From assembly GCA_040219255.1 (NCBI GenBank), contig JAVJSW010000037.1, forward strand, positions 64,001 to 128,000: a stretch of DNA of 64,000 nt. The letters run 5' to 3'. The position numbers and the translations under genes are program-made. This document shows, one piece after another, positions 1 to 64,000 of the stretch. The notes under the pieces are model-generated. The model made no database searches. It saw only the letters and a list, made by a program, of their open reading frames with translations, and had not been told where the DNA came from. Numbering within the stretch: position 1 is the first letter of the stretch; each line of letters begins with the position of its first letter. This DNA is from Sumerlaeia bacterium (GTDB taxonomy: Bacteria; Sumerlaeota; Sumerlaeia; SLMS01; JAHLLQ01).

Positions 1-1
1 T

Positions 2-208
2 CCCGTGGACTTCGGGCCCGAATCCGAGCAGACTGTGACGCTGAGAATTCCAGCCGAACGCCTGCAACCGGGGATCAACCCGCTGGTCCTGGAATTCGAG
101 AACAGTTACAGCGTCCAACTCCTCGATCCCGGTTCGAAGGACGATCGCCAGTTAGTGATGGCGGTCTTCGGCGTCCAGGTTTTCGGCGCGGGATTCCGGG
201 AAGAGTAG
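2..208 (+). CDS. 3' end of a hypothetical protein running in from before the window
   Basis: Open frame from the window edge to TAG at 206-208; protein-like beta-rich sequence (LVLEFENSYS...DDRQLVMAVFGV). Confidence 0.6.
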   Translation, partial: PVDFGPESEQTVTLRIPAERLQPGINPLVLEFENSYSVQLLDPGSKDDRQLVMAVFGVQVFGAGFREE

Positions 209-304
209 AGCTTTCGGAGATCGGGCTTCCTCGCGCCGCGGGAAATCGTAGGATCAGCGGGGCGGTTCGGACGGAAGGGCCGGCCGAGGCGAATTCGCGC
301 AAGG

Positions 305-332
305 AAAAGCCCGGACCGCGAGGGTCCGGGCT
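305..332 (-). terminator. Rho-independent terminator downstream of the TPR gene
   Basis: Stem AGCCCGGACC/GGTCCGGGCT followed by TTTT on the minus strand, between convergent genes. Confidence 0.7.
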
Positions 333-363
333 CAAGTCTTCTGAGTCTGTTGGATTGGGCTAC

Positions 364-1005
364 TTACGAACCGACGCGGGCAAGGGCGTCATCGACTTTG
401 GGGCCGATGTCGAAAGCGTCCTTGGACGCCTGGTAGTCCATGCGTGCCATGTCCATGTCGCCCATGGCTTCGTAGACGCGGCCGCGCTCGTAGTAGCTGT
501 GAGCGAGGGCTTCATCGTCGGGGGCGAGTTCGATGGCTTCGTTGAACTGGCCGGCGGCTTGCTCATACTCGCCCTGGACGCCGTAGACGACGCCGCGGTT
601 GTGATAGGGCTCGTAGTAATTGGGCTCGATTTCGGTGGCCTCGCCGAAATCGGCGATGGCGTTTTCGTTGTTGCCGACGCGGAATTCCGCCAGGCCACGG
701 TTGTTGTAGGCGTAGGCGTAATCGGCATCGATTTCGATGGCTTCATCGTAGGCCTGGATGGCGCCGATGTAGTCGCCCTGCTCGTGAAGGGCGATGCCCT
801 TGTTGTTCAGGGCCAACTTGTTGTCCGGGTTGGCATCGAGGATCTGATTGAAGTTATCGGTCGCGGTGGCGAAGTCGTTGTCGCGGATGGCGGCGACGCC
901 GCGCTCGTTCTGAACGCTGAGGCCAGAGACGCAGCCCATGGAGAGGAGCAGAGCGCTAGCCGTGGTGACAACCGCGAGGGGGCGGAAAAGAGAGTTCATC
1001 TTCAT
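364..1005 (-). CDS. TPR-repeat lipoprotein
   Basis: Lipobox-like LLSMGC followed by several TPR motifs (ALNNKG, AYNNRG, YHNRG, YYERG). Confidence 0.85.
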   Translation of the reverse strand: MKMNSLFRPLAVVTTASALLLSMGCVSGLSVQNERGVAAIRDNDFATATDNFNQILDANPDNKLALNNKGIALHEQGDYIGAIQAYDEAIEIDADYAYAYNNRGLAEFRVGNNENAIADFGEATEIEPNYYEPYHNRGVVYGVQGEYEQAAGQFNEAIELAPDDEALAHSYYERGRVYEAMGDMDMARMDYQASKDAFDIGPKVDDALARVGS

Positions 1006-1059
1006 TGGTCGTCGTCTTTCGTGAGAGGCGAGTTCGTCGAGAGATTGGCGGCTAGAGGG

Positions 1060-1911
1060 TTATTCGACCGCTTCGATGACAGGAGGGGTGTCATTGTTGC
1101 CTTCGATCACGCTGATTTCTTCGCGATCCTGGTCGTCGTCCTCGTCGTCATCGCGGATACGCTCACGGTAGCCTTCGTCGTAGATCAGGTAGCCACCGGC
1201 GCCGAGTGCGGCGGCGCCGACAACGGCGCCCGCGGCGATCAGACCTGTGTTCGCACCGCCACCGGCCCACCAGGCACCGGCGATCTTGCGGTCGTCGGGG
1301 GTGAGTTGACCGGTCGACTGCTCGTTACCGGGAAGGCGGCCTTGGCCGGCGTCTTTCGGGACGACCTTATAGCCTTCGGCCATGTTGGCGTCCTTGACGA
1401 CGATCATCCCGGCGCCGGGGGTCACGACGGCGAGTTGGTTGCCGGTCGTGGTGTTCTTGATAGCCATGGCGCCTTGCAGCACTTCCACCATCAGGTTGCC
1501 CAGGGGGTCGCTGGTGATGCCGGCGATCTGCGCTTTGTCGTTTTCCAAGGCGGTGACGACGAGGTCGTTGAAGGCGATTTTGCCCTTCAGGCCCTCTTCG
1601 GAAGCCACGGCGACGCTGCCTTCCTTGATCGCCACGGTGGACGCATCGGGGAAGGTGACGTTGGAATTCATGCCGACGAGAACGGCGTCGCCGTTGGCAA
1701 GGGAGACGGAGACGAGGGATTCGGCGGACTTGATAAAGTCGCCGGTTTCCACTTCATTGAGGGTGGAGACGCGGGCGGGAAGGGTCTTCTCTCCGCGCAG
1801 GATATTGTACGAACCCTCGGAGCGAGCCAAACCGGCCCGCTCGCCCGCGAAGGCGGGGGCAAGCAGCAGTGTTGCCAGGGAAACGCTGAGGAAAGCTTTG
1901 GCGTTACTCAT
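1060..1911 (-). CDS. Secreted FecR-like beta-domain protein with C-terminal TM helix and acidic tail
   Basis: ATG at 1911 with AAGGA upstream; signal peptide; GDFIKS...VSLANGDAVLVGMNS resembles FecR; hydrophobic GLIAAGAVVGAAALGAGGYLIY then a D/E-rich tail. Confidence 0.6.
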   Translation of the reverse strand: MSNAKAFLSVSLATLLLAPAFAGERAGLARSEGSYNILRGEKTLPARVSTLNEVETGDFIKSAESLVSVSLANGDAVLVGMNSNVTFPDASTVAIKEGSVAVASEEGLKGKIAFNDLVVTALENDKAQIAGITSDPLGNLMVEVLQGAMAIKNTTTGNQLAVVTPGAGMIVVKDANMAEGYKVVPKDAGQGRLPGNEQSTGQLTPDDRKIAGAWWAGGGANTGLIAAGAVVGAAALGAGGYLIYDEGYRERIRDDDEDDDQDREEISVIEGNNDTPPVIEAVE

Positions 1912-2077
1912 GTTAGGTATTCCTTCTTGTTGAAAGGGTGAGGCCGATTTGGCATCGTCCAATCCCGGAGTAGTCAATTTAGTCCATATGCTGGCGCAAC
2001 AGTGGGGAGTTAGGGGGGTCTGACGCAAGGTTTAATTCTGTCATGATTCCTGCGCAAACGCCTAGAGCGGTCTGAAT

Positions 2078-3466
2078 TTACCCCAGTTTCCCGTTTAGCT
2101 TAAGCATGACGTGTTCCCGATACAACTCGCGGCGGAAATCGCAGAACCCGTCGTTTTTCGTCAAAGAGCCTGTTTTCAGGTACATAGACGCCTGACAACC
2201 CCCTTGGCAGAAATTGCGCCAGGCGCAGCTTCGGCACTCTTCGACGACGTATCGGCGCTGAAGCATTTGCTCGCGCAGCCGGCGGTTCTTCTCGCCGTGG
2301 TGTATCTCGTCCAGCGAGTTGTCGAAAATGTTCCCCGTCGTGAATTCCGGGCCCCGCAGCACCGGGCAGTTCCAGGCCTGGCCTTGCGAATCGACGAGGG
2401 TGGTTTCTCCCAGCGGACACCAGTGGCCGCCGTTGGGGTCGGCGTCGGGGACAAATCCGGGAAAGCCGGCCCGCACGGTGAGCTTGCGCTTCTGGCGGGG
2501 GAATTCCAGGAGGAGCCAGCGGATGACCGAGCGCAACTCCTCAGGGTCCGGTCCGATGACCTCCCAGTTGGCTTCCGCCGCCTTCATTTTGTTGAGGTTG
2601 ACGAAGCGAAGCAGACGAACGCCGGCGTCCTCGGCGCGGTCGATCATGGCTTTCACCTGGTCGAGGAGGCAGCGGGTCAAGGTCGTGGAAATGATGACAT
2701 CGGGCGCGCCGAGGGCGCCGAGCCGCTCGATCGCCGCCCAGGTTTTGGCGAAGCTGCCCTGGCCGCGGACGAAGTCGTGGATCTCGGCACTTGGACCGTC
2801 GAGGCTGACCTGGATTCGCACCGGCAGCTTGGCCAGCCGCTCCATCTGCTCGTCCTTGATCAGCATGGCGTTGGTCGTTACGGTGACGAAGCGGGTGCGT
2901 TGCAGGGCTTTTTCGATGATGTCGAGGATGTCTTTGCGCAGGAAGGGTTCGCCGCCGGTGATGTTGACGACGCATTCGCCGCGCAGGTCCATGTATTCGT
3001 CGAGGAGGCGAAAGACGTCGGTGGTTGAGAGCTTGGTTTTCGGCATGTTGCCCATGACGACGTAGCAGTGCTTGCATTGCAGGTTGCACTGATCGGTGAC
3101 ATAGATGCTGAAGTCCGGCATTTTGGGGGGCTTGGACTTGGCGGCGTCTTTGGGCAGGGGGGCGTTTTCGAGGAGGTTGGCGGCGTAGAGTTGGCGGAGG
3201 AAGCCCTTGAGGTCCTGGTGGATCTGCTGGGCGGTGGCGCCGGTGTATCGGCTGGCGAGTTCCTCGCAGAGGGCGCCGGCGGAGCGCGAGCCGTCGAGCG
3301 CCTGAGCCAGGCGCAATCCGGCTTCGTTGGTGACGGCCCAGCGGGCCTGCTCGGGATGGAGGAGGATGAGGGACTCGCCGGCACGGTCGACGATGAGATC
3401 GGGATAGACGCGGGGAGCCCAGTCGGGGCTATCCAACAGATTCGTTCCTGTTTCCAAAACGCTCAT
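2078..3466 (-). CDS. Radical SAM/SPASM peptide maturase with N-terminal PqqD-like RRE
   Basis: CNLQCKHC motif, TGGEP, SLDG; SPASM cysteines CPLG...WNC and CRSCAWRNFCQGGC...FC; N-terminal ~100 aa RRE-like (NEAGLRLAQALDGSRS...FLRQLYAANLL). Confidence 0.92.
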   Translation of the reverse strand: MSVLETGTNLLDSPDWAPRVYPDLIVDRAGESLILLHPEQARWAVTNEAGLRLAQALDGSRSAGALCEELASRYTGATAQQIHQDLKGFLRQLYAANLLENAPLPKDAAKSKPPKMPDFSIYVTDQCNLQCKHCYVVMGNMPKTKLSTTDVFRLLDEYMDLRGECVVNITGGEPFLRKDILDIIEKALQRTRFVTVTTNAMLIKDEQMERLAKLPVRIQVSLDGPSAEIHDFVRGQGSFAKTWAAIERLGALGAPDVIISTTLTRCLLDQVKAMIDRAEDAGVRLLRFVNLNKMKAAEANWEVIGPDPEELRSVIRWLLLEFPRQKRKLTVRAGFPGFVPDADPNGGHWCPLGETTLVDSQGQAWNCPVLRGPEFTTGNIFDNSLDEIHHGEKNRRLREQMLQRRYVVEECRSCAWRNFCQGGCQASMYLKTGSLTKNDGFCDFRRELYREHVMLKLNGKLG

Positions 3467-3503
3467 GGGTGCTGCCTGCTCTTTCGAAGGAACGCCTCAG
3501 GGG

Positions 3504-4805
3504 TCATCGGCGGCGGGGTTTGACGGCGGCTGCGGCGAAGGGTTTGGGCTGGGCCGGCAGGGAATTTCTTAGGCGAACGAGATTCCAATACCGCAGTGGA
3601 TTTCGCGTCATCAGGGCGGAGAGGCCAACGCGCAGTTTCATCAGTTGCCGCCGGACCGGAGCCCCCACCAGCACGGCACCGATCAGCGGATCGGTCTGGG
3701 CGCCGCTGTAGCCGGGAAGGCGGGGGGGGTGGCTGATTTCGCGGCGCCCGAATGCCGTACCGACCCACGTGCAACCGTAGTGCCAGAGGGAGCGGGGCAG
3801 GGCGAGCAGACTTGTCATATAATCGAAGGCGAGCAGTGACGCGCGGTCCGCCGCCAGTTCGCCGTAGAGGCGCAGCAGACCGGCACAGGAGGTTTCTTCG
3901 CCGGTGCTCCACTGGGGCGCCTGTTCGGGCAGCGGAGCCGATGGGTGGCAATGGGCGTTCAGGAAGCGGAAGAAGGCCGCCAGAGAGACGGCGGCCTGAT
4001 GGCGGGCGGCCAATTCCATGGCGCGCTCGGCCAATCGCGAGACGTCGCCGGGGGTGGCGGCGGGGCCGAGCAGCGGCGACGGCAGGGCGACGAAGAGCGC
4101 GGCGTCGCAGACGTCGCGCCAAATGCGGGCGCCGCCGTGTTGCTGGGCATGAATCGCCAGCATCAGAAGATGATGGGCCGGGTCGGGCTGAAGCACCTGC
4201 CAGTCCGCCGGATAGGACGGATGGGGCCGGGTGGCGGCGCAGATTTCTTCGCTGAAGGCGTTGGAGCCTTCGAGGAGATCGAGCGAAATGCCGTTTCGGC
4301 TGGCCCAGGAGTTCGCGGTGTAAAGCCAGCCGAGGGAGGCGAGGAGGTCCTGGACCCGTTCGGATTGCTCGGGCCGGATGATAAAATCGAAGTCGCTCAT
4401 GAAGCGCAGCGCGGGCGAAGGGAAGTAGGGCGAGAGGGCGGCTCCCTTGACCAGAATGACGGGCCCCACGCCGTCTTTGTGGAATTCCTCGAGCAACTGC
4501 TGGAGAACGCGCTGGCGCTCGTAATACTGCGCGGCGGCCTGATAAAAGGAGAGGGGTTCTTTAAGTCCGCCGCCTTCCTGGACCATAACCTGTTCGGGTT
4601 CAAAGCCGAGATCGATGGCGTGATGGCGCAGGAGGGGCTCGAGGTGGTAGAGTGCGGGCAGGCGGGGGAGGGGTTCCCAGGTGGGCGAACGGACCATGGC
4701 CTGGGCCGATTCGGCCTGGGCGGGCGTAAGGTCGGGACGGGCCGTGAGCCCCACGAAGCGCATGAGGCGGTCGCGGGACGGTGCATCGAGATGTCCCAAA
4801 CGCAT
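3504..4805 (-). CDS. Nucleotidyltransferase family protein (NTP_transf_5-like)
   Basis: ILVKGAAL..YFPSPALRFMSDFDFII matches the LKG..L...Y.....R...D.D signature; start set at ATG 4805 to avoid overlap with the upstream gene. Confidence 0.8.
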   Translation of the reverse strand: MRLGHLDAPSRDRLMRFVGLTARPDLTPAQAESAQAMVRSPTWEPLPRLPALYHLEPLLRHHAIDLGFEPEQVMVQEGGGLKEPLSFYQAAAQYYERQRVLQQLLEEFHKDGVGPVILVKGAALSPYFPSPALRFMSDFDFIIRPEQSERVQDLLASLGWLYTANSWASRNGISLDLLEGSNAFSEEICAATRPHPSYPADWQVLQPDPAHHLLMLAIHAQQHGGARIWRDVCDAALFVALPSPLLGPAATPGDVSRLAERAMELAARHQAAVSLAAFFRFLNAHCHPSAPLPEQAPQWSTGEETSCAGLLRLYGELAADRASLLAFDYMTSLLALPRSLWHYGCTWVGTAFGRREISHPPRLPGYSGAQTDPLIGAVLVGAPVRRQLMKLRVGLSALMTRNPLRYWNLVRLRNSLPAQPKPFAAAAVKPRRR

Positions 4806-4822
4806 GGAAAGTTCAGACCTCT

Positions 4823-5920
4823 TCAGAGTGTCGCGACCGGTCCGGCGCCGAGGACGGCGTCTTCCAGAACACGGGCCGATCGGTGGGGCGTACCCCCCGG
4901 GGTAAACCGCCAGAAGGAGCATTCCCGCAAACTCGCTGCCAGGTCTATGAAAACCCGACCCAAGGGGAGGGAAGGGGCGCTTTGGCTGGGGCGGCGGATC
5001 ACGCTGGCGAGGCTGGTCAAGCCTTGCGAGGGCTTAAGCGTTTCCAGGGACGGGTTCGCTGGTCTCTCTGGCATGAGGTCGGTGCTCGAGTCGCCGGCGT
5101 GCTGAAAGAGGATCATGGCGCCCTCCTGCCGCGCCAGGCGGTCGATTTCGCCCAGAAGAGCCAGTGAGGGTTTGGCCGGCAGTTCCAGGTAGCCGAAGCC
5201 GAAGCGTTCGCCGGCGCGGCGGATTTCGACGCCGGGGAAGAGGCTGGGCTGGAATGGTCCGGCAAAGGGGGTGCTGAACCAGATGGTGAAAGGCTGCTCC
5301 TCGCCAGCGGCGTTTATGGGGGTCTGGCCAGCGCCCATCCGGTGGGAGAGCAGGACGATGCTTGCTCCCTGGAGGGACGCGGGCTCGGGCCAGACGCATT
5401 CCCAGCTTTGCCAGCCGGCTTTCGCGTCGGCCTGGGAGGGGTCGCGGTCGGGGCGTTTGAGGGAGCCGCTGCGGGGGAAGGGGTGGATGAGGCCCTCGCG
5501 CAGCGGGATGGCCAGTGTGTCTTCCGCGAGCAGAACCCAGCCAGCGCCGGAGTCGATGAGGCACCGGGTCAGGGTGGTCTTGCCGGCACCGCTGTCGCCG
5601 GTCAGGAGAAGGACGCGGCCGGTGGGTTCGTGGATGAGAGCGTTGCCATGGAGCAGGCACAAGCCGGGGCGGAGTTCGGCGAGGACCTGATGAAGGAGGA
5701 TAAGGGAGGCGGCGACGCGGAAGGAGGATTTTCCGACGGTGAGGTGGAAGCGTTTACCTATGGCTGGATAGGAAATTTCGCACCGATTTCCACGCCAGTC
5801 GAGGAGGGCTTCGGGTTGGGGGAAGGGGTTGGGTGTGGGGAAGAGGTGGTAGACGCCTGCTAAAACAGAAAGAACGTCCTTGTCGCCGGTGAGGACGACA
5901 GGGACGCCAGCTGCAAGCAA
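4823..5920 (-). CDS. HPr kinase-like P-loop kinase (RiPP-associated type)
   Basis: LLHGNAL...LLLTGDSGAGKTTLT (His plus Walker A) and LLAEDTLAI acidic pair; TTG start uncertain. Confidence 0.78.
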   Translation of the reverse strand: MLAAGVPVVLTGDKDVLSVLAGVYHLFPTPNPFPQPEALLDWRGNRCEISYPAIGKRFHLTVGKSSFRVAASLILLHQVLAELRPGLCLLHGNALIHEPTGRVLLLTGDSGAGKTTLTRCLIDSGAGWVLLAEDTLAIPLREGLIHPFPRSGSLKRPDRDPSQADAKAGWQSWECVWPEPASLQGASIVLLSHRMGAGQTPINAAGEEQPFTIWFSTPFAGPFQPSLFPGVEIRRAGERFGFGYLELPAKPSLALLGEIDRLARQEGAMILFQHAGDSSTDLMPERPANPSLETLKPSQGLTSLASVIRRPSQSAPSLPLGRVFIDLAASLRECSFWRFTPGGTPHRSARVLEDAVLGAGPVATL

Positions 5921-5955
5921 ATGAAAGTCTTCTGAGGCTGACTCGGGCGAACCGA

Positions 5956-6153
5956 TTAGTAGAAGACCTCCGCTTCGGCGTCGCGGCCGAGGGTGCCGTC
6001 GCCCTCGTCGGGGGTGCCGGGACCGCGGCGCAGGGGGAAGCCACCGGTGCAGGCGTTTACTTCCATCGAGACATCTTCCATGCCTTCCATGGAGTGGGTC
6101 AAGATTTTGGGAGCTTCGTATTGCTCATTCGTATGGTTGGTCTTGTTTTCCAT
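5956..6153 (-). CDS. Putative RiPP precursor peptide (65 aa)
   Basis: GGAG RBS upstream; YEAPKI matches the YxxPxL/I RRE-binding leader motif; lies between the RRE gene and the kinase gene. Confidence 0.8.
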   Translation of the reverse strand: MENKTNHTNEQYEAPKILTHSMEGMEDVSMEVNACTGGFPLRRGPGTPDEGDGTLGRDAEAEVFY

Positions 6154-6511
6154 TGTTGTCTCCGTAGTTAGCGTATGGTGAGGCGTCGGGAATCAGCTTC
6201 TCGTTTTGCAGGTCTCGTAATGTGTCGCGCACATCCTGGGTGATTTTCTCGCGGCTCACGTCCGGGTAGGACTCCATCAGTGAGGTCACGATCCCATTTA
6301 TGTCAACGCCTGAAGTGTGACACTGCCAGATAACGAATGCAACCCGGTTAAGCATATGGACGGTCCGGGTGCGCGCGTCATAGACGGCCACGGTGTTTCC
6401 TAAGCGTTGATAGTGCCAACGGCTCTGTTTTCCTGGCAACTCTCCTTGATGGGTGGGGTCTTGTTGAGTGGGGCCTTGATGGGTGGGGTTGAATTCCTGA
6501 GCGCTGGCCAT
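6125..6511 (-). CDS. Stand-alone PqqD-family RiPP recognition element (RRE)
   Basis: VAVYDARTRTVHMLNRVAFVIWQC...IVTSLMESYPDVSREKITQDVRDTLRDLQNEKLI is a typical PqqD pattern. Confidence 0.88.
   Translation of the reverse strand: MASAQEFNPTHQGPTQQDPTHQGELPGKQSRWHYQRLGNTVAVYDARTRTVHMLNRVAFVIWQCHTSGVDINGIVTSLMESYPDVSREKITQDVRDTLRDLQNEKLIPDASPYANYGDNNGKQDQPYE
6445..6489. repeat. Three tandem 15-nt units in the 5' part of the RRE gene
   Basis: cttgatgggtggggt / cttgttgagtggggc / cttgatgggtggggt, encoding PTHQG-PTQQD-PTHQG. Confidence 0.8.
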
Positions 6512-6577
6512 TGAAGCGAGGTCCCGGAAATCCAGGTCGATTTCTTTTCCCAGCTAACTGGGAAAAGCTGTGGAACA

Positions 6578-9412
6578 CTACTCCCAACTATCCCAGTCCG
6601 GTAAGGCCGCCGGACGGGGACCGTCAAGAGTTAAGTTCGCTGCTGGATCTCCGAAGATCGTGTACTCCTTGAGCGTTTCGTCGAAGAACGGCCATTGGGC
6701 GTGGAAGTCGATGCGCGCCTGCAAGAGCAGTTCGCCGATGGTTCGGGGCCGCACGGCGTCGCTCTGGCTCAGGAGGGACATGACGGCGATGGCGAACTGC
6801 TTCTGCTCGAAGTAGTAGTCGGCGCTGACGGGACAGATGTTTCCGATGGCGCCGTGGTCCGCCACGATGGTCCAGGCTTCCGCCATTGATCGTTTCGTGG
6901 CGTTCGGATAGGCGAAATTGCCGTTCAGACAGGTGAAAGTGGCGACGATGGGCCAGTTGTCTTCCGTGGCGATGAGTCCAGTCATGATGTCATCGGTGGT
7001 CACGATGCGCTCGCCGGTCCAGATGTCGTCGCTGCCGTGGCCCATGTAGAGTGCAAAGGCCGTGCCATCGGCGAAGGCGTTTTGGATCGCGGCGCGCGTC
7101 ACGGGGTCGTTGTTGGGGGTCGAGGCGAGGAGGCCGACGTGGGCGCTGCCGTGGCCGGTGGGGGCCCAGTAGCTGTCCCACAGGGGCACGTCCTCCCAGT
7201 AGATGCTGAAGCCGTCGTTGTCGAAGTCGTCGTTGTCATCGGTGACCCAGAGAGCGGGGCGGTTGGCGTCGCGAAGGGTTTCGACAAGGGCGTCGAAACG
7301 GATCTGGCGGTCGACGAAGTTGGCGACTTCTTGCGGGGTCTTGGCGGGGATTCGGCCAAAGGAGGCGTCGGGCAGAAGGTCGCCGCCTTCGAAGAGGGTG
7401 TAGGGGTAGTCGAGAGGCACTTCGAGGAAGCCGAAGCTGTATTCGGGGCTGAGTTCGTTGAAGACCGGAATCTGAGGCGCGTCGAGAGGATCGAGTTCGC
7501 CGCGGGGGTCCGAGTTGCCGTGGGCGACGAGGAGGAAATCGGGGAGGGCGGCGTGGGAGGGAGAATGATCGAGAAGTGCGACGAGGGCTTCGCGCAGGGC
7601 CTCGGGGCTTTTCTGTCCGCCGTTGTAGGCGTCGTAGGCGGCCTGCGGGTCGAGTTCGATGGTGCCGGCGCCATAGTGGGCCACAAGGGGCGAGAGCGCC
7701 GCGGCGAATTCGTCGGGCCGGACGTAGATGCGCTCGAGCCTGAATTCGGCGATGGGCGGGACCGGCATGGCCTTGGCCACCGTGATGACGGGCGGTGTGG
7801 TGATCGCGTCGAGGCGCGTGACGAAGAACGTGGTGTGGGAGCTGGGGGCGTCGAATTCGACCGCGGCGGCGGCGCCCGCGTCATAGGTGAAGACGGGCGG
7901 GTTGGCGACGACTTGGGGAAGCTGCGGGTTGGTGATGTCGACCACCAGAACTGCGCCGGATGTCGTGGCGGGATCGAAGCCGCCGACGGTGACTCGGCGC
8001 GGGCCGGAATCGGCGGGCAGATCGACGAGGCACTGGTTATCGGGATCGAGGCGGAAGTAGCCGGTGTAGGTCAAATCGTACCAATTCAGGTTCTGGGCCG
8101 ACGTGCCCGACGGCCTCGGCGTTACGATATGGCGGACCTCGATGGTGTCGCCGGAAGGCAGCGAGGGCAGGAAAATCGAGTCCGTGAGGACATGAACGGT
8201 CTTGCCTTCCCATTCGTCGGTTTTTGTGTCCACGCCCTGGATGCGGAGTTTGGCGCCGTGATCGAAAGCGGAGTCATTGATGTTATAGCCGTGGAGTTCG
8301 GCGGAAATCGTGAGCGCGGTCGTGGTCAGTTCGTCGTGGATCGGAATGTTGTAGGGGCGGTTGCCGCCGGTGTTGCGCCAGAAGAAGAAGCGGTCGAGCG
8401 GGGCGGTCTGGGCGGCCCACTCGAAATAGAGGTCGTACTCGTGGCGGCGGGTGATGGTGTGTTCGGCTTCCGTGGCGAGGGGCGCCAGGGACTCGAAGGC
8501 CGGGCGGATGGTGGCCTGGGTGGTGGGCGAGTCGCCGACGCTGGCGAAGAGCGCGTCCGTGTCGGCGTCATCGGTGTATCGAAAAGGGGCGGTGACGAGC
8601 AGATCGTTCCCATCGGTCCCCAGCGGCGGCACGATGACTGCGTGGTGATCGAGAAGGACCTGCGTGGCGGAGGACGGGTCCGCACCGAGCAGGCTGAGGG
8701 GCACGCGATAGATGGCCGGTTCGTTCCGGTAGGCGATGCGATAGTCGCCCGGGGGCGAGGGAATGGGCGCTGCCTTGGTGGCGCGGGGGCGCGCCGGAAG
8801 CGCGGTGACGGTCTCGCCATTGAGGAAGGTACGCCGCACGACTCGGTGCAGGACCTCTTCCTCGGCCAAGTCGATCGTTGCCAGTCCTTTGGTGGTGGAA
8901 GCGGGGCCGCTGACGGTGATGAGCAGCTCTGTACCGGGGGCGGTTTCGCTCGCCCAGGCGGTGGGATCGACGGTGACTTGAAGGCCTTCGGCGGGGCCAA
9001 CGGCGACGGGGGCGAGCGTGACGCCGGTCTGGGCGTCGAGTGGCTGACCGGAGACAGTGGCGACGGCGACTTTCCAGTCGGCCGGATCGAACTGACCGAG
9101 GCCGGGGACGGCCAAGTACGTCGACTGGGTAAGGAAAGCGGAGTTGGACAGAGCGCGGGGAGCGAGGGCTTCCGCGCCGAAATCCGCCACGAGGGGCGAA
9201 GCGGGGCTCAGGCTCAGTTCACGCCCGAGAGCCTCGGGCGGCAACGTGCCGCCATTGCGGGGGCTAAAACGGAGCGTGGCATGGAAACCGGACGGGGACG
9301 CCTTATTCGGCGCCACCGCGGATTCCAGGGTGAATCCGGCAAGGACGGATGTGGACGCGAAGACAGTGAGCGCGAGGAGGGTAAGAATAAAGGCGGTGGT
9401 GAGGCGATTCAT
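6578..9412 (-). CDS. Secreted C25-family (gingipain/PorU-like) cysteine peptidase
   Basis: Signal peptide; FGRIPA, YMGHGS (catalytic His), ATFTCLNGNF (catalytic Cys) and YTIFGDPA motifs; ends PAALPDWDSWE. Confidence 0.88.
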   Translation of the reverse strand: MNRLTTAFILTLLALTVFASTSVLAGFTLESAVAPNKASPSGFHATLRFSPRNGGTLPPEALGRELSLSPASPLVADFGAEALAPRALSNSAFLTQSTYLAVPGLGQFDPADWKVAVATVSGQPLDAQTGVTLAPVAVGPAEGLQVTVDPTAWASETAPGTELLITVSGPASTTKGLATIDLAEEEVLHRVVRRTFLNGETVTALPARPRATKAAPIPSPPGDYRIAYRNEPAIYRVPLSLLGADPSSATQVLLDHHAVIVPPLGTDGNDLLVTAPFRYTDDADTDALFASVGDSPTTQATIRPAFESLAPLATEAEHTITRRHEYDLYFEWAAQTAPLDRFFFWRNTGGNRPYNIPIHDELTTTALTISAELHGYNINDSAFDHGAKLRIQGVDTKTDEWEGKTVHVLTDSIFLPSLPSGDTIEVRHIVTPRPSGTSAQNLNWYDLTYTGYFRLDPDNQCLVDLPADSGPRRVTVGGFDPATTSGAVLVVDITNPQLPQVVANPPVFTYDAGAAAAVEFDAPSSHTTFFVTRLDAITTPPVITVAKAMPVPPIAEFRLERIYVRPDEFAAALSPLVAHYGAGTIELDPQAAYDAYNGGQKSPEALREALVALLDHSPSHAALPDFLLVAHGNSDPRGELDPLDAPQIPVFNELSPEYSFGFLEVPLDYPYTLFEGGDLLPDASFGRIPAKTPQEVANFVDRQIRFDALVETLRDANRPALWVTDDNDDFDNDGFSIYWEDVPLWDSYWAPTGHGSAHVGLLASTPNNDPVTRAAIQNAFADGTAFALYMGHGSDDIWTGERIVTTDDIMTGLIATEDNWPIVATFTCLNGNFAYPNATKRSMAEAWTIVADHGAIGNICPVSADYYFEQKQFAIAVMSLLSQSDAVRPRTIGELLLQARIDFHAQWPFFDETLKEYTIFGDPAANLTLDGPRPAALPDWDSWE

Positions 9413-9604
9413 ATATGGCAGGTCTCTGGTGATGGGCAGGGGTCTGTATTAAGGCCTATGGGCATCAGCCGCGAGTTTCTTGCGGGATGAGGGCAATTCC
9501 TCGCGAGCAAAATCGGGGGCAGTTTGTGGAATCTTAGTAAAGCGGCGGAAAATTGCCCACTAAAAGAACGAGCGGAATTGTCCGTGAAGGCGGCGTGGGG
9601 CGCC

Positions 9605-10345
9605 TTACATCAGGCGGAAGCGGCACCGCAGCAGCGTGGTCACGGCTTCGATAAAATCGCGCCAGCCGATTTTTTTGCCCTCTTCGAAGGTGCGGGCGAA
9701 AAAGGTCACCGGCACCTCGTGGATGCGATAGCCGCTGAGCAGGAGTTTGGCGGTGACTTCGGGGCAGAACTCGAAGCGTTCGCACTTGAGCGGGATGCCT
9801 TTGATGACCTCCGCGCGGAAGGCCTTATAGGCGGTGGCTTCGTCGGTGATGACCTGACCGAAGAGAATGGCGACGAAGAAGGCGAGAAGTTTGTTGGCGA
9901 CGTAATTGGGCAGGCGCATGCCGGTTGGGGTGCGGCCGAGGAAGCGGGAGCCGTAGGTGACTTCCGTGCGGCCATCGACAATGGGGGCGATGATCTCCGG
10001 GATTTCCGCCGGGTCGTATTCCAGGTCGGCGTCCTGGACGAGAATGATGTCGCCGGTGGCGATTTTGAGGCCGGTGCGGATCGCCCGGCCTTTGCCGTGG
10101 TTGCGTTTGTGGAGCGCGATTTTGGAGTCCGGGCGGCCGTGCTCGTTGTCGCGGAGCCATTCGCGAGTGCCGTCCTTGGAGAAATCGTCGACCAGGATCA
10201 GCTCGCGTTCCAGCCCCAGCGGGGCCAAATCCACGGCGCGCACCTTCTCGAGGACCCGGGGCAGCAGCTCGATCTCGTTGTAGATCGGAATGATCAGGGA
10301 CAACTTGCGGGGCTTGAAATCGGGGGAAGGCACGGGGCGCGGCAT
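9605..10345 (-). CDS. Glycosyltransferase family 2 (DPM1-like)
   Basis: LSLIIPIYNE, VDDFSKDGT, NHGKGRA, QDADLEYDP, GSRF motifs. Confidence 0.9.
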   Translation of the reverse strand: MPRPVPSPDFKPRKLSLIIPIYNEIELLPRVLEKVRAVDLAPLGLERELILVDDFSKDGTREWLRDNEHGRPDSKIALHKRNHGKGRAIRTGLKIATGDIILVQDADLEYDPAEIPEIIAPIVDGRTEVTYGSRFLGRTPTGMRLPNYVANKLLAFFVAILFGQVITDEATAYKAFRAEVIKGIPLKCERFEFCPEVTAKLLLSGYRIHEVPVTFFARTFEEGKKIGWRDFIEAVTTLLRCRFRLM

Positions 10346-10549
10346 GGTCAGGCTCTCAGGCTCGGCGTGGCGAGCAGTGTGGCTCAGTTATAGACCGGCG
10401 CAAGGGGGGAAAAGCTTGGGGTTTGGGACACGGAGGGCACGGAGGATGGAGATTCACGGAGGTGGATCAGTTCCTCTTGGGGGGGCTCCGTTCCGATTCC
10501 TATCCGCGCCAATCCGTGACCCATCCTCGGCGGGCAGCCACCATTCCGA

Positions 10550-12151
<1,602 letters not shown>

Positions 12152-12348
12152 GGGAAAACTCCTGCGTTCGTGCAGCGGGGGGGAGAGAGTATAATCTCGT
12201 CGGCTGGGGTTGCAGCGCCAGGAGCGGGCCAAGAGGCGGGTCCGGGAGGCGATGCCGATTCGGGGGGCCGGATTCGTTTTCTGGTCAGAGAGTTCGAAAA
12301 CGGGAGTTTACCGCCCCGCTCCGCGCCGGACAGGCGGGCGGAGCGAGG

Positions 12349-12429
12349 CTAGCGAAGTCGCAGGGCGAGGGGGAGGTTTCGAAGCCGCGATGGAGTGGCG
12401 TGTGCCGCTGTGGTCGTCGAGTGGATCAT
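12349..12429 (-). CDS. Putative Leu-rich leader peptide (uORF) upstream of leuA
   Basis: MIHSTTTAAHATPSRLRNLPLALRLR*; 5 Leu in the last 11 codons; followed by a GC hairpin. Confidence 0.4.
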   Translation of the reverse strand: MIHSTTTAAHATPSRLRNLPLALRLR

Positions 12430-12474
12430 AACGCGCCGGTCCCGGGGTTGGCGACTCTCCCGATAAAGTCGGAT

Positions 12475-12750
12475 AAAATGAAAAGCGCCCCCGGCAAGCC
12501 ATCGATCTGGCTTTGGCCGGGGGCGCTGGAAGCTTGCGCGGTACCACCCCGAATTCGCTCCCGATGGGGAGCCTTCGTTACCTCTTCTGACGGGAGAGGG
12601 CCAATCCGTCTGGTTCTACTTGCCCGGTGGGGCTTTGGGGCCAGAGGCTCGGAGGTCAGTTCGGGCGGCCGGGGGCGGAACCCTTCCAGCCAAAGGGGTT
12701 CCTCTCTGTCGCTCTCCCGGGCGCCGCCGTACTCGTCCTCGTCGTCGCCG
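12475..12750 (-). promoter_or_regulatory. T-box riboswitch (Leu, CUG specifier), transcriptional attenuator of leuA
   Basis: On the minus strand: GA motif and AGUA, AGAGAG bulge, GGCUGGAA loop, specifier GAA-CUG-A (12657-12659), AGUAGAA, CCGUCA, T-box GGUGGUACCGCG (12537-12548), then an 11-bp terminator stem (12485-12526) and U tract. Confidence 0.9.
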
Positions 12751-12904
12751 TTTACGTGGGGCCGGTTGCATCGGACCGTGGCGGTCCAAAACCGTATGTC
12801 GAGCGTAAGGAAGAACCAGCGGGGGGCGCTCTGTCAAGAGCCGATCCAGAGGCCAACGCATTTCTCGCGATAAAATTTGATGGGTGGTCGTTGTGAGAAA
12901 GGAA

Positions 12905-13049
12905 TCACCACAGAGTCACCGAGGACACCGAGGAAGAGTTTCCTCAGAGTCAGTGACACGATCGCACGTTACGTAGAAAGAGACTTGAAAGAAGGCGATA
13001 TCTTCTCATCCTGAATAAAATCTCGGTGCCCTCTGTGGCTCTGTGGTGA
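12905..13049. repeat. Intergenic inverted-repeat element with ~9-nt internal periodicity (MITE/REP-like)
   Basis: tcaccacagagtcaccgaggacaccgag ... ctcggtgccctctgtggctctgtggtga. Confidence 0.7.
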
Positions 13050-13123
13050 ATTACCAGCTCCCCCGCCACGCCCCCGAATTGCCTTGCCGTCGGGGCCATT
13101 TCGCGCCGTCAGATGGGCCTGCT

Positions 13124-14374
13124 ATGCGTTCTGTGTTCGTCGTTGCCCACCACGAAATCCGCCTGTTGGCCCGCGATGTGAAGGCCCTGCTGCTGCTGTT
13201 TGTGCTGCCGATCGCGTTGATCGTGATCGCGATTTTCGCGCTCGGGTCGCTCTATGGCGGCGGGATGACGGAAACGCGGGTGCTCTTGGTGGATGAGGAC
13301 GGCTCGGCCTTGTCGCGGCAGATTGCCGTGGACTTGGGGACTTATCCGCAGCTCCTGATCGAGACCTCCGATCCGTTCCTGAATGATTCCGCCACTACCC
13401 AGCCCATGACCCGCGAGCGGGCCCAGGCCATCCTCGATTCGGGCGACCGCTTCGCCGCCATCGTTATCCCGGGAGGGTTTGGCGAGGCGGTGACGACCGG
13501 GGCCGCGGCGCGGATTCAGATCCTGCGCAATCCCGCCCAGACCGCCGGGCCCGCCATTGCCTTCGGAATTCTCCAGGGCATCGCCACGCGGCTCTCGGCC
13601 GACGTAATTGCCCGAGGCGTCACCAGCGCCCAGCTCCAGCCCGCGGGCGCCGCGCCGGCCCCGCCGGGCCAGGCCGAGCGCATGCTGGCCGATGTGCAGC
13701 GCGCCACCGCCGAGGCCTGGGAGAATCCGCCGGTCGTCGTCGAGCAAACTGATGTCGTCGAAGTCACCAACGGCGAGATCGATCCGCTGAAGCAGAACGT
13801 GCCGGGTTACGCGGTGATGTTTTCGCTGTTCACGGCTCTGCTGTGCGGCGAGAGCCTGCTTCGTGACCGCGACACGGGGGCGTACCGCCGGCTGCTCTGC
13901 GCGCCGCTCAGCAAGGGGGCTCTGCTGCTGGGCAAGCTCCTCGCCGCGTTTTGCGTCGCGGTGATTCAGCTCATCGTCTTTTTCAGCTTCGGTCACTTCG
14001 TGTTCGGGATGGAGCTGGGCAATTCGGCCGCCGCGCTGGTGCTGATGTGCGCGGTGCTGGCGCTGACCACGACGAGCCTGGGGATTTTCCTGGCCGCGGT
14101 GGTCAAGACGCAGAACCAGCTTTTCAGCCTCACCAGCTTTCTCATCCTCGTCATGTCGGCGGTGGGGGGGTGCTGGTGGCCGCTGGAAATCACGCCGCCC
14201 TTCATGCAGAAACTGGCCTACTTCACCACGCTGAACGCCTGGGCGATGTCCGGGTTCAAGGACGTGCTCTGGTACGGCCGCGGGGTTGCGGCGCTGGGAC
14301 CGGAGATCGCGGCCCTGCTGGCGATTTCCGCGGTGGCGTTTGGGGTGGGTTGGTGGCGGTTTCGGTTCGAGTAG
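13124..14374 (+). CDS. ABC-2 type transporter permease
   Basis: N-terminal TM, large extracytoplasmic loop, VPGYAVMF...DRDTGAYRRLLCAP...GKLL, GGCWWPLEITP. Confidence 0.9.
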   Translation: MRSVFVVAHHEIRLLARDVKALLLLFVLPIALIVIAIFALGSLYGGGMTETRVLLVDEDGSALSRQIAVDLGTYPQLLIETSDPFLNDSATTQPMTRERAQAILDSGDRFAAIVIPGGFGEAVTTGAAARIQILRNPAQTAGPAIAFGILQGIATRLSADVIARGVTSAQLQPAGAAPAPPGQAERMLADVQRATAEAWENPPVVVEQTDVVEVTNGEIDPLKQNVPGYAVMFSLFTALLCGESLLRDRDTGAYRRLLCAPLSKGALLLGKLLAAFCVAVIQLIVFFSFGHFVFGMELGNSAAALVLMCAVLALTTTSLGIFLAAVVKTQNQLFSLTSFLILVMSAVGGCWWPLEITPPFMQKLAYFTTLNAWAMSGFKDVLWYGRGVAALGPEIAALLAISAVAFGVGWWRFRFE

Positions 14375-14387
14375 GGGAGGCTTGGTA

Positions 14388-14494
14388 CAGCGTGCCGCTC
14401 GATCCGCGCTGGTTGGGCGCGGCTCAGGGGCAGTCCTTTCGGTTCATGACCGCGCCGCTCCAGATGCGCTTGGCACGAGGAACGCGGCACGCTG
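14388..14494. repeat. Inverted repeat between convergent genes
   Basis: cagcgtgccgc (14388-14398) / gcggcacgctg (14484-14494). Confidence 0.5.
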
Positions 14495-14513
14495 GACGAT
14501 CGACTTCCTATTC

Positions 14514-17500
14514 CTAATACAGCATCCACTCTCCAGCGCGGGCCGGGCCGCCGCCAGAGGTGGCGAAGGCGGGGCCGTAGTTGGCGGTGAAGCCTTGGGT
14601 TTCGACTTCGATGAGGAAGTAACCGCGGGTTTCGCCGTCGGCGATGGGGAGCGGGTCGGTGATTTCGTAGTTGGCGCCCTTGCTGGGCGAGCCCAGGGAC
14701 GGGACGATGGTGGTGTTGACGCGGTCGCCGGCGACCCAGCCGTTGCCAGCGGCGCTGGGGACGGCGCGGTGGATGTAGAAGCCGATGGTGCCGACTTCCG
14801 CGCCGGTTTCCCAGGCGATGCGTACCGGTTCGCCGGGGTTGGTGGCGGAGGCGGTGAAGGAGATGAGATCGACCCAGAGGGGTTCGCCGGCGTTGGCGGC
14901 GCCGAGGCTGGGGCCGTCGGAGTTGATGCCGCTGGTGTTCTCCCAATCGGTGGCGGTGTCGGTGTCGGTGGAGGAGACGTCGCGGGCGAGGCTGTGCTGG
15001 GCGGCTTTGGCGGCGGCGCCAGACTGGGCGCCGGTGATGTCGCCGCCGAAGAAGGTGCCATAGGGCACGGCGCGGGAAATCTGGCCGGAGAAGCTGCCGC
15101 TGCGGTCTTGCCAATCGAGGTAGTCCATGCCCTTGCCGAGGTCGTCGAGGAGGGCGAGGGAGCCGCTGCGATCCTGCTCCCACGGGATGTTGAAGCCAAC
15201 GAAGAGATCGGGCGAGAGGGTTCCCATGGCGGGCGGGCTGGCGCCGCCTTCGTCAGAGAGGACGAGGTAATCGCTGGCGCCGATCAGGGTGCCGCTGGGG
15301 AAGACGTACTCGGCCTGGAGGCCGGCGCTGTCGCGGAAGACGAGGGTCCATCCGCCGAGGTCAACGGCCGAGGGCACCGGGTTGTAGAGTTCGACGAAGT
15401 CGATGGAGCCGGTGAAGATCTCGTTGATGCGAACGGCGGGATGGAACGGCAGGATCGTCATCGCGGTGATGGTCTGGGTGTTGGGGAAGGCGTCGAAGGG
15501 GTTCGCGGGGTCGGGATTCTCCGGCAGCATGTTGGGGCTGGCGTAGCCGGCGTCGCTGGAGGTCACGGCGGCGAAGCGCATGAGCGAGAGGTCCGGCGAG
15601 CCATGCGAGAGGAGCGGGAGCTGGGTGAGGAAGGCGTCCGGGCCCTGGATGGTGGCGCCCTGACCGGCGGGGAAGGAGCCGTAGCTGCTGCCGTAGCTCA
15701 TGACGATGTCTTCGCGGTAGGCGAAGTTGGTGAAGCTGCCGCCGATGCCGCCGGGCAGGTCGCTGCTGCCCAGCGCGTAGCCGAAGCCGACGCCGGGGGC
15801 GGTGATGCCAGCGATCAGGTCGATGGCGATGCCGGCGCCCTGGAGCGAACCGGAGAGCACGAAGGCGGCGTTGCTGATGTCGCCGCGCAGACCGTCGGCG
15901 AAATCGTTGAGCTGGTTTCGAATGTCGACGGCGCCTTGGCTCGAACCGGCGTTGGTATCGACGTAGAGGAAGGAGCCGTTGTCGATGTTGGTTTCCGACC
16001 CGCCGAACATGTCGCCGCGGACGGCTATGTAAAGGACGTTGTCGCGCAGCAGGCCGCGCATTTCGGTGAGCGAGCCATCGCCGCCGAAGTCGGCGCCGCT
16101 GGCCCCGGGGACGCCCACGAACCCACCGTCAACCGGTGAGCTGGCTAGGAGCACGCCGTCGGAGATGACGGTGTCGAAGGCGCCATCGGCAAAGATGGGC
16201 GGGCGCTGGGGCAGCGGGTCGTAGCCCGTCAAGCCGATGGCGCTGGTGGCTTCGCTGAGGATGCCGGTGAGGTTGGGGCCGGTGGCGGCCTGAACTCGGA
16301 TCTTGGCGTTGGGGGCGTTGGTGTTGACGATGATGGCGCCGCTTTCGATGGCGTCGAATTGCAGGTAGCTGGACACGGGCCGGGTCACGGTGAAGGGTCC
16401 GGACGCAGGGGCGTCGATGTCCGCGACGGTGAGCTGGTCGCCGCCGAGGTCGAGGATAATGCGGGCCGACTGGGCGAGGTTATCCTGGAAGAGGCCTTCG
16501 ATGGTGAGGGAATTGGGTTGGTTGAGGGTCACCGTGGGCGGGTCGCTTTGGGTGGCCGGGGGCGTGGGCGACGTCACGACGACGGACGGGCCGGGGGTGT
16601 TGGCGTCGACGTCGACGAAGGCGATGACTTCGTTGGGTGGAGACGCCATGGAGGTGAGTTCGGCCACCGCGCGGATGGTATGGTTGCCGGTGCCATAGCC
16701 GCGCCAGAGGAAGCGGAATTCTTCGAAATCGTCGCCGAGGTTCTGGTCGTTCTGGACCAGGACGCCGAGGGGCGGGAGCAAGCTTGCATTGTAGGGTTGG
16801 GCCGAAATGGGGGAGCTGTCGTCGACCTGGAGCGTCAGCGAATAATCGGCTGGGAAATCGATGGTTCCCATGCCGCTCGAGCGGCGGACGCGGACGACGA
16901 GGTCGTTGGGATAAGCGGGATCGTTGATGAGCGAAGGAAGTGGCTGGAAATCGACCGAGCCGTCGCTGGGATCGGCGTCATAGCCGAGGAAGACTTCGGG
17001 CGAGGGCACGTCGGCGTCGATGCCGTCAAAGCGGGTGATGCTGTAGTTGCCGGTTTCTTCGAAGGCCACCACGGTGAGTTCATAGGTGCCGGTGGTGAGG
17101 CCGCTGAGGACCTGGCGCCACTGGGTGCGGTCGTGCTGGCGGGATTTGTTGTCGCCATTGAGCAGGGCGAAGATATCGCCGTCGGTGGCCGCCGGGGGCA
17201 CATTGGTCAGGATGTGGACGGAATTGGCGGTTTCGTGGGTATCGACCACGACCTCATAGGACGAGGTCAGGATGTCGCCACTGCCGGTTTGAGTAGGGAA
17301 GGCGAGCGTGGCGGTGGGAGGCAGGCGGTCGAGGTAAATGACTTTGCGTTGCAAGTCGTAGAGGCTGGGGGTGTTGGCCGGGCGTTGGCGGAAGGCGATG
17401 GTTTCCAGGTAATGGTAGCCTTCCGAGAGGCCCGTCGCATCGATGGAGATGGTATAGCTGCGGGGACCGCCGATGGCGCCCGAGACGTTGGGGAAGCCGT

Positions 17501-19457
17501 CGAAGCCATTGAACTCGCCCCCGGCGGTGACGCCCGGGGTGCCGTCGATATCCAGGCCATAGTTCAGCTTCACCAGGGCGCCGTCGTTGACCGCGTCGTG
17601 AACGTTGACGGTGTCGAGTTGGACTTCGATGGTGTTGCTGGAAACGATGTCGAGGGTGGTGAGGCGGCGTGTGCCTTCGGGGCGGCCGTCGTCGGGGTCG
17701 GGGCCGAGGGTGCCGCTGGCGTTGGTGATGGTGAGTGTGGAATCGGGAACCGCCGGGCCATAGACCACGAAGCCGCGGCCGTGGAAGTTGCCGTCGGTGC
17801 TGTTGCGGGGCACGCGCAGGCCGATGCGTCCATCGACCGCCACCGTATAGGTCTGCGGAATGTCATTGAAGACGTTGAGGACTGGATCGGCGGCGAAGCC
17901 GGTCAGTTCCACCAGCACGGTGCCGGGGGCGAAGCCGGTGTCGATGCCGCGCTCGTCGTAACCCGAATCGCCCCGGTCGTTGATGCCGACGATGCAGGAG
18001 TCAAGGCGCTCGTAGATATAGAGATCGCTATCGATGAAGCGCGTGTACTGGCTATTCTTCGCGTACACATCGTTGATTCCGACGAGATTGGTGATGACGC
18101 CGGAGCCGAAGTTGCCGAGGGCGTCGCCGCGTCCGTCCTTGGGGAAATCGCGTCCGCCGCCGAATTCTTTGGCGTTGTAATAAACGACTGGGAAGCCGGC
18201 TCGGGTCAGGATGAAAGCGTGGGGCAGGTTGCCGTAGCCGTTGAATTGGCCGGGGCCGAATTCGTCGTGGCTGCCGGCGAACATCACGCCCCGGGTGCCA
18301 TCGTTGGGGTTGCCGTCCACAGCGTCGTAGGTGTCGTGCTCGAGGAGGTGCATGTCGCCGAAGCCGCCGGCGTTGAAGACTTCGTCCATAGCGAAGAAGA
18401 GGGGGAAGTCGAGGACGTCGCGGTTTCCGAAGCCGTCTTTGCGGGTGTAGGCGGAGAGAACGGAGAAATCGCCGGTGAAGGCTTCGCCGAAGCTGAAGGG
18501 CGTGAAGGGCGATCCGGTGATTTGATCGCGGCCGAGATTATAGACGGCGCCATCGTAGAAGTCGTTCCAGAACCAGGTTGGGACGTGCTTCACGGCGTCG
18601 AGGCGGAAACCGTCGACGCCGTAGAGTTCGCTCATCCACTGCACATAGCGGAGCAGGAGGCCGACGGAGTTTTCGGCGACCGGGTCGCCGGCCAGGGGAT
18701 CGGCAAGATTGAAGGGATGACGGCCCCATTCCTGGGGAAGACCCTGGTCTGGGTAGAACTGGCGGTTGGATTCGCGGGGGGTTTCGCGGGGGATGTTGTT
18801 GCCGAAGCCGGGGACCGGGTGGCGGATGAACTGGTAATTCTTGCTCTGGTTGATGTCGATCAGGCCCGCCAGGCGGCCCTCCAAATCGCCGCCGGAGAAG
18901 GCGCTGTGAAAATCGCCGTCGGGATCGTCGACCGGATCGCCGGCCGCGGTGCTCAGGTAGGTGACGAAGCCGGGATAGCCACCGTTGATTTCGAAGTTGA
19001 AGGAGGAGCCATCGCGGAAACCGTTGTGGTTCAGCACCGTGTCGATGGTCAGCGACACCCCCGCGCGGTCCGTCTCCTCGGCGAAGTGGCGGAAGCCGGA
19101 CTCGGTGCCGTACAGGGTGCGGTCGTTTGGCGAGCCGAGGTTGAATCGGTCGAAGACGTCATAGCCGACGGAGAACCCGCCCGAGTCGGCTTTGCTTGGC
19201 GGCGGCACCCAGAGGACATCGTAGCCGGCCATGAAGACGTCGGGCATGCGGCGCTCGATGGTCTGCCAGGAGCCCTCGAAGTATTGCAGAATAACATCGC
19301 CGGCGGTTGCCGTGGCGGTGGTGAGGCCAAGGGCGAGGACGGCGAGGGGAAGGGTCAGTGAGGGACGGGTGTCAATTATTTTACCGGGGGACCGGCGGCC
19401 AAATCGGAGGGGTGGCATCGGGGTTCTCCTGAATTTTAGGCGGGATAGGCGAAGCAT
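14514..19457 (-). CDS. Large secreted GH13 alpha-amylase with Ig-like domains, lamin-tail domain and C-terminal putative sorting domain
   Basis: DTVLNH, DGFRLDAVKH, FGEAF and FAGSHD GH13 regions; VRINEI...DFVELYNP...VDLGGWTL lamin-tail domain; ends ARAGEWMLY; start may be 19418. Confidence 0.88.
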   Translation of the reverse strand: MLRLSRLKFRRTPMPPLRFGRRSPGKIIDTRPSLTLPLAVLALGLTTATATAGDVILQYFEGSWQTIERRMPDVFMAGYDVLWVPPPSKADSGGFSVGYDVFDRFNLGSPNDRTLYGTESGFRHFAEETDRAGVSLTIDTVLNHNGFRDGSSFNFEINGGYPGFVTYLSTAAGDPVDDPDGDFHSAFSGGDLEGRLAGLIDINQSKNYQFIRHPVPGFGNNIPRETPRESNRQFYPDQGLPQEWGRHPFNLADPLAGDPVAENSVGLLLRYVQWMSELYGVDGFRLDAVKHVPTWFWNDFYDGAVYNLGRDQITGSPFTPFSFGEAFTGDFSVLSAYTRKDGFGNRDVLDFPLFFAMDEVFNAGGFGDMHLLEHDTYDAVDGNPNDGTRGVMFAGSHDEFGPGQFNGYGNLPHAFILTRAGFPVVYYNAKEFGGGRDFPKDGRGDALGNFGSGVITNLVGINDVYAKNSQYTRFIDSDLYIYERLDSCIVGINDRGDSGYDERGIDTGFAPGTVLVELTGFAADPVLNVFNDIPQTYTVAVDGRIGLRVPRNSTDGNFHGRGFVVYGPAVPDSTLTITNASGTLGPDPDDGRPEGTRRLTTLDIVSSNTIEVQLDTVNVHDAVNDGALVKLNYGLDIDGTPGVTAGGEFNGFDGFPNVSGAIGGPRSYTISIDATGLSEGYHYLETIAFRQRPANTPSLYDLQRKVIYLDRLPPTATLAFPTQTGSGDILTSSYEVVVDTHETANSVHILTNVPPAATDGDIFALLNGDNKSRQHDRTQWRQVLSGLTTGTYELTVVAFEETGNYSITRFDGIDADVPSPEVFLGYDADPSDGSVDFQPLPSLINDPAYPNDLVVRVRRSSGMGTIDFPADYSLTLQVDDSSPISAQPYNASLLPPLGVLVQNDQNLGDDFEEFRFLWRGYGTGNHTIRAVAELTSMASPPNEVIAFVDVDANTPGPSVVVTSPTPPATQSDPPTVTLNQPNSLTIEGLFQDNLAQSARIILDLGGDQLTVADIDAPASGPFTVTRPVSSYLQFDAIESGAIIVNTNAPNAKIRVQAATGPNLTGILSEATSAIGLTGYDPLPQRPPIFADGAFDTVISDGVLLASSPVDGGFVGVPGASGADFGGDGSLTEMRGLLRDNVLYIAVRGDMFGGSETNIDNGSFLYVDTNAGSSQGAVDIRNQLNDFADGLRGDISNAAFVLSGSLQGAGIAIDLIAGITAPGVGFGYALGSSDLPGGIGGSFTNFAYREDIVMSYGSSYGSFPAGQGATIQGPDAFLTQLPLLSHGSPDLSLMRFAAVTSSDAGYASPNMLPENPDPANPFDAFPNTQTITAMTILPFHPAVRINEIFTGSIDFVELYNPVPSAVDLGGWTLVFRDSAGLQAEYVFPSGTLIGASDYLVLSDEGGASPPAMGTLSPDLFVGFNIPWEQDRSGSLALLDDLGKGMDYLDWQDRSGSFSGQISRAVPYGTFFGGDITGAQSGAAAKAAQHSLARDVSSTDTDTATDWENTSGINSDGPSLGAANAGEPLWVDLISFTASATNPGEPVRIAWETGAEVGTIGFYIHRAVPSAAGNGWVAGDRVNTTIVPSLGSPSKGANYEITDPLPIADGETRGYFLIEVETQGFTANYGPAFATSGGGPARAGEWMLY

Positions 19458-19718
19458 TCCAAACCCGTTATGTATAGGTCAATGTCAGCGCTTCGACAAG
19501 GGGAAGTTCAGAGGGATCGAATCTTTTTGCGAGACAGCTTTTATTTTGAGATCATAGCACTTAGGGTTCGCGAGCGGATGATGACACTTTAGCGGGCGGG
19601 GCGGAAACGCAAAAACCCGTTGCGCTTGGGAGATAAGCGGGATAACTGTTGTCCATATTAGGAGTCGACGCCACCCGCGCCACCTCCCTCCACATTGCGC
19701 GAAAGGTCTTTGTCGCTC

Positions 19719-22700
19719 ATGACCCGCACTCGAGTTCTCGATGCCAACGAGGCGGTGGCTCGCGTGGCCTATGCCGCCAGCGAAGTCATCGCCATCTATC
19801 CGATCACGCCCTCCTCTTCGATGGGCGAACATGCCGACGCCTGGGGCGCGGCGAGTCAGCCGAATCTGTGGGGCGCCGTTCCGCAGGTGGTGGAGATGGA
19901 GAGCGAAACCGGCGCCGCCGGAGCCGTTCACGGGGCGCTGCAGACCGGCGCCCTGACGACGACGTTCACGGCGAGCCAGGGTCTGCTGCTGATGATTCCG
20001 AACATGTACAAGATCGCGGGTGAGTTGACGCCCTTTGTGATGCACGTCGCCGCCCGCAGTGTGGCGACGCATGCGCTGTCGATCTTTGGCGATCACAGCG
20101 ACGTGATGGCGGCGCGGCAGACCGGCTTCGCGCAGCTTTGCTCGGCTTCGGTGCAGGAAGCGCAGGACTTCGCCGCCATCGCCCATGCGGCGACGCTGGC
20201 GGCGCGGTTGCCGTTTCTGCATTTCTTCGATGGGTTCCGCACGAGCCATGAACTGGCGACCATCGAGGAGTTGAGCGAGGACGCGATGCGGCGCCTGATC
20301 GATCCGCGCCACATCCAAGCCCACCGCCGCCGGGGCATGACCCCCGACCGGCCGGATATTCGCGGAACGGCTCAGAACCCGGACGTGTTCTTCCAGAGCC
20401 GGGAAGCGGCCAACCCCTACTATATCGCCTGCCCTCTGATCGTGCAGGGCATGATGGACGCATTCGCCCAGATCGCCGGGCGTCAGTATCACCTGTTCGA
20501 CTATGTCGGCGCGCCTGACGCGGACCGCGTGATCGTGATGATGGGTTCGGCCTGCACGGCGACCGAAGAAACGATCGGGCGCCTGCGCTCGGAGGGCGAG
20601 AAAGTGGGCCTTCTCAAGGTGCGCCTGTTCCGTCCCTTCAGCACCGCCGACTTCCTGGACGCTTTGCCGCGCACCGTGAAGTCCATCGCCGTGCTCGACC
20701 GCACCAAGGAACCGGGCGCGGTGGGCGAACCGCTGTTCCAGGATGTGGCTTCGACCCTGATGGAGGCCTTCGGCCATGGTGTTTCGCCCTTCGAGACGAT
20801 GCCCCGGGTCATTCGCGGCCGCTACGGGTTGTCCTCCAAAGAATTCACTCCCGCCATGGCCAAGGCCGTTTATGACGAGTTAGCCAGCAAACACCCGCTG
20901 GGCCAGTTCACCGTGGGCATCACCGACGATGTGACGCACATGAGCCTGGCGGTGGACCCGGCCTTCTGCACCGAAGCGGACGATACCTACCGCGCGGTGT
21001 TTTTTGGGCTGGGCAGCGACGGCACCGTGGGGGCGACGAAGAACACGATCAAGATTCTCGGCAACGAACGCGGTGGCCACTCGCAGGGCTTCTTTGTTTA
21101 CGACTCGAAGAAATCGGGTTCGATGACGACGTCGCACCTGCGTTTCAGTCACGAGCCGATCAACAGCAGTTATCTGATCAGCGAAGCCAACTTTGTCTCG
21201 TGCAGCCAATGGCCCTTCGTCGAGCGCGTCGATATCCTCGACTGCGCGGCGCCGGGCGCGGTGGTGCTGCTGAACTCGCATTACGGGCCAGAGCACGTGT
21301 GGGACGAACTGCCCGCGCCGGTGCAACAGCACATCGTGGAAAAGAAGCTGCGGCTGTTCACCGTGGATGCCTTTCACATCGCCAAGGAACTGGGCCTGGG
21401 CCGGAAGATCAACACGGTGATGCAGGCCGCGTTCTTCGCCGCCACCAAGGTCTTGCCGCTGGAAAAGGCGGTGCCGGCGATGAAGGCGTTGATCGCGAAG
21501 AGCTATGGCAAGCTGGGGCCGGCAGTGGTGGAGAAGAATTGCGCCGCGGTGGACCAGGCGCTGGAGGGCGTGGCGGAAGTCGCGGTTCCGGATCACGCCA
21601 CGTCGGCGCGGCCGATGGCGCCGCCGGTATCCGCCGGCGCGCCGGAATTCGTGCGCGATGTGTTGGGCATGATCATCGCCGGCCGGGGCGACAGCCTGCC
21701 GGTGAGCGCCCTGCCGGCCGACGGCAATTTCCCCTGCGGAACGACGCAGTACGAAAAGCGCAACATCGCCCAGGAACTGCCGGTGCTCGACCCGGCGCTC
21801 TGCATCCAATGCGGCAAGTGCGTCATGGCCTGTCCCCACGCGGCGATCCGGGCCAAGCTCTACGACGCCGCGGAAGTTCCCGCCGCGCCGGAGACCTTCA
21901 AGACCGCGCCGTCGAAGTGGCCGGAACGAAAGGAAGCGACCTTCGCCCTGCAAGTGGCTCCGGAGGACTGCACCGGTTGCCAGCTCTGCGCCGAAGTCTG
22001 TCCCGCCAAAGACCGCCAGAACCCGGAGCACAAAGCCCTGGTGATGGTGGCGGCGGAGGACGACCTGAAGGAACGGGAGAAGGTCAATTGGGAGTACTTC
22101 CTGAGTCTGCCGCAGGCCAATCGGGGCGCCTTGAACCAAACCCGGGTCAAGGACGTGCAGCTCCTCGAGCCGCTCTTTGAATTTTCCGGCGCGTGCTCGG
22201 GCTGTGGCGAAACCCCTTACCTGCGGACGCTGACCCAACTCTTCGGTGACCGCATGATGGTGGCGAACGCGACCGGCTGCTCGTCGATCTTTGGCGGGAA
22301 CCTGCCGACGACGCCTTGGCGGGCGAACGCCGAGGGGCGCGGTCCCGCCTGGGCGAATTCGCTCTTCGAGGACAATGCCGAGTTCGGCCTCGGAATGCGG
22401 GTGGCGCTGGATCAGCGCATCTTGGCGGCGATCGAACTTCTCAAGAAACTGCAAGACCGCGTGGGGGCCGAATTGGCCGGCGAGATCGTGAACGCGGAGC
22501 AGGCGACGGACGCGGACATCGCGGCCCAGCGGCAGCGCGTGGTGGAACTGCGCCGCCGCCTGGCGGATTTCGATGAGCCCGCGGCGCGGGAGCTGGACTC
22601 ACTGGCGGACTCGCTTGTCCGCAAGTCGGTCTGGATCGTCGGCGGCGACGGCTGGGCCTACGACATCGGTTTCGGGGGTCTGGACCACGTCCTGGCATCC

Positions 22701-23285
22701 GGGCGGAACGTGAACGTGCTGGTGCTCGATACGGAGGTGTACTCCAACACCGGCGGTCAGTCCTCAAAAGCCACGCCCCGGGGCGCGGTGGCCAAGTTCG
22801 CCGCCAGTGGCAAACCCGCCGCCAAGAAAGACCTGGCGCTGCAAGTGATGAGCTATGGCACGATCTACGTCGCCCGCATCAGCATGGGGGCCAACGACGC
22901 CCACACGTTGCGCGTCTTGCAGGAAGCGGAGTCCTACAACGGTCCCTCGCTGGTGCTGGCGTACGCGCACTGCATCGCCCACGGCATGGATTTGTGTCAT
23001 GGCTTCGATCAGCAGAAAGCGGCTGTCGCCACGGGCCACTGGCCGCTGCTGCGCTTCGACCCGCGTCTGGCGGAGCAGGGCAAGAACCCGCTACAGCTCG
23101 ACTCCAAGGCGCCGAAGATGGCCCTGCGGGAGTACACGGAGAAAGAAGGGCGGTATCAGATTCTGGCGCGGCGCAACCCGGAGCGCTCCTCGGCGTTGCT
23201 GGACGCGGCGGAGAAAGACATCGCCGAGCGCTGGCGCCTGTACCATCATCTGGCGTCCCTGGAACCGGGCGAGACACTGATCTAA
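19719..23285 (+). CDS. nifJ: Pyruvate:ferredoxin (flavodoxin) oxidoreductase
   Basis: IYPITPSS, GLGSDGTVGA, two 4Fe-4S motifs (CIQCGKC, CTGCQLC), GACSGCGE, GGDGWAYDIG. Confidence 0.96.
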   Translation: MTRTRVLDANEAVARVAYAASEVIAIYPITPSSSMGEHADAWGAASQPNLWGAVPQVVEMESETGAAGAVHGALQTGALTTTFTASQGLLLMIPNMYKIAGELTPFVMHVAARSVATHALSIFGDHSDVMAARQTGFAQLCSASVQEAQDFAAIAHAATLAARLPFLHFFDGFRTSHELATIEELSEDAMRRLIDPRHIQAHRRRGMTPDRPDIRGTAQNPDVFFQSREAANPYYIACPLIVQGMMDAFAQIAGRQYHLFDYVGAPDADRVIVMMGSACTATEETIGRLRSEGEKVGLLKVRLFRPFSTADFLDALPRTVKSIAVLDRTKEPGAVGEPLFQDVASTLMEAFGHGVSPFETMPRVIRGRYGLSSKEFTPAMAKAVYDELASKHPLGQFTVGITDDVTHMSLAVDPAFCTEADDTYRAVFFGLGSDGTVGATKNTIKILGNERGGHSQGFFVYDSKKSGSMTTSHLRFSHEPINSSYLISEANFVSCSQWPFVERVDILDCAAPGAVVLLNSHYGPEHVWDELPAPVQQHIVEKKLRLFTVDAFHIAKELGLGRKINTVMQAAFFAATKVLPLEKAVPAMKALIAKSYGKLGPAVVEKNCAAVDQALEGVAEVAVPDHATSARPMAPPVSAGAPEFVRDVLGMIIAGRGDSLPVSALPADGNFPCGTTQYEKRNIAQELPVLDPALCIQCGKCVMACPHAAIRAKLYDAAEVPAAPETFKTAPSKWPERKEATFALQVAPEDCTGCQLCAEVCPAKDRQNPEHKALVMVAAEDDLKEREKVNWEYFLSLPQANRGALNQTRVKDVQLLEPLFEFSGACSGCGETPYLRTLTQLFGDRMMVANATGCSSIFGGNLPTTPWRANAEGRGPAWANSLFEDNAEFGLGMRVALDQRILAAIELLKKLQDRVGAELAGEIVNAEQATDADIAAQRQRVVELRRRLADFDEPAARELDSLADSLVRKSVWIVGGDGWAYDIGFGGLDHVLASGRNVNVLVLDTEVYSNTGGQSSKATPRGAVAKFAASGKPAAKKDLALQVMSYGTIYVARISMGANDAHTLRVLQEAESYNGPSLVLAYAHCIAHGMDLCHGFDQQKAAVATGHWPLLRFDPRLAEQGKNPLQLDSKAPKMALREYTEKEGRYQILARRNPERSSALLDAAEKDIAERWRLYHHLASLEPGETLI

Positions 23286-23470
23286 AGCCAGAAACGACAA
23301 GGACTCAGGGAGAATGTCCGCCCGCCCATTGGGCGAGCGGGAGGGATGAGAATCTTGACTTTGGGAAAAACATGACAAGTTTTGTCCAGATTGTCGTTTT
23401 CCCTTGAGTCCGACATTTTTCATCCGATATATCAGCGCCGACCCAAGAGAATGAAAGGGATCAGAGAACA

Positions 23471-25672
23471 ATGGCTGACACGGCAGGAAACGCGGGAACT
23501 GTGGACGATAAAGGGGCGGGTTCGCACGACAGACTCAATTTGCGCGAAGAGTTTCCTCTTCCCAAGGCGGGTGAGTGGCGGGCCCTCGCCGAGCGCGATT
23601 TGAACGGCGCCGACTTTGACAAGAAGCTTGTCTGGAGGCCCACCGACAAGGTGGCGATTCCTCCGATGGTGACCGCCGAGGAGACGAAGGGGAACCGCCT
23701 GCCGGACGGCGCGCCGGGCTCCGCTCCCTTCCTGCGCGGCACTCGCAAACCCGATGCCGGAGCGGCCGACTGGCTGATCCATCAGGAAGTGGACGAGGCG
23801 ACGCCGGAAGAGGCGAACGCGACGATCCAGGACGGGCTCGCCCGCGGGCTCGGTTCGGTTTCTTTGATTCTCGACAAAGCGGCGCGCCAGGGCTTGGAAA
23901 CAGACCTGAGCGATGTGAGCGACATGATCGGCCGGGGCGGATGTACGCTCAGTTCGATCAATGGCCTGCGGATTGCGCTGGCGGATGTGGATCTGGGCCA
24001 TGTGCCGATGATCCTGCACGGCGGCCAGGCGGCGCTGCCGGTTCTGGCCCTGTGGCTCGCACTGGCGGAAGAACGGGACGTGGCGTGGCATCGGCTGCGC
24101 GGCGGCCTGGATTTCGATCCGCTGGCGGCGCTGGCGGAATTCGGCGAGTTGCGCGCGCCACTGGACCTGTACTGGCGCATCGGCGCCGACCTGGTGAAGT
24201 TCTGCCGCGACAACGCCCACGGTATCCGGCCCTTGCGGGTTTCCAGCGCTCCCTATCATAACGCTGGCGCTTCGGCGTCTCAGGAACTGGCGGCCGCGCT
24301 GGCGGCCGGGGCGGAGTGGCTGCGGAACCTGGATGCCCAGGGCATCGCTCCCGCGGAAACGGCCAAGGCGATTACCTTTAGCTTCCCGGTGGGTTCGAGC
24401 CTGTTCCTGGAAGCGGGCAAGCTGCGGGCCGCCCGCTCTCTCTGGGCCAAGATCGTCCGCGCGTTCGGCGTGGAGGATGAAGACGCCCAGCGCATGGTCC
24501 TCTACGCGCGGACCAGTTCGTTCAACAAGACGACTTACGATCCTTACAACAACATGGTGCGGACGGCGCTGGAAGCTTTCGCCGGCGCTGCCGCCGGGTG
24601 CGATGCGCTGACCGTGACGCGTTTCGACGAGACGGTGCGGCCAGCGTCTGAGTTCAGCCGCCGCGTGGCCCGCAACCAGCAGCTCTTGCTGAAGCACGAG
24701 GCGTTCATGACGAAGGTTTCAGACCCGATGGGCGGGAGCTACGCCCTGGAAGCGCTGACCGATTCGCTGGGACGGGAAGCCTGGGAGTTGCTGCAGGGCA
24801 TCGAGCGCGAGGGCGGCCTGGGGGCGGCCCTGATCGAGGGCAACGTGCAGAAGCAAATCGCCGCCACCGCCGAGCGCCGCTTCGCTCGCCTGGGCGCGCG
24901 CCGTGACTCGATCGTGGGCGTGACCAATTACGCGAACCCGAAGGAAGAGCTGCCGAAGGCCCCGCCGGAAGCGCCGCGGGAGGAGTATCTGGCCGAGCGC
25001 TACCGCCGCATTCAGCGCCTGAAGTCGATGCGCAAGAACAGCGAGGTGCGACGCAAGTTGCTGGAACTGACCTCGGCGGGCAACGAACCGGATCGCAATC
25101 TCGTCGCTCTGGCGGTGGACGCGGCCCAGGAAGGAGCAACGCTGGGAGAGATGGCGACGGCGATTTTCCAGAGCCGCTGGACCGAGTCGCCGGCCGTGGC
25201 GACTCCCATGTATCTGGAACGGATCGACCGTGATTTCGAGGCGCTGCGCCGCAAGGCCGACAAGGTTCGCGCGGAAACGGGTTCTCTGCCCCAGGTCTTC
25301 CTGGTTCCGATGGGGCCGACGGTGATGCGGCGCGCGCGGGTCGGTTTCAGCCACGGGTTCTTCGCCGCGGGCGGGTTCGAAACGGTGGAACCGGAACCCT
25401 TTGAAACGCCAGAGGCCGCCGCGGAGGCCGCCGCCGCCAGTGGCGCCAAGGTTGCGGTGCTGTGCAGCGACGACGAGTCCTACGCGAAGATCGCGAAGCC
25501 CTTCGCCGCAGCGTTCCGGGCCAAGGTGCCGGACGCCTGCGTCATCGTCGCCGGGTATCCGGCGGACGCGGTCGAGGGCCTGAAAGCCGATGGGGTGGAT
25601 GACTTCATCCATCTGCGGGCCAACACGCTGGAAATGCTCCGCGGGCTGCAAGTCCGTCTGGGAATCGCCTAA
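23471..25672 (+). CDS. mutA: Methylmalonyl-CoA mutase small (beta) subunit
   Basis: [39 protein letters not shown]; no DxHxxG B12 motif. Confidence 0.9.
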
Positions 25673-25704
25673 CCCTTCGAGAGAACGCCAAAAGAGGTCG
25701 TCCA

Positions 25705-27879
<2,175 letters not shown>

Positions 27880-27961
27880 GAGCCGCGAAGTTCGCCCGCC
27901 AACCCCCACTGAAACCCAAGCTCCGAATCCCAAGCACCGAAACCGAAGTTCTGGAATCCTC

Positions 27962-29077
27962 ATGTGCGCCTCCTCGACAGACCAACCCGGCACCACGCCC
28001 CGCGTCCTACCGGCCGCCGTGGCGCCACAAGGTCCGGCGTTGCGGCGGCGGGGCGTCCGGCGGGTTCTCGAGGCGAAGGACTACATCGACGGCATTCGGT
28101 GCTGTGACCGGGGCATTCTGGGGCGGGCCTTTTCCTTGATGGAGAGTCACGTACCGGCCCACCGGGTGGTGGCGTCGGAGGTTCTCAACGGCATTCTTTC
28201 GCGCACGGGGAACGCGGTGCGGCTCGGCATCAGCGGCGTTCCCGGGGCGGGCAAGAGCACGCTGATCGAGGCGCTGGGGATGAAGCTCACCGGCAAGGGG
28301 CATAAGGTCGCGGTGCTGGCGGTCGATCCGTCGAGTGCCATCAGCGGCGGCAGCATCCTGGGCGACAAGACGCGCATGGAGAAGCTGGCGTTGCATGAGT
28401 CGGCGATGGTTCGTCCCAGCGCGGCGGGCCGGCTGTTGGGCGGGGTGGCTCGCGGGACGCGCGAGAGCGTCCTGGTTTGCGAAGCGGCCGGCTACGACGT
28501 GGTCATTGTGGAAACAGTGGGCGTGGGGCAGTCGGAAAGCGCCGTGGCCAGCATGGTGGACTTTTTCCTTCTGCTGATGCTGACCGGCGGGGGCGACGAG
28601 CTTCAGGGCATCAAGCGGGGCGTGCTGGAGTTGGCGGATGGCATCGCGATCAACAAGGCGGATGGCGAGAACGCCCGCCGCGCCCAGGTCGCCTGCACGG
28701 AGCTACGTTCCGCGCTTCGGCTACTTCGGCCCAGCGACGGGGCGCACTGGGCGCCCAAGGTTCTGCCTTGCTCGGCGGTGACCGGTGTGGGTCTGGACGA
28801 TCTGTGGCAAATGGTACGCGACTACGAAGCCGTGATGAAAGAAACGGGCCGGCGGTCGGAAAAACGGCGACTCCAGGCCGCGCAGTGGATGACCCAGGCG
28901 ACGGAAGCGCTCGTTCTCGAACGCTTTTTCGCCCAGGACGCCGTACGCCAGGAGCGCGAGGCGCTGCGCCATGCCGTGGAGGAGGGCCAAATGGCGCCTC
29001 TGGCGGCGGCGGAGCGCCTGGCGGCCCTGGCCCAACATAGTACATCTTCCGAAAAGAAAGGAACGAGGGAATCATGA
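27962..29077 (+). CDS. meaB: Methylmalonyl-CoA mutase-associated GTPase
   Basis: GVPGAGKST, AVDPSS..SGGSILGDKTRM, ETVGVGQSE, NKAD; start uncertain. Confidence 0.93.
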   Translation: MCASSTDQPGTTPRVLPAAVAPQGPALRRRGVRRVLEAKDYIDGIRCCDRGILGRAFSLMESHVPAHRVVASEVLNGILSRTGNAVRLGISGVPGAGKSTLIEALGMKLTGKGHKVAVLAVDPSSAISGGSILGDKTRMEKLALHESAMVRPSAAGRLLGGVARGTRESVLVCEAAGYDVVIVETVGVGQSESAVASMVDFFLLLMLTGGGDELQGIKRGVLELADGIAINKADGENARRAQVACTELRSALRLLRPSDGAHWAPKVLPCSAVTGVGLDDLWQMVRDYEAVMKETGRRSEKRRLQAAQWMTQATEALVLERFFAQDAVRQEREALRHAVEEGQMAPLAAAERLAALAQHSTSSEKKGTRES

Positions 29078-29487
29078 TTCAGGCCAAAGCGATCAATCAT
29101 TTGGGCATCGCTGTCACTTCTCTGGACGACCAGCGCGAGTACTACGAGAAGGTGCTCGGAGCGCAATTCGAGGGAATCGAAGAGGTCCCGACGCAGAAGG
29201 TCCGCGTGGCCTTCTATCGCGTGGGGGATGTGAAGCTGGAATTGCTGGAGCCGACGGCGGACGACAGCCCGATCGCCAAATTCATCGAGAAGAAGGGTCC
29301 GGGGTTGCATCACATCGCCTACACAGTGGATGATATCCAGGCACGTTTGGACGAGCTGAAGAACGGCGGCGTGAAGTTGATCGACGAGACGCCGCGGCCG
29401 GGCGCGCATGACACGCGAATCGCCTTCCTTCATCCGAAATCGAGCGCCGGGGTTCTCACCGAATTGTGCGAGCCGAAAGCTCACTAA
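29074..29487 (+). CDS. mce: Methylmalonyl-CoA epimerase
   Basis: HLGIAV, LELLEP, GLHHIAY, FLHPKS..GVLTELCE. Confidence 0.95.
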   Translation: MIQAKAINHLGIAVTSLDDQREYYEKVLGAQFEGIEEVPTQKVRVAFYRVGDVKLELLEPTADDSPIAKFIEKKGPGLHHIAYTVDDIQARLDELKNGGVKLIDETPRPGAHDTRIAFLHPKSSAGVLTELCEPKAH

Positions 29488-29539
29488 GCCCACCGAAACA
29501 GAACTTTTTCTCTCCGGAACTTCACGAGGAGTCCCAACC

Positions 29540-31117
29540 GTGACTCAGGATAAACAAAAGAAAAGCGCTCACGCGACGATGGCGCAGCGCTTGGGCGAGT
29601 TGCGAGACCGCGAAGCCCACATTCATCTCGGCGGCGGCAAAGACCGCATCGAAAAGCAGCACAAGGCCGGCAAGCTGAGCGCTCGCGAGCGCATCTCTTC
29701 GCTGACCGACGAAGGCTCCTTCCAGGAATCCTATGCCTTCGCCAAGCACCGCTGCACCGCCTTCGGCCTGGCCGATAAGGAATTTCCCGCCGACGGCGTC
29801 GTCACCGGCAGCGCCACCGTACAGGGGCGCCAGGTGTACCTCGCCAGCCAGGACTTCACCGTCGCCGGCGGCGCCCTGGGCCAAATCCACGGCACCAAGA
29901 TCGTGGAGATGATGCAGGGGTCGCTCAAGACCGGCAGCCCCTTCGTCTTCATCAACGACAGCGGCGGCGCCCGGATCCAGGAAGGCATCGACAGCCTGAC
30001 GGCCTACGCGGAGGTGTTCTATCACAACACGCTGCTGTCGGGCGTAGTGCCCCAGATTTCGCTCATCCTCGGTCCCTGCGCCGGCGGCGCGGCGTACAGC
30101 CCGGCGCTGACCGATTTCATCATTCAATCGCGTTCGGCGCAGATTTTCATCACCGGACCCTCGGTCATCAAGCAGGTGACCGGAGCGGACGTGAGCCCGA
30201 CGGAGCTGGGCGGTCCGGATGTGCAGATGCGCAAAGCCGGCAACATTCACTTCATCGCCGAGGACGACCATCACGCGATCCAACTCTGCCAGCGGTTGCT
30301 CAGCTTCCTGCCGAGCAACAACGTGGAGGACGCGCCCTACGTTTCGTTCCCCGAGTCGATTTCGCTCGTGCCGGAGCTGAACGACAGCGTGCCGGTCGAG
30401 CCCAAGCAGGGCTACGACATCCACCGGGTCATCGATCTGATTGTGGACAACGGCGATTTCCTCGAGGTGCAAACGCATTTCGCCGCGAACGCGGTGGTGG
30501 GCTTCGGGCGCATCAAGGGGCAAACGATCGGCCTTGTGGCGAATCAGCCTTCGGTCACGGCCGGTGTGCTCGACATCGACAGCTCGGACAAGATCGCCCG
30601 CTTCGTGCGTTTCTGCAACGCGTTCAATATTCCGCTGGTGACGCTGGTGGACGTGCCCGGGTTCCTGCCGGGGCTCCAGCAGGAGCACGGCGGTATCATC
30701 CGTCACGGCGCGAAGGTTTTGTTCGCGTACTCGGCGGCGACGGTGCCGAAGATCACGATCGTTTTGCGCAAAGCGTACGGCGGGGCCTATGTGGCGATGT
30801 GCTGCAAGGGGCTCGGCGCGGACAAGGTGGCGTGTTGGCCGACGGCGGAGATCGCGGTGATGGGCGCCGAGGGCGCCGTGGCCGTGGTGTTCCGCAAGGA
30901 GCTGGACGCTGCGGAAGACAAAGCGGCCAAGCGCCAGGAGTTGATCACCGAATACCGCGAGACGTTCTCGTCGCCGTACATGGCGGCGGGACGGATGATG
31001 GTGGACGCGATCATCGAGCCGGCGGAAACGCGCCAGTATATCGCGCAATCGTTGGCGTTGCTGCGCAACAAGCGCGACTTGCGGCCCGAAAAGAAACACG
31101 GCTTGATGCCGCTGTAA
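29540..31117 (+). CDS. mmdA: Methylmalonyl-CoA decarboxylase alpha (carboxyltransferase) subunit
   Basis: DSGGARIQEG, GPCAGGAAYSPALTDF, DVPGFLPG, RKAYGGAY; GTG at 29540 after GAGGA. Confidence 0.9.
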   Translation: MTQDKQKKSAHATMAQRLGELRDREAHIHLGGGKDRIEKQHKAGKLSARERISSLTDEGSFQESYAFAKHRCTAFGLADKEFPADGVVTGSATVQGRQVYLASQDFTVAGGALGQIHGTKIVEMMQGSLKTGSPFVFINDSGGARIQEGIDSLTAYAEVFYHNTLLSGVVPQISLILGPCAGGAAYSPALTDFIIQSRSAQIFITGPSVIKQVTGADVSPTELGGPDVQMRKAGNIHFIAEDDHHAIQLCQRLLSFLPSNNVEDAPYVSFPESISLVPELNDSVPVEPKQGYDIHRVIDLIVDNGDFLEVQTHFAANAVVGFGRIKGQTIGLVANQPSVTAGVLDIDSSDKIARFVRFCNAFNIPLVTLVDVPGFLPGLQQEHGGIIRHGAKVLFAYSAATVPKITIVLRKAYGGAYVAMCCKGLGADKVACWPTAEIAVMGAEGAVAVVFRKELDAAEDKAAKRQELITEYRETFSSPYMAAGRMMVDAIIEPAETRQYIAQSLALLRNKRDLRPEKKHGLMPL

Positions 31118-31144
31118 CGTCGGCCCATTTCCTGGAGGTCCTTC

Positions 31145-31618
31145 ATGCCATCCCTTCTTTCTTCGACTTTCGATCTGCTCGCGCAGGCGCCCACGACAGC
31201 GCCGGCGGTGGCGGAGCCGGTGTCGAATTTCGCCCAGGCCGCCGAACTGGCGGTCATCGGAATGGGCCTAGTGGTCACAATGTTGGCCATCATGGCTCTG
31301 CTGATGTCTCTGGCGGGGGCTTGGGCCCGCAAAGCCTTCCCCGCCGATTCGAACGCGCCGGTGGCGAAGGCGCCCGCCGCCTCGCCGGGTCCGATCGCGA
31401 AGTCGCCGGTTCCGAGCCCATCGGCACCCCCGGCGGCCAAGGACGATCAGATCGCGCCGGAGATTGTGGCGGTCATCACCGCCGCGGTCGCGGCCACGGT
31501 GCAGCGGTCCTTCCGCATCCGTTCCATTACGCCTCAGACAACCCAATCGCCCGCGTGGATCCTGCAAGGCCGCAGCCGCCTGCTGAGTTCCCATAAACTG
31601 AGAAAAGGCTCACGATGA
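31145..31618 (+). CDS. mmdD: Na+-decarboxylase delta/OadG-family subunit
   Basis: TM GMGLVVTMLAIMAL, Pro/Ala linker, EIVAVITAAV and terminal W..GR motif. Confidence 0.8.
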   Translation: MPSLLSSTFDLLAQAPTTAPAVAEPVSNFAQAAELAVIGMGLVVTMLAIMALLMSLAGAWARKAFPADSNAPVAKAPAASPGPIAKSPVPSPSAPPAAKDDQIAPEIVAVITAAVAATVQRSFRIRSITPQTTQSPAWILQGRSRLLSSHKLRKGSR

Positions 31619-32022
31619 AACTGCGCATTACGGTTCAAGGAAAAGTTTACGACGTCGACGTCGAAGTCTTGGAAGGTGGCGGTCCGGCCGCCGCCGGTGG
31701 GGGAGCGCCCCTTCCTCTGCCAGCGGCACCTGTCGCTCCTTCCGCGGTGCCTGCGGGGGCTTCAACTCCCCCCGCGGGTGCCACTCCGCCCGCCCCCGCC
31801 GCCGCGGGAGCCAACAGTGTCCCCTCGCCGATCGCCGGCTCGATCTTCAAGGTCAAGGTCAACGAGGGCGATGAGATCAACGAAGGCGATGAGATTTTCG
31901 TTCTCGAAGCGATGAAGATGGAAATGCCCGTCTACTCGCCCCGCAGCGGCACGGCGAAGTCCGTTCTGGTGCGGCCCGGCGACGCGGTGGCCCCTGGGCA
32001 AAGTCTGATGGAGTTCGAGTAA
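31615..32022 (+). CDS. mmdC: Biotin carboxyl carrier subunit of the decarboxylase
   Basis: LEAMKM biotinylation motif and Ala/Pro linker. Confidence 0.92.
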   Translation: MKLRITVQGKVYDVDVEVLEGGGPAAAGGGAPLPLPAAPVAPSAVPAGASTPPAGATPPAPAAAGANSVPSPIAGSIFKVKVNEGDEINEGDEIFVLEAMKMEMPVYSPRSGTAKSVLVRPGDAVAPGQSLMEFE

Positions 32023-32090
32023 ACGGGCCACCACGCCACCCTGTGCTATTGCTCTGTACTGTCTTGCGGTAAGAACGGAAATTCAGCCCC

Positions 32091-33521
32091 ATGTTGCAAT
32101 CCCTCTTGGATTTTCTCCATAGCTCCGGCTTTGGGCAGGTGACCTACGGCAACGTGATCATGATCGCCATCGGCGGCTTGTTCATCTTCCTGGCCATCAA
32201 GAAGGGCTTCGAGCCCCTCCTGCTCGTTCCCATCGGTTTCGGGATGCTGATCGGCAACATCCCCTACGATGCGAGCAAACTGAGCCTGAGCGTTTACGAC
32301 GGTCCCGTGAACGAGGACAAAATCACCTACGTCACGGCCGCCGAGCCCGTGACGATCGCGGGCGAAACTTACGGCCCATTCACCCCATTGCTTGATGTCA
32401 AGCCAGCGGACAAACTGGTCGATCAGGGCAAGGTCCTGATGACGTACGATGGGGAAAAGCTGCGCTATCCCAACAGCGCCATCACGACGATTCCGTCGAC
32501 GTACCATCTCGAGAAGGGTGGCCATACCGTCTTCGTGGCCGAAATTAGCGATGATTCGCGCTATCCGATCGTGATCGAGCCCGAGCGGCAAAACATCTTC
32601 AACGCCAGCGTGCTCTGGATTTTGTTCCGGGGGATCGAGTGGGGATTTTTCCCCCCATTGATTTTCCTGGGTGTGGGAGCGCTCATCGATTTCGGTCCGC
32701 TGCTTTCCAATCCCAAGACTCTGCTGTTGGGCGCGGCGGCCCAGTTCGGCATCTTCGGGGCGCTGTTTCTGGCGGTCATGATGGGCTTCGATATGAAGGA
32801 AGCGGCCTCCATCGGGATCATCGGCGGCGCCGACGGACCGACCGCGATCTTCACCTGCACCATGCTGGCGCCTCATCTCCTGGGGGCGGTGGCGCTGGCG
32901 GCGTACAGTTACATGGCGATGGTTCCGATCATTCAGCCGCCGATCATGAAGCTCCTCACCACGAAGGCCGAGCGGAAAATCCGCATGGAGGCTCCCAAGC
33001 ATGTGCCGCGCATCGTGCGCATCATGTTCCCGGTGCTTGGGTTCCTGCTGACGGCTTTCATCGCCAATGGGGCGCTGCCACTCCTGGGCATGCTGTTTTT
33101 CGGCAACCTGCTGCGCGAAAGCATGGTGACCGAACGGCTTTCGAAAACCGCCTCGAACGCCATGATCGACATTGTGACGATCCTGCTGGGCGTGACGGTG
33201 GGCGCGAAGACGCAGGCGAGCAATTTCCTGACCGTTGAGACGCTCGGGATTTTCGTCCTCGGCATCGTGGCCTTCGCCATCGCGACGGCTACCGGGGTGC
33301 TGGCGGCGAAGCTGATGAACGCGGTGTGCAAGGAGCAGATCAATCCTCTGATCGGCGCCGCGGGCGTGTCCGCCGTGCCGATGTCAGCCCGAGTGGTGCA
33401 CCGTGTGGCTCAGGAAGAGGACCCGCAAAACTTCCTCCTGATGCACGCGATGGGTCCGAACGTGGCGGGCGTGATCGGTTCGGCGCTGGCGGCCGGGGTA
33501 CTGCTCTCCACGCTGTCCTGA
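32091..33521 (+). CDS. mmdB: Na+-translocating decarboxylase beta subunit (OadB family)
   Basis: FEPLLLVPIGFG, IGIIGGADGPT, GVSAVPMSARV, HAMGPNVAGVIGS. Confidence 0.95.
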   Translation: MLQSLLDFLHSSGFGQVTYGNVIMIAIGGLFIFLAIKKGFEPLLLVPIGFGMLIGNIPYDASKLSLSVYDGPVNEDKITYVTAAEPVTIAGETYGPFTPLLDVKPADKLVDQGKVLMTYDGEKLRYPNSAITTIPSTYHLEKGGHTVFVAEISDDSRYPIVIEPERQNIFNASVLWILFRGIEWGFFPPLIFLGVGALIDFGPLLSNPKTLLLGAAAQFGIFGALFLAVMMGFDMKEAASIGIIGGADGPTAIFTCTMLAPHLLGAVALAAYSYMAMVPIIQPPIMKLLTTKAERKIRMEAPKHVPRIVRIMFPVLGFLLTAFIANGALPLLGMLFFGNLLRESMVTERLSKTASNAMIDIVTILLGVTVGAKTQASNFLTVETLGIFVLGIVAFAIATATGVLAAKLMNAVCKEQINPLIGAAGVSAVPMSARVVHRVAQEEDPQNFLLMHAMGPNVAGVIGSALAAGVLLSTLS

Positions 33522-33549
33522 TCGCCGATTGTCATAAAAACCCTTTGGT

Positions 33550-33591
33550 TGCCGCCCGGAAGTCGTGAGACATTCGGGCGGCATTCTTTTT
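33550..33591 (+). terminator. Rho-independent terminator of the mut/mmd operon
   Basis: tgccgcccg/cgggcggca stem followed by ttcttttt. Confidence 0.6.
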
Positions 33592-33607
33592 CTTCCGGAG
33601 TTTTTCC

Positions 33608-34870
33608 ATGCCTGTTCGTTTCGTTCCCATGCTCGCCGCTTCCGTCTTTTCGCTCTTGGCCACGGTGGGCGGGGCCTTTCCCAATCCCATCGAACCCACG
33701 CGCTCGGACGCGTTTTCCGAACTCGACGCCGTTATGGAATCTGGCATCGCGGATGGCCTCTACCCGGGCGGCGTGTTGGTCGTCGGAACGCCGGGGGAGA
33801 TACTGTGGGCCCAGCCTTACGGCCGCGTTTCCTGGGAAGACGACGCCGCCACCGTGACGCTCGATACGATTTACGACCTGGCGTCGGTGTCCAAGGTCGT
33901 CGGTACGGCCACCGGTGCCTGGCTGATGCTGGGCGAGGACGAACTTTCTCTGTCCGATCCCGTGGAGGAGCACATCGCCGGCTTCGGCACGGAAGGCAAA
34001 GAGACCGTCACGATCAAGGAACTGATGACGCACACCTCGGGATTGAAGGCCTACGACAGCCGTGACCGGGTGGAGGCGTTGCGCCGCCCCGGTGAAACCC
34101 ATGCGGACGCTTTGATTCGGGCCTACGCGGCGCTGCCGGCGTCCTATACCCCGCGCGAGAGTTACACATACAGTTGTCTGAATTTCCAGACGCTCGCCCG
34201 CATCGTCGAGAACGCGGCGGGCAAGCGGCTGGAGACGTTGCTGGTGGAGCGCGTCTTCGGGCCGATGGGGATGAACGACACGCGGTATCTGCTTTCGGCG
34301 GAGCAGTTGGCCCGCACCGCCCCGACGCACCGTGACGCGGCGGGCAAACCGGTCAGTGGGACGATCCACGACCCCTTGGCCAGCTACCACGGCGCCGAGG
34401 CCCATTGCCCGGGAAACGCAGGGCTCTTCGGCACCGCCCCGGACCTCGCGAAGTATTGCGCCATGGTCTTGCAGGACGGGGCCTGGGAGGGCGGTCAACT
34501 CATCCCGGCGGAGGTGATGCGGGAAGCGAAGCGGTCTCAGATCGGCTCGGAACTTGGCGAGGAGCGCGGCCTTGGCTGGGACGTTTTCGAGTCGAGGAAG
34601 TGGGTGACGCCACTTAACTCCGAGGAGGGTGAACGCGTGATCGGGCACCTGGGCTATACCGGAACGATGCTCTGGCTGGACCAGAGGACGGGGACGTATT
34701 TCGTGATGCTGACGAACCGGACGTTGCCGAGGGAACGGCGGGCGGGCGATCAGGCACCGAGCATCAACGCGGTGCGCGGCGAGGTCTGTCAGGTGGTGCT
34801 GCGAGGGTTGACGGAGTACGAGGGGCAATTCTTCGGGGGCGAGGAGAAGACGGCGGGCGGAGGGCTTTGA
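33608..34870 (+). CDS. Secreted serine hydrolase (beta-lactamase class C family)
   Basis: LASVSK (SxxK), LMTHTSG, YSCLNF, GHLGYTG. Confidence 0.9.
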   Translation: MPVRFVPMLAASVFSLLATVGGAFPNPIEPTRSDAFSELDAVMESGIADGLYPGGVLVVGTPGEILWAQPYGRVSWEDDAATVTLDTIYDLASVSKVVGTATGAWLMLGEDELSLSDPVEEHIAGFGTEGKETVTIKELMTHTSGLKAYDSRDRVEALRRPGETHADALIRAYAALPASYTPRESYTYSCLNFQTLARIVENAAGKRLETLLVERVFGPMGMNDTRYLLSAEQLARTAPTHRDAAGKPVSGTIHDPLASYHGAEAHCPGNAGLFGTAPDLAKYCAMVLQDGAWEGGQLIPAEVMREAKRSQIGSELGEERGLGWDVFESRKWVTPLNSEEGERVIGHLGYTGTMLWLDQRTGTYFVMLTNRTLPRERRAGDQAPSINAVRGEVCQVVLRGLTEYEGQFFGGEEKTAGGGL

Positions 34871-35085
34871 AAATACGGCGATTTCCGCGTTTTGAGATAA
34901 TGCGGAGAGTCGGCGTGGGGTTTGGGGGACGGGGCCTATTCCGTTCCTGATCGCGAGGTTTGGACGATCCGAAACCACTTGCGAAGGGGCCCGGGGCTTT
35001 CTATCGTCGATTCCATTTTGCGAACCTGTTTCGCGGCGGTGGCGCAAGTGGCTGCCCGAAACGAATCTCCTGCAATTTCTGAATC

Positions 35086-38000
35086 ATGTCCGACTCGACA
35101 GATCCGCCGTCCGATCGCACACAACTTCCCCACGCGCCTGGCGATCCGGAGATGTCTTACGATTTCGACCGGACGTTGCTCTATCACGATGAGCACCCGC
35201 TCCGCCGGCCCGAGCCCGCCAACCCGATTTTCTATTCCGACTGGCAAACGCTGACGCAGGTTTCGTTGAGGGAGACGACGAGCGAAAAGAGCGCGGAGCT
35301 TCTCGTTCAGCGCTACGATCTGATTCGCATGCTGGGCCGGGGCGGCGTCGGCGAAGTCTGGGAAGCGCGCCAGGGATCGCTTCAGCGCTCGGTGGCGGTG
35401 AAGCGGCTGGCCAAGGAAGTGCGCGATCATCTGGGCAGTTCCTCCGTGTCCGGCTCCTATGAAACGCTATTCCATCAGGAGGCGCTGACGGCGGCTCAGC
35501 TCGACCACCCCAACATCGTGCCGGTGTACGATCTCGTGCCCGATGGCAACGGCATGCCTCAATTGGCGATGAAGCTGGTGCGGGGCCGAAGCTGGAAGGA
35601 ACTGATCGAGGAGGACCGGCACCAGAGCATCACGGAGATCCTGACGCGCCATCTGCCGATTCTGGTGGATGTGGCGCAGGCGGTGGCGTTCGCCCATTCC
35701 CGCGGCATTGTGCATCGCGACCTGAAACCGACGCAGGTGATGGTCGGGGATTTCGGCGAAGTGTACCTGATGGATTGGGGTTTGTCGCTGGTTTACGATC
35801 CGGAACGGCTGGGCGCCTCGCGCCAACTGGTGGACGAGCGTTACCTGCCAACCCCCGAAACGGCCAGCAGCCCCGCCGGCACGGCGGCGTTCATGGCGCC
35901 GGAGCAGACCTTGCCGACCGCCGAGCAGATCGGTCCCTGGACGGATATCTTCCTGTTGGGGGCGACGCTCTATTATCTTCTGACCGGTCAGCCGCCGCAC
36001 ACCGGCGCGACGTACTCCGAGTCCTTCCAGAAAGCGATCCGCTGCGATATACCGCACCCGTCCAAGGCCTGCCCGGACCGGCGGATTCCTGACGCCCTTT
36101 CGGCGATCTGCATGCGCGCGCTGGCGAAGCTGCCGCCCGATCGTTACGCCAGCACGCGCCAATTCCTCGATGAGCTGCGCGATTACCTGACGGGTTCGCG
36201 GAACCACCGCGAGTCGGAGGCCATCGCCGCCGCGGTGGAGGCCGAGACCGCTTCGAAAGCGCTGCCGGAGTACCGCGACCTGGTGCGCAGCCTTTCCCAG
36301 CTGGACAACTCGCGGGCCTTGTGGCCGGAAAATCCGCGCATTCCGGCGCTGCGCGAAGTGCTGCTGACCGCCTACGCCCGGGCGGCCCTGCGAAACAAGG
36401 ACCTCAAGCTGGCGCAAGTGCAGGCGGAGCAATTGGCTCCGGGGCCGGAGCGGCGCGCCCTGCTGGAGGACATCGAGGGCCTGGAGCGCAAGGAGCGGGT
36501 TCACGCGTTCCAGCGGCGTTTCGCCCTCGCCACCGCGGCGGCGATGCTGGGGGCTCTTTTCCTGGTGACGCTGCTGGCGATCGACCGGGCCCAGGACGCG
36601 TCGCACGCGCGCCGCGTGGCGGAGGATGCGAATCGCGTGGCCCTGGAGGCCAACCGGGCTGAGCAGGCGGCCCGCGCCGAAGCGCTGGAGCGCGCGGCGG
36701 CGGCGGAGTACGGCCTTTACCTGACCAATGTGCAATTCGCCCAGCTTTGTCTGCGGGATGGGCGCGTCGCGGCGGCCCGAGAATATCTGAGCCAGTCCCC
36801 GCCGGCCCTGCGCAATTGGGAGTGGGGCTTCCTGATGCAGAGCACGGAGGCGGCCCTGGGCACGCTGACGGGCCACACGCGCAAGGTCAACACCGCTCAA
36901 TTCGGTCTCCGCACGGGCCGTCTCCTGACCTCCTCACGCGATCATCAGGCGATCCTTTGGGACCCGATCCGCGGCGAGGTGCTGCACCGGCTCGCGGGGC
37001 ACGGAGAAAACGTCGAGTACGCCAGCTTCGATTCCCTGGAAGAGCGAGTCCTGACCGTTTCCGACGATCAGACGGCCCGCCTTTGGGATGCCCGGTCGGG
37101 CGAGCTTCTGCACCTTCTCAAGGGGCATACCGGCAATGTGGCCTTCGGGGCGTTCTCGCCCGCCGGCGACCGGGTGGTCACCGCCAGCATCGACAACACG
37201 GCGCGCGTCTGGGACGCGGAGACGGGGGCTGAACTCCATGTTCTTCGCGGGCACGAAAAATCCGTGGTCCACGCCGTCTTCGACGCCACCGGGGCGCGGG
37301 TCGTGACGTCCTCGTCGGATGGCACGGCGCGTCTCTGGGATGCGGTGTCGGGCGCCGAACTGGTGGCTTTTCGCGGCCACGGCGATGGCCTGAGCATGGC
37401 GGCGGTGGGTCCGGACGGGCGCCTTCTGGCGACGGCTTCACTCGATCACACGGCGCGGCTGTGGAATCTGGAAACGGGCGAGGCGCTTCGGACCTTCGCC
37501 GGTCACAGTGGCGTTGTGCTGACGGTGGATTTCAACACCGACGGCAGCCGTCTTCTGACCGCTAGCATGGATCACACGGCCCGGGTCTGGGAAACCGCCA
37601 CGGGCCAGGAGAGTCTGCTCCTGGAAGGCCATCAGGCGGGCGTCAAACGCGCAACCTTCAGCCCCGACAGCGCAACCATCGCGACCGCTAGCATGGACAA
37701 TCGGGCCCTGGTGTGGAATGCCAAGACCGGCCGGCAGGTGAACGAACTCTCTGGCCACAGCGACTGGGTTTACTGGGCCACCCACAGCCCCGACGGCTCC
37801 ATGGTGGCCACCGCGTCGAAGGACGGCACGGTCGGTCTGTGGAGAGCCACGCTGGGCGGTCCGACGACGCGCCTGACGAGCCATGCCGGCACGGTGACGG
37901 ACGCGGACTTCAGCCCCGACGGCAGACTCCTTGCCACCTCGTCGAACGATTCCACTCTTTGTCTCTGGAACCTGGAAGAGGGCCGGCTGGAGCGGCGTCT

Positions 38001-40062
38001 GCAAGGCCATCAGTGGGGGATCGTCTGCGCCGAATTCAGCCCCGGCGGCACACGCCTCGTCTCCGCCTCCTTTGACGAAACCGCCCGGCTCTGGGATTTG
38101 ACCGGGGAGTCGGCGCCGGTCATTCTCGCCGGTCACCACGGCACGGTCGTGGACGCGCATTTCTCCGCCGACGGTTCGTTGCTGGGCACGGCGTCCGAGG
38201 ATGGGGTGCTGCGGCTTTGGGACGGCAAGACCGGGGAGCCACGGGCTGTGCTGGAGGGCCACGATGGCGCCCTGACGGAGTTCGAGTTCTCGCCCGGCAA
38301 TCAGTTCGTCGTCAGTACCTCCACCGATGGTACGGCTCGGGTCTGGTCCGTTTCCGGCGAGCCGGAGCCGCTGGCCGTGCTGCGTCACGATTCGGCAGTG
38401 CGGGCCGCCCATTTCGCCGCGAAGGGCGGAAGCCTCATCACCGGAACGGCGTCGGGCCAGTTGCATTTCTGGGATCCACGCACGGGCGAGCGCCACAAGC
38501 GCCTGAGCATCAGCGCCGAGCCCATCAGTTGTCTCCACGTGTCGCCGGCCGGCGACCGCGTTCTGGCCTGCTCGGAAGGTGGCCGCTCCTGGCTTCTGGC
38601 GGTGCCCCAGGGCGACATCGTGCAGGAGTTCACCGGCCACGGTGCGGCGATTACCGCCGCCGCCTTCAGCCCCGACGGGTCGCGAATCGTCACCGGATCG
38701 CGCGATCAGACGGCCAAGGTCTGGGATGCCCGGACGGGGCGCGAGCTGCTGACGCTGGCCGGTCACGGGCGGGAAGTGGTGGCCGTTCAGTTCTCCCCCG
38801 ACGGCCAGACCATCGTGACGGCCTCGGCGGACAATACGGCCTGTCTGTGGCACGCCGCTCCCTGGCAAGGTCCGAAGACCGACGGCCCGATGACCCACGC
38901 CCCCGTTCTGCTGGCGAGCGCCGGTGCCGGCGGTCTGGCCGCCTTCGGATCGACCGAAGCGCCCGCGGAAGAAGCGGAGCGCAGCCTGTTCGTTTCCGCC
39001 TTTGGCGAGCTGGTGGCCGGCGCCCACGGCCCGCTGACACTGGACGAGCAACTGGCGGTTCCGGCGGGGGCGCCGTTGCGGATCGTGGCCCTGGTGCCCA
39101 GTCACCTGCGCGACAAGACGCTCTCCATCGCCGGCAGCCATCCCGACCTGGGCGACTGGGAGGCCAACAAGGTCCCGATGGACTTTCTCCATACCGGACC
39201 CTACGGCGATCTGTTCGAAAAGCGCACCACCTTTCAGCCGCCCCTGACCTTCAAAATGACCCTCGGTCATCAGGGGGAAGGCTGGACCGGCACGGGCGAA
39301 TGGGCCGGACCGCCGGACCGGGTCCTGCCCCATCCGGACGCACTCCTGTTCCGTGCACCGGATGGCGAGTATCTCCTGATTTGCCAGTTCGGAACGCCGC
39401 CCGACGGCAAGATGAAGCTCCACGATGTGCCCCCCACCTGGATGACGAATCAGCACCAGCGCCCCGGCCATGCCCTGCCGGTGAAGACGGAGGTGCAAAA
39501 CATCCTGGGGGAACTGCTGGCGCGCCTGGAAGAAGCGGAAGCGATGGAACCGGAGCAGGGCCGGCAGGTTCTCGAAAGCGCTCTGGAAGAATTCGAGCTG
39601 CGCATGCAAGGCATCAGCCCCGAGCATCGCGTCCTCAAAGACATCGTTCGGCCCGGCTGGCGCCTCCTCACCATGCCCGAGCAGGAAGACTTGCTCAACG
39701 GCGGAGACACCATCACCCTGATGGCGATCCTGAGCGAGCCCTCCACCGACAAGAAAATCCACGCCGCCGGCAACACCGAGTCCCTGGGCAGTTGGATCCC
39801 GAACCAACAAGCCTTCACTTATGAGGGGACAGTGGGCGAGGGGGCACATCTCTGGACTTTGGAGGTGCCGTTCGAGCCGATGGAGTTCAAACTGACCCAC
39901 GGCCAGGCGGGCGATGGCTGGATCGGAACGCAGGAATGGGCCGGAGAACCGAACCGGCGGGTCCCCAGCGCCTCCTCCCTCATCTACGTCACGCCGGAAG
40001 GGGACTACCGAATGGTTTGCCTCTTTGGCGAACTCGACGAAGCCACCGGCGCCGTGCCCTGA
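35086..40062 (+). CDS. Ser/Thr protein kinase - TM - WD40 propellers - two CBM20-like domains
   Basis: LGRGGVGEV, VAVK, HRDLKP, DWG, APEQ; TM FALATAAAMLGALFLVTLLAI; about 15 GH...WD repeats; two repeats of IAGS.P.LG.W...FK.T.G...EW.G..NR. Confidence 0.9.
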   Translation: MSDSTDPPSDRTQLPHAPGDPEMSYDFDRTLLYHDEHPLRRPEPANPIFYSDWQTLTQVSLRETTSEKSAELLVQRYDLIRMLGRGGVGEVWEARQGSLQRSVAVKRLAKEVRDHLGSSSVSGSYETLFHQEALTAAQLDHPNIVPVYDLVPDGNGMPQLAMKLVRGRSWKELIEEDRHQSITEILTRHLPILVDVAQAVAFAHSRGIVHRDLKPTQVMVGDFGEVYLMDWGLSLVYDPERLGASRQLVDERYLPTPETASSPAGTAAFMAPEQTLPTAEQIGPWTDIFLLGATLYYLLTGQPPHTGATYSESFQKAIRCDIPHPSKACPDRRIPDALSAICMRALAKLPPDRYASTRQFLDELRDYLTGSRNHRESEAIAAAVEAETASKALPEYRDLVRSLSQLDNSRALWPENPRIPALREVLLTAYARAALRNKDLKLAQVQAEQLAPGPERRALLEDIEGLERKERVHAFQRRFALATAAAMLGALFLVTLLAIDRAQDASHARRVAEDANRVALEANRAEQAARAEALERAAAAEYGLYLTNVQFAQLCLRDGRVAAAREYLSQSPPALRNWEWGFLMQSTEAALGTLTGHTRKVNTAQFGLRTGRLLTSSRDHQAILWDPIRGEVLHRLAGHGENVEYASFDSLEERVLTVSDDQTARLWDARSGELLHLLKGHTGNVAFGAFSPAGDRVVTASIDNTARVWDAETGAELHVLRGHEKSVVHAVFDATGARVVTSSSDGTARLWDAVSGAELVAFRGHGDGLSMAAVGPDGRLLATASLDHTARLWNLETGEALRTFAGHSGVVLTVDFNTDGSRLLTASMDHTARVWETATGQESLLLEGHQAGVKRATFSPDSATIATASMDNRALVWNAKTGRQVNELSGHSDWVYWATHSPDGSMVATASKDGTVGLWRATLGGPTTRLTSHAGTVTDADFSPDGRLLATSSNDSTLCLWNLEEGRLERRLQGHQWGIVCAEFSPGGTRLVSASFDETARLWDLTGESAPVILAGHHGTVVDAHFSADGSLLGTASEDGVLRLWDGKTGEPRAVLEGHDGALTEFEFSPGNQFVVSTSTDGTARVWSVSGEPEPLAVLRHDSAVRAAHFAAKGGSLITGTASGQLHFWDPRTGERHKRLSISAEPISCLHVSPAGDRVLACSEGGRSWLLAVPQGDIVQEFTGHGAAITAAAFSPDGSRIVTGSRDQTAKVWDARTGRELLTLAGHGREVVAVQFSPDGQTIVTASADNTACLWHAAPWQGPKTDGPMTHAPVLLASAGAGGLAAFGSTEAPAEEAERSLFVSAFGELVAGAHGPLTLDEQLAVPAGAPLRIVALVPSHLRDKTLSIAGSHPDLGDWEANKVPMDFLHTGPYGDLFEKRTTFQPPLTFKMTLGHQGEGWTGTGEWAGPPDRVLPHPDALLFRAPDGEYLLICQFGTPPDGKMKLHDVPPTWMTNQHQRPGHALPVKTEVQNILGELLARLEEAEAMEPEQGRQVLESALEEFELRMQGISPEHRVLKDIVRPGWRLLTMPEQEDLLNGGDTITLMAILSEPSTDKKIHAAGNTESLGSWIPNQQAFTYEGTVGEGAHLWTLEVPFEPMEFKLTHGQAGDGWIGTQEWAGEPNRRVPSASSLIYVTPEGDYRMVCLFGELDEATGAVP

Positions 40063-40293
40063 GAACTTCAGGAATTCAATAAGCCAAGCAGAATTTCTTT
40101 AAGTTTTATTCAAGTTGCTTCGCACTCGGTTTGGATCGGGTGCGCTCCAAACCTTGAGTATCTCGTGAATTTTCAGTTGCCTATTTGTAATGCGAGGGTA
40201 ATTTCAGAGGCGTCCAAGAAAGACATCCTTCGGAATAGAGGGAAATGTTCTTGGTACGTACAAGAAAATTTTTTGAAGTGAGGACCCCCTCCC

Positions 40294-41181
40294 ATGCGGA
40301 AATCATTCGCTCTTCTTCTCTCGGCGCTCGCTCTGACCGCCGGGACCGGCTTTGCCCAGACGGTCGGCATCGAAACCTTCGAAAACCTGACCTCGCTGGA
40401 CCCGGACCCCGCTCCCGTCACCGGCAGTTCGACCGTGACGGACGCGGAATTCAGTGACGACCAGGGTTCGTCGGACTTCGGCCCGCCCCAGGTGACCCTG
40501 ATCAACGACGACGGCACCGATTATCCCAACGCTGCCGACAACCAATATCTGCAATGGAACGGCAGCACGGACCAGTACCTCGCCCTGATCCACACCGGCG
40601 CCGGGTTCCCCAACACCGCCGACACGATCAACGTCGCCTTCGCCCTGCGCGTGGATACGCTGGAAGCCACCGCGGCGAACAACACCCTCGACATCACCTT
40701 CGTGGCCGGTGGCGGGACCTTCAGCAACCTCTTCGGCCTGGCCGTCGATGCGGGCACCTTCCGCATGGCCAGCGGCAATGCCTGGGGCGCCGCCAACGTT
40801 CTGTCCACCACCGCTTTCGGCGACGCCGGCAGCACCGGCGCCTGGGACGATGGGGAATGGCGCGTGATCATCTGCAGCGTCACCCCGAAGACCGACGGCA
40901 CGGGCGAGGCGCGCTTCCGCGCCTTTGCCCTCAGCACCGGCGCCGAGGAATTCGACGTCTCCTTCTCCGGCGCCACCAACACCAACGCCGCCACGGCGGG
41001 CCTTGGCCAGTTCAGCTTCGGCGCCAGCCTCGCCGATCCCTCCGGCGCCGCGACGGCCGTGTCTCTCGATACGCTGGCGATCTACGAAAGCACCCTCACC
41101 CCCGAGGCCCTGCTGGCCGCCGTGAAGGCGGACTTCGGCCTGCCGGCCAACGCCAATGTGGATAGCTGGGACCTGTACTAA
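40294..41181 (+). CDS. Secreted beta-sandwich hypothetical protein with C-terminal WDLY tag
   Basis: GAGG RBS, signal peptide ending GFAQ, Thr/Asp/Ala-rich, ends PANANVDSWDLY. Confidence 0.8.
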   Translation: MRKSFALLLSALALTAGTGFAQTVGIETFENLTSLDPDPAPVTGSSTVTDAEFSDDQGSSDFGPPQVTLINDDGTDYPNAADNQYLQWNGSTDQYLALIHTGAGFPNTADTINVAFALRVDTLEATAANNTLDITFVAGGGTFSNLFGLAVDAGTFRMASGNAWGAANVLSTTAFGDAGSTGAWDDGEWRVIICSVTPKTDGTGEARFRAFALSTGAEEFDVSFSGATNTNAATAGLGQFSFGASLADPSGAATAVSLDTLAIYESTLTPEALLAAVKADFGLPANANVDSWDLY

Positions 41182-41227
41182 ATCCACCGCGCCGCGAGCC
41201 CGATTCGCGGCCCAACGGATATAGCCC

Positions 41228-41270
41228 AAGGCGGAGCCAGGGAGGACATCGCGTCCTTCGGCTCCGCCTT
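41228..41270. terminator. Hairpin between convergent genes (probable terminator)
   Basis: Perfect 11-bp stem aaggcggagcc/ggctccgcctt. Confidence 0.6.
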
Positions 41271-41357
41271 TGTCATTTTGCCGCGGCCAGTTTGAGAATT
41301 CGCTGCCCTGTCGTCTGTCGTCGTGGCGCGCCACTCCTCATCAGAGCCCAGGCGGGT

Positions 41358-42836
41358 TCACTGCGACCCGATGCTACTCTTGATATCGTTCAGCGGGATT
41401 TCCAGCTTTTCGATCTTGTCGTAAAGATTCCGGCGGCTCATGCCGGCTTGGCGGGCGGCTTCCGAGACGCTGCCGTTGAACTGGCGCAGGAGCGCCTCCA
41501 GGTACTCGCGCTCGAAGCTATCGCGGGCGGTTTTGAAATCGGGGACTTCTTCGACCATGGCCTGGGCCGAGAGGGAGAGTTTGGTGACCACGGTGGAGCT
41601 GCTGCCGCGGCGGCTGGCGCCGAATTCTTCCGGCAGCATCTCCGTCGTGATGATGTCGGTGTCCGAGAGCACCACCAGCCGTTCGATGAGGTTGCGCAGT
41701 TCACGGACGTTGCCGCGCCATGAGGCTTTGCGGAGGCAGTCGGTGAGGGGTTCGGAGAAGCGGAGTCCGGGGCGGTTGTACTTGAGGGCGAGGTGCCGCA
41801 GGAATTGTTCGGCGATGATGGGGATGTCTTCGCGGCGCTCGCGCAGGGGGGGCATCTGGATCGTGATGACGTTCAGGCGGTAGTAGAGATCTTCGCGGAA
41901 GGTGCCGTCGTTGATGGCGGCGCGCAGGTCGCGGTTGGTGGCGGAGACGACGCGCAGATCCACGGGGATGTGGGCGACGCCGCCGACGCGGGTGATTTCG
42001 CGCTCTTGAAGGACGCGCAGCAGTTTGGCCTGCATCGCTAGGGGAAGCTCACCCATTTCATCCAGGAACAGGGTGCCTCCATCGGCCAGTTCGATCAGGC
42101 CGATCTTCGTGCGGTCGGCTCCGGTAAAGGCTCCGCGTTCGTGGCCGAAAAGTTCGCTCTCCAGCAGGTTTTCCGGGATCGAGGCGCAATTGATGGCGAC
42201 GAAGCGCCCCTTCTTGCGGGGGCTCAGATCGTGGATGGCCCGGGCGGCGAGTTCCTTTCCGGTGCCCGACTCGCCAGTGACGAGAACGGGGCTGTCGGAG
42301 GGGGCGACTTTCTTGAGCATCTCGCGGGCTTTGTCCATGGCGGGCGAGACGCCCATCAGGCGGCGCTCTTCCTTCAGGGAAGCGGCCGCTGGCTGGGGAC
42401 CCCGATTGTAGGCTTCGGACAGGGCCGAGTTCATTTCCTTGAGCCGCTTGTGCTCGAAGGCCCGCGCGATGGTCAGAAGCATCTCGTCGGTCTTGAAGGG
42501 CTTGGTGATGTAATCCAGCGCCCCCAGCTTGACGCACTCGATGGCGCCGGCGATGGTGCCATAGGCGGTCATCATGATGACTTCGCAGGGCAGGCCCATC
42601 TCGCGAATGCGGGCCAGGACGTCGCGGCCGTTCATCTCGGCCATGCGGATGTCGGAGAGGACGACGTCCGTCGGGGTGGCTTCCAGGGCCTTGAGAGCGG
42701 CTTCCGGCGACGTGAAGGCCGTCACCGAATAGCCTTCCATGGTCAGGACTTTGGTCAGGATCTTCCCCATGTTCTCTTCATCGTCGAGAACGAGGATAGT
42801 GCCGCGAAAGGGTCGTTGGTCCTGGGGTCGGGTCAT
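41358..42836 (-). CDS. Sigma54-dependent response regulator (NtrC family)
   Basis: REC domain (LDDE, SDIRM, KPF), [23 protein letters not shown]-terminal Fis HTH. Confidence 0.95.
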
Positions 42837-42872
42837 GGGTCGGTGGGAAGATTCGGCGCCGGTTTCGATCTC

Positions 42873-44873
42873 TCAGGCGTTGGAGGCCTTTTCGATGTGG
42901 CTGGCGATCCGGCTGGCGAGCTGCGCCGGCAGGAGGCCGAGTTCTTCGTAAAGCTCCGTTTGCTTGCCATGGTCCACGAATCGGTCCGGGATGCCAAAGG
43001 GAACGGCGCGCCGGGGCGAATCGTTCTCCAGGAGGCTCTCGTTGACCGCGGACCCGAATCCGCCTGTCACGGCATTGTCTTCCACTGTGAAGATGTAGTC
43101 GTGATCTTTCGCCACCTGCAACAACAATTGCGTGTCGAGGGGTTTGACAAAGCGCGCGTTGACGACGGTGACCTTGTGGCCGAGGCGCTTCTCGAGGATC
43201 GCGGCCACCTCGAGGAAATCGCGCACCGTCTTGCCAATGCCGACGAGGGCGATGCGCTTGCCCTGTTGCAAGATCTCGCCCTTGCCGATGGGGAGGGGTC
43301 TGGCGGGGGCGCCAGTATCGACGCCGAGGCCGCTGCCACGAGGATAGCGGACGGCGATGGGCCCCTTCTTTTCGGCCTGGTAGGCCACTCCGGTCGCCAC
43401 CATGTCGCGCAGTTCCGCCTCGTCCTTGGGCGCCATGATGACCATGTTCGGGATGATGCGCAGGTAACTCAGGTCGAAGGTGCCGTGGTGCGTCGGGCCG
43501 TCCGCTCCCACCAGACCTCCGCGATCCAAGACGAAGAACACCGGCAGATCTTGCAGGGCCACGTCGTGGATGACTTGGTCGAAGGCCCGCTGGAGGAACG
43601 TGGAGTAAATCGCGCAGACCGGTTTCATGCCCTCTGTGGCCATGCCCGCCGCCATGGTCACGGCGTTTTCCTCGGCGATACCGACGTCGAAGTAGCGGTC
43701 CGGGTGGACCTTGGCGAAGACATCGAGGCCGGTGCCGGAGTCCATCGCCGCCGTGATCCCGACAATGCTGCGGTCGCTGTTGGCGATTTCCGCCAGACAC
43801 GTTCCGAAAACCTTGGTGAACGGAGGCGGACCCGAGGATTTCTTCATTTCGCCAGTCTCGATCTTCATGTCGGCGGCGGCGTGGTACTTGATCGGATCCT
43901 TCTCGGCGAAGCTGTAGCCTTTGCCCTTCTGCGTGATGACGTGCAGGCAAATGGGACCGTCGAGGTCCTTGATGTGCTCGAGCGTCTCCACCAGCGAGCG
44001 CATGTTGTGGCCGTCGATGGGACCGATGTATCGGAAGCCCATCTCCTCGAAGAACATGCCGGGAACGATCAGGTTCTTGATGCTTTCTTCGAACCGGTGG
44101 GCGTAATCGACGAAGGTGCGGCCGCTGTGCTTCTTGATGAAGCTGCCGATTTCGCGCCGCGCCCGGGTGTAGAGCGGATGCGTCACGGTCTTGCGGAAGA
44201 CTTTGTGGCCGACCCAGACGTTTTCGCTGATCGACATTTCGTTGTCGTTGAAGACCATCAGCATCTTGGTCTTGCGAAGGCCCGCGTTGTTGAGGGCCTC
44301 GTAGGCCATGCCGCCGGTCATGGCACCGTCGCCGATGACGGCGGCCACGCGGAAGTCTTCCTCTTTCAGGTCGCGAGCCGTCGCGATGCCCAGCGCCGCG
44401 GAGAGCGACGTGCTGGCGTGCCCCGCGCCAAAGCAGTCGTACTCGCTCTCCTTGCGCTTCAGGAAGCCGGAGAGGCCGTTGTATTGGCGGATGGTTTCGA
44501 AGCGCTCGTTGCGGCCTGTGAGAATCTTCCAGGCGTAGGCCTGGTGACCCACATCCCAGACCACTTTGTCCTTGGGCAAATCGTACTGGTGCATGAGGGC
44601 GATGGTGAGGTCCACCGCGCCCAGGGGAGCGCCAAAGTGGCCGCCGACGCGGGCGATCACCTCGATGATGCGGGCCCGCACCTCGCCGGCCAGTTGCTCA
44701 AGCTCCGCGATCGAAAGTTTTCGCACATCCCCGGGCGATTGGATACGAGGCAGCAGCGCGTCTCCAGAGCGGAGCGAGGCCTCGCCGTGGGCCGCCGTCG
44801 TGGCGGGGGCTTCCGGCTGGGGAGCGGGAGTGTGGAGCAGGCGGGCCATCTCCTCGGCGTGGGTGTGAGACAT
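42873..44873 (-). CDS. dxs: 1-deoxy-D-xylulose-5-phosphate synthase
   Basis: GGHFGAPLG, WDVGHQAY, GDGAMTGG...NDNEMSI, DRGGLVGADGPTH; start trimmed to ATG 44873. Confidence 0.96.
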   Translation of the reverse strand: MSHTHAEEMARLLHTPAPQPEAPATTAAHGEASLRSGDALLPRIQSPGDVRKLSIAELEQLAGEVRARIIEVIARVGGHFGAPLGAVDLTIALMHQYDLPKDKVVWDVGHQAYAWKILTGRNERFETIRQYNGLSGFLKRKESEYDCFGAGHASTSLSAALGIATARDLKEEDFRVAAVIGDGAMTGGMAYEALNNAGLRKTKMLMVFNDNEMSISENVWVGHKVFRKTVTHPLYTRARREIGSFIKKHSGRTFVDYAHRFEESIKNLIVPGMFFEEMGFRYIGPIDGHNMRSLVETLEHIKDLDGPICLHVITQKGKGYSFAEKDPIKYHAAADMKIETGEMKKSSGPPPFTKVFGTCLAEIANSDRSIVGITAAMDSGTGLDVFAKVHPDRYFDVGIAEENAVTMAAGMATEGMKPVCAIYSTFLQRAFDQVIHDVALQDLPVFFVLDRGGLVGADGPTHHGTFDLSYLRIIPNMVIMAPKDEAELRDMVATGVAYQAEKKGPIAVRYPRGSGLGVDTGAPARPLPIGKGEILQQGKRIALVGIGKTVRDFLEVAAILEKRLGHKVTVVNARFVKPLDTQLLLQVAKDHDYIFTVEDNAVTGGFGSAVNESLLENDSPRRAVPFGIPDRFVDHGKQTELYEELGLLPAQLASRIASHIEKASNA

Positions 44874-44955
44874 GGAGATCGAGGTATCCTTAGCGTATGA
44901 CGAGTCGGTCAAAACCCGGAAGGGGAGAAGCTGAGGCGCAAAATGCGGGCCGCGC

Positions 44956-45201
44956 TCAGCTCTCTTCCGCGCTGGGGGAAAATTCTTCCTTGGTGAGGGC
45001 GCCGCCCGGCTCTTCCCGGACGAGCCGTACCCGGCGCTCGAGACTCTCGAGCTTGCCGAGGCATTCCTGCCCCAGCTTGCGTCCTTCTTCGTAGAGGGCG
45101 ATGGATTTTTCCAGGCTCGCCTCGCCGCTTTCGAGCTTGGCGACGATGGCTTCGAGGCGCTCGAGCGATTTTTCGAAGGGTTGATCTGTCTTTTCTGACA
45201 C
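44956..45201 (-). CDS. xseB: Exodeoxyribonuclease VII small subunit
   Basis: FEKSLERLEAIVAKLESGEASLEKSIALYEEG. Confidence 0.93.
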   Translation of the reverse strand: MSEKTDQPFEKSLERLEAIVAKLESGEASLEKSIALYEEGRKLGQECLGKLESLERRVRLVREEPGGALTKEEFSPSAEES

Positions 45202-45474
45202 TCGGAAAGTCGCTTTAGGAAGGTTGGATCGGGGGAAGAGCGGGGTCCGTGGCGAGAAATCGGCGGTACCCTGAAATCCAGAGCTATGCGGGCAAGAGGA
45301 GCGCAGGTCAAGGCGAAGGCGTTGTCATCGCCGATCCGAAATCCTGTTCCGCTTGCAACGGTCTCAAACCCGTGATTCATTCCTTCAATAGGCGATTGAA
45401 ACCCGTTTGACATTGTCCGCATTGCAAGTCCCGGTGTTTTATGCCACATCCATGACGAAGGGTGCGCTTGAGCC

Positions 45475-48126
45475 ATGATGCCACTTCTGAAACCCCTTTC
45501 CTCTTCCCGCAGGCGCTTTGCATACTCGCTAAGCCTCCAGGCGGCGATCTTCTTGCTTCTCCCGTTCCTCGCTTTGGCACAGGAAAGCCCCACCACTCAA
45601 CCAACGGATGACGGCATGATTACCATCCACTACCACCGTTTCGACGGCGATTACGAACGCGTCAGTCTCTGGACCTGGGACGGGCGCGATCAGCAAACGC
45701 CCGAGCAGGCGGAAGTCTTCCCCGCCGGAACGGACGATTTCGGCCCTTACTTCCACGTCGATCCCAGCCAGTATGGCGACGACGATGGCCCCGGCGACCG
45801 CATCGGATTCATCCCCCGCCTGCGCCAGGACTGGAATGAGAAGGACGGGACGGATCGGTTCTGGACTCCCCGTTTGGGCAGGGAAATCTGGCTCATCGGC
45901 AATAACTCGAAGTTGTTCACCGAGCGTCCCGAGACCAGCCCGAAGGTGGCCCGCGCCTACCTCGACGGCGCGCAGGAAATCGTCGCCGTGCTCTCCCACC
46001 CGATGGATCGCGACCGTGTCACCGTTGAGAACTTCAAAGTCGAGCAGGTGATCGGGTCGCCGTCCGACGCGGCGGCCGGGCTCTCCAGCTCGAAGAATAT
46101 CGAGATCACGGAAGTCGTGCCGGGCGGATACGCCAACGGGCAGGTCGAGCAGGTCATCATCCGCACCGCCGAGGAACTCCAGTACCCGGGCCCGACTTAT
46201 CATGTCAGCGCCAAGGAATACCGCGCCGGCGCCGTTTCGCCCCGCGCCCTGCTGGACGATCCGACTCGCTATCACACCGCCAAGCCGATGGGCGCCATCT
46301 ATACCCCAGAGGCCACGACGTTCCGCCTTTTCTCTCCCAAAGCCACGGAAGCCACCGTGATCCTTTTCGATGAACCGGTGGGCGAGCAGGGCCGCCAGGA
46401 AATTCCCATGACGAGCGTGGGCAAGGGCGTCTGGGAGGCCACCGTGGAGGGCGACCTGGAAGGCCGCCACTATCGCGTCAGCGCGGAAACCATCTATGGC
46501 ACCGAGCCCCTGGAAGTGAACGATCCCTACGCCACCAACACGGTCGGTCTCGACGGCAACGCGCGCATCACGGACCTGCGGGCCCTCGATCCGGAAGGCT
46601 TCCGTCCGGTTCAGCATCCCTTCACCGGCCGCCCAACGGACGCCGTCATCTGGGAAATCCACATCCGCGACTTCACCATCGCGGAGAATTCCGGCGTGGA
46701 CGCCGACAAACGAGGCAAGTACCTGGGCTTCGTGCAGCCCGGAACGACCCATCCCGACGATCCGTCGATCTCCACCGGCCTCGATCACCTCAAGGAGTTG
46801 GGCATCACCCATGTCCAAATCCTGCCACCCCAGGATTACGACAACCGCGAAGACGATCCCGATTACAACTGGGGCTACATGACCAGCTTTTTCAATTCGC
46901 CGGAAGGCAGCTACTCGAGCGATTTCCGCACCGCGTCCCGCGTCCACGAGTTCAAGAAGATGGTTCAGGAACTGCACAAATCCGACATCGGCGTCGTCAT
47001 CGACGTGGTGTACAATCACACCGCGCCGACGGCGACCTTCGAGGCTGTATGCCCCGGGTATTACCACCGCATGAAGGCCGACGGCTCGATGTGGAACGGC
47101 TCGGGAACGGGTAACGAGTTCCGCAGCGAAGCCCCCATGGGCCGCCAGTTCATCGTGGACTCCCTCAAGTTCTGGGTCGAGGAGTACGGCGTGGACGGCT
47201 TCCGTTTCGACCTGATGGGTCTGATCGATCTGGAGACGCTCAAGCAGGCCAAAGCCGAGCTGGAAGAAATGTATCCCCACATCCTGTTCTATGGCGAGCC
47301 TTGGGCCGCCGCCGGCCAGGATGGCGTCGGCATCAAGAAGATCACCTACAAGAACGTCGTGACCGGCACCGGCATCGGCGCCTTCAACGATCACTTCCGC
47401 GACGCCCTCAAGGGCTCGACGGAAGGCCGCGATGGAGGCTTCGTCCAGAACGGCTCGCGCCGCGACGCCGTGAAGGTCGGCATCATGGGCGGCATCGACG
47501 ATTGGGCCAGCGACCCGATCCAGACGATCAACTACGCCACCTGCCACGACAACCTGGTGCTGTGGGACAAGCTGGAAATCTCCAGCGACGCGGCCGAAGA
47601 AACCCGCAAGAAGATGCAGATGCTGACCGGCGGGATCCTGGGCGTGTCGCAGGGCGTCATGTTCCTGCACGCGGGCCACGAAATGTGCCGCACCAAGTTC
47701 GGCGATCACAACAGCTACAGCAGCGGCGACGAAATCAATCAGGTCGATTGGGACCTGAAAAAGAAGAACAAGGACGTGGTGGATTACCACACGGGCATCA
47801 TCGCCCTGCGCCGGGCCCACCCCATCTTCCGCCTCGACAGTGCCGAAGAAGTCCGCAGCCGCCTGACCTTCCTTGAGGAAGAATTGCCCCATCACAACGC
47901 CATCGTGTTCACCCTGGATGCGGAGGAGTTGGAAGGCGAGAGCTGGAATGGAGCCGCGGTCTTCATCAACCCGACCACGGAGACGCTGACGTTCGAGAAC
48001 CCGCTGGTGGAAGGCGCCATGGTTTACGTTCACGGAACCCAAGCCAGCGCCGAGCCGCTGCGCGCGCTGGACAGCCCAGTCATCGAAGTTCCCGCTCACA
48101 CGATGGCGGTCATCGCGACGGAGTAA
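45475..48126 (+). CDS. pulA: Secreted type I pullulanase (GH13) with N-terminal CBM
   Basis: YNWGY motif, DVVYNH, DGFRFDLMG, YGEPW, CHDN; N-terminal IHYHRFDGDY...LWTW is CBM41-like. Confidence 0.92.
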   Translation: MMPLLKPLSSSRRRFAYSLSLQAAIFLLLPFLALAQESPTTQPTDDGMITIHYHRFDGDYERVSLWTWDGRDQQTPEQAEVFPAGTDDFGPYFHVDPSQYGDDDGPGDRIGFIPRLRQDWNEKDGTDRFWTPRLGREIWLIGNNSKLFTERPETSPKVARAYLDGAQEIVAVLSHPMDRDRVTVENFKVEQVIGSPSDAAAGLSSSKNIEITEVVPGGYANGQVEQVIIRTAEELQYPGPTYHVSAKEYRAGAVSPRALLDDPTRYHTAKPMGAIYTPEATTFRLFSPKATEATVILFDEPVGEQGRQEIPMTSVGKGVWEATVEGDLEGRHYRVSAETIYGTEPLEVNDPYATNTVGLDGNARITDLRALDPEGFRPVQHPFTGRPTDAVIWEIHIRDFTIAENSGVDADKRGKYLGFVQPGTTHPDDPSISTGLDHLKELGITHVQILPPQDYDNREDDPDYNWGYMTSFFNSPEGSYSSDFRTASRVHEFKKMVQELHKSDIGVVIDVVYNHTAPTATFEAVCPGYYHRMKADGSMWNGSGTGNEFRSEAPMGRQFIVDSLKFWVEEYGVDGFRFDLMGLIDLETLKQAKAELEEMYPHILFYGEPWAAAGQDGVGIKKITYKNVVTGTGIGAFNDHFRDALKGSTEGRDGGFVQNGSRRDAVKVGIMGGIDDWASDPIQTINYATCHDNLVLWDKLEISSDAAEETRKKMQMLTGGILGVSQGVMFLHAGHEMCRTKFGDHNSYSSGDEINQVDWDLKKKNKDVVDYHTGIIALRRAHPIFRLDSAEEVRSRLTFLEEELPHHNAIVFTLDAEELEGESWNGAAVFINPTTETLTFENPLVEGAMVYVHGTQASAEPLRALDSPVIEVPAHTMAVIATE

Positions 48127-48175
48127 ATTCCGGACCCGGCCTGGTTTCATGGCCGCCGGTTCCAACAGTCTTGAG

Positions 48176-48206
48176 GCCCCCCGCTCGCCCGGGGGGGCTT
48201 TTTCTT
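48176..48206 (+). terminator. Rho-independent terminator after the pullulanase gene
   Basis: gcccccc/ggggggc stem followed by tttttctt. Confidence 0.75.
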
Positions 48207-48382
48207 AGCCTTTCCGGCAGATCGCTCCAATCCCGCCATCAGCCTCGTATTGACTCGCTCGACGCATGGACTCCAGCGTGGTGCGGCACCCTCGGTTCCG
48301 CCAGGAATTGAAGAATCGCGGGTCGCCAAGGGAGCGTCATACAGCTTCCGCCCCCGCCCTCGCTAGAAACGCCCACCCGCCC

Positions 48383-49201
48383 ATGCCGATCCATCCCACC
48401 GCCTCCATTCACCCCTCCGCTCAGATCGCCGACGACGCCGAGATCGGCGCCAACGTCATTGTCAAGGAGGAGTGCGTGATCGGTCCCGGATGCGAGATCA
48501 TGGCCGGGGCCGTGATCGGCCCGAGAACGCGCATGGGAGCCGGCAACCGGGTGCATTACTATGCCGTCATCGGCCATGAACCGCAGTTCATCGGCTTCGA
48601 TCCCTCGACCCCAAGCGGGACGCGCATCGGCGACCGCAACGAATTCCGCGAGCACTCCTTCATCCACCGCGGCCTGAAACCGGGCCAGGACACGGTGATC
48701 GGCAACGAGTGCTACATCATGGGCCACGGCCACATCGCCCACGATTGCATCATCGGCAACAACGTCGTCATCGCCAGCTTCTGCGCCGTGGCCGGTCATG
48801 TGGAAGTCGGCGACCGGGCCTTTCTGTCGGGCAACGTGGCGATTCATCAATTCGCCCGCATTGGCCGCATGGCGATGGTGGGCGGCATGACGGGTGTGAG
48901 CCAGGACATCCCGCCGTTCTGTATCGCGAAGGAGTCGCTGGCGCGCATCTACGGCTTGAACGTGGTAGGTCTGCGGCGTGGCGGCGTGGATCAGGCGGCG
49001 CGCAAGGGATTGCAGCGCGCATTCCGGGCTTGTCTGCGCACGAGCCACTCGCCCGCCAAGGGCGCCGCCGCCTTTCGCGCCGAATGGGGGGGCGAGCCGC
49101 TGCCCGGGGTCGTCGAGGAATTCCTGACCTTCTGCGAGACGAAATCCAAACGCGGCATCACGTCGGCCGTTCGCGAAACGGCGGGAGCGAGCGACGAGTG
49201 A
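48383..49201 (+). CDS. lpxA: UDP-N-acetylglucosamine O-acyltransferase
   Basis: IHPTA hexapeptide repeats, HIAHDC, AGHV, HQF, QDIPPF, GLNVVGLRR. Confidence 0.92.
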   Translation: MPIHPTASIHPSAQIADDAEIGANVIVKEECVIGPGCEIMAGAVIGPRTRMGAGNRVHYYAVIGHEPQFIGFDPSTPSGTRIGDRNEFREHSFIHRGLKPGQDTVIGNECYIMGHGHIAHDCIIGNNVVIASFCAVAGHVEVGDRAFLSGNVAIHQFARIGRMAMVGGMTGVSQDIPPFCIAKESLARIYGLNVVGLRRGGVDQAARKGLQRAFRACLRTSHSPAKGAAAFRAEWGGEPLPGVVEEFLTFCETKSKRGITSAVRETAGASDE

Positions 49202-50223
49202 CCACCGCCTCGGCGGAGTCGCCGCCGCGCGCCGCCGCCCAGCCTTCGCCGCAATCATCCGATCTCATCTCGGTGGTCGTCGTGTTTTGGAACGGCCGCG
49301 ATCAGGTCGCCCCGTTCTTCTCCGCCATCGAAGCGGCCAAGAAAACCCTCCCTTATCCGCTGGAAGTCATCGCCGTGGATAACGCCTCGGAGGATGGAAC
49401 CGCCGCCGCCATCGCCAGACAGGCCCCGTGGACGGCGCTCGTGGAGAACGCCGGCAACGAGGGCTTCGCGGGGGGGTGCAATCGGGGACTGGAAGCGGCG
49501 CGGGGCCAGTGGCTCCTCTTGCTCAATCCCGATTGCGAAGCCAACGCCGAAGCTCTCGCGGGCATGGTGGACTACCTGAAGTCCCATCCGAGCGCCGGAG
49601 CCGTGGGCCCCCTGCTGCTGCACGAGGACGGCCTGCCGCAGCACAGCGCCCATCGCGAGCCGTCCTGGCAGTCTTACTGGGCAACCCATTCCCTGGCCAG
49701 CCCGTGGATCGAGACCCTGGGCAAGCGGCTGTGGAAACTGGGCCTGCGCCGCCGCCAGCCCCGGGCCGTGGGATGGCTGATGGGGGCCTGCCTGATGGTC
49801 CGGCGGGAATGCCGCGAGCGGGTCGGTGACCTGCATGAGGCGTATTTCATGTACAGCGAAGACGCCGATTGGTGCCACCGGATCCGGGACGCGGGCTGGC
49901 GGACGGTTTTCCTGCCCGGGTTGACGTTGCCGCACGGCGGGGGAGTTTCCGCCAAGAAGCGGCGCGAATTCACCTTCCGGCGCCTTTACCGAAGCCTGAT
50001 CCTTTACAGTCGGCGCCATCATTCGGCGGGGCAGAACCTCGCGCTGCGGATCTCCATCGCGCTGGATTTATGGCTGCGGCTGCCGATCTATCGGGCCCAG
50101 GGCGATCTCGACCGCCTCGCCAGCACCCGCGCCGTTCTGGCGATGGTGCGGGCGAACGATCCGGAGTTGGCCCTGGAAGCGGAAGCGCCTCGGCCCGCCA
50201 AGAAACCGAAGCGCAAGCGATGA
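49198..50223 (+). CDS. Glycosyltransferase family 2
   Basis: VDNASEDGT, NEGFAGGCN, LLNPD, FMYSEDADW; GTG overlaps the lpxA stop. Confidence 0.9.
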   Translation: MTTASAESPPRAAAQPSPQSSDLISVVVVFWNGRDQVAPFFSAIEAAKKTLPYPLEVIAVDNASEDGTAAAIARQAPWTALVENAGNEGFAGGCNRGLEAARGQWLLLLNPDCEANAEALAGMVDYLKSHPSAGAVGPLLLHEDGLPQHSAHREPSWQSYWATHSLASPWIETLGKRLWKLGLRRRQPRAVGWLMGACLMVRRECRERVGDLHEAYFMYSEDADWCHRIRDAGWRTVFLPGLTLPHGGGVSAKKRREFTFRRLYRSLILYSRRHHSAGQNLALRISIALDLWLRLPIYRAQGDLDRLASTRAVLAMVRANDPELALEAEAPRPAKKPKRKR

Positions 50224-51416
50224 GCGGCGGCCCGCTAACCATCGCCGCGAATTTTCTGCACGCCCCGCGCGAGTTGACGGGCACCGGCTATTACGCCCTG
50301 CATCTGGCCCGGGCGCTGCTGCGGTTGCCGCAACAGGCCCGCATCGTCGCTTTCTGCACCGCCGAGAACGTGGAGTCCTTCGCCATTCCGGAGGCCCCGC
50401 CGGAGCGGTATCGGCGGATCGTCTGGGGCCGGAGCCGGGGCAACTTGATGCTGCGGCGCGCGGAGGAATGGCTGGGGCTCCACCGGGCCGTGCGGCGTCT
50501 GCCGGCGGAATGGCGGCCAGATGTCTTCTTCGGTCCGTCCAATTTCCTGCCTCCTTTCTCGCCGGGCGTGCCCTGCGTCGTGGCGATCCACGACATGACG
50601 TTTCACCGCCATCCAAAAATCCTGCCGCCGGTGAAGCGCGCTTACTGGCACGCCTGGACCTGGCGCACCGCCCGCGCCGCCGATGCGGTCCTGACGGTCA
50701 GCGAGTCCGCCAAGGCCGACATCGTCCATTACCTCGGACTTCCCTCGGACCGCATCACCGTGACGCTCAATGGCGTGGCGGAGCGCTTTCGCATCGGCGA
50801 GGACGAAGCGGGCCGGCCCACGCGCCAGGCGGCTCTGCGGGCGGCCTTTCCCACCTTGCCCGGCCGCTACATTTCCTTCGTCGGGACCTTGGCGCCGCAC
50901 AAGAATGTGCCGCTCCTGATCGAGGCTCTGGCCCAGGCTCGGCGCAAGCCGGGTTGCGGTGAGATGGCGCTGGCCCTCGCGGGCAAGCGCGGCGCGGGCT
51001 ACGACGCCATCGCCCAGGCCATCGGGCGCCACGGCCTGGGAAAGGCCGTGCTGGAGCTTGGCTACATGAGCGACGCGCACCTTCCGGCGTTCATGGAGGG
51101 AGCCGCCGCCCATGTGCTCCCCTCCATCGCGGAAGGTTTCGGCCTGCCCATCGCCGAGGCGATGGCCTGCGGAACGCCCGTGGTTACCGCAAGCCGGGGC
51201 GCCACGGCGGAGGTCGGTGGCGAGGCCGCTGTCCTGGCGGATCCGGAGGACGCGGGAGCGTGGGCCGAGGCGCTTGCGAGAATGTGGACGGACCCGGAGG
51301 AGCGGACTCGGAGGCGAGGGGCGTGTCTGGCGCGAAGCCGGTGTTTTTCCTGGGAGGAAGCGGCGGTTCGGACGCTGGAGGTTTTCGAGCGAGTCAAATT
51401 AAAGGCGGATTTGTAA
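50220..51416 (+). CDS. Glycosyltransferase family 4 (group 1)
   Basis: IHDM, VSES, VGTLAPHKN, EGFGLPIAEAMACGTPV. Confidence 0.92.
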   Translation: MSGGPLTIAANFLHAPRELTGTGYYALHLARALLRLPQQARIVAFCTAENVESFAIPEAPPERYRRIVWGRSRGNLMLRRAEEWLGLHRAVRRLPAEWRPDVFFGPSNFLPPFSPGVPCVVAIHDMTFHRHPKILPPVKRAYWHAWTWRTARAADAVLTVSESAKADIVHYLGLPSDRITVTLNGVAERFRIGEDEAGRPTRQAALRAAFPTLPGRYISFVGTLAPHKNVPLLIEALAQARRKPGCGEMALALAGKRGAGYDAIAQAIGRHGLGKAVLELGYMSDAHLPAFMEGAAAHVLPSIAEGFGLPIAEAMACGTPVVTASRGATAEVGGEAAVLADPEDAGAWAEALARMWTDPEERTRRRGACLARSRCFSWEEAAVRTLEVFERVKLKADL

Positions 51417-51578
51417 AACATGGCTTGAAACCTGGATAAGAAAATGCTTGCAAGAGACCGCAATTAGTTGCACTCCCCTCCCCATCATTTCCGCGCTCCT
51501 CATTGAACTGTTGACTATTTGGCTTCGATCAGGGTAGCGTGCAACGACACATCCAAACGGAGGCATCCGTCCCTTATT

Positions 51579-52949
51579 ATGCCGTCTCTTTCCCTTTCGC
51601 CCCACGCGAGGTCCAAAGTCCTTGCCGCAGTGCTGCTTTGCCTGACCGTTCCCTTTGCCGGTTTCGCCTCTTCGCAGTGGATCACCAAGGGTGTTCTCAA
51701 CGTGCCCAGCTATCAATACTCGTTCCTGGCGGCGACCCCGGATGGCGACTTGCTGGCCGCGACGTTCAACGGAACGAACGAGCCGGCGCAGGCTCCCATG
51801 CTCCTCATCAAGGACCCGACGGGCGTCAATCCCCAGGTGGAAGTCATCACCTCGGTCCTCTTCGATGGCCAGCGCGGCTATTCCGGTGTGGCCTGCATGC
51901 CCGACGGCAGCTTCTTCGTCGCGGGGGACACGGGGGACGAAGGCACCAGTTTCATCAAGAAGTTCCGCAAGAACGGCACGCTGGACACGTCCTTCGGCAA
52001 CAATGGCGAAGTCCGCCCCGGCCGCCGCGCCCTTGGCGTCGATGTCATGGGCGAGTACCTGCTGGTGGCGCTCAATTGGGGCAAGGTGGGTGTGATCCGC
52101 GCAAACGACGGCGCCATTCTCGGTGGCCTGCCGGACCCGGAGGCGGGCTTCTTCCTCCGCGATATCTCCATCGACCCGGGGACCCTGGATATCTTCGGCG
52201 TGGCCGAAGGCGACGTTTACCTCTGGGAGGGCGGTTCGCCCTGGAATCCGACGAGCTACCGCCGCCGCATGCTCTCCCAGTCCGAGGGCAGCCTGCGCTC
52301 TGGCGAGGGCATCTCCATCGATCCGCTTTCCAAGTCCGCCCTCACCACGCCCATTCCCGGCAACGTCCTGGCCAGCGTTTCCCCCGATGGCGTCATCACC
52401 CGCAGCACGGTGAATACGGCCCAGGAAGATTCGGAACTGACCGATTCCTCGCTCTCCTTCGATGGCCGGACGCTCTTCGTTTCCGACCTGAAGAAGCGCC
52501 GCATCCACGTCATGGAGCGTGAAGGAGCCGGCGCCGCCGGCAATGAACTGCGCCAGATTGCCCAGGCGCCCCGCAGCGCCGCCGCCGCCGAAGCTCCCCA
52601 GACCACCTATAAGACCCAGACCAAGTGGTATCGCTCCTACCTGGGCATCGTGGAAGCGGCCCGCCGGTACAACAAGCCGATGCTGGTGTACTTCCGCTCC
52701 GGCACCTTCCCCGAGTGCCTCGAGTTCGAGCGCAGCACCCTCCTCACACCCCAGTTCGACGCCGCCGTGCAAAACCGCGTCGTCTGCGTCTTCGAGGACG
52801 TCAGCAAAGACCCCCTGATCGCCTATCGCCTCGGCGTGTTCCGCGTGCCTCACGTCACGGTGTTCAATTCCGCGGGCGATCCGGTCGCCCGGTTCACCCG
52901 CGAGATCAGCACGCCTGAGCTGATCGGCGCGATCCAGTCGGTGAATTAA
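51579..52949 (+). CDS. Secreted beta-propeller protein with C-terminal thioredoxin-like domain
   Basis: Signal peptide; repeated propeller blades; KPMLVYFRSGTFPECLEFE...YRLGVFRVP thioredoxin-fold pattern. Confidence 0.65.
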   Translation: MPSLSLSPHARSKVLAAVLLCLTVPFAGFASSQWITKGVLNVPSYQYSFLAATPDGDLLAATFNGTNEPAQAPMLLIKDPTGVNPQVEVITSVLFDGQRGYSGVACMPDGSFFVAGDTGDEGTSFIKKFRKNGTLDTSFGNNGEVRPGRRALGVDVMGEYLLVALNWGKVGVIRANDGAILGGLPDPEAGFFLRDISIDPGTLDIFGVAEGDVYLWEGGSPWNPTSYRRRMLSQSEGSLRSGEGISIDPLSKSALTTPIPGNVLASVSPDGVITRSTVNTAQEDSELTDSSLSFDGRTLFVSDLKKRRIHVMEREGAGAAGNELRQIAQAPRSAAAAEAPQTTYKTQTKWYRSYLGIVEAARRYNKPMLVYFRSGTFPECLEFERSTLLTPQFDAAVQNRVVCVFEDVSKDPLIAYRLGVFRVPHVTVFNSAGDPVARFTREISTPELIGAIQSVN

Positions 52950-53114
52950 GCTCGCCCGCTTTCCGAGCATCACGCAAGCCGAGGAGCCGCCCCCGCACCG
53001 GAGGCGGCTTTCGCGTGCCGAGGGCCTTCGCGGTGGACCGCGATAATCATTGACTGCGAAGAGTTGCATCTCTACAGTTGCTCCGAATTTCACATACTCC
53101 GGGAGTCCGATTCG

Positions 53115-53777
53115 ATGCGAGTCAAAGCCTTCACACTGATCGAATTGCTGATCGTTGTCGCCATCATCGCCATTTTGGCGGCGATCGCCGTGCCCAACTT
53201 CCTGGAGGCTCAGGTCCGTTCCAAAGTATCGCGCACGAAAGCGGACATGCGCAGCATCGCCACCGCCCTCGAGAGCTACCGAGTGGATTCGAACAAGTAC
53301 CCCCCCTTCGACCTCGATCCGCAAAGCTTCAGCGTGCCCAGTAACGGCAACCCGGCTGCGCCAGCCCCCGGGAACACGTCCACCGCCGATCCCTGCTTGC
53401 GTTCCGGCGGGGGCTTGACAACTCCCATTTCCTACATGACCTCCATCCCGGCGGACCCCTTTGGGGATGCGCTTCCCGACGACCTTTTCACCTTCGGTGG
53501 TGCGGCGACGGTTGCCGAAGCTTATTACTACAACACGAAGGACTGGTTCGATTGCCGGAATTTCGCCTGGACGATTTACACGGACGATCCGTCGGAAACG
53601 CCGACGAATCCCGCTCAGTGGGTCTTGCAGAGCAAGGGGCCGGACAAGTGGTTCGCTCCGCCAAACAGCGTGGCCGCCGGTACCGGCGTCGCGCATGTGG
53701 ACCGCGCGGTTTATTACCAGTACGACGCCACGAACGGCACGGTGAGCATCGGTAACATCGTCCGGGTCGGGCCGTAA
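53115..53777 (+). CDS. Type IV prepilin/pseudopilin-like protein
   Basis: AFTLIELLIVVAIIAILAAIAVPNF N-methylation motif; DPF and SKGPD motifs. Confidence 0.92.
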   Translation: MRVKAFTLIELLIVVAIIAILAAIAVPNFLEAQVRSKVSRTKADMRSIATALESYRVDSNKYPPFDLDPQSFSVPSNGNPAAPAPGNTSTADPCLRSGGGLTTPISYMTSIPADPFGDALPDDLFTFGGAATVAEAYYYNTKDWFDCRNFAWTIYTDDPSETPTNPAQWVLQSKGPDKWFAPPNSVAAGTGVAHVDRAVYYQYDATNGTVSIGNIVRVGP

Positions 53778-53882
53778 CGGGGGAAGGGCTCGTCTCCGGG
53801 TTTGGCCTTCTTCTCCGCGGCCCCAATGTGGAGTTGACGGAGGGGGCTCGCTTCGGGTGACTGCTGAGCAGGAGCCCGCGCC

Positions 53883-56498
53883 ATGAGTTCGACGGACCGC
53901 GTTTTTCCGCCGCCGCTCTTTCCGCCTCCGCTGCCGCGCCCCGTGGTGCATGGCCTGCGGCGGCGGATCTTGCTGTTGGTGCTGCTGTTGACCACGCTGC
54001 CGGCGGCGGTGGCGCTGGTAGTGTTCTGGATCAGTGCCGCGGGGGCGGTGCGATGGCGGGCGACGGACGAGGCCCGCAGCATCGCCGAGCAGATGTCGGT
54101 GACGCTGGAAACGTCGATCCAGCGCCGGATGAACAGTTTGCGCCGGCTGGCCCAATCACCGGAATTGCTGACCTTGTCGACCCCGGTTTTGCAGGGTCAG
54201 AAGAGCGCCTCGACGCTGCTGCCGCTGCCCGATCACGTCTTGACCCTGACGAGTGAGGTTTGCGGGGAAGGCGGGCGGATTTTTCTGCTGGGAGCCAGCG
54301 GCAACCCCCTCGCCGAAATCCGCGGGGGCCGACTGGCGCCGCCGCCCGCGGCGGTCAGCCTGCAATACTACAACGCTTTCCCGCACATTCCGGCCGGGGA
54401 TCGGGACACCTTCATCGCCGCGCTGCCCATCGAACGGTCCACGCCGGTCTTGTTCATCGGCGTGGCGTTGCGGGGAGGCCGGGCGCCGGAGGGCAGTTTC
54501 CTCGCCGCGCTGCTGCCGACGCAGCCGTTCCTCGACGAAGCGGAACGATTCTCGTCGCCGGTGGCGTCGCAGCCCATGATCCTCGTGTCGCGGTCACGAG
54601 GCGTCGTTTACAATACATGGAACGACGGAGGTCTGAGCCAACGCATCAGCGAGATTCGCGAAGAGCTGTTCGCCGGACCGCCCGCCGGCCAGATCGCTCC
54701 CATGACCTATCGCCGGCACAAGGTCGTTTTGGCCTTTAGCCGCACCCGTTCGCTGCAAAGTCTCGCCGATCCCTCGATGCTGCCGATCGAGTGGGCGATC
54801 GTGCAGCCGGTGGATTTGGACGAAGTGCTGGAACCGCTGACGACTGGCCTTTGGACCACGGCCTTCGCGGGAATCGCGGCGGTGCTGATGGCCTCGGTGC
54901 TGGCTTCGTGGCTGTCGAATCGGCTGGTGCGCCCCATCCGCGTCTTGTCCCAGGGCATGCAGCGTTTCGCTCTGGGGGAACTCGACTACCGGGTTCGACT
55001 GCGCACGGGCGACGAAATCGAGGCGCTGGCCGAGTCGGCGAACCAGATGGCGGATTCGCTCGAGAAAAGTTATCACGAACTCGGCGCCCGCCTGCTCGAA
55101 CTCGACGAGCAGAAACGCCAACTCGAACTCGTCCACTCGATCAGCCACTCCATCAATCGCGAGCTGAACCTGTCGGTGCTCTTCGACCGCATCGTGGACG
55201 AGATCCTTTCGCAGGTGCCCTCGGACCGGCTTTGGCTGGCGCTGGCGGACGAATCGACGGGTCAGCTCCGGGTGGCCTTCCGCTATCCCAAGCGCCTGGG
55301 TCCGTGGACCGAGGGGACGGTTCTGGACCGGGAGCGTTCGCTGACGGCGCGCGCACTGGCCCAGCGCACGCTGGCGATCAGCTCACTCCTGGAGGAGGAC
55401 GAGGCGCGGCAGGAGGCGGAGGAGCTTCTGCCGGAGCAACTCCACAGTCTTTGCGTCGTGCCTTTGATTTCCAGCGATGGGGTCGTGGGAGCGATGTTGC
55501 TGGCGAGCAACGAGGACTCGCACTACAGCTCGAACGAGGCGGCGTTCCTGCGCCAGTTGGCGGAGACGCTGGCACTGGCGATTCATCAATGCCGGCTCTA
55601 CGAACGCATCAGCCACTTCGCCACTGAATTGGAAGGCACGGTGCAGCGCCGCACGGAGGAACTGCGCGAAGCGCAGGAACGGCTGGTGGAGTCGGAGAAG
55701 TTGGCGGCGGCGGGGGCGCTGGCGGCGAATGTGGCGCACGAAATCAACAACCCGCTCTCCATCATCAAGAACTACCTGCGGCTTGCCTCCGGGCAATTGG
55801 GTAAGCAGGCGAAAGCTTCCGCCAACCCCGACGGCACCGTGGAAAACATCCGCCGGAGTCTGGGCGTGGTGGAGGAAGAAATCGACCGCATCGCCCGCAT
55901 CGTGGCGCAGCTGCGGCTTGTGGGGGCGATGCCCAAGTCCGAGTCGGCGCCCGTGGCGGAGCTGGTCGACGTGCCGGAGGAAGCCCGGGCACTGCTGGGC
56001 TTGCTGGATCATTCCCTCAAGTCCAAGTCCATCGACGTGGCTGTCGAGGAAGACGTTGGGGTTTCGGCCATCTGGACGGTGCGGGACTATCTGAGGCAGA
56101 TTCTGCTGAACCTTCTGCGCAATGCCATCGACGCCATCGAGGCGGCGCAGCGCCCCAGCGGCGAGATCGTCGTCCGCATCCGCCACGCCCGGGGATCGCA
56201 ACAGGGCATCATGCTCGAGGTGGAGGACGACGGCTGCGGCATCGATGGGTCCAAGCGGGGCCGCATCTTCGATCCGTTCTTCACGACGAAGGCGGAGGGC
56301 AAAGGGACGGGGCTTGGCTTGTCGGTCTCCTACGGGCTCGCCCGGCGCATGGGCGGGGCGCTGTCGGTGGAAAGCGAAGTCGGCGTCGGCTCCGTGTTCC
56401 GGCTCACGCTGCCCCTGGGCGAACGTCCCAAAACTCCCGAGCCGCCGGAGCACTCAACGGGGGTTCGCCGTGTCGGAGGCCGCATCATCATTGGCTAA
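53883..56498 (+). CDS. Sensor histidine kinase (2 TM, HAMP, GAF, HisKA, HATPase)
   Basis: GDEIEALAESANQM HAMP, AHEINNPL, NLLRNA, DDGCGI, FDPFFTTK, GTGLGL. Confidence 0.95.
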   Translation: MSSTDRVFPPPLFPPPLPRPVVHGLRRRILLLVLLLTTLPAAVALVVFWISAAGAVRWRATDEARSIAEQMSVTLETSIQRRMNSLRRLAQSPELLTLSTPVLQGQKSASTLLPLPDHVLTLTSEVCGEGGRIFLLGASGNPLAEIRGGRLAPPPAAVSLQYYNAFPHIPAGDRDTFIAALPIERSTPVLFIGVALRGGRAPEGSFLAALLPTQPFLDEAERFSSPVASQPMILVSRSRGVVYNTWNDGGLSQRISEIREELFAGPPAGQIAPMTYRRHKVVLAFSRTRSLQSLADPSMLPIEWAIVQPVDLDEVLEPLTTGLWTTAFAGIAAVLMASVLASWLSNRLVRPIRVLSQGMQRFALGELDYRVRLRTGDEIEALAESANQMADSLEKSYHELGARLLELDEQKRQLELVHSISHSINRELNLSVLFDRIVDEILSQVPSDRLWLALADESTGQLRVAFRYPKRLGPWTEGTVLDRERSLTARALAQRTLAISSLLEEDEARQEAEELLPEQLHSLCVVPLISSDGVVGAMLLASNEDSHYSSNEAAFLRQLAETLALAIHQCRLYERISHFATELEGTVQRRTEELREAQERLVESEKLAAAGALAANVAHEINNPLSIIKNYLRLASGQLGKQAKASANPDGTVENIRRSLGVVEEEIDRIARIVAQLRLVGAMPKSESAPVAELVDVPEEARALLGLLDHSLKSKSIDVAVEEDVGVSAIWTVRDYLRQILLNLLRNAIDAIEAAQRPSGEIVVRIRHARGSQQGIMLEVEDDGCGIDGSKRGRIFDPFFTTKAEGKGTGLGLSVSYGLARRMGGALSVESEVGVGSVFRLTLPLGERPKTPEPPEHSTGVRRVGGRIIIG

Positions 56499-58448
56499 AC
56501 CGGGGAGGCGGAGCGAGCCGCGAAGAATCAGGTCGGTGCCGTTGGCGGGGCCTTCGAGCGACCAGTCGCGCGCCCCTCCGTCGTCCTGGCCATCGGGCCC
56601 GCGGCTCCAGACGCGCCAAGCCTGAGGGCTCTCTCGCTCGTAAATGTAGGGGTCCGATCCCCCAGGCGAAAAGACGTCCGCCACGGGAAAGCCGATCCCG
56701 GTGTCGAGCAACCGGTCCAGGCTGGCGGGTGGCTCGCCGTGTTCGTCGGCATAGCTCTTCACCCATTCCGACACGGTCTCCAGGCGTGTCCTCGTGCCCT
56801 CGATGAGTCTCAAGTCCTCGCGGAGCCATTTCGCTCGCAATCGCGGCAGCTTCATCAGGGCGAGAATCGCCTGTGGCGGCGCTGCGACCGCACCCCTGGC
56901 CTGGACGTCGCCCTCGCTGTCCATGGTCAGGGTCAAGGTCCCCGTCCCCATCGCGTCGCCGCCCGCGCTCCGCCAGGCTTCATCGGGGCGGCGGCGGTCG
57001 AGACTGCGGCCGGCGAGAGCCAGGGCGGCCCGGTAGGCTCTCGCCGTGTCCCATGTCATGTGGATCGTGATCGGCGCGCCGTTCGCCTCGGCGGTCTGGA
57101 CGCGGGTCGCTTCGAAGAGTTGGCCTGCTTTCTCGGAGTCGTTTCCGATGACGAAGTGGGTGCCGTCTTGCCGCCAGGTCAACAGGCGGGATGTCGCCGC
57201 GTCGCTGGACCAGAGGGTGGCGGCCATGCCCGTTTCGCTCGTTGCGGTCTGGGCGCCCCGCAGCAAAGCGAATTCTTCCCAGAGCGCAGCGAGGAGGGCC
57301 GGGTCGCCGCTGGGTGTGGCGGCCGCCCACAGGAACGGGGAGGAGGCGGATTCTTCGCCCGGAGCCAGCGCGAGGGTTAGAGGACCCTCGATCAGGGGCA
57401 GTAGCATTTCACGAACGGAAAACCCTGCCGACCGATCGAGCGCCCTCAGGGAATTCTCGAGCGCCAGGCGGTCTCGCCGGAACTGCGTTTCAAAGAGCGC
57501 TTCCGCCCAAAGATCGTAGAGGGAAGTGAAGTCGGGGGTGGAAAGCGTGACGGTCAGCAGCGAACCGCTGGAAAGTGCGGGAGGATGGCCGCCGCCCACC
57601 TCCGCCTCGAGGCCCGGAAAAGGGAAAGGCGACGACTCCTTGGCCGGATCGTTGGGCGAGAGCGCGAAGGCGAACCGCAGGCCGTCCTCCGTCCAGTCCG
57701 CGCTGCCGGCGAGCGATTTCCAGCCCGCGGCCGCATCCGCCCGGGCGCTCAGCCGCGGCAGGGAGAGCGAGGGAGAGAGTTCTTGCCAAAGATCGTCGAG
57801 AGCCACGACGAACTGAATGGGAGCCTTCGGTTCGGCGTCGCGCAACGCCGCAGCCAGCGCGGGGGTGCGGGTCCCGCGGCTGCCGTGGCCCTGCATCAAT
57901 TCGCCGAATTCGCCCCAGGCATTGGCTGTGGCGACGAAGTCTTCGGCGAGAAAATAGAAGTAGGTGCCGAAGGCGTCTCGTTCGTCGACCTTGGCGAGTT
58001 CTTGCGGGCCTGAACCGCGGGTCGCTCCGATCGCCGTCGTGTCGCCGATGCGCCGCTCGGGCAACCTCTTGGGCCACAGATCGTCGACGAGCGTCTGAGT
58101 GTCGGCGTGAAAGAGCAGGGCGTAGAACAGGGCGCGTTCGGCGGAGAAGCTGGCGAGCAGAGGCGAGCGGGCTTCTCGGCTGAGGGGCTGATCCAATCCC
58201 CACTGGCGCTCCTCGGGGAACGATTCGGCGCTGGGGAAGGCGCCGTGGAGAACATCCCAAAGCGCGGCTGGATCGCGCACCAGGAGAGCGCAGGACGCAT
58301 CGCGCGGCAGGAGGGAAGCGCGCGTCCACAACTCGTCCTCGCGCCAATCCGGGGGCGGGTCTTGCGCGGCGATTTGCGGGCCCGATGCGAAGCTCGCCGC
58401 CAGCAAGGCGGCCATCACCCGGGCGTACCATTTTCCGTCATTTGGCAT
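56454..58448 (-). CDS. Secreted hypothetical protein with C-terminal GspG/pilin-like globular domain
   Basis: Signal-like N-terminus from ATG 58448; C-terminus PPASLDRL...DVFSPG..PYIY...VWSRGPDGQDDGG. Confidence 0.6.
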   Translation of the reverse strand: MPNDGKWYARVMAALLAASFASGPQIAAQDPPPDWREDELWTRASLLPRDASCALLVRDPAALWDVLHGAFPSAESFPEERQWGLDQPLSREARSPLLASFSAERALFYALLFHADTQTLVDDLWPKRLPERRIGDTTAIGATRGSGPQELAKVDERDAFGTYFYFLAEDFVATANAWGEFGELMQGHGSRGTRTPALAAALRDAEPKAPIQFVVALDDLWQELSPSLSLPRLSARADAAAGWKSLAGSADWTEDGLRFAFALSPNDPAKESSPFPFPGLEAEVGGGHPPALSSGSLLTVTLSTPDFTSLYDLWAEALFETQFRRDRLALENSLRALDRSAGFSVREMLLPLIEGPLTLALAPGEESASSPFLWAAATPSGDPALLAALWEEFALLRGAQTATSETGMAATLWSSDAATSRLLTWRQDGTHFVIGNDSEKAGQLFEATRVQTAEANGAPITIHMTWDTARAYRAALALAGRSLDRRRPDEAWRSAGGDAMGTGTLTLTMDSEGDVQARGAVAAPPQAILALMKLPRLRAKWLREDLRLIEGTRTRLETVSEWVKSYADEHGEPPASLDRLLDTGIGFPVADVFSPGGSDPYIYERESPQAWRVWSRGPDGQDDGGARDWSLEGPANGTDLILRGSLRLPGLANDDAASDTANPR

Positions 58449-58563
58449 GGAGGTCGGGCGGAGTCCTTGGAGAAAGGGCGTTCTGGCCTTGTACCGGCGC
58501 GCGGCGGTGCGTTCCACTCGGCGGCGCGCACCCCACAACGCCACTCTTTCTGGAGAATCCTTC

Positions 58564-59520
58564 GTGACGCAAGAAAACCCGCCCGGGCAAAACGCAGACA
58601 TCGCAGCTTCCGCTTTCCGCTCGGGATTCGTGGCCCTGCTCGGCCATCCCAACGCCGGCAAGTCCACCCTGCTCAACGCCCTTGTCGGGTATAAGTTGGC
58701 CGCCGTCAGCGGCTTGCCCCAAACCACCCGCGACCGCATCAACGGCATCGTCTCGCGAGCCGACATGCAGGTGGTCTTTGTCGACTTGCCCGGCCTCATC
58801 GATCCCAACGACCGCCTCAACGAGACCCTGCGCTGGCGCGTTCTGGAAACGCTCAACGACGTCGATGTGGTGGTCCATCTGGTCGACGTCAGTGAAGAGA
58901 AGCCCGTCAGCGACGACATGGCCGCGATCCTGGGGGACGTCAAACGCCCGATGATCTTCGCCGCGAACAAGGTGGACCTGAAGACTTCGGAGTTTCATCT
59001 GGCCTCGTTCATGGGGGAACTGCCGGGCCCCGGCCCGGGCGGCTACAGCGCCTCGCTCGTGCTTTCGGCCGCTCAGGAAGCAGGCCTGCCGGAGCTTCTC
59101 GAAGCCATCCGGCCCCATCTGATCGAGGGTCCGCCGCTCTACGATACCGATCACCTGACGGATCGGACCATGCGGTTCCTGGTCTCGGAGATCGTCCGCG
59201 AGAAAGTCTATCACTATACGCACCAGGAAATTCCCTACGCCACCGCCGTGACCATCGACGAGTTCATCGAACGCAAGAAGGCCAAGTGGTATATCGGGGC
59301 GACGATCCATGTGGAACGCGACAGCCAAAAAGGCATCGTGATCGGCAAGAAGGGCGACCTGCTGAAGCGCATCAGCCGCACCGCGCGCCAGGACTGCGAG
59401 AAGCTCTGTGGCTCGCCGATTTTCCTGGAACTGTTCGTGAAGGTGACGCCGAACTGGCGCAAAAACGACGCGCGGCTGAAGGAATTCGGGTATGATCCGC
59501 CGAAGCGGCGAAAGGAATAG
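58564..59520 (+). CDS. era: GTPase Era
   Basis: GHPNAGKST, PQTTR, DLPG, NKVD, KH domain SQKGIVIGKKG; GTG start. Confidence 0.95.
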   Translation: MTQENPPGQNADIAASAFRSGFVALLGHPNAGKSTLLNALVGYKLAAVSGLPQTTRDRINGIVSRADMQVVFVDLPGLIDPNDRLNETLRWRVLETLNDVDVVVHLVDVSEEKPVSDDMAAILGDVKRPMIFAANKVDLKTSEFHLASFMGELPGPGPGGYSASLVLSAAQEAGLPELLEAIRPHLIEGPPLYDTDHLTDRTMRFLVSEIVREKVYHYTHQEIPYATAVTIDEFIERKKAKWYIGATIHVERDSQKGIVIGKKGDLLKRISRTARQDCEKLCGSPIFLELFVKVTPNWRKNDARLKEFGYDPPKRRKE

Positions 59521-59527
59521 CAGGCGG

Positions 59528-59956
59528 CTATTCCTCTTCTTTCGTCCTCCGGTCCTTGTCTTCCGTGGGTGGAAGCAAAGCGCGGAGATCTTCGTCAAGG
59601 AAGTCGGACTTGTAGGCGCCTTGAATAATCTAAGAAAGTGATAATGGAGGCATGGGAGCCTCGTGGATGGTTGCGAACCCTTGTTCGATCAGGCGGTCCA
59701 GGATTTCGGGTGTCAGGGCTCGGGCATGGCGGTAGTCCACCACGGACGCTTGGCGGATAAAGGGATGACAACCCGGGTTCAAAGTACACGAAGTATCCTG
59801 TGCAGTCCGGCGCCGGGTCACCACGCAAGGCAACAGCATCAGGTGTTCGGGATGGTCCTTCGGCGATGTAATCACGAGGTAGAGGTGAGACTTGCTGCCG
59901 GGCCGCAGGACATCGGCGATCAACACGCAATCGCCCACCGCGTATTGGCGGGCCAC
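59528..59956 (-). pseudogene. PemK/MazF-like putative toxin interrupted by an in-frame TAG at 59630-59632
   Basis: VGDCVL...HLYLVIT...DTSCTL..G.HPFI...S; frame stays open for 33 more codons (IIQGAYKSDFL...) after the TAG. Confidence 0.55.
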
Positions 59957-60519
59957 TACTCAGGGTCCTCGGCCACGCGGGAAATCAGCCCATCGGTCCT
60001 CTGAAGTGAAAGCAGTTCTTCGATTTCCTCATCGTCGAATCCCTGGACTTCCAGAATCGCGCGCATGGATATGGGACGGGACGAGGAGCCGGGGTCCTGC
60101 CACTCGGGGAATGTGTGGGTGAGATCGCTGAGGACGAATGGGTCTTCGACCGGCCCGAACTTCTCAACGATTTCCTCCACGATTCGCTGATCGGCGCGGG
60201 ACAAGGTCGTCGCCGGGGTGGACTTCAGAATCGCCATCGTCTGCGAGTTCTCGATGTGATCGAGCCAATAGGCGCCCACACCGGACGCGAGCGGCTCGTC
60301 CACCTTCATCAGGTCGTAAACCTTCGAGAGTACCGGGCCCCAGCGCATGGAATAGGGCCGGTCGCCCGTGATGGGGCTGCCATAACGGCCAATCGCCAGC
60401 CGATCCGCCAAATACATCAACTTGAGCAAGTGAATCCGGGACAACGGCCCGCCTGCCGCCTGCAAGAAGCGGGCGGCGAGTTGCGTGGCCTTTTTCTCGT
60501 TGAAACTCCACTCGAGCAT
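59956..60519 (-). CDS. Panacea-domain (DUF4065/SocA-like) antitoxin
   Basis: LLKLMYLADR...YGSPITGD...GPV...LSDLTH.FPEW; stop codon abuts the partner's start. Confidence 0.85.
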   Translation of the reverse strand: MLEWSFNEKKATQLAARFLQAAGGPLSRIHLLKLMYLADRLAIGRYGSPITGDRPYSMRWGPVLSKVYDLMKVDEPLASGVGAYWLDHIENSQTMAILKSTPATTLSRADQRIVEEIVEKFGPVEDPFVLSDLTHTFPEWQDPGSSSRPISMRAILEVQGFDDEEIEELLSLQRTDGLISRVAEDPE

Positions 60520-60579
60520 TGCTCACCGCCGGGCGAAAACTAGGCGAATGTTGACACAGGCCAGTCCTGTCATCAAGGG

Positions 60580-60611
60580 AAAACAAGAAGCCCCGCCAAC
60601 ACTGGCAGGGC
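60580..60611 (-). terminator. Terminator downstream of the tRNA cluster
   Basis: gccctgcca/tggcggggc stem followed by ttcttgtttt on the minus strand. Confidence 0.6.
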
Positions 60612-60643
60612 GCTTGACGAGAATAATGCTGTAAAAAAAGAAG

Positions 60644-60720
60644 TGGTGGCGAGGGGGAGACTCGAACTCCCGACCTACGGGTTATGAGTCCGTCGCTCTA
60701 ACCACCTGAGCTACCTCGCC
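60644..60720 (-). tRNA. tRNA-Met (CAT), probably elongator
   Basis: GGCGAGGTAGCTCAG...CTCATAA...GTTCGAGTC...CTCGCCACCA; paired 1-72, G2-C71/C3-G70. Confidence 0.93.
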
Positions 60721-60769
60721 ACACGGACGGATTGCGCCAGGGACGTGTGCCTGACGCAATCCTAAGTTT

Positions 60770-60845
<76 letters not shown>

Positions 60846-60900
60846 ACAAGGACCCGCGTTCAAAGGTCTGAAAACCCTGAATTTGAGCCCTGAATATGTT

Positions 60901-60976
<76 letters not shown>

Positions 60977-61015
60977 ACACGCGCCGCCGCAACCCTTTGT
61001 CGCGAGCGGACAAGG

Positions 61016-61044
61016 AGTGTGCTTAAAGCCACGCCCCCTGTCAA
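61016..61044 (-). promoter_or_regulatory. Sigma70-type promoter of the tRNA cluster
   Basis: TTGACA - 17 nt - CACACT, 40 nt upstream of the first tRNA. Confidence 0.55.
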
Positions 61045-61124
61045 GCCCCCTTCCACGTTTTTTTTCCTTCCCGCCGAGACCCCCTTTCCTCTTCCATAAC
61101 CCCACTCCCCGGGAAAGGCCGACC

Positions 61125-62261
61125 ATGACCGCCGAAAAACCGCTTCGCATCTTTCACATCAACATGCACCACAAGTGGGGCGGCCAGCCGAACCGCATCC
61201 TGACCACCGCCTTGGGCCTGCGAGCGCGCGGCCACCACGTCTGCGTGTCCGGCCCGAAGGGCGCCATGCTGGTCGAGCGCGCCGGCGCACAGGGACTTGC
61301 CGCCTTCGACGATCTGGAGCTTCACCGTGGATTCCGCCCCGCCAGCATGTGGCGCGACATCAAGGCTCTGGAAGCGCACTTTCGCGCCGAGAAGTACGAT
61401 GTGATCGACACCCACGGCAGCCAGGACACTTGGGCCAGCGCGTTCGCACTGCGGCGCCTCGCGGCGGGCGAACGGCCCGCCTTCGTCCGCACCCGGCACA
61501 ACATCTTCCCCGTGGCGAAGCATCCGCTCAATCGCTGGCTCTACCGTCAGATCGACCACGTCGTGACGATCAGCCCCCAGGTCATCCCGCTGATGGAAGG
61601 CCTGCTCCCGGCCGAGGCCTTCACCGCCATCTACAGCGCCCCGGACCCGAAGCGCTTCGACGTGGGCGATTGCCGCGCGGCGGTGCGGGAGGAATTGGAC
61701 GTCGCCGCGGACGCGGAAATCGTGGGGGTTGTGGCTCGCCTGGCGCCGGAGAAAGGCCACCGGGTGCTGCTGGACGCGGCGCCGGCGATCTTGGAGGCGC
61801 GGCCTCAGGTGCGCTTCATTTTCGTTGGCACGGGCCGCAGCCGCCCCGCCATCGAGGAGCAGGCCGCCGCCCTGGGCATCGCGGACCGGGTGATTCTGAC
61901 GGGCTTTCGCGAGGACGTGCCTCGGCTCCTCCAGGCCTTCGATCTATTCGTCCTGCCGCCGATCAGCGGCGAGTCGCTGGGCACGTCGATTCTGGAGGCG
62001 TTCCTGATGGAGCGGCCGGTCGTCGCGACGGATGTGGGCGGCGTGCGCGAATCGGTGCGCGACGGCGAGACGGGGCGGCTCGTCCCGGCGGAGAACCCGG
62101 CGGCGCTGGCGGAGGCGATCCTGGACCAGCTCTCGCACCCCAATCGCGCCAAGGACTGGGCGCGGGCGGGAAAGGCCCTGGTGGAAGCGGAGTTCACCCC
62201 GGAAATGATCGGCCGCAAGACCGAGGACGTGTACCGCCGGGTTCTGGCGGCGCGGAGGTGA
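61125..62261 (+). CDS. Glycosyltransferase family 4
   Basis: WGGQ, VARLAPEKGH, GFREDV, ESLGTSILEA, ATDVGG. Confidence 0.92.
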   Translation: MTAEKPLRIFHINMHHKWGGQPNRILTTALGLRARGHHVCVSGPKGAMLVERAGAQGLAAFDDLELHRGFRPASMWRDIKALEAHFRAEKYDVIDTHGSQDTWASAFALRRLAAGERPAFVRTRHNIFPVAKHPLNRWLYRQIDHVVTISPQVIPLMEGLLPAEAFTAIYSAPDPKRFDVGDCRAAVREELDVAADAEIVGVVARLAPEKGHRVLLDAAPAILEARPQVRFIFVGTGRSRPAIEEQAAALGIADRVILTGFREDVPRLLQAFDLFVLPPISGESLGTSILEAFLMERPVVATDVGGVRESVRDGETGRLVPAENPAALAEAILDQLSHPNRAKDWARAGKALVEAEFTPEMIGRKTEDVYRRVLAARR

Positions 62262-62383
62262 GGGGGAGAAGAGGAATTCGAAACCGCGAGATGGACGCTG
62301 AGGGACGCGGAAGCGTTCGTAGTCGCGCCTTCAGGCGGAAAAGGTCCGAAGATAGAGAGCTTGATCCGCGGGACGAATGCGCT

Positions 62384-63511
62384 TCACGGCGTCATCTCCG
62401 CCGCGATCTTATCCCACGCTTCGCCGTTCAACTCCTCGCTTGTGCCCCAGACCAGGGTGCCGTCGGGGGCGTACCGCATTTGGGCGCCGAGCGTGGCGGC
62501 GATGGTTTCCACCACTTGCGAGCCTTTGCTGCCCGGCTTGAAGATCGAGAGGCGCTGGCCCGCGATTCCCGGCAGGACGCGCACGGGGAGGCCGAGTTGC
62601 TTGAATGTGACTTTCAGAACCTGCTCGGCCGGTGCGTGATTGAAGACGAGCTTGACCTCGCGGTCTTGCGCATCCCGGGGCATTCCGGCAATCCAGAAAT
62701 CGCTGTCGCCGATGGCCACCCGGGCGTCGGGGTGCTCGGTGCCGACGGATAAAACCCGGACTTCGATCCCCTCCGTCCCTGGCAGTTCGAGAGAGACGCT
62801 CTCTCCCTCGCGGAGCACGCGGTTGTCGTTTTCGCCCACTTGAACGGCCACGGCCTCTTGATCCGCGAGGCGCTGGAAAGCGCCGGCTCCGAGCAGGAAG
62901 CGGAAGGCGTCTTCGCCCGAACCCGTCTCGATCTTGTCCGGGGGATACAGGAAGTAGGCGCCATCGGGGCGGCGGGCGACTTCGACGCGGGTTTGCTCGC
63001 TTTCCTCGATGCTGCGCCGGATCGCATCGAGCGCCTTGGTGAGGGGGCTGTCGGGTTCGTAAACAGAAACCCTCGCATCCGCGAGCGAAGGATGAAGTTC
63101 GATCGGCGTTTCCGCCTGATTCTTCATGACTTGCAGAACGATGGGCACGCGAGCGTCGCTGAAGATCGCTTTGACGCGGGGTTCTTCGCCAGGGCCTGGC
63201 CAAGGCGGAATCGGGCCGTGGTCGAAGCTGCGGAAGCTGGCATCGGGAATGTCCGGCGTCGGCTCCTGCCGTTGCTCCGTGTCCGCCGAGTGGCCGTCAA
63301 GTTCCCGTTCCGCTTTGCGGCGCTCGATTTCAGCGCGTACTCGCTCCCGGTGCTTACCGATCCTTTCCTCCCGAACTACGTTGGTCTCTTGCGGGTCAAC
63401 TTGGGGAGCAGATGATTCGGTGGCCGGGGCTTCGGAGGCCATGCCCTCACTCGCCAAAACAGTCACAGCAAGCACCCCCATCAGCAGGGTGGCACGAAGA
63501 AAGAAACGCAT
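62384..63511 (-). CDS. Secreted protein with two STN (secretin/TonB N-terminal)-like domains
   Basis: Signal peptide from ATG 63511; two repeats VKAIFSDARV..VL...RVSV and VKLVFNHAPA..VL...RLSI. Confidence 0.6.
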   Translation of the reverse strand: MRFFLRATLLMGVLAVTVLASEGMASEAPATESSAPQVDPQETNVVREERIGKHRERVRAEIERRKAERELDGHSADTEQRQEPTPDIPDASFRSFDHGPIPPWPGPGEEPRVKAIFSDARVPIVLQVMKNQAETPIELHPSLADARVSVYEPDSPLTKALDAIRRSIEESEQTRVEVARRPDGAYFLYPPDKIETGSGEDAFRFLLGAGAFQRLADQEAVAVQVGENDNRVLREGESVSLELPGTEGIEVRVLSVGTEHPDARVAIGDSDFWIAGMPRDAQDREVKLVFNHAPAEQVLKVTFKQLGLPVRVLPGIAGQRLSIFKPGSKGSQVVETIAATLGAQMRYAPDGTLVWGTSEELNGEAWDKIAAEMTP

Positions 63512-63596
63512 GGCTTGCACCTTTGGTCTGTTGAGTTGCAGATGCTGCTGAGCACAATACCGGCCGCCGCTTTGCCGCAACCTGGAATCGCTCCAA

Positions 63597-64000
63597 ATGC
63601 TTGATCGCCTCCATTCCATCGCCATCACGAATCGCCACCTCTGTGGCGGGATGGAGCCGATGCTGGTCCGCGCGGAAGCCATCGCAGGGGCAGGCGTGGG
63701 GGCGATCATGCTGCGCGAGAAGGACCTGACGCCGCGCGAGTTGTTCGCGGTTGCGCGGTCCCTGGCCGTGATTTGCCAAAAAGGGGGGACGATGCTGATC
63801 GTCAACGGGTCGGTGGAAGTCGCGCTCGCCGCCGGGGTCGAAGGGGTGCAATTGGGCTTTGACGCTTTGCCAGCGGACGCCGCGCGGCGCGTCGCGGGGG
63901 GCAGGCTCCTGATCGGCGTTTCGGCCCACAGCCTCGTGGACGTCCAGCAAGCCCACGCCGGCGGCGCCGATTACGCGACGATTTCGCCGGTCTTTCCGCC
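63597..64000 (+). CDS. Thiamine-phosphate synthase family (ThiE/TenI), runs off the window
   Basis: Hand translation: MLDRLHSIAITNR...MLREKDL...LIVNGSVEVA...GVQLG...IGVSAHS...GADYATISPVF; absent from the supplied ORF track. Confidence 0.85.
   Translation, partial: MLDRLHSIAITNRHLCGGMEPMLVRAEAIAGAGVGAIMLREKDLTPRELFAVARSLAVICQKGGTMLIVNGSVEVALAAGVEGVQLGFDALPADAARRVAGGRLLIGVSAHSLVDVQQAHAGGADYATISPVFP

Follow-up and report, generated by a model that had tools for sequence, protein, structure and literature searches.

The locus described here raises the question of why the gene of an exported cysteine peptidase of the C25 family is placed directly ahead of genes producing and modifying a small ribosomal peptide. 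It resides in a stretch of 64,000 nucleotides (the window) originating from an uncultured Sumerlaeota bacterium, whose own genome (G000) is 92% complete. The original prediction held that the peptidase is a PorU-like sortase and that the peptide, bearing sugar or phosphate, is its anchor or acceptor for secreted proteins, possibly including a nearby amylase, rather than an antibiotic. Each genetic element it named was recovered in its place, and what follows concerns the relationships between them.

Composition of the peptide cassette and its surroundings

The minus strand carries genes for a glycosyltransferase (GT2), the C25 peptidase, a PqqD-type RRE, a precursor peptide, an HprK-like kinase, a PF14907 nucleotidyltransferase and a radical SAM (rSAM)/SPASM maturase. 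As judged from its translation and a 14-member alignment, the precursor (5956..6153, minus; 65 aa) combines a leader YEAPKILTHS, the type of which is conserved across the 14 sequences, with a core ..S.EVNACTGGF containing one invariant Cys and an acidic tail ending in Tyr. Precursors of family f2 have short cores (..NACTSF[IVL]P), and the invariant Cys is changed to Ser in two variant cassettes devoid of both rSAM enzyme and kinase. The RRE (6125..6511, minus; 128 aa; Pfam PqqD, 41 bits) stands alone, lacking the S24/S26 peptidase half to which the orthologous gene is fused in eight related loci (L006-L010, L012, L019 and L021; S24/S26 Pfam matches in seven of the eight, with scores near or below cut-off). 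The SpI-like leader peptidase is therewith absent from the G000 cassette; an orphan S24-RRE fusion is encoded elsewhere in the same genome (G000:C42:240587-241264).

The P-loop kinase (4823..5920, minus; 365 aa), a putative analogue of LppK, is recognized by weak family matches, all of them below threshold (TIGR04352 HprK_rel_A, 30 bits against a cut-off of 200, plus P-loop families); its orthologue from the metagenome contig L070 gives 25.8 bits with Hpr_kinase_C, below the cut-off of 33.3, and syntenic orthologues are found in eight loci. The nucleotidyltransferase (3504..4922, minus), an analogue of LppN/PsmN, is assigned with 67.7 bits to Pfam NTP_transf_5 (cut-off 31.2), and its true start is probably downstream of 4922, since the open reading frame overlaps the kinase. 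Together, a kinase and a nucleotidyltransferase of these types make up a known phospho-glycosylation module for peptides, which speaks for the glyco- or phosphopeptide originally envisaged. The maturase (2078..3466, minus; 462 aa) possesses its own N-terminal PqqD domain (Pfam Radical_SAM 88.8, SPASM 31.2 and PqqD 42.8 bits) and reaches no equivalog cut-off of NCBIfam, the best match being MftC (154 versus 265) with StsB also below cut-off; orthologues with 46-52% identity are present in eight loci. In composition, the cassette is a variant form of the family of linear polyphosphorylated peptides (LPP), with an rSAM enzyme and a C25 protease added.

Membership of several neighboring genes is less clear-cut. 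GT2 (9605..10345, minus; Pfam Glycos_transf_2, 104.6 bits) is co-oriented upstream of C25 as predicted, and NCBIfam places it closest to polyprenyl-phosphate glycosyltransferases (AglJ, ArnC and dolichyl-phosphate hexose transferase). Its participation in the system is nevertheless doubtful, because this neighbor is conserved in three genera only (adjacent in G001 with 77% identity, on the opposite strand in G002 with 74%); the remaining 18 of the related loci examined lack it, and 13 further GT2 matches (tblastn, E<1e-5) lie elsewhere in its own genome. LeuA (10550-12232) and an ABC-2 permease (13043-14374), both within the span covered by the original prediction, were rejected as parts of the system, since neither has a counterpart among the 20 related loci examined. 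On the other side, at 1060..2028 (minus), a conserved accessory protein is encoded with a signal peptide, a domain of about 190 aa, a C-terminal membrane helix and an acidic tail. It matches no Pfam or NCBIfam family, and homologues directly follow the rSAM gene in L006, L008 and L021 or lie near C25 in L011, L013 and L017. A weak lead to FecR came from the Atlas. In general gene scans rather than a dedicated search with an MsbA model, no peptide exporter was seen among the window genes scanned, in the 14 kb upstream or in the related loci compared by tblastn. Polysaccharide genes recur beside the cassettes, namely Wza and Wzc in L010, Wza and a NusG-like gene in L013, and GT4, Bac_transf and Wzz in L070, with Wzy_C, GT4, PilZ and MshEN at 8-11 kb from the G000 cassette.

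The C25 peptidase and its linkage to the precursor

The peptidase (6578..9412, minus; 944 aa) scores 138.2 bits with Pfam Peptidase_C25 (PF01364; cut-off 23) over residues 562-927 and represents a subfamily of about 940 aa, referred to below as C25-940. It is separated from the RRE gene by the predicted 66 nt (6512-6577), and its dyad is intact, His792 and Cys828 being invariant in 17 of 17 subfamily members and aligning with His211 and Cys244 of RgpB. An N-terminus resembling a signal peptide, from which Sec export is predicted, is followed by beta domains and then by the catalytic domain, which is gingipain-like; the protein ends in a sorting tail (..DWDSWE) of a type common to the subfamily. 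An AF2 model (pLDDT 83.9) was compared with known structures by Foldseek and VIA-align. The top Foldseek match was PorU (6za2; E 2.6e-26, 844 columns, TM 0.43/0.38), which is the sole solved structure aligned beyond the catalytic domain (VIA-align Z 20.4, rmsd 7.5, 586 residues, model 209-935); the catalytic domain by itself (559-933) is closest to RgpB (Z 40.2, rmsd 2.6, 329 residues) and Kgp (Z 37.1).

The idea of a PorU-like sortase therefore stood as far as the whole-length fold is concerned, the multidomain arrangement matching loosely, and fell with respect to family. Assignment to PorU proper was rejected on account of scores below cut-off (85.4 bits with the PorU model NF033707, cut-off 420; 65.6 bits with the PorU2 model NF052324, cut-off 450), the missing T9SS CTD and the T9SS core, which was not found. 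Searches of G000 with TIGR04189, NF033710, TIGR03517 and TIGR03513 gave no match, three of these four having been run without a positive control, and SprA/Sov, PorV, GldM/PorM and GldL/PorL were not found in this 92% complete genome. The T9SS CTD (Por_Secre_tail) was matched on neither C25 nor the amylase, and its sole match in the whole genome (29.2 bits) lies on another contig.

Independent assortment of C25 and cassette across genomes had been named as the outcome that would speak against a link; instead, the two turn up together and in synteny within a lineage that yielded no T9SS core. The order C25-(S24)RRE-precursor-kinase-nucleotidyltransferase-rSAM recurs in six genomes of six genera with C25 identities of 32-38% (tblastn), and the neighborhood is for this reason not due to chance. 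Among 19 precursor matches with E<=1e-9, 11 have C25-940 within 10 kb, four of the other eight lying at contig ends and four being not adjacent or not judgeable. C25-940 is encoded by 18 of 25 genomes of the order and by none of 16 class-level outgroups, the nucleotidyltransferase by 10/10 genomes of family f1, 8/11 of f2 and 0/19 of other families, and the precursor by 10/10, 7/11 and, for f3/f4, 0/3; all three are confined to two Sumerlaeota families among the genomes surveyed. These related genomes are not independent samples, the close examples all coming from the two families. On the distant contig L070 (rSAM 35% identical), the genes follow in the order CTD protein-RRE-precursor-rSAM-kinase-C25 with overlapping stops and starts. 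There, C25 and the protein with a C-terminal domain (CTD) share another, lineage-specific tail (..PLYLPMIFR and ..PLYLPLIQR), and C25 has a gingipain-type propeptide domain. Across cassettes the constant pair is C25 and precursor, and the modifying enzymes differ. Exceptions exist as well: a full cassette (G018:C53) has no C25 within 3 kb upstream, and some C25-940 genes stand isolated amid housekeeping genes.

Tail-domain proteins and the possible role of C25

The proposed cargo is a secreted alpha-amylase with an LTD domain (14514..19457, minus; 1647 aa; Pfam and NCBIfam), the 3′ end of which is 5.1 kb from the C25 start, close to the 5 kb originally given. It ends in an Ig/Fn3-like CTD followed by a sorting tail (..GEWMLY). 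This CTD (14517..14936, minus; about 115 aa, a seven-strand sandwich with a W-x-x-[FY] tail) matches no Pfam or NCBIfam family, and its model (pLDDT 82) resembles only generic Ig/Fn3 structures. Within 10 kb of C25-940, 15 of 80 CTD genes are located versus 0.97 expected, i.e., about 15-fold enrichment, with such cases in 8 of 18 genomes. As cargo, the amylase is backed by the enrichment of its CTD family, and set against this is the fact that one alone of the ten CTD genes in G000 is near the cassette; it may be regarded as a candidate client of the C25/peptide system. Precursor-like genes directly follow CTD genes at G000:C30 and C55, G021:C3 and G020:C106. At the junction of passenger and CTD, no conserved motif for cleavage was apparent. 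CTD-like sandwiches are very common (28,582 representative proteins at E<=1e-3, some inside T9SS-type and C25 proteins), and therefore the narrow phyletic range of strong matches may partly reflect a narrow profile. The sorting tail of C25-940, identical in type to that of neighboring proteins, is present in the three genomes of the class that were screened for tails and encode C25 proteins, and apparently represents an undescribed Sumerlaeota signal. A general tail-processing function of C25-940 was rejected, since the W tail occurs also in a family without this subfamily.

Several roles may be considered for C25 in this setting. It could be a purely hydrolytic protease of the second maturation step, similar to NisP, which trims the exported modified peptide (for example, its acidic tail with the terminal Tyr, or leader residues left over) and releases a free RiPP acting as signal, matrix component or antimicrobial, CTD proteins being merely co-regulated at the surface. 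Proteases conserved in RiPP clusters usually process the peptide, and the catalytic domain nearest to the hydrolases RgpB and Kgp, the propeptide domain in the L070 orthologue and the constant C25-precursor pair all agree with such trimming. It is nonetheless a possibility on the unlikely side: most cassettes already have a dedicated RRE-fused S24/S26 leader peptidase, the short f2 cores offer little to trim, the equivalent of the gingipain S1 residue Asp163 is not conserved, and both the CTD-gene enrichment and the peptides encoded right after CTD genes are left unexplained. A separate reading, in which C25 is the primary leader peptidase of the peptide in G000 in place of the lost S24/S26 domain, takes up the RRE without its peptidase half and the fact that C25 is the sole protease gene in this cassette. 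It appears very unlikely in view of the coexistence of C25 with the S24/S26 fusion in G001, G002, G005, G006, G010 and G023, of the orphan fusion retained at C42, and of Sec export of C25, whereas RRE-guided leader cleavage in LPP pathways takes place in the cytoplasm. Given the fused peptidase in the eight related loci, C25 is probably not the leader peptidase, and since most relatives' cassettes bring their own, it is left free for another role.

This role might concern only secreted proteins bearing the CTD or tail (activation, shedding or CTD removal), the peptide being not a substrate but a cognate partner that regulates or inhibits the protease, or else an unrelated matrix peptide from the same biofilm/EPS operon. 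Pairs of protease and inhibitor genes are common, the sorting tail is shared by C25-940 and its neighbors, and C25-940 adjoins CTD genes with no peptide cassette nearby at G018:C9, G022:C151, G008:C62 and C140, and G003:C312. It would be unusual, however, for an inhibitor to depend on as many as four maturation enzymes, and the close packing of C25 with RRE and precursor in an operon, often with overlapping genes, in six genera as well as L070 argues for direct coupling, so that we regard this separation of peptide and protease as distinctly unlikely. Scarcely probable at all, and already disfavoured, is the lack of any functional link, with C25, cassette and amylase being neighbors by descent only; every close example does come from two related families, and several C25-940 copies and most CTD genes are found elsewhere, but gene order persists across six genera despite protein identities of 32-38%, L070 has the pairing re-established in another order, and the observed CTD adjacency far exceeds expectation.

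That C25, peptide and CTD proteins are functionally coupled is well supported, and the region is best explained, tentatively and with a likelihood somewhat short of even, as a ribosomal peptide pathway of LPP type linked with a protease at the surface, C25 acting in a PorU-like manner. By homology, the RRE binds the YxxP leader of the 65-aa precursor, the putative HprK-like kinase and the PF14907 nucleotidyltransferase correspond to the known phospho-/glycosyl-tailoring pair for such peptides, and the PqqD-rSAM-SPASM enzyme is an addition, with the lone invariant Cys of ..VNAC[TS].. as its presumed target and a thioether as the most likely product. The leader would be removed by an SpI-like S24/S26 peptidase, in G000 probably lost from the cassette and encoded elsewhere. 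Sec-exported and equipped with a C-terminal sorting tail, C25 would consequently be active beyond the cytoplasm, at a stage following modification and export of the peptide. In the preferred mechanism, it would form, like PorU, an acyl-enzyme on a secreted client with an Ig-like CTD, this intermediate might then be resolved with the processed peptide's free amino terminus as acceptor, and the conjugate would be held to exopolysaccharide or envelope by the phospho-glycosyl groups of the peptide. Peptide cassette, C25 and tail-domain proteins taken together suggest a possible new way to attach proteins to the cell surface. Its complete form, i.e., T9SS-independent peptide-primed sorting, where a surface C25 transpeptidase of PorU architecture would cleave secreted proteins, the amylase among them, at their Ig-like CTD and join them to the amino terminus of a leader-free, thioether-bridged, phospho-glycosylated peptide serving as covalent adaptor to exopolysaccharide or envelope, is given a low probability.

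In weighing the best explanation we counted in its favor synteny, precursor adjacency, the phyletic match, the repeat in L070, the constant pair, the separate leader peptidase, the whole-length PorU match, CTD enrichment, post-CTD precursor-like genes and polysaccharide neighbors. Counted against the preferred mechanism were the lack of a sequence feature indicative of transpeptidation, the gingipain-nearer catalytic domain, exporter and junction motif not found, the single CTD gene of ten near the cassette, isolated C25-940 genes, G018:C53 lacking upstream C25, the common CTD fold, non-independent genomes and the W tail in a family without C25-940. The absence of immunity genes, invoked earlier for an anchoring role, fits the parent LPP family too and does not discriminate between readings.

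Relation to known systems

LPP clusters (lppA-K-B-S-D-N) were described in 2026 in Bacillota, to which, according to that paper, they are restricted, with a biological role stated as unknown, LppS as leader peptidase and RRE-guided leader cleavage in the cytoplasm (Popov et al., Nat Commun 2026, PMC13381572). The Sumerlaeota cassette has in common with them a discrete PqqD RRE, a PF14907-type NTP transferase, an RRE-guided leader peptidase of SpI/S24-S26 type (here seen in related loci), a leader consensus YxxPxVLxHQ close to YEAPKILTHS of the G000 precursor, a location in or near polysaccharide loci and the lack of a macrolactam cyclase; where LPP clusters encode an HprK-like kinase, it has a P-loop protein with sub-threshold matches to that family. 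It differs by its host, by the extra rSAM/SPASM maturase and conserved Cys, by the secreted C25 peptidase hard-wired to it, by a leader peptidase either fused to the RRE or lost as in the G000 cassette, and by the MsbA-like pump, which LPP clusters have and which was not found among the Sumerlaeota genes scanned; a term search of the text of Popov et al. (PMC13381572) gave neither "C25" nor "radical SAM". The LPP core is now seen in an uncultured phylum beyond the Bacillota of the 2026 description. Two elements are added to it and conserved: an rSAM enzyme and a secreted cysteine peptidase of PorU-like shape, the latter statistically linked to secreted proteins sharing a CTD. A concrete idea for the role of LPP-type peptides thereby emerges: within the polysaccharide matrix, they may serve a surface protease as its partner or acceptor. 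If peptide-primed sorting is true, this orphan peptide family would gain a function.

A further parallel is provided by the lasso peptides paeninodin and pseudomycoidin, for which a review describes phosphorylation of a precursor hydroxyl by an HPr-kinase homologue, addition of hexoses to that phosphate by a nucleotidyltransferase and recognition of a [Y/W]xxP leader by the RRE (PMC8498205). Nucleotidyltransferase and RRE with [Y/W]xxP leader are shared, as is, putatively, the kinase, whereas the Sumerlaeota cassette has neither lasso cyclase nor B2 protease, and the C-terminal Ser phosphorylated in lasso peptides has no assigned counterpart.

Gingipains RgpB and Kgp (PDB 1cvr, 4ief and 4rbm) are the structures on which the catalytic domain superposes best, and they also lead the profile matches (E 2.3e-21), with the dyad aligned exactly and a propeptide-type N-domain in the L070 orthologue; C25-940 departs from them in the S1 position of Asp163, in its N-terminal beta domains and in being devoid of haemagglutinin/adhesin domains and of the T9SS CTD. 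With PorU, it shares the His/Cys dyad, the alignment to 6za2 over model residues 209-935, export together with a C-terminal signal of the same type as on the presumed clients, and linkage to proteins with beta-sandwich C-terminal domains and to anionic polysaccharide. The distinctions are the catalytic domain nearer to gingipains, transpeptidation that for C25 is putative, and the proposed acceptor, a ribosomal peptide rather than A-LPS. This proposal is relevant to the means by which diderm lineages lacking a T9SS could fasten enzymes to their surface, and peptide-primed sorting, if true, would add to PorU and A-LPS a new kind of sortase-acceptor pair.

Conserved coupling of the C25 peptidase with the precursor cassette

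The minus strand of the window carries, in order of transcription, a GT2 gene (9605-10345, -), the 944-residue C25 peptidase (6578-9412, -), a 128-residue PqqD-type RiPP recognition element (RRE; 6125-6511, -) whose start lies 66 nt past the C25 stop, a 65-residue precursor ORF (5956-6153, -) overlapping the RRE stop, an HprK-like P-loop protein (4823-5920, -), a PF14907 nucleotidyltransferase (NTase; 3504-4922, -), a PqqD-rSAM-SPASM protein (2078-3466, -) and a secreted, membrane-anchored protein of no known family (1060-2028, -); the amylase gene (14514-19457, -) ends 5.1 kb upstream of C25. All details observed by the original prediction, namely the C25 gene, the RRE at 66 nt, the co-oriented GT2 and the amylase 5 kb off, are thus borne out by gene coordinates. 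The LeuA and ABC-2 permease genes located between amylase and C25 are considered bystanders, since counterparts are present in 0/20 related loci compared. The GT2 gene has a 77% identical adjacent homologue in one related genome (G001) and a 74% identical one in divergent orientation in another (G002), and was not found in the other related loci compared; its membership in the cassette system is doubtful. Polysaccharide genes flank the cassettes of loci L010 (Wza and Wzc, together with a tail-bearing subtilase), L013 (Wza, with a NusG-like gene and a cohesin protein) and L070 (GT4, Bac_transf and Wzz), and Wzy_C, GT4, PilZ and MshEN lie 8-11 kb past the left edge of the window. Scanning of the C25-RRE gap for promoters and terminators yielded nothing informative. 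A very long plus-strand ORF without family match, which occupies 1-1941 of the window and extends into L170:11635-13998, overlaps two genes of the minus strand, those of the TPR protein (364-1005) and the accessory protein (1060-2028), and is probably a high-GC shadow frame, and the pyruvate:ferredoxin oxidoreductase and methylmalonyl-CoA mutase genes (19695-23285, +; 23471-25672, +) belong to ordinary metabolism and are unrelated.

The metagenome-assembled genome under study (G000; 5.35 Mb, 92% complete) contains four C25 genes, and the subfamily of about 940 residues represented in the window (C25-940) possesses N-terminal domains absent from the paralogues of 1500-1800 residues. A survey of the 40 nearest genomes, in which the order is represented by 25 genomes only (G000 counted) and class-level outgroups by 16, revealed C25-940 (E<1e-50) in 18/25 and 0/16 of them, respectively. 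By family, the NTase is present in 10/10 genomes of f1, 8/11 of f2 and 0/19 of the others, and matches to the precursor profile (alignment A5) in 10/10, 7/11 and, for f3/f4, 0/3. The gene order C25-(S24)RRE-precursor-kinase-NTase-rSAM is common to G000, G001, G002, G006, G016 and G023, representing six genera with C25 identity of 32-38% (tblastn). Among 19 precursor matches (E<=1e-9), 11 have C25-940 within 10 kb, in four the contig breaks off, on the side where C25 is expected, no more than about 2 kb away, and four are placed on contigs without C25-940, including G018:C53, where 3 kb of upstream sequence is devoid of it. Scanning of metagenomes with the rSAM alignment (A4) returned 80 loci, nearly all of them generic rSAM genes, and, its search patterns being generic rSAM motifs, says little on the spread of the cassette; the sole carrier returned, L070 (rSAM 35% identical), has the order CTD protein-RRE-precursor-rSAM-kinase-C25, in which stop and start codons overlap; next come genes for an S24-like peptidase, GT4, a polyprenyl-phosphate sugar transferase and Wzz. 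None of the 16 loci returned by a contig scan with the C25 alignment (A2) was assigned outside Sumerlaeota, a result obtained with one peptide pattern only that cannot prove absence elsewhere. Independent assortment, set beforehand as the outcome speaking against the predicted link, is not what is seen: proximity to most precursor matches, the order shared by six genera and L070 show that the coupling between C25-940 and the precursor cassette is conserved. As a separate observation, L017 (G021:C112:1-12878) is a perfect inverted duplication in which two identical C25-940 genes, flanks included, point towards one another, most likely owing to misassembly.

Fold of the C25 protein and the separate leader peptidase

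The C25 protein starts with a signal peptide, and its invariant His792/Cys828 dyad aligns with His211/Cys244 of RgpB. Foldseek search with the AF2 model (pLDDT 83.9) placed PorU (6za2) first (E 2.6e-26 over 844 columns), followed by RgpB and Kgp (E 5e-17 to 2.5e-15). When superposed rigidly, the catalytic domain comes closest to RgpB (Z 40.2, rmsd 2.6, 329 residues), and PorU is the only entry aligned over residues 209-935 (Z 20.4, rmsd 7.5, 586 residues). The expectation of a PorU-like protein holds for the overall fold, as shown by the predicted model. The PorU NCBIfam model scored 85 bits, its cut-off being 420, and no T9SS core was found: searches of G000 for SprA, PorV, GldM and GldL, three of them run without positive control, were negative. 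The single Por_Secre_tail match is located elsewhere in the genome. The enzyme has a PorU-like frame but is not PorU. Gingipain-like Arg/Lys specificity, implying cleavage after the conserved R/K of YExP[RK], was considered and rejected as unsupported: the column equivalent to Asp163 is variable and some precursors have Gln at this place. The predicted complex of the catalytic domain (540-944, A2) with the precursor (A5) scored 0.03 against a mark of 0.32. In a class-level relative, a 974-residue ORF (G032:C33:3266-5839, -) matches both the amylase-type sandwich described below and the C25 catalytic domain, so that in this lineage the sandwich sits within the C25 protein.

Eight related loci (L006-L010, L012, L019 and L021) encode between C25 and the precursor an S24/S26-PqqD fusion with motifs GxSMxP, VLHR and RGDN, demonstrating a separate S24/S26 leader peptidase in these relatives. 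The RRE half stands alone in G000, G016 and G018, the peptidase half having been lost from the RRE of the window; an orphan fusion, sharing 34% identity with those in the cassettes of relatives, adjoins uvrC at G000:C42:240587-241264 (+). Since the cassette usually has its own leader peptidase, C25 probably has another job, and its acting as the leader peptidase itself is quite improbable.

Candidate cargo and the C-terminal W tail

The last approximately 120 residues of the amylase (CTD) are modelled as a seven-strand Ig/Fn3-like sandwich (pLDDT 82; generic matches only) belonging to no Pfam or NCBIfam family; its likeness to T9SS CTDs was rejected, as the Foldseek hits were generic Ig/Fn3 folds throughout and did not reach E<=1e-3. 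A short linker connects the sandwich to the tail [DE]W-x-[ILM]-[FY], an arrangement in which ten genes of G000 end. CTD genes (E<1e-20) are enriched near C25-940: 15/80, spread over 8/18 genomes, lie no more than 10 kb away, the expected number being 0.97. The count is conservative owing to fragmented assemblies and comes from genomes related to one another. It also understates tail-bearing neighbours, because two proteins of L010 have no CTD of this type (A1). Secreted tail-bearing proteins flanking C25-940 genes are seen in L010 (10466-12649, -; 1157-3262, -), those without the CTD being an S8 subtilase and an FG-GAP repeat protein, and three tail-bearing ORFs occur in L014 (3357-4535, -; 4731-6947, +; 11781-12977, +).

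CTD genes are immediately followed by precursor-like genes in G000 (contigs C30 and C55/C40), G021:C3 and G020:C106, and in L070 the RRE is inserted between the CTD gene and the precursor; this arrangement is the best support for the proposal that the amylase serves as cargo. That proposal is partly supported: the enrichment and the precursors following CTD genes speak for it, but just 1/10 CTD genes of G000 is near the cassette, and the sandwich, matched at E<=1e-3 by 28,582 representative proteins, is very common. Of its 150 best matches, 87 end in the W tail; others are internal repeats, terminate in T9SS-type CTDs or are C25 proteins. The precursor-like peptides of G000 form a second, Cys-less subfamily (..YETP[QR][VI]ETREA.DLD..LDVNAFTGDPFEL; C30:54504-54836, -; C55:371-553, +; C40:3-122, +), of which the C30 and C55 copies each directly follow a CTD-protein gene far from modification enzymes and the C40 peptide is a contig-start duplicate of that of C55.

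The tail extends beyond CTD proteins. Among G000 ORFs of at least 150 residues, the C-terminus has the form W..[FY](x) in 70, where control offsets inside the ORFs give 11-24, and V..W..[FY](x) in 24, where the controls give 0-2, an excess of about 55 large ORFs. Its form, [AST][SA]V-x-x-W-x-[ILM]-[FY](x)-COOH, exemplified in the window by the C-termini of C25 (at 6578) and the amylase (at 14514), is apparently that of an undescribed C-terminal sorting tail. It follows FGDP on all C25-940 proteins and is missing from the large C25 paralogues; in L070 the C25 and the adjoining CTD protein share another tail, ..PLYLP[LM]I[QF]R. In 400 kb of G036 (family f7), having large C25 genes only, the W tail is enriched (5 vs 0-2); an equal length of G033, a genome devoid of C25 matches, shows no enrichment (1 vs 0-2). 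Because G036 has the tail without C25-940, the role of general W-tail enzyme was rejected for this subfamily, whose members are themselves clients of a sorting route shared by the class.

C25 function and relation to known peptide pathways

We tentatively favour, by analogy, a PorU-like ligation in which C25 would join CTD proteins to the processed peptide, since only this reading uses all three linked components; counting against it, no exporter for the peptide turned up in or near the cassettes, a cleavage motif is not apparent, and the catalytic domain is gingipain-like. The latter feature would suit plain hydrolytic trimming, which leaves the CTD proteins out of account and is somewhat unlikely. 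Less probable again is a protease serving the CTD proteins, with the peptide as a regulator or matrix component. Absence of any functional link between C25 and the cassette is hardly credible in view of their conserved coupling. With the ligation reading, as with trimming, C25 would act on the exported peptide.

The precursor consensus (n=14) is [YW]ExP[RKQ][IV]x[ST]HS...E...[ST][LM]x[VI]NAC[TS][SG]F; f2 precursors end at ..NACTSF[IVL]P, and those of f1 have an extra acidic tail with Tyr last. In genus g6 the cassettes have neither rSAM nor kinase and Ser replaces the precursor Cys, which ties the rSAM to this residue, where a thioether may be formed. The peptide is presumably phospho-glycosylated and exported. 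In lasso peptides a kinase and NTase pair phosphorylates a hydroxyl and then adds hexoses to the phosphate (PMC8498205). A literature search gave no report joining C25 to RiPP-type cassettes or to Sumerlaeota, and papers on Sumerlaeota secretion systems, judged by title and opening lines of the abstract, did not appear relevant.

The nearest known counterparts are linear polyphosphorylated peptides (LPPs) of Bacillota. In the report on LPPs (Popov et al. 2026, PMC13381572), clusters housed in capsule loci encode an NTP transferase, an MsbA-like pump, a precursor with leader YxxPxVLxHQxIxFETxxS, an HprK-like kinase polyphosphorylating core Ser3, and a discrete RRE by which the leader is presented to a Ser-His-Asp peptidase of SpI-like type; their biological role is reported there as unknown, and the authors regard them as restricted to Bacillota. 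Neither C25 nor radical SAM is mentioned in the text of that paper (PMC13381572). The leader motif, to which YEAPKILTHS of the window conforms, the RRE and the NTP transferase are common to both systems, as the HprK-like kinase may be, and the Sumerlaeota cassette is an LPP-like pathway, usually with its own leader peptidase.
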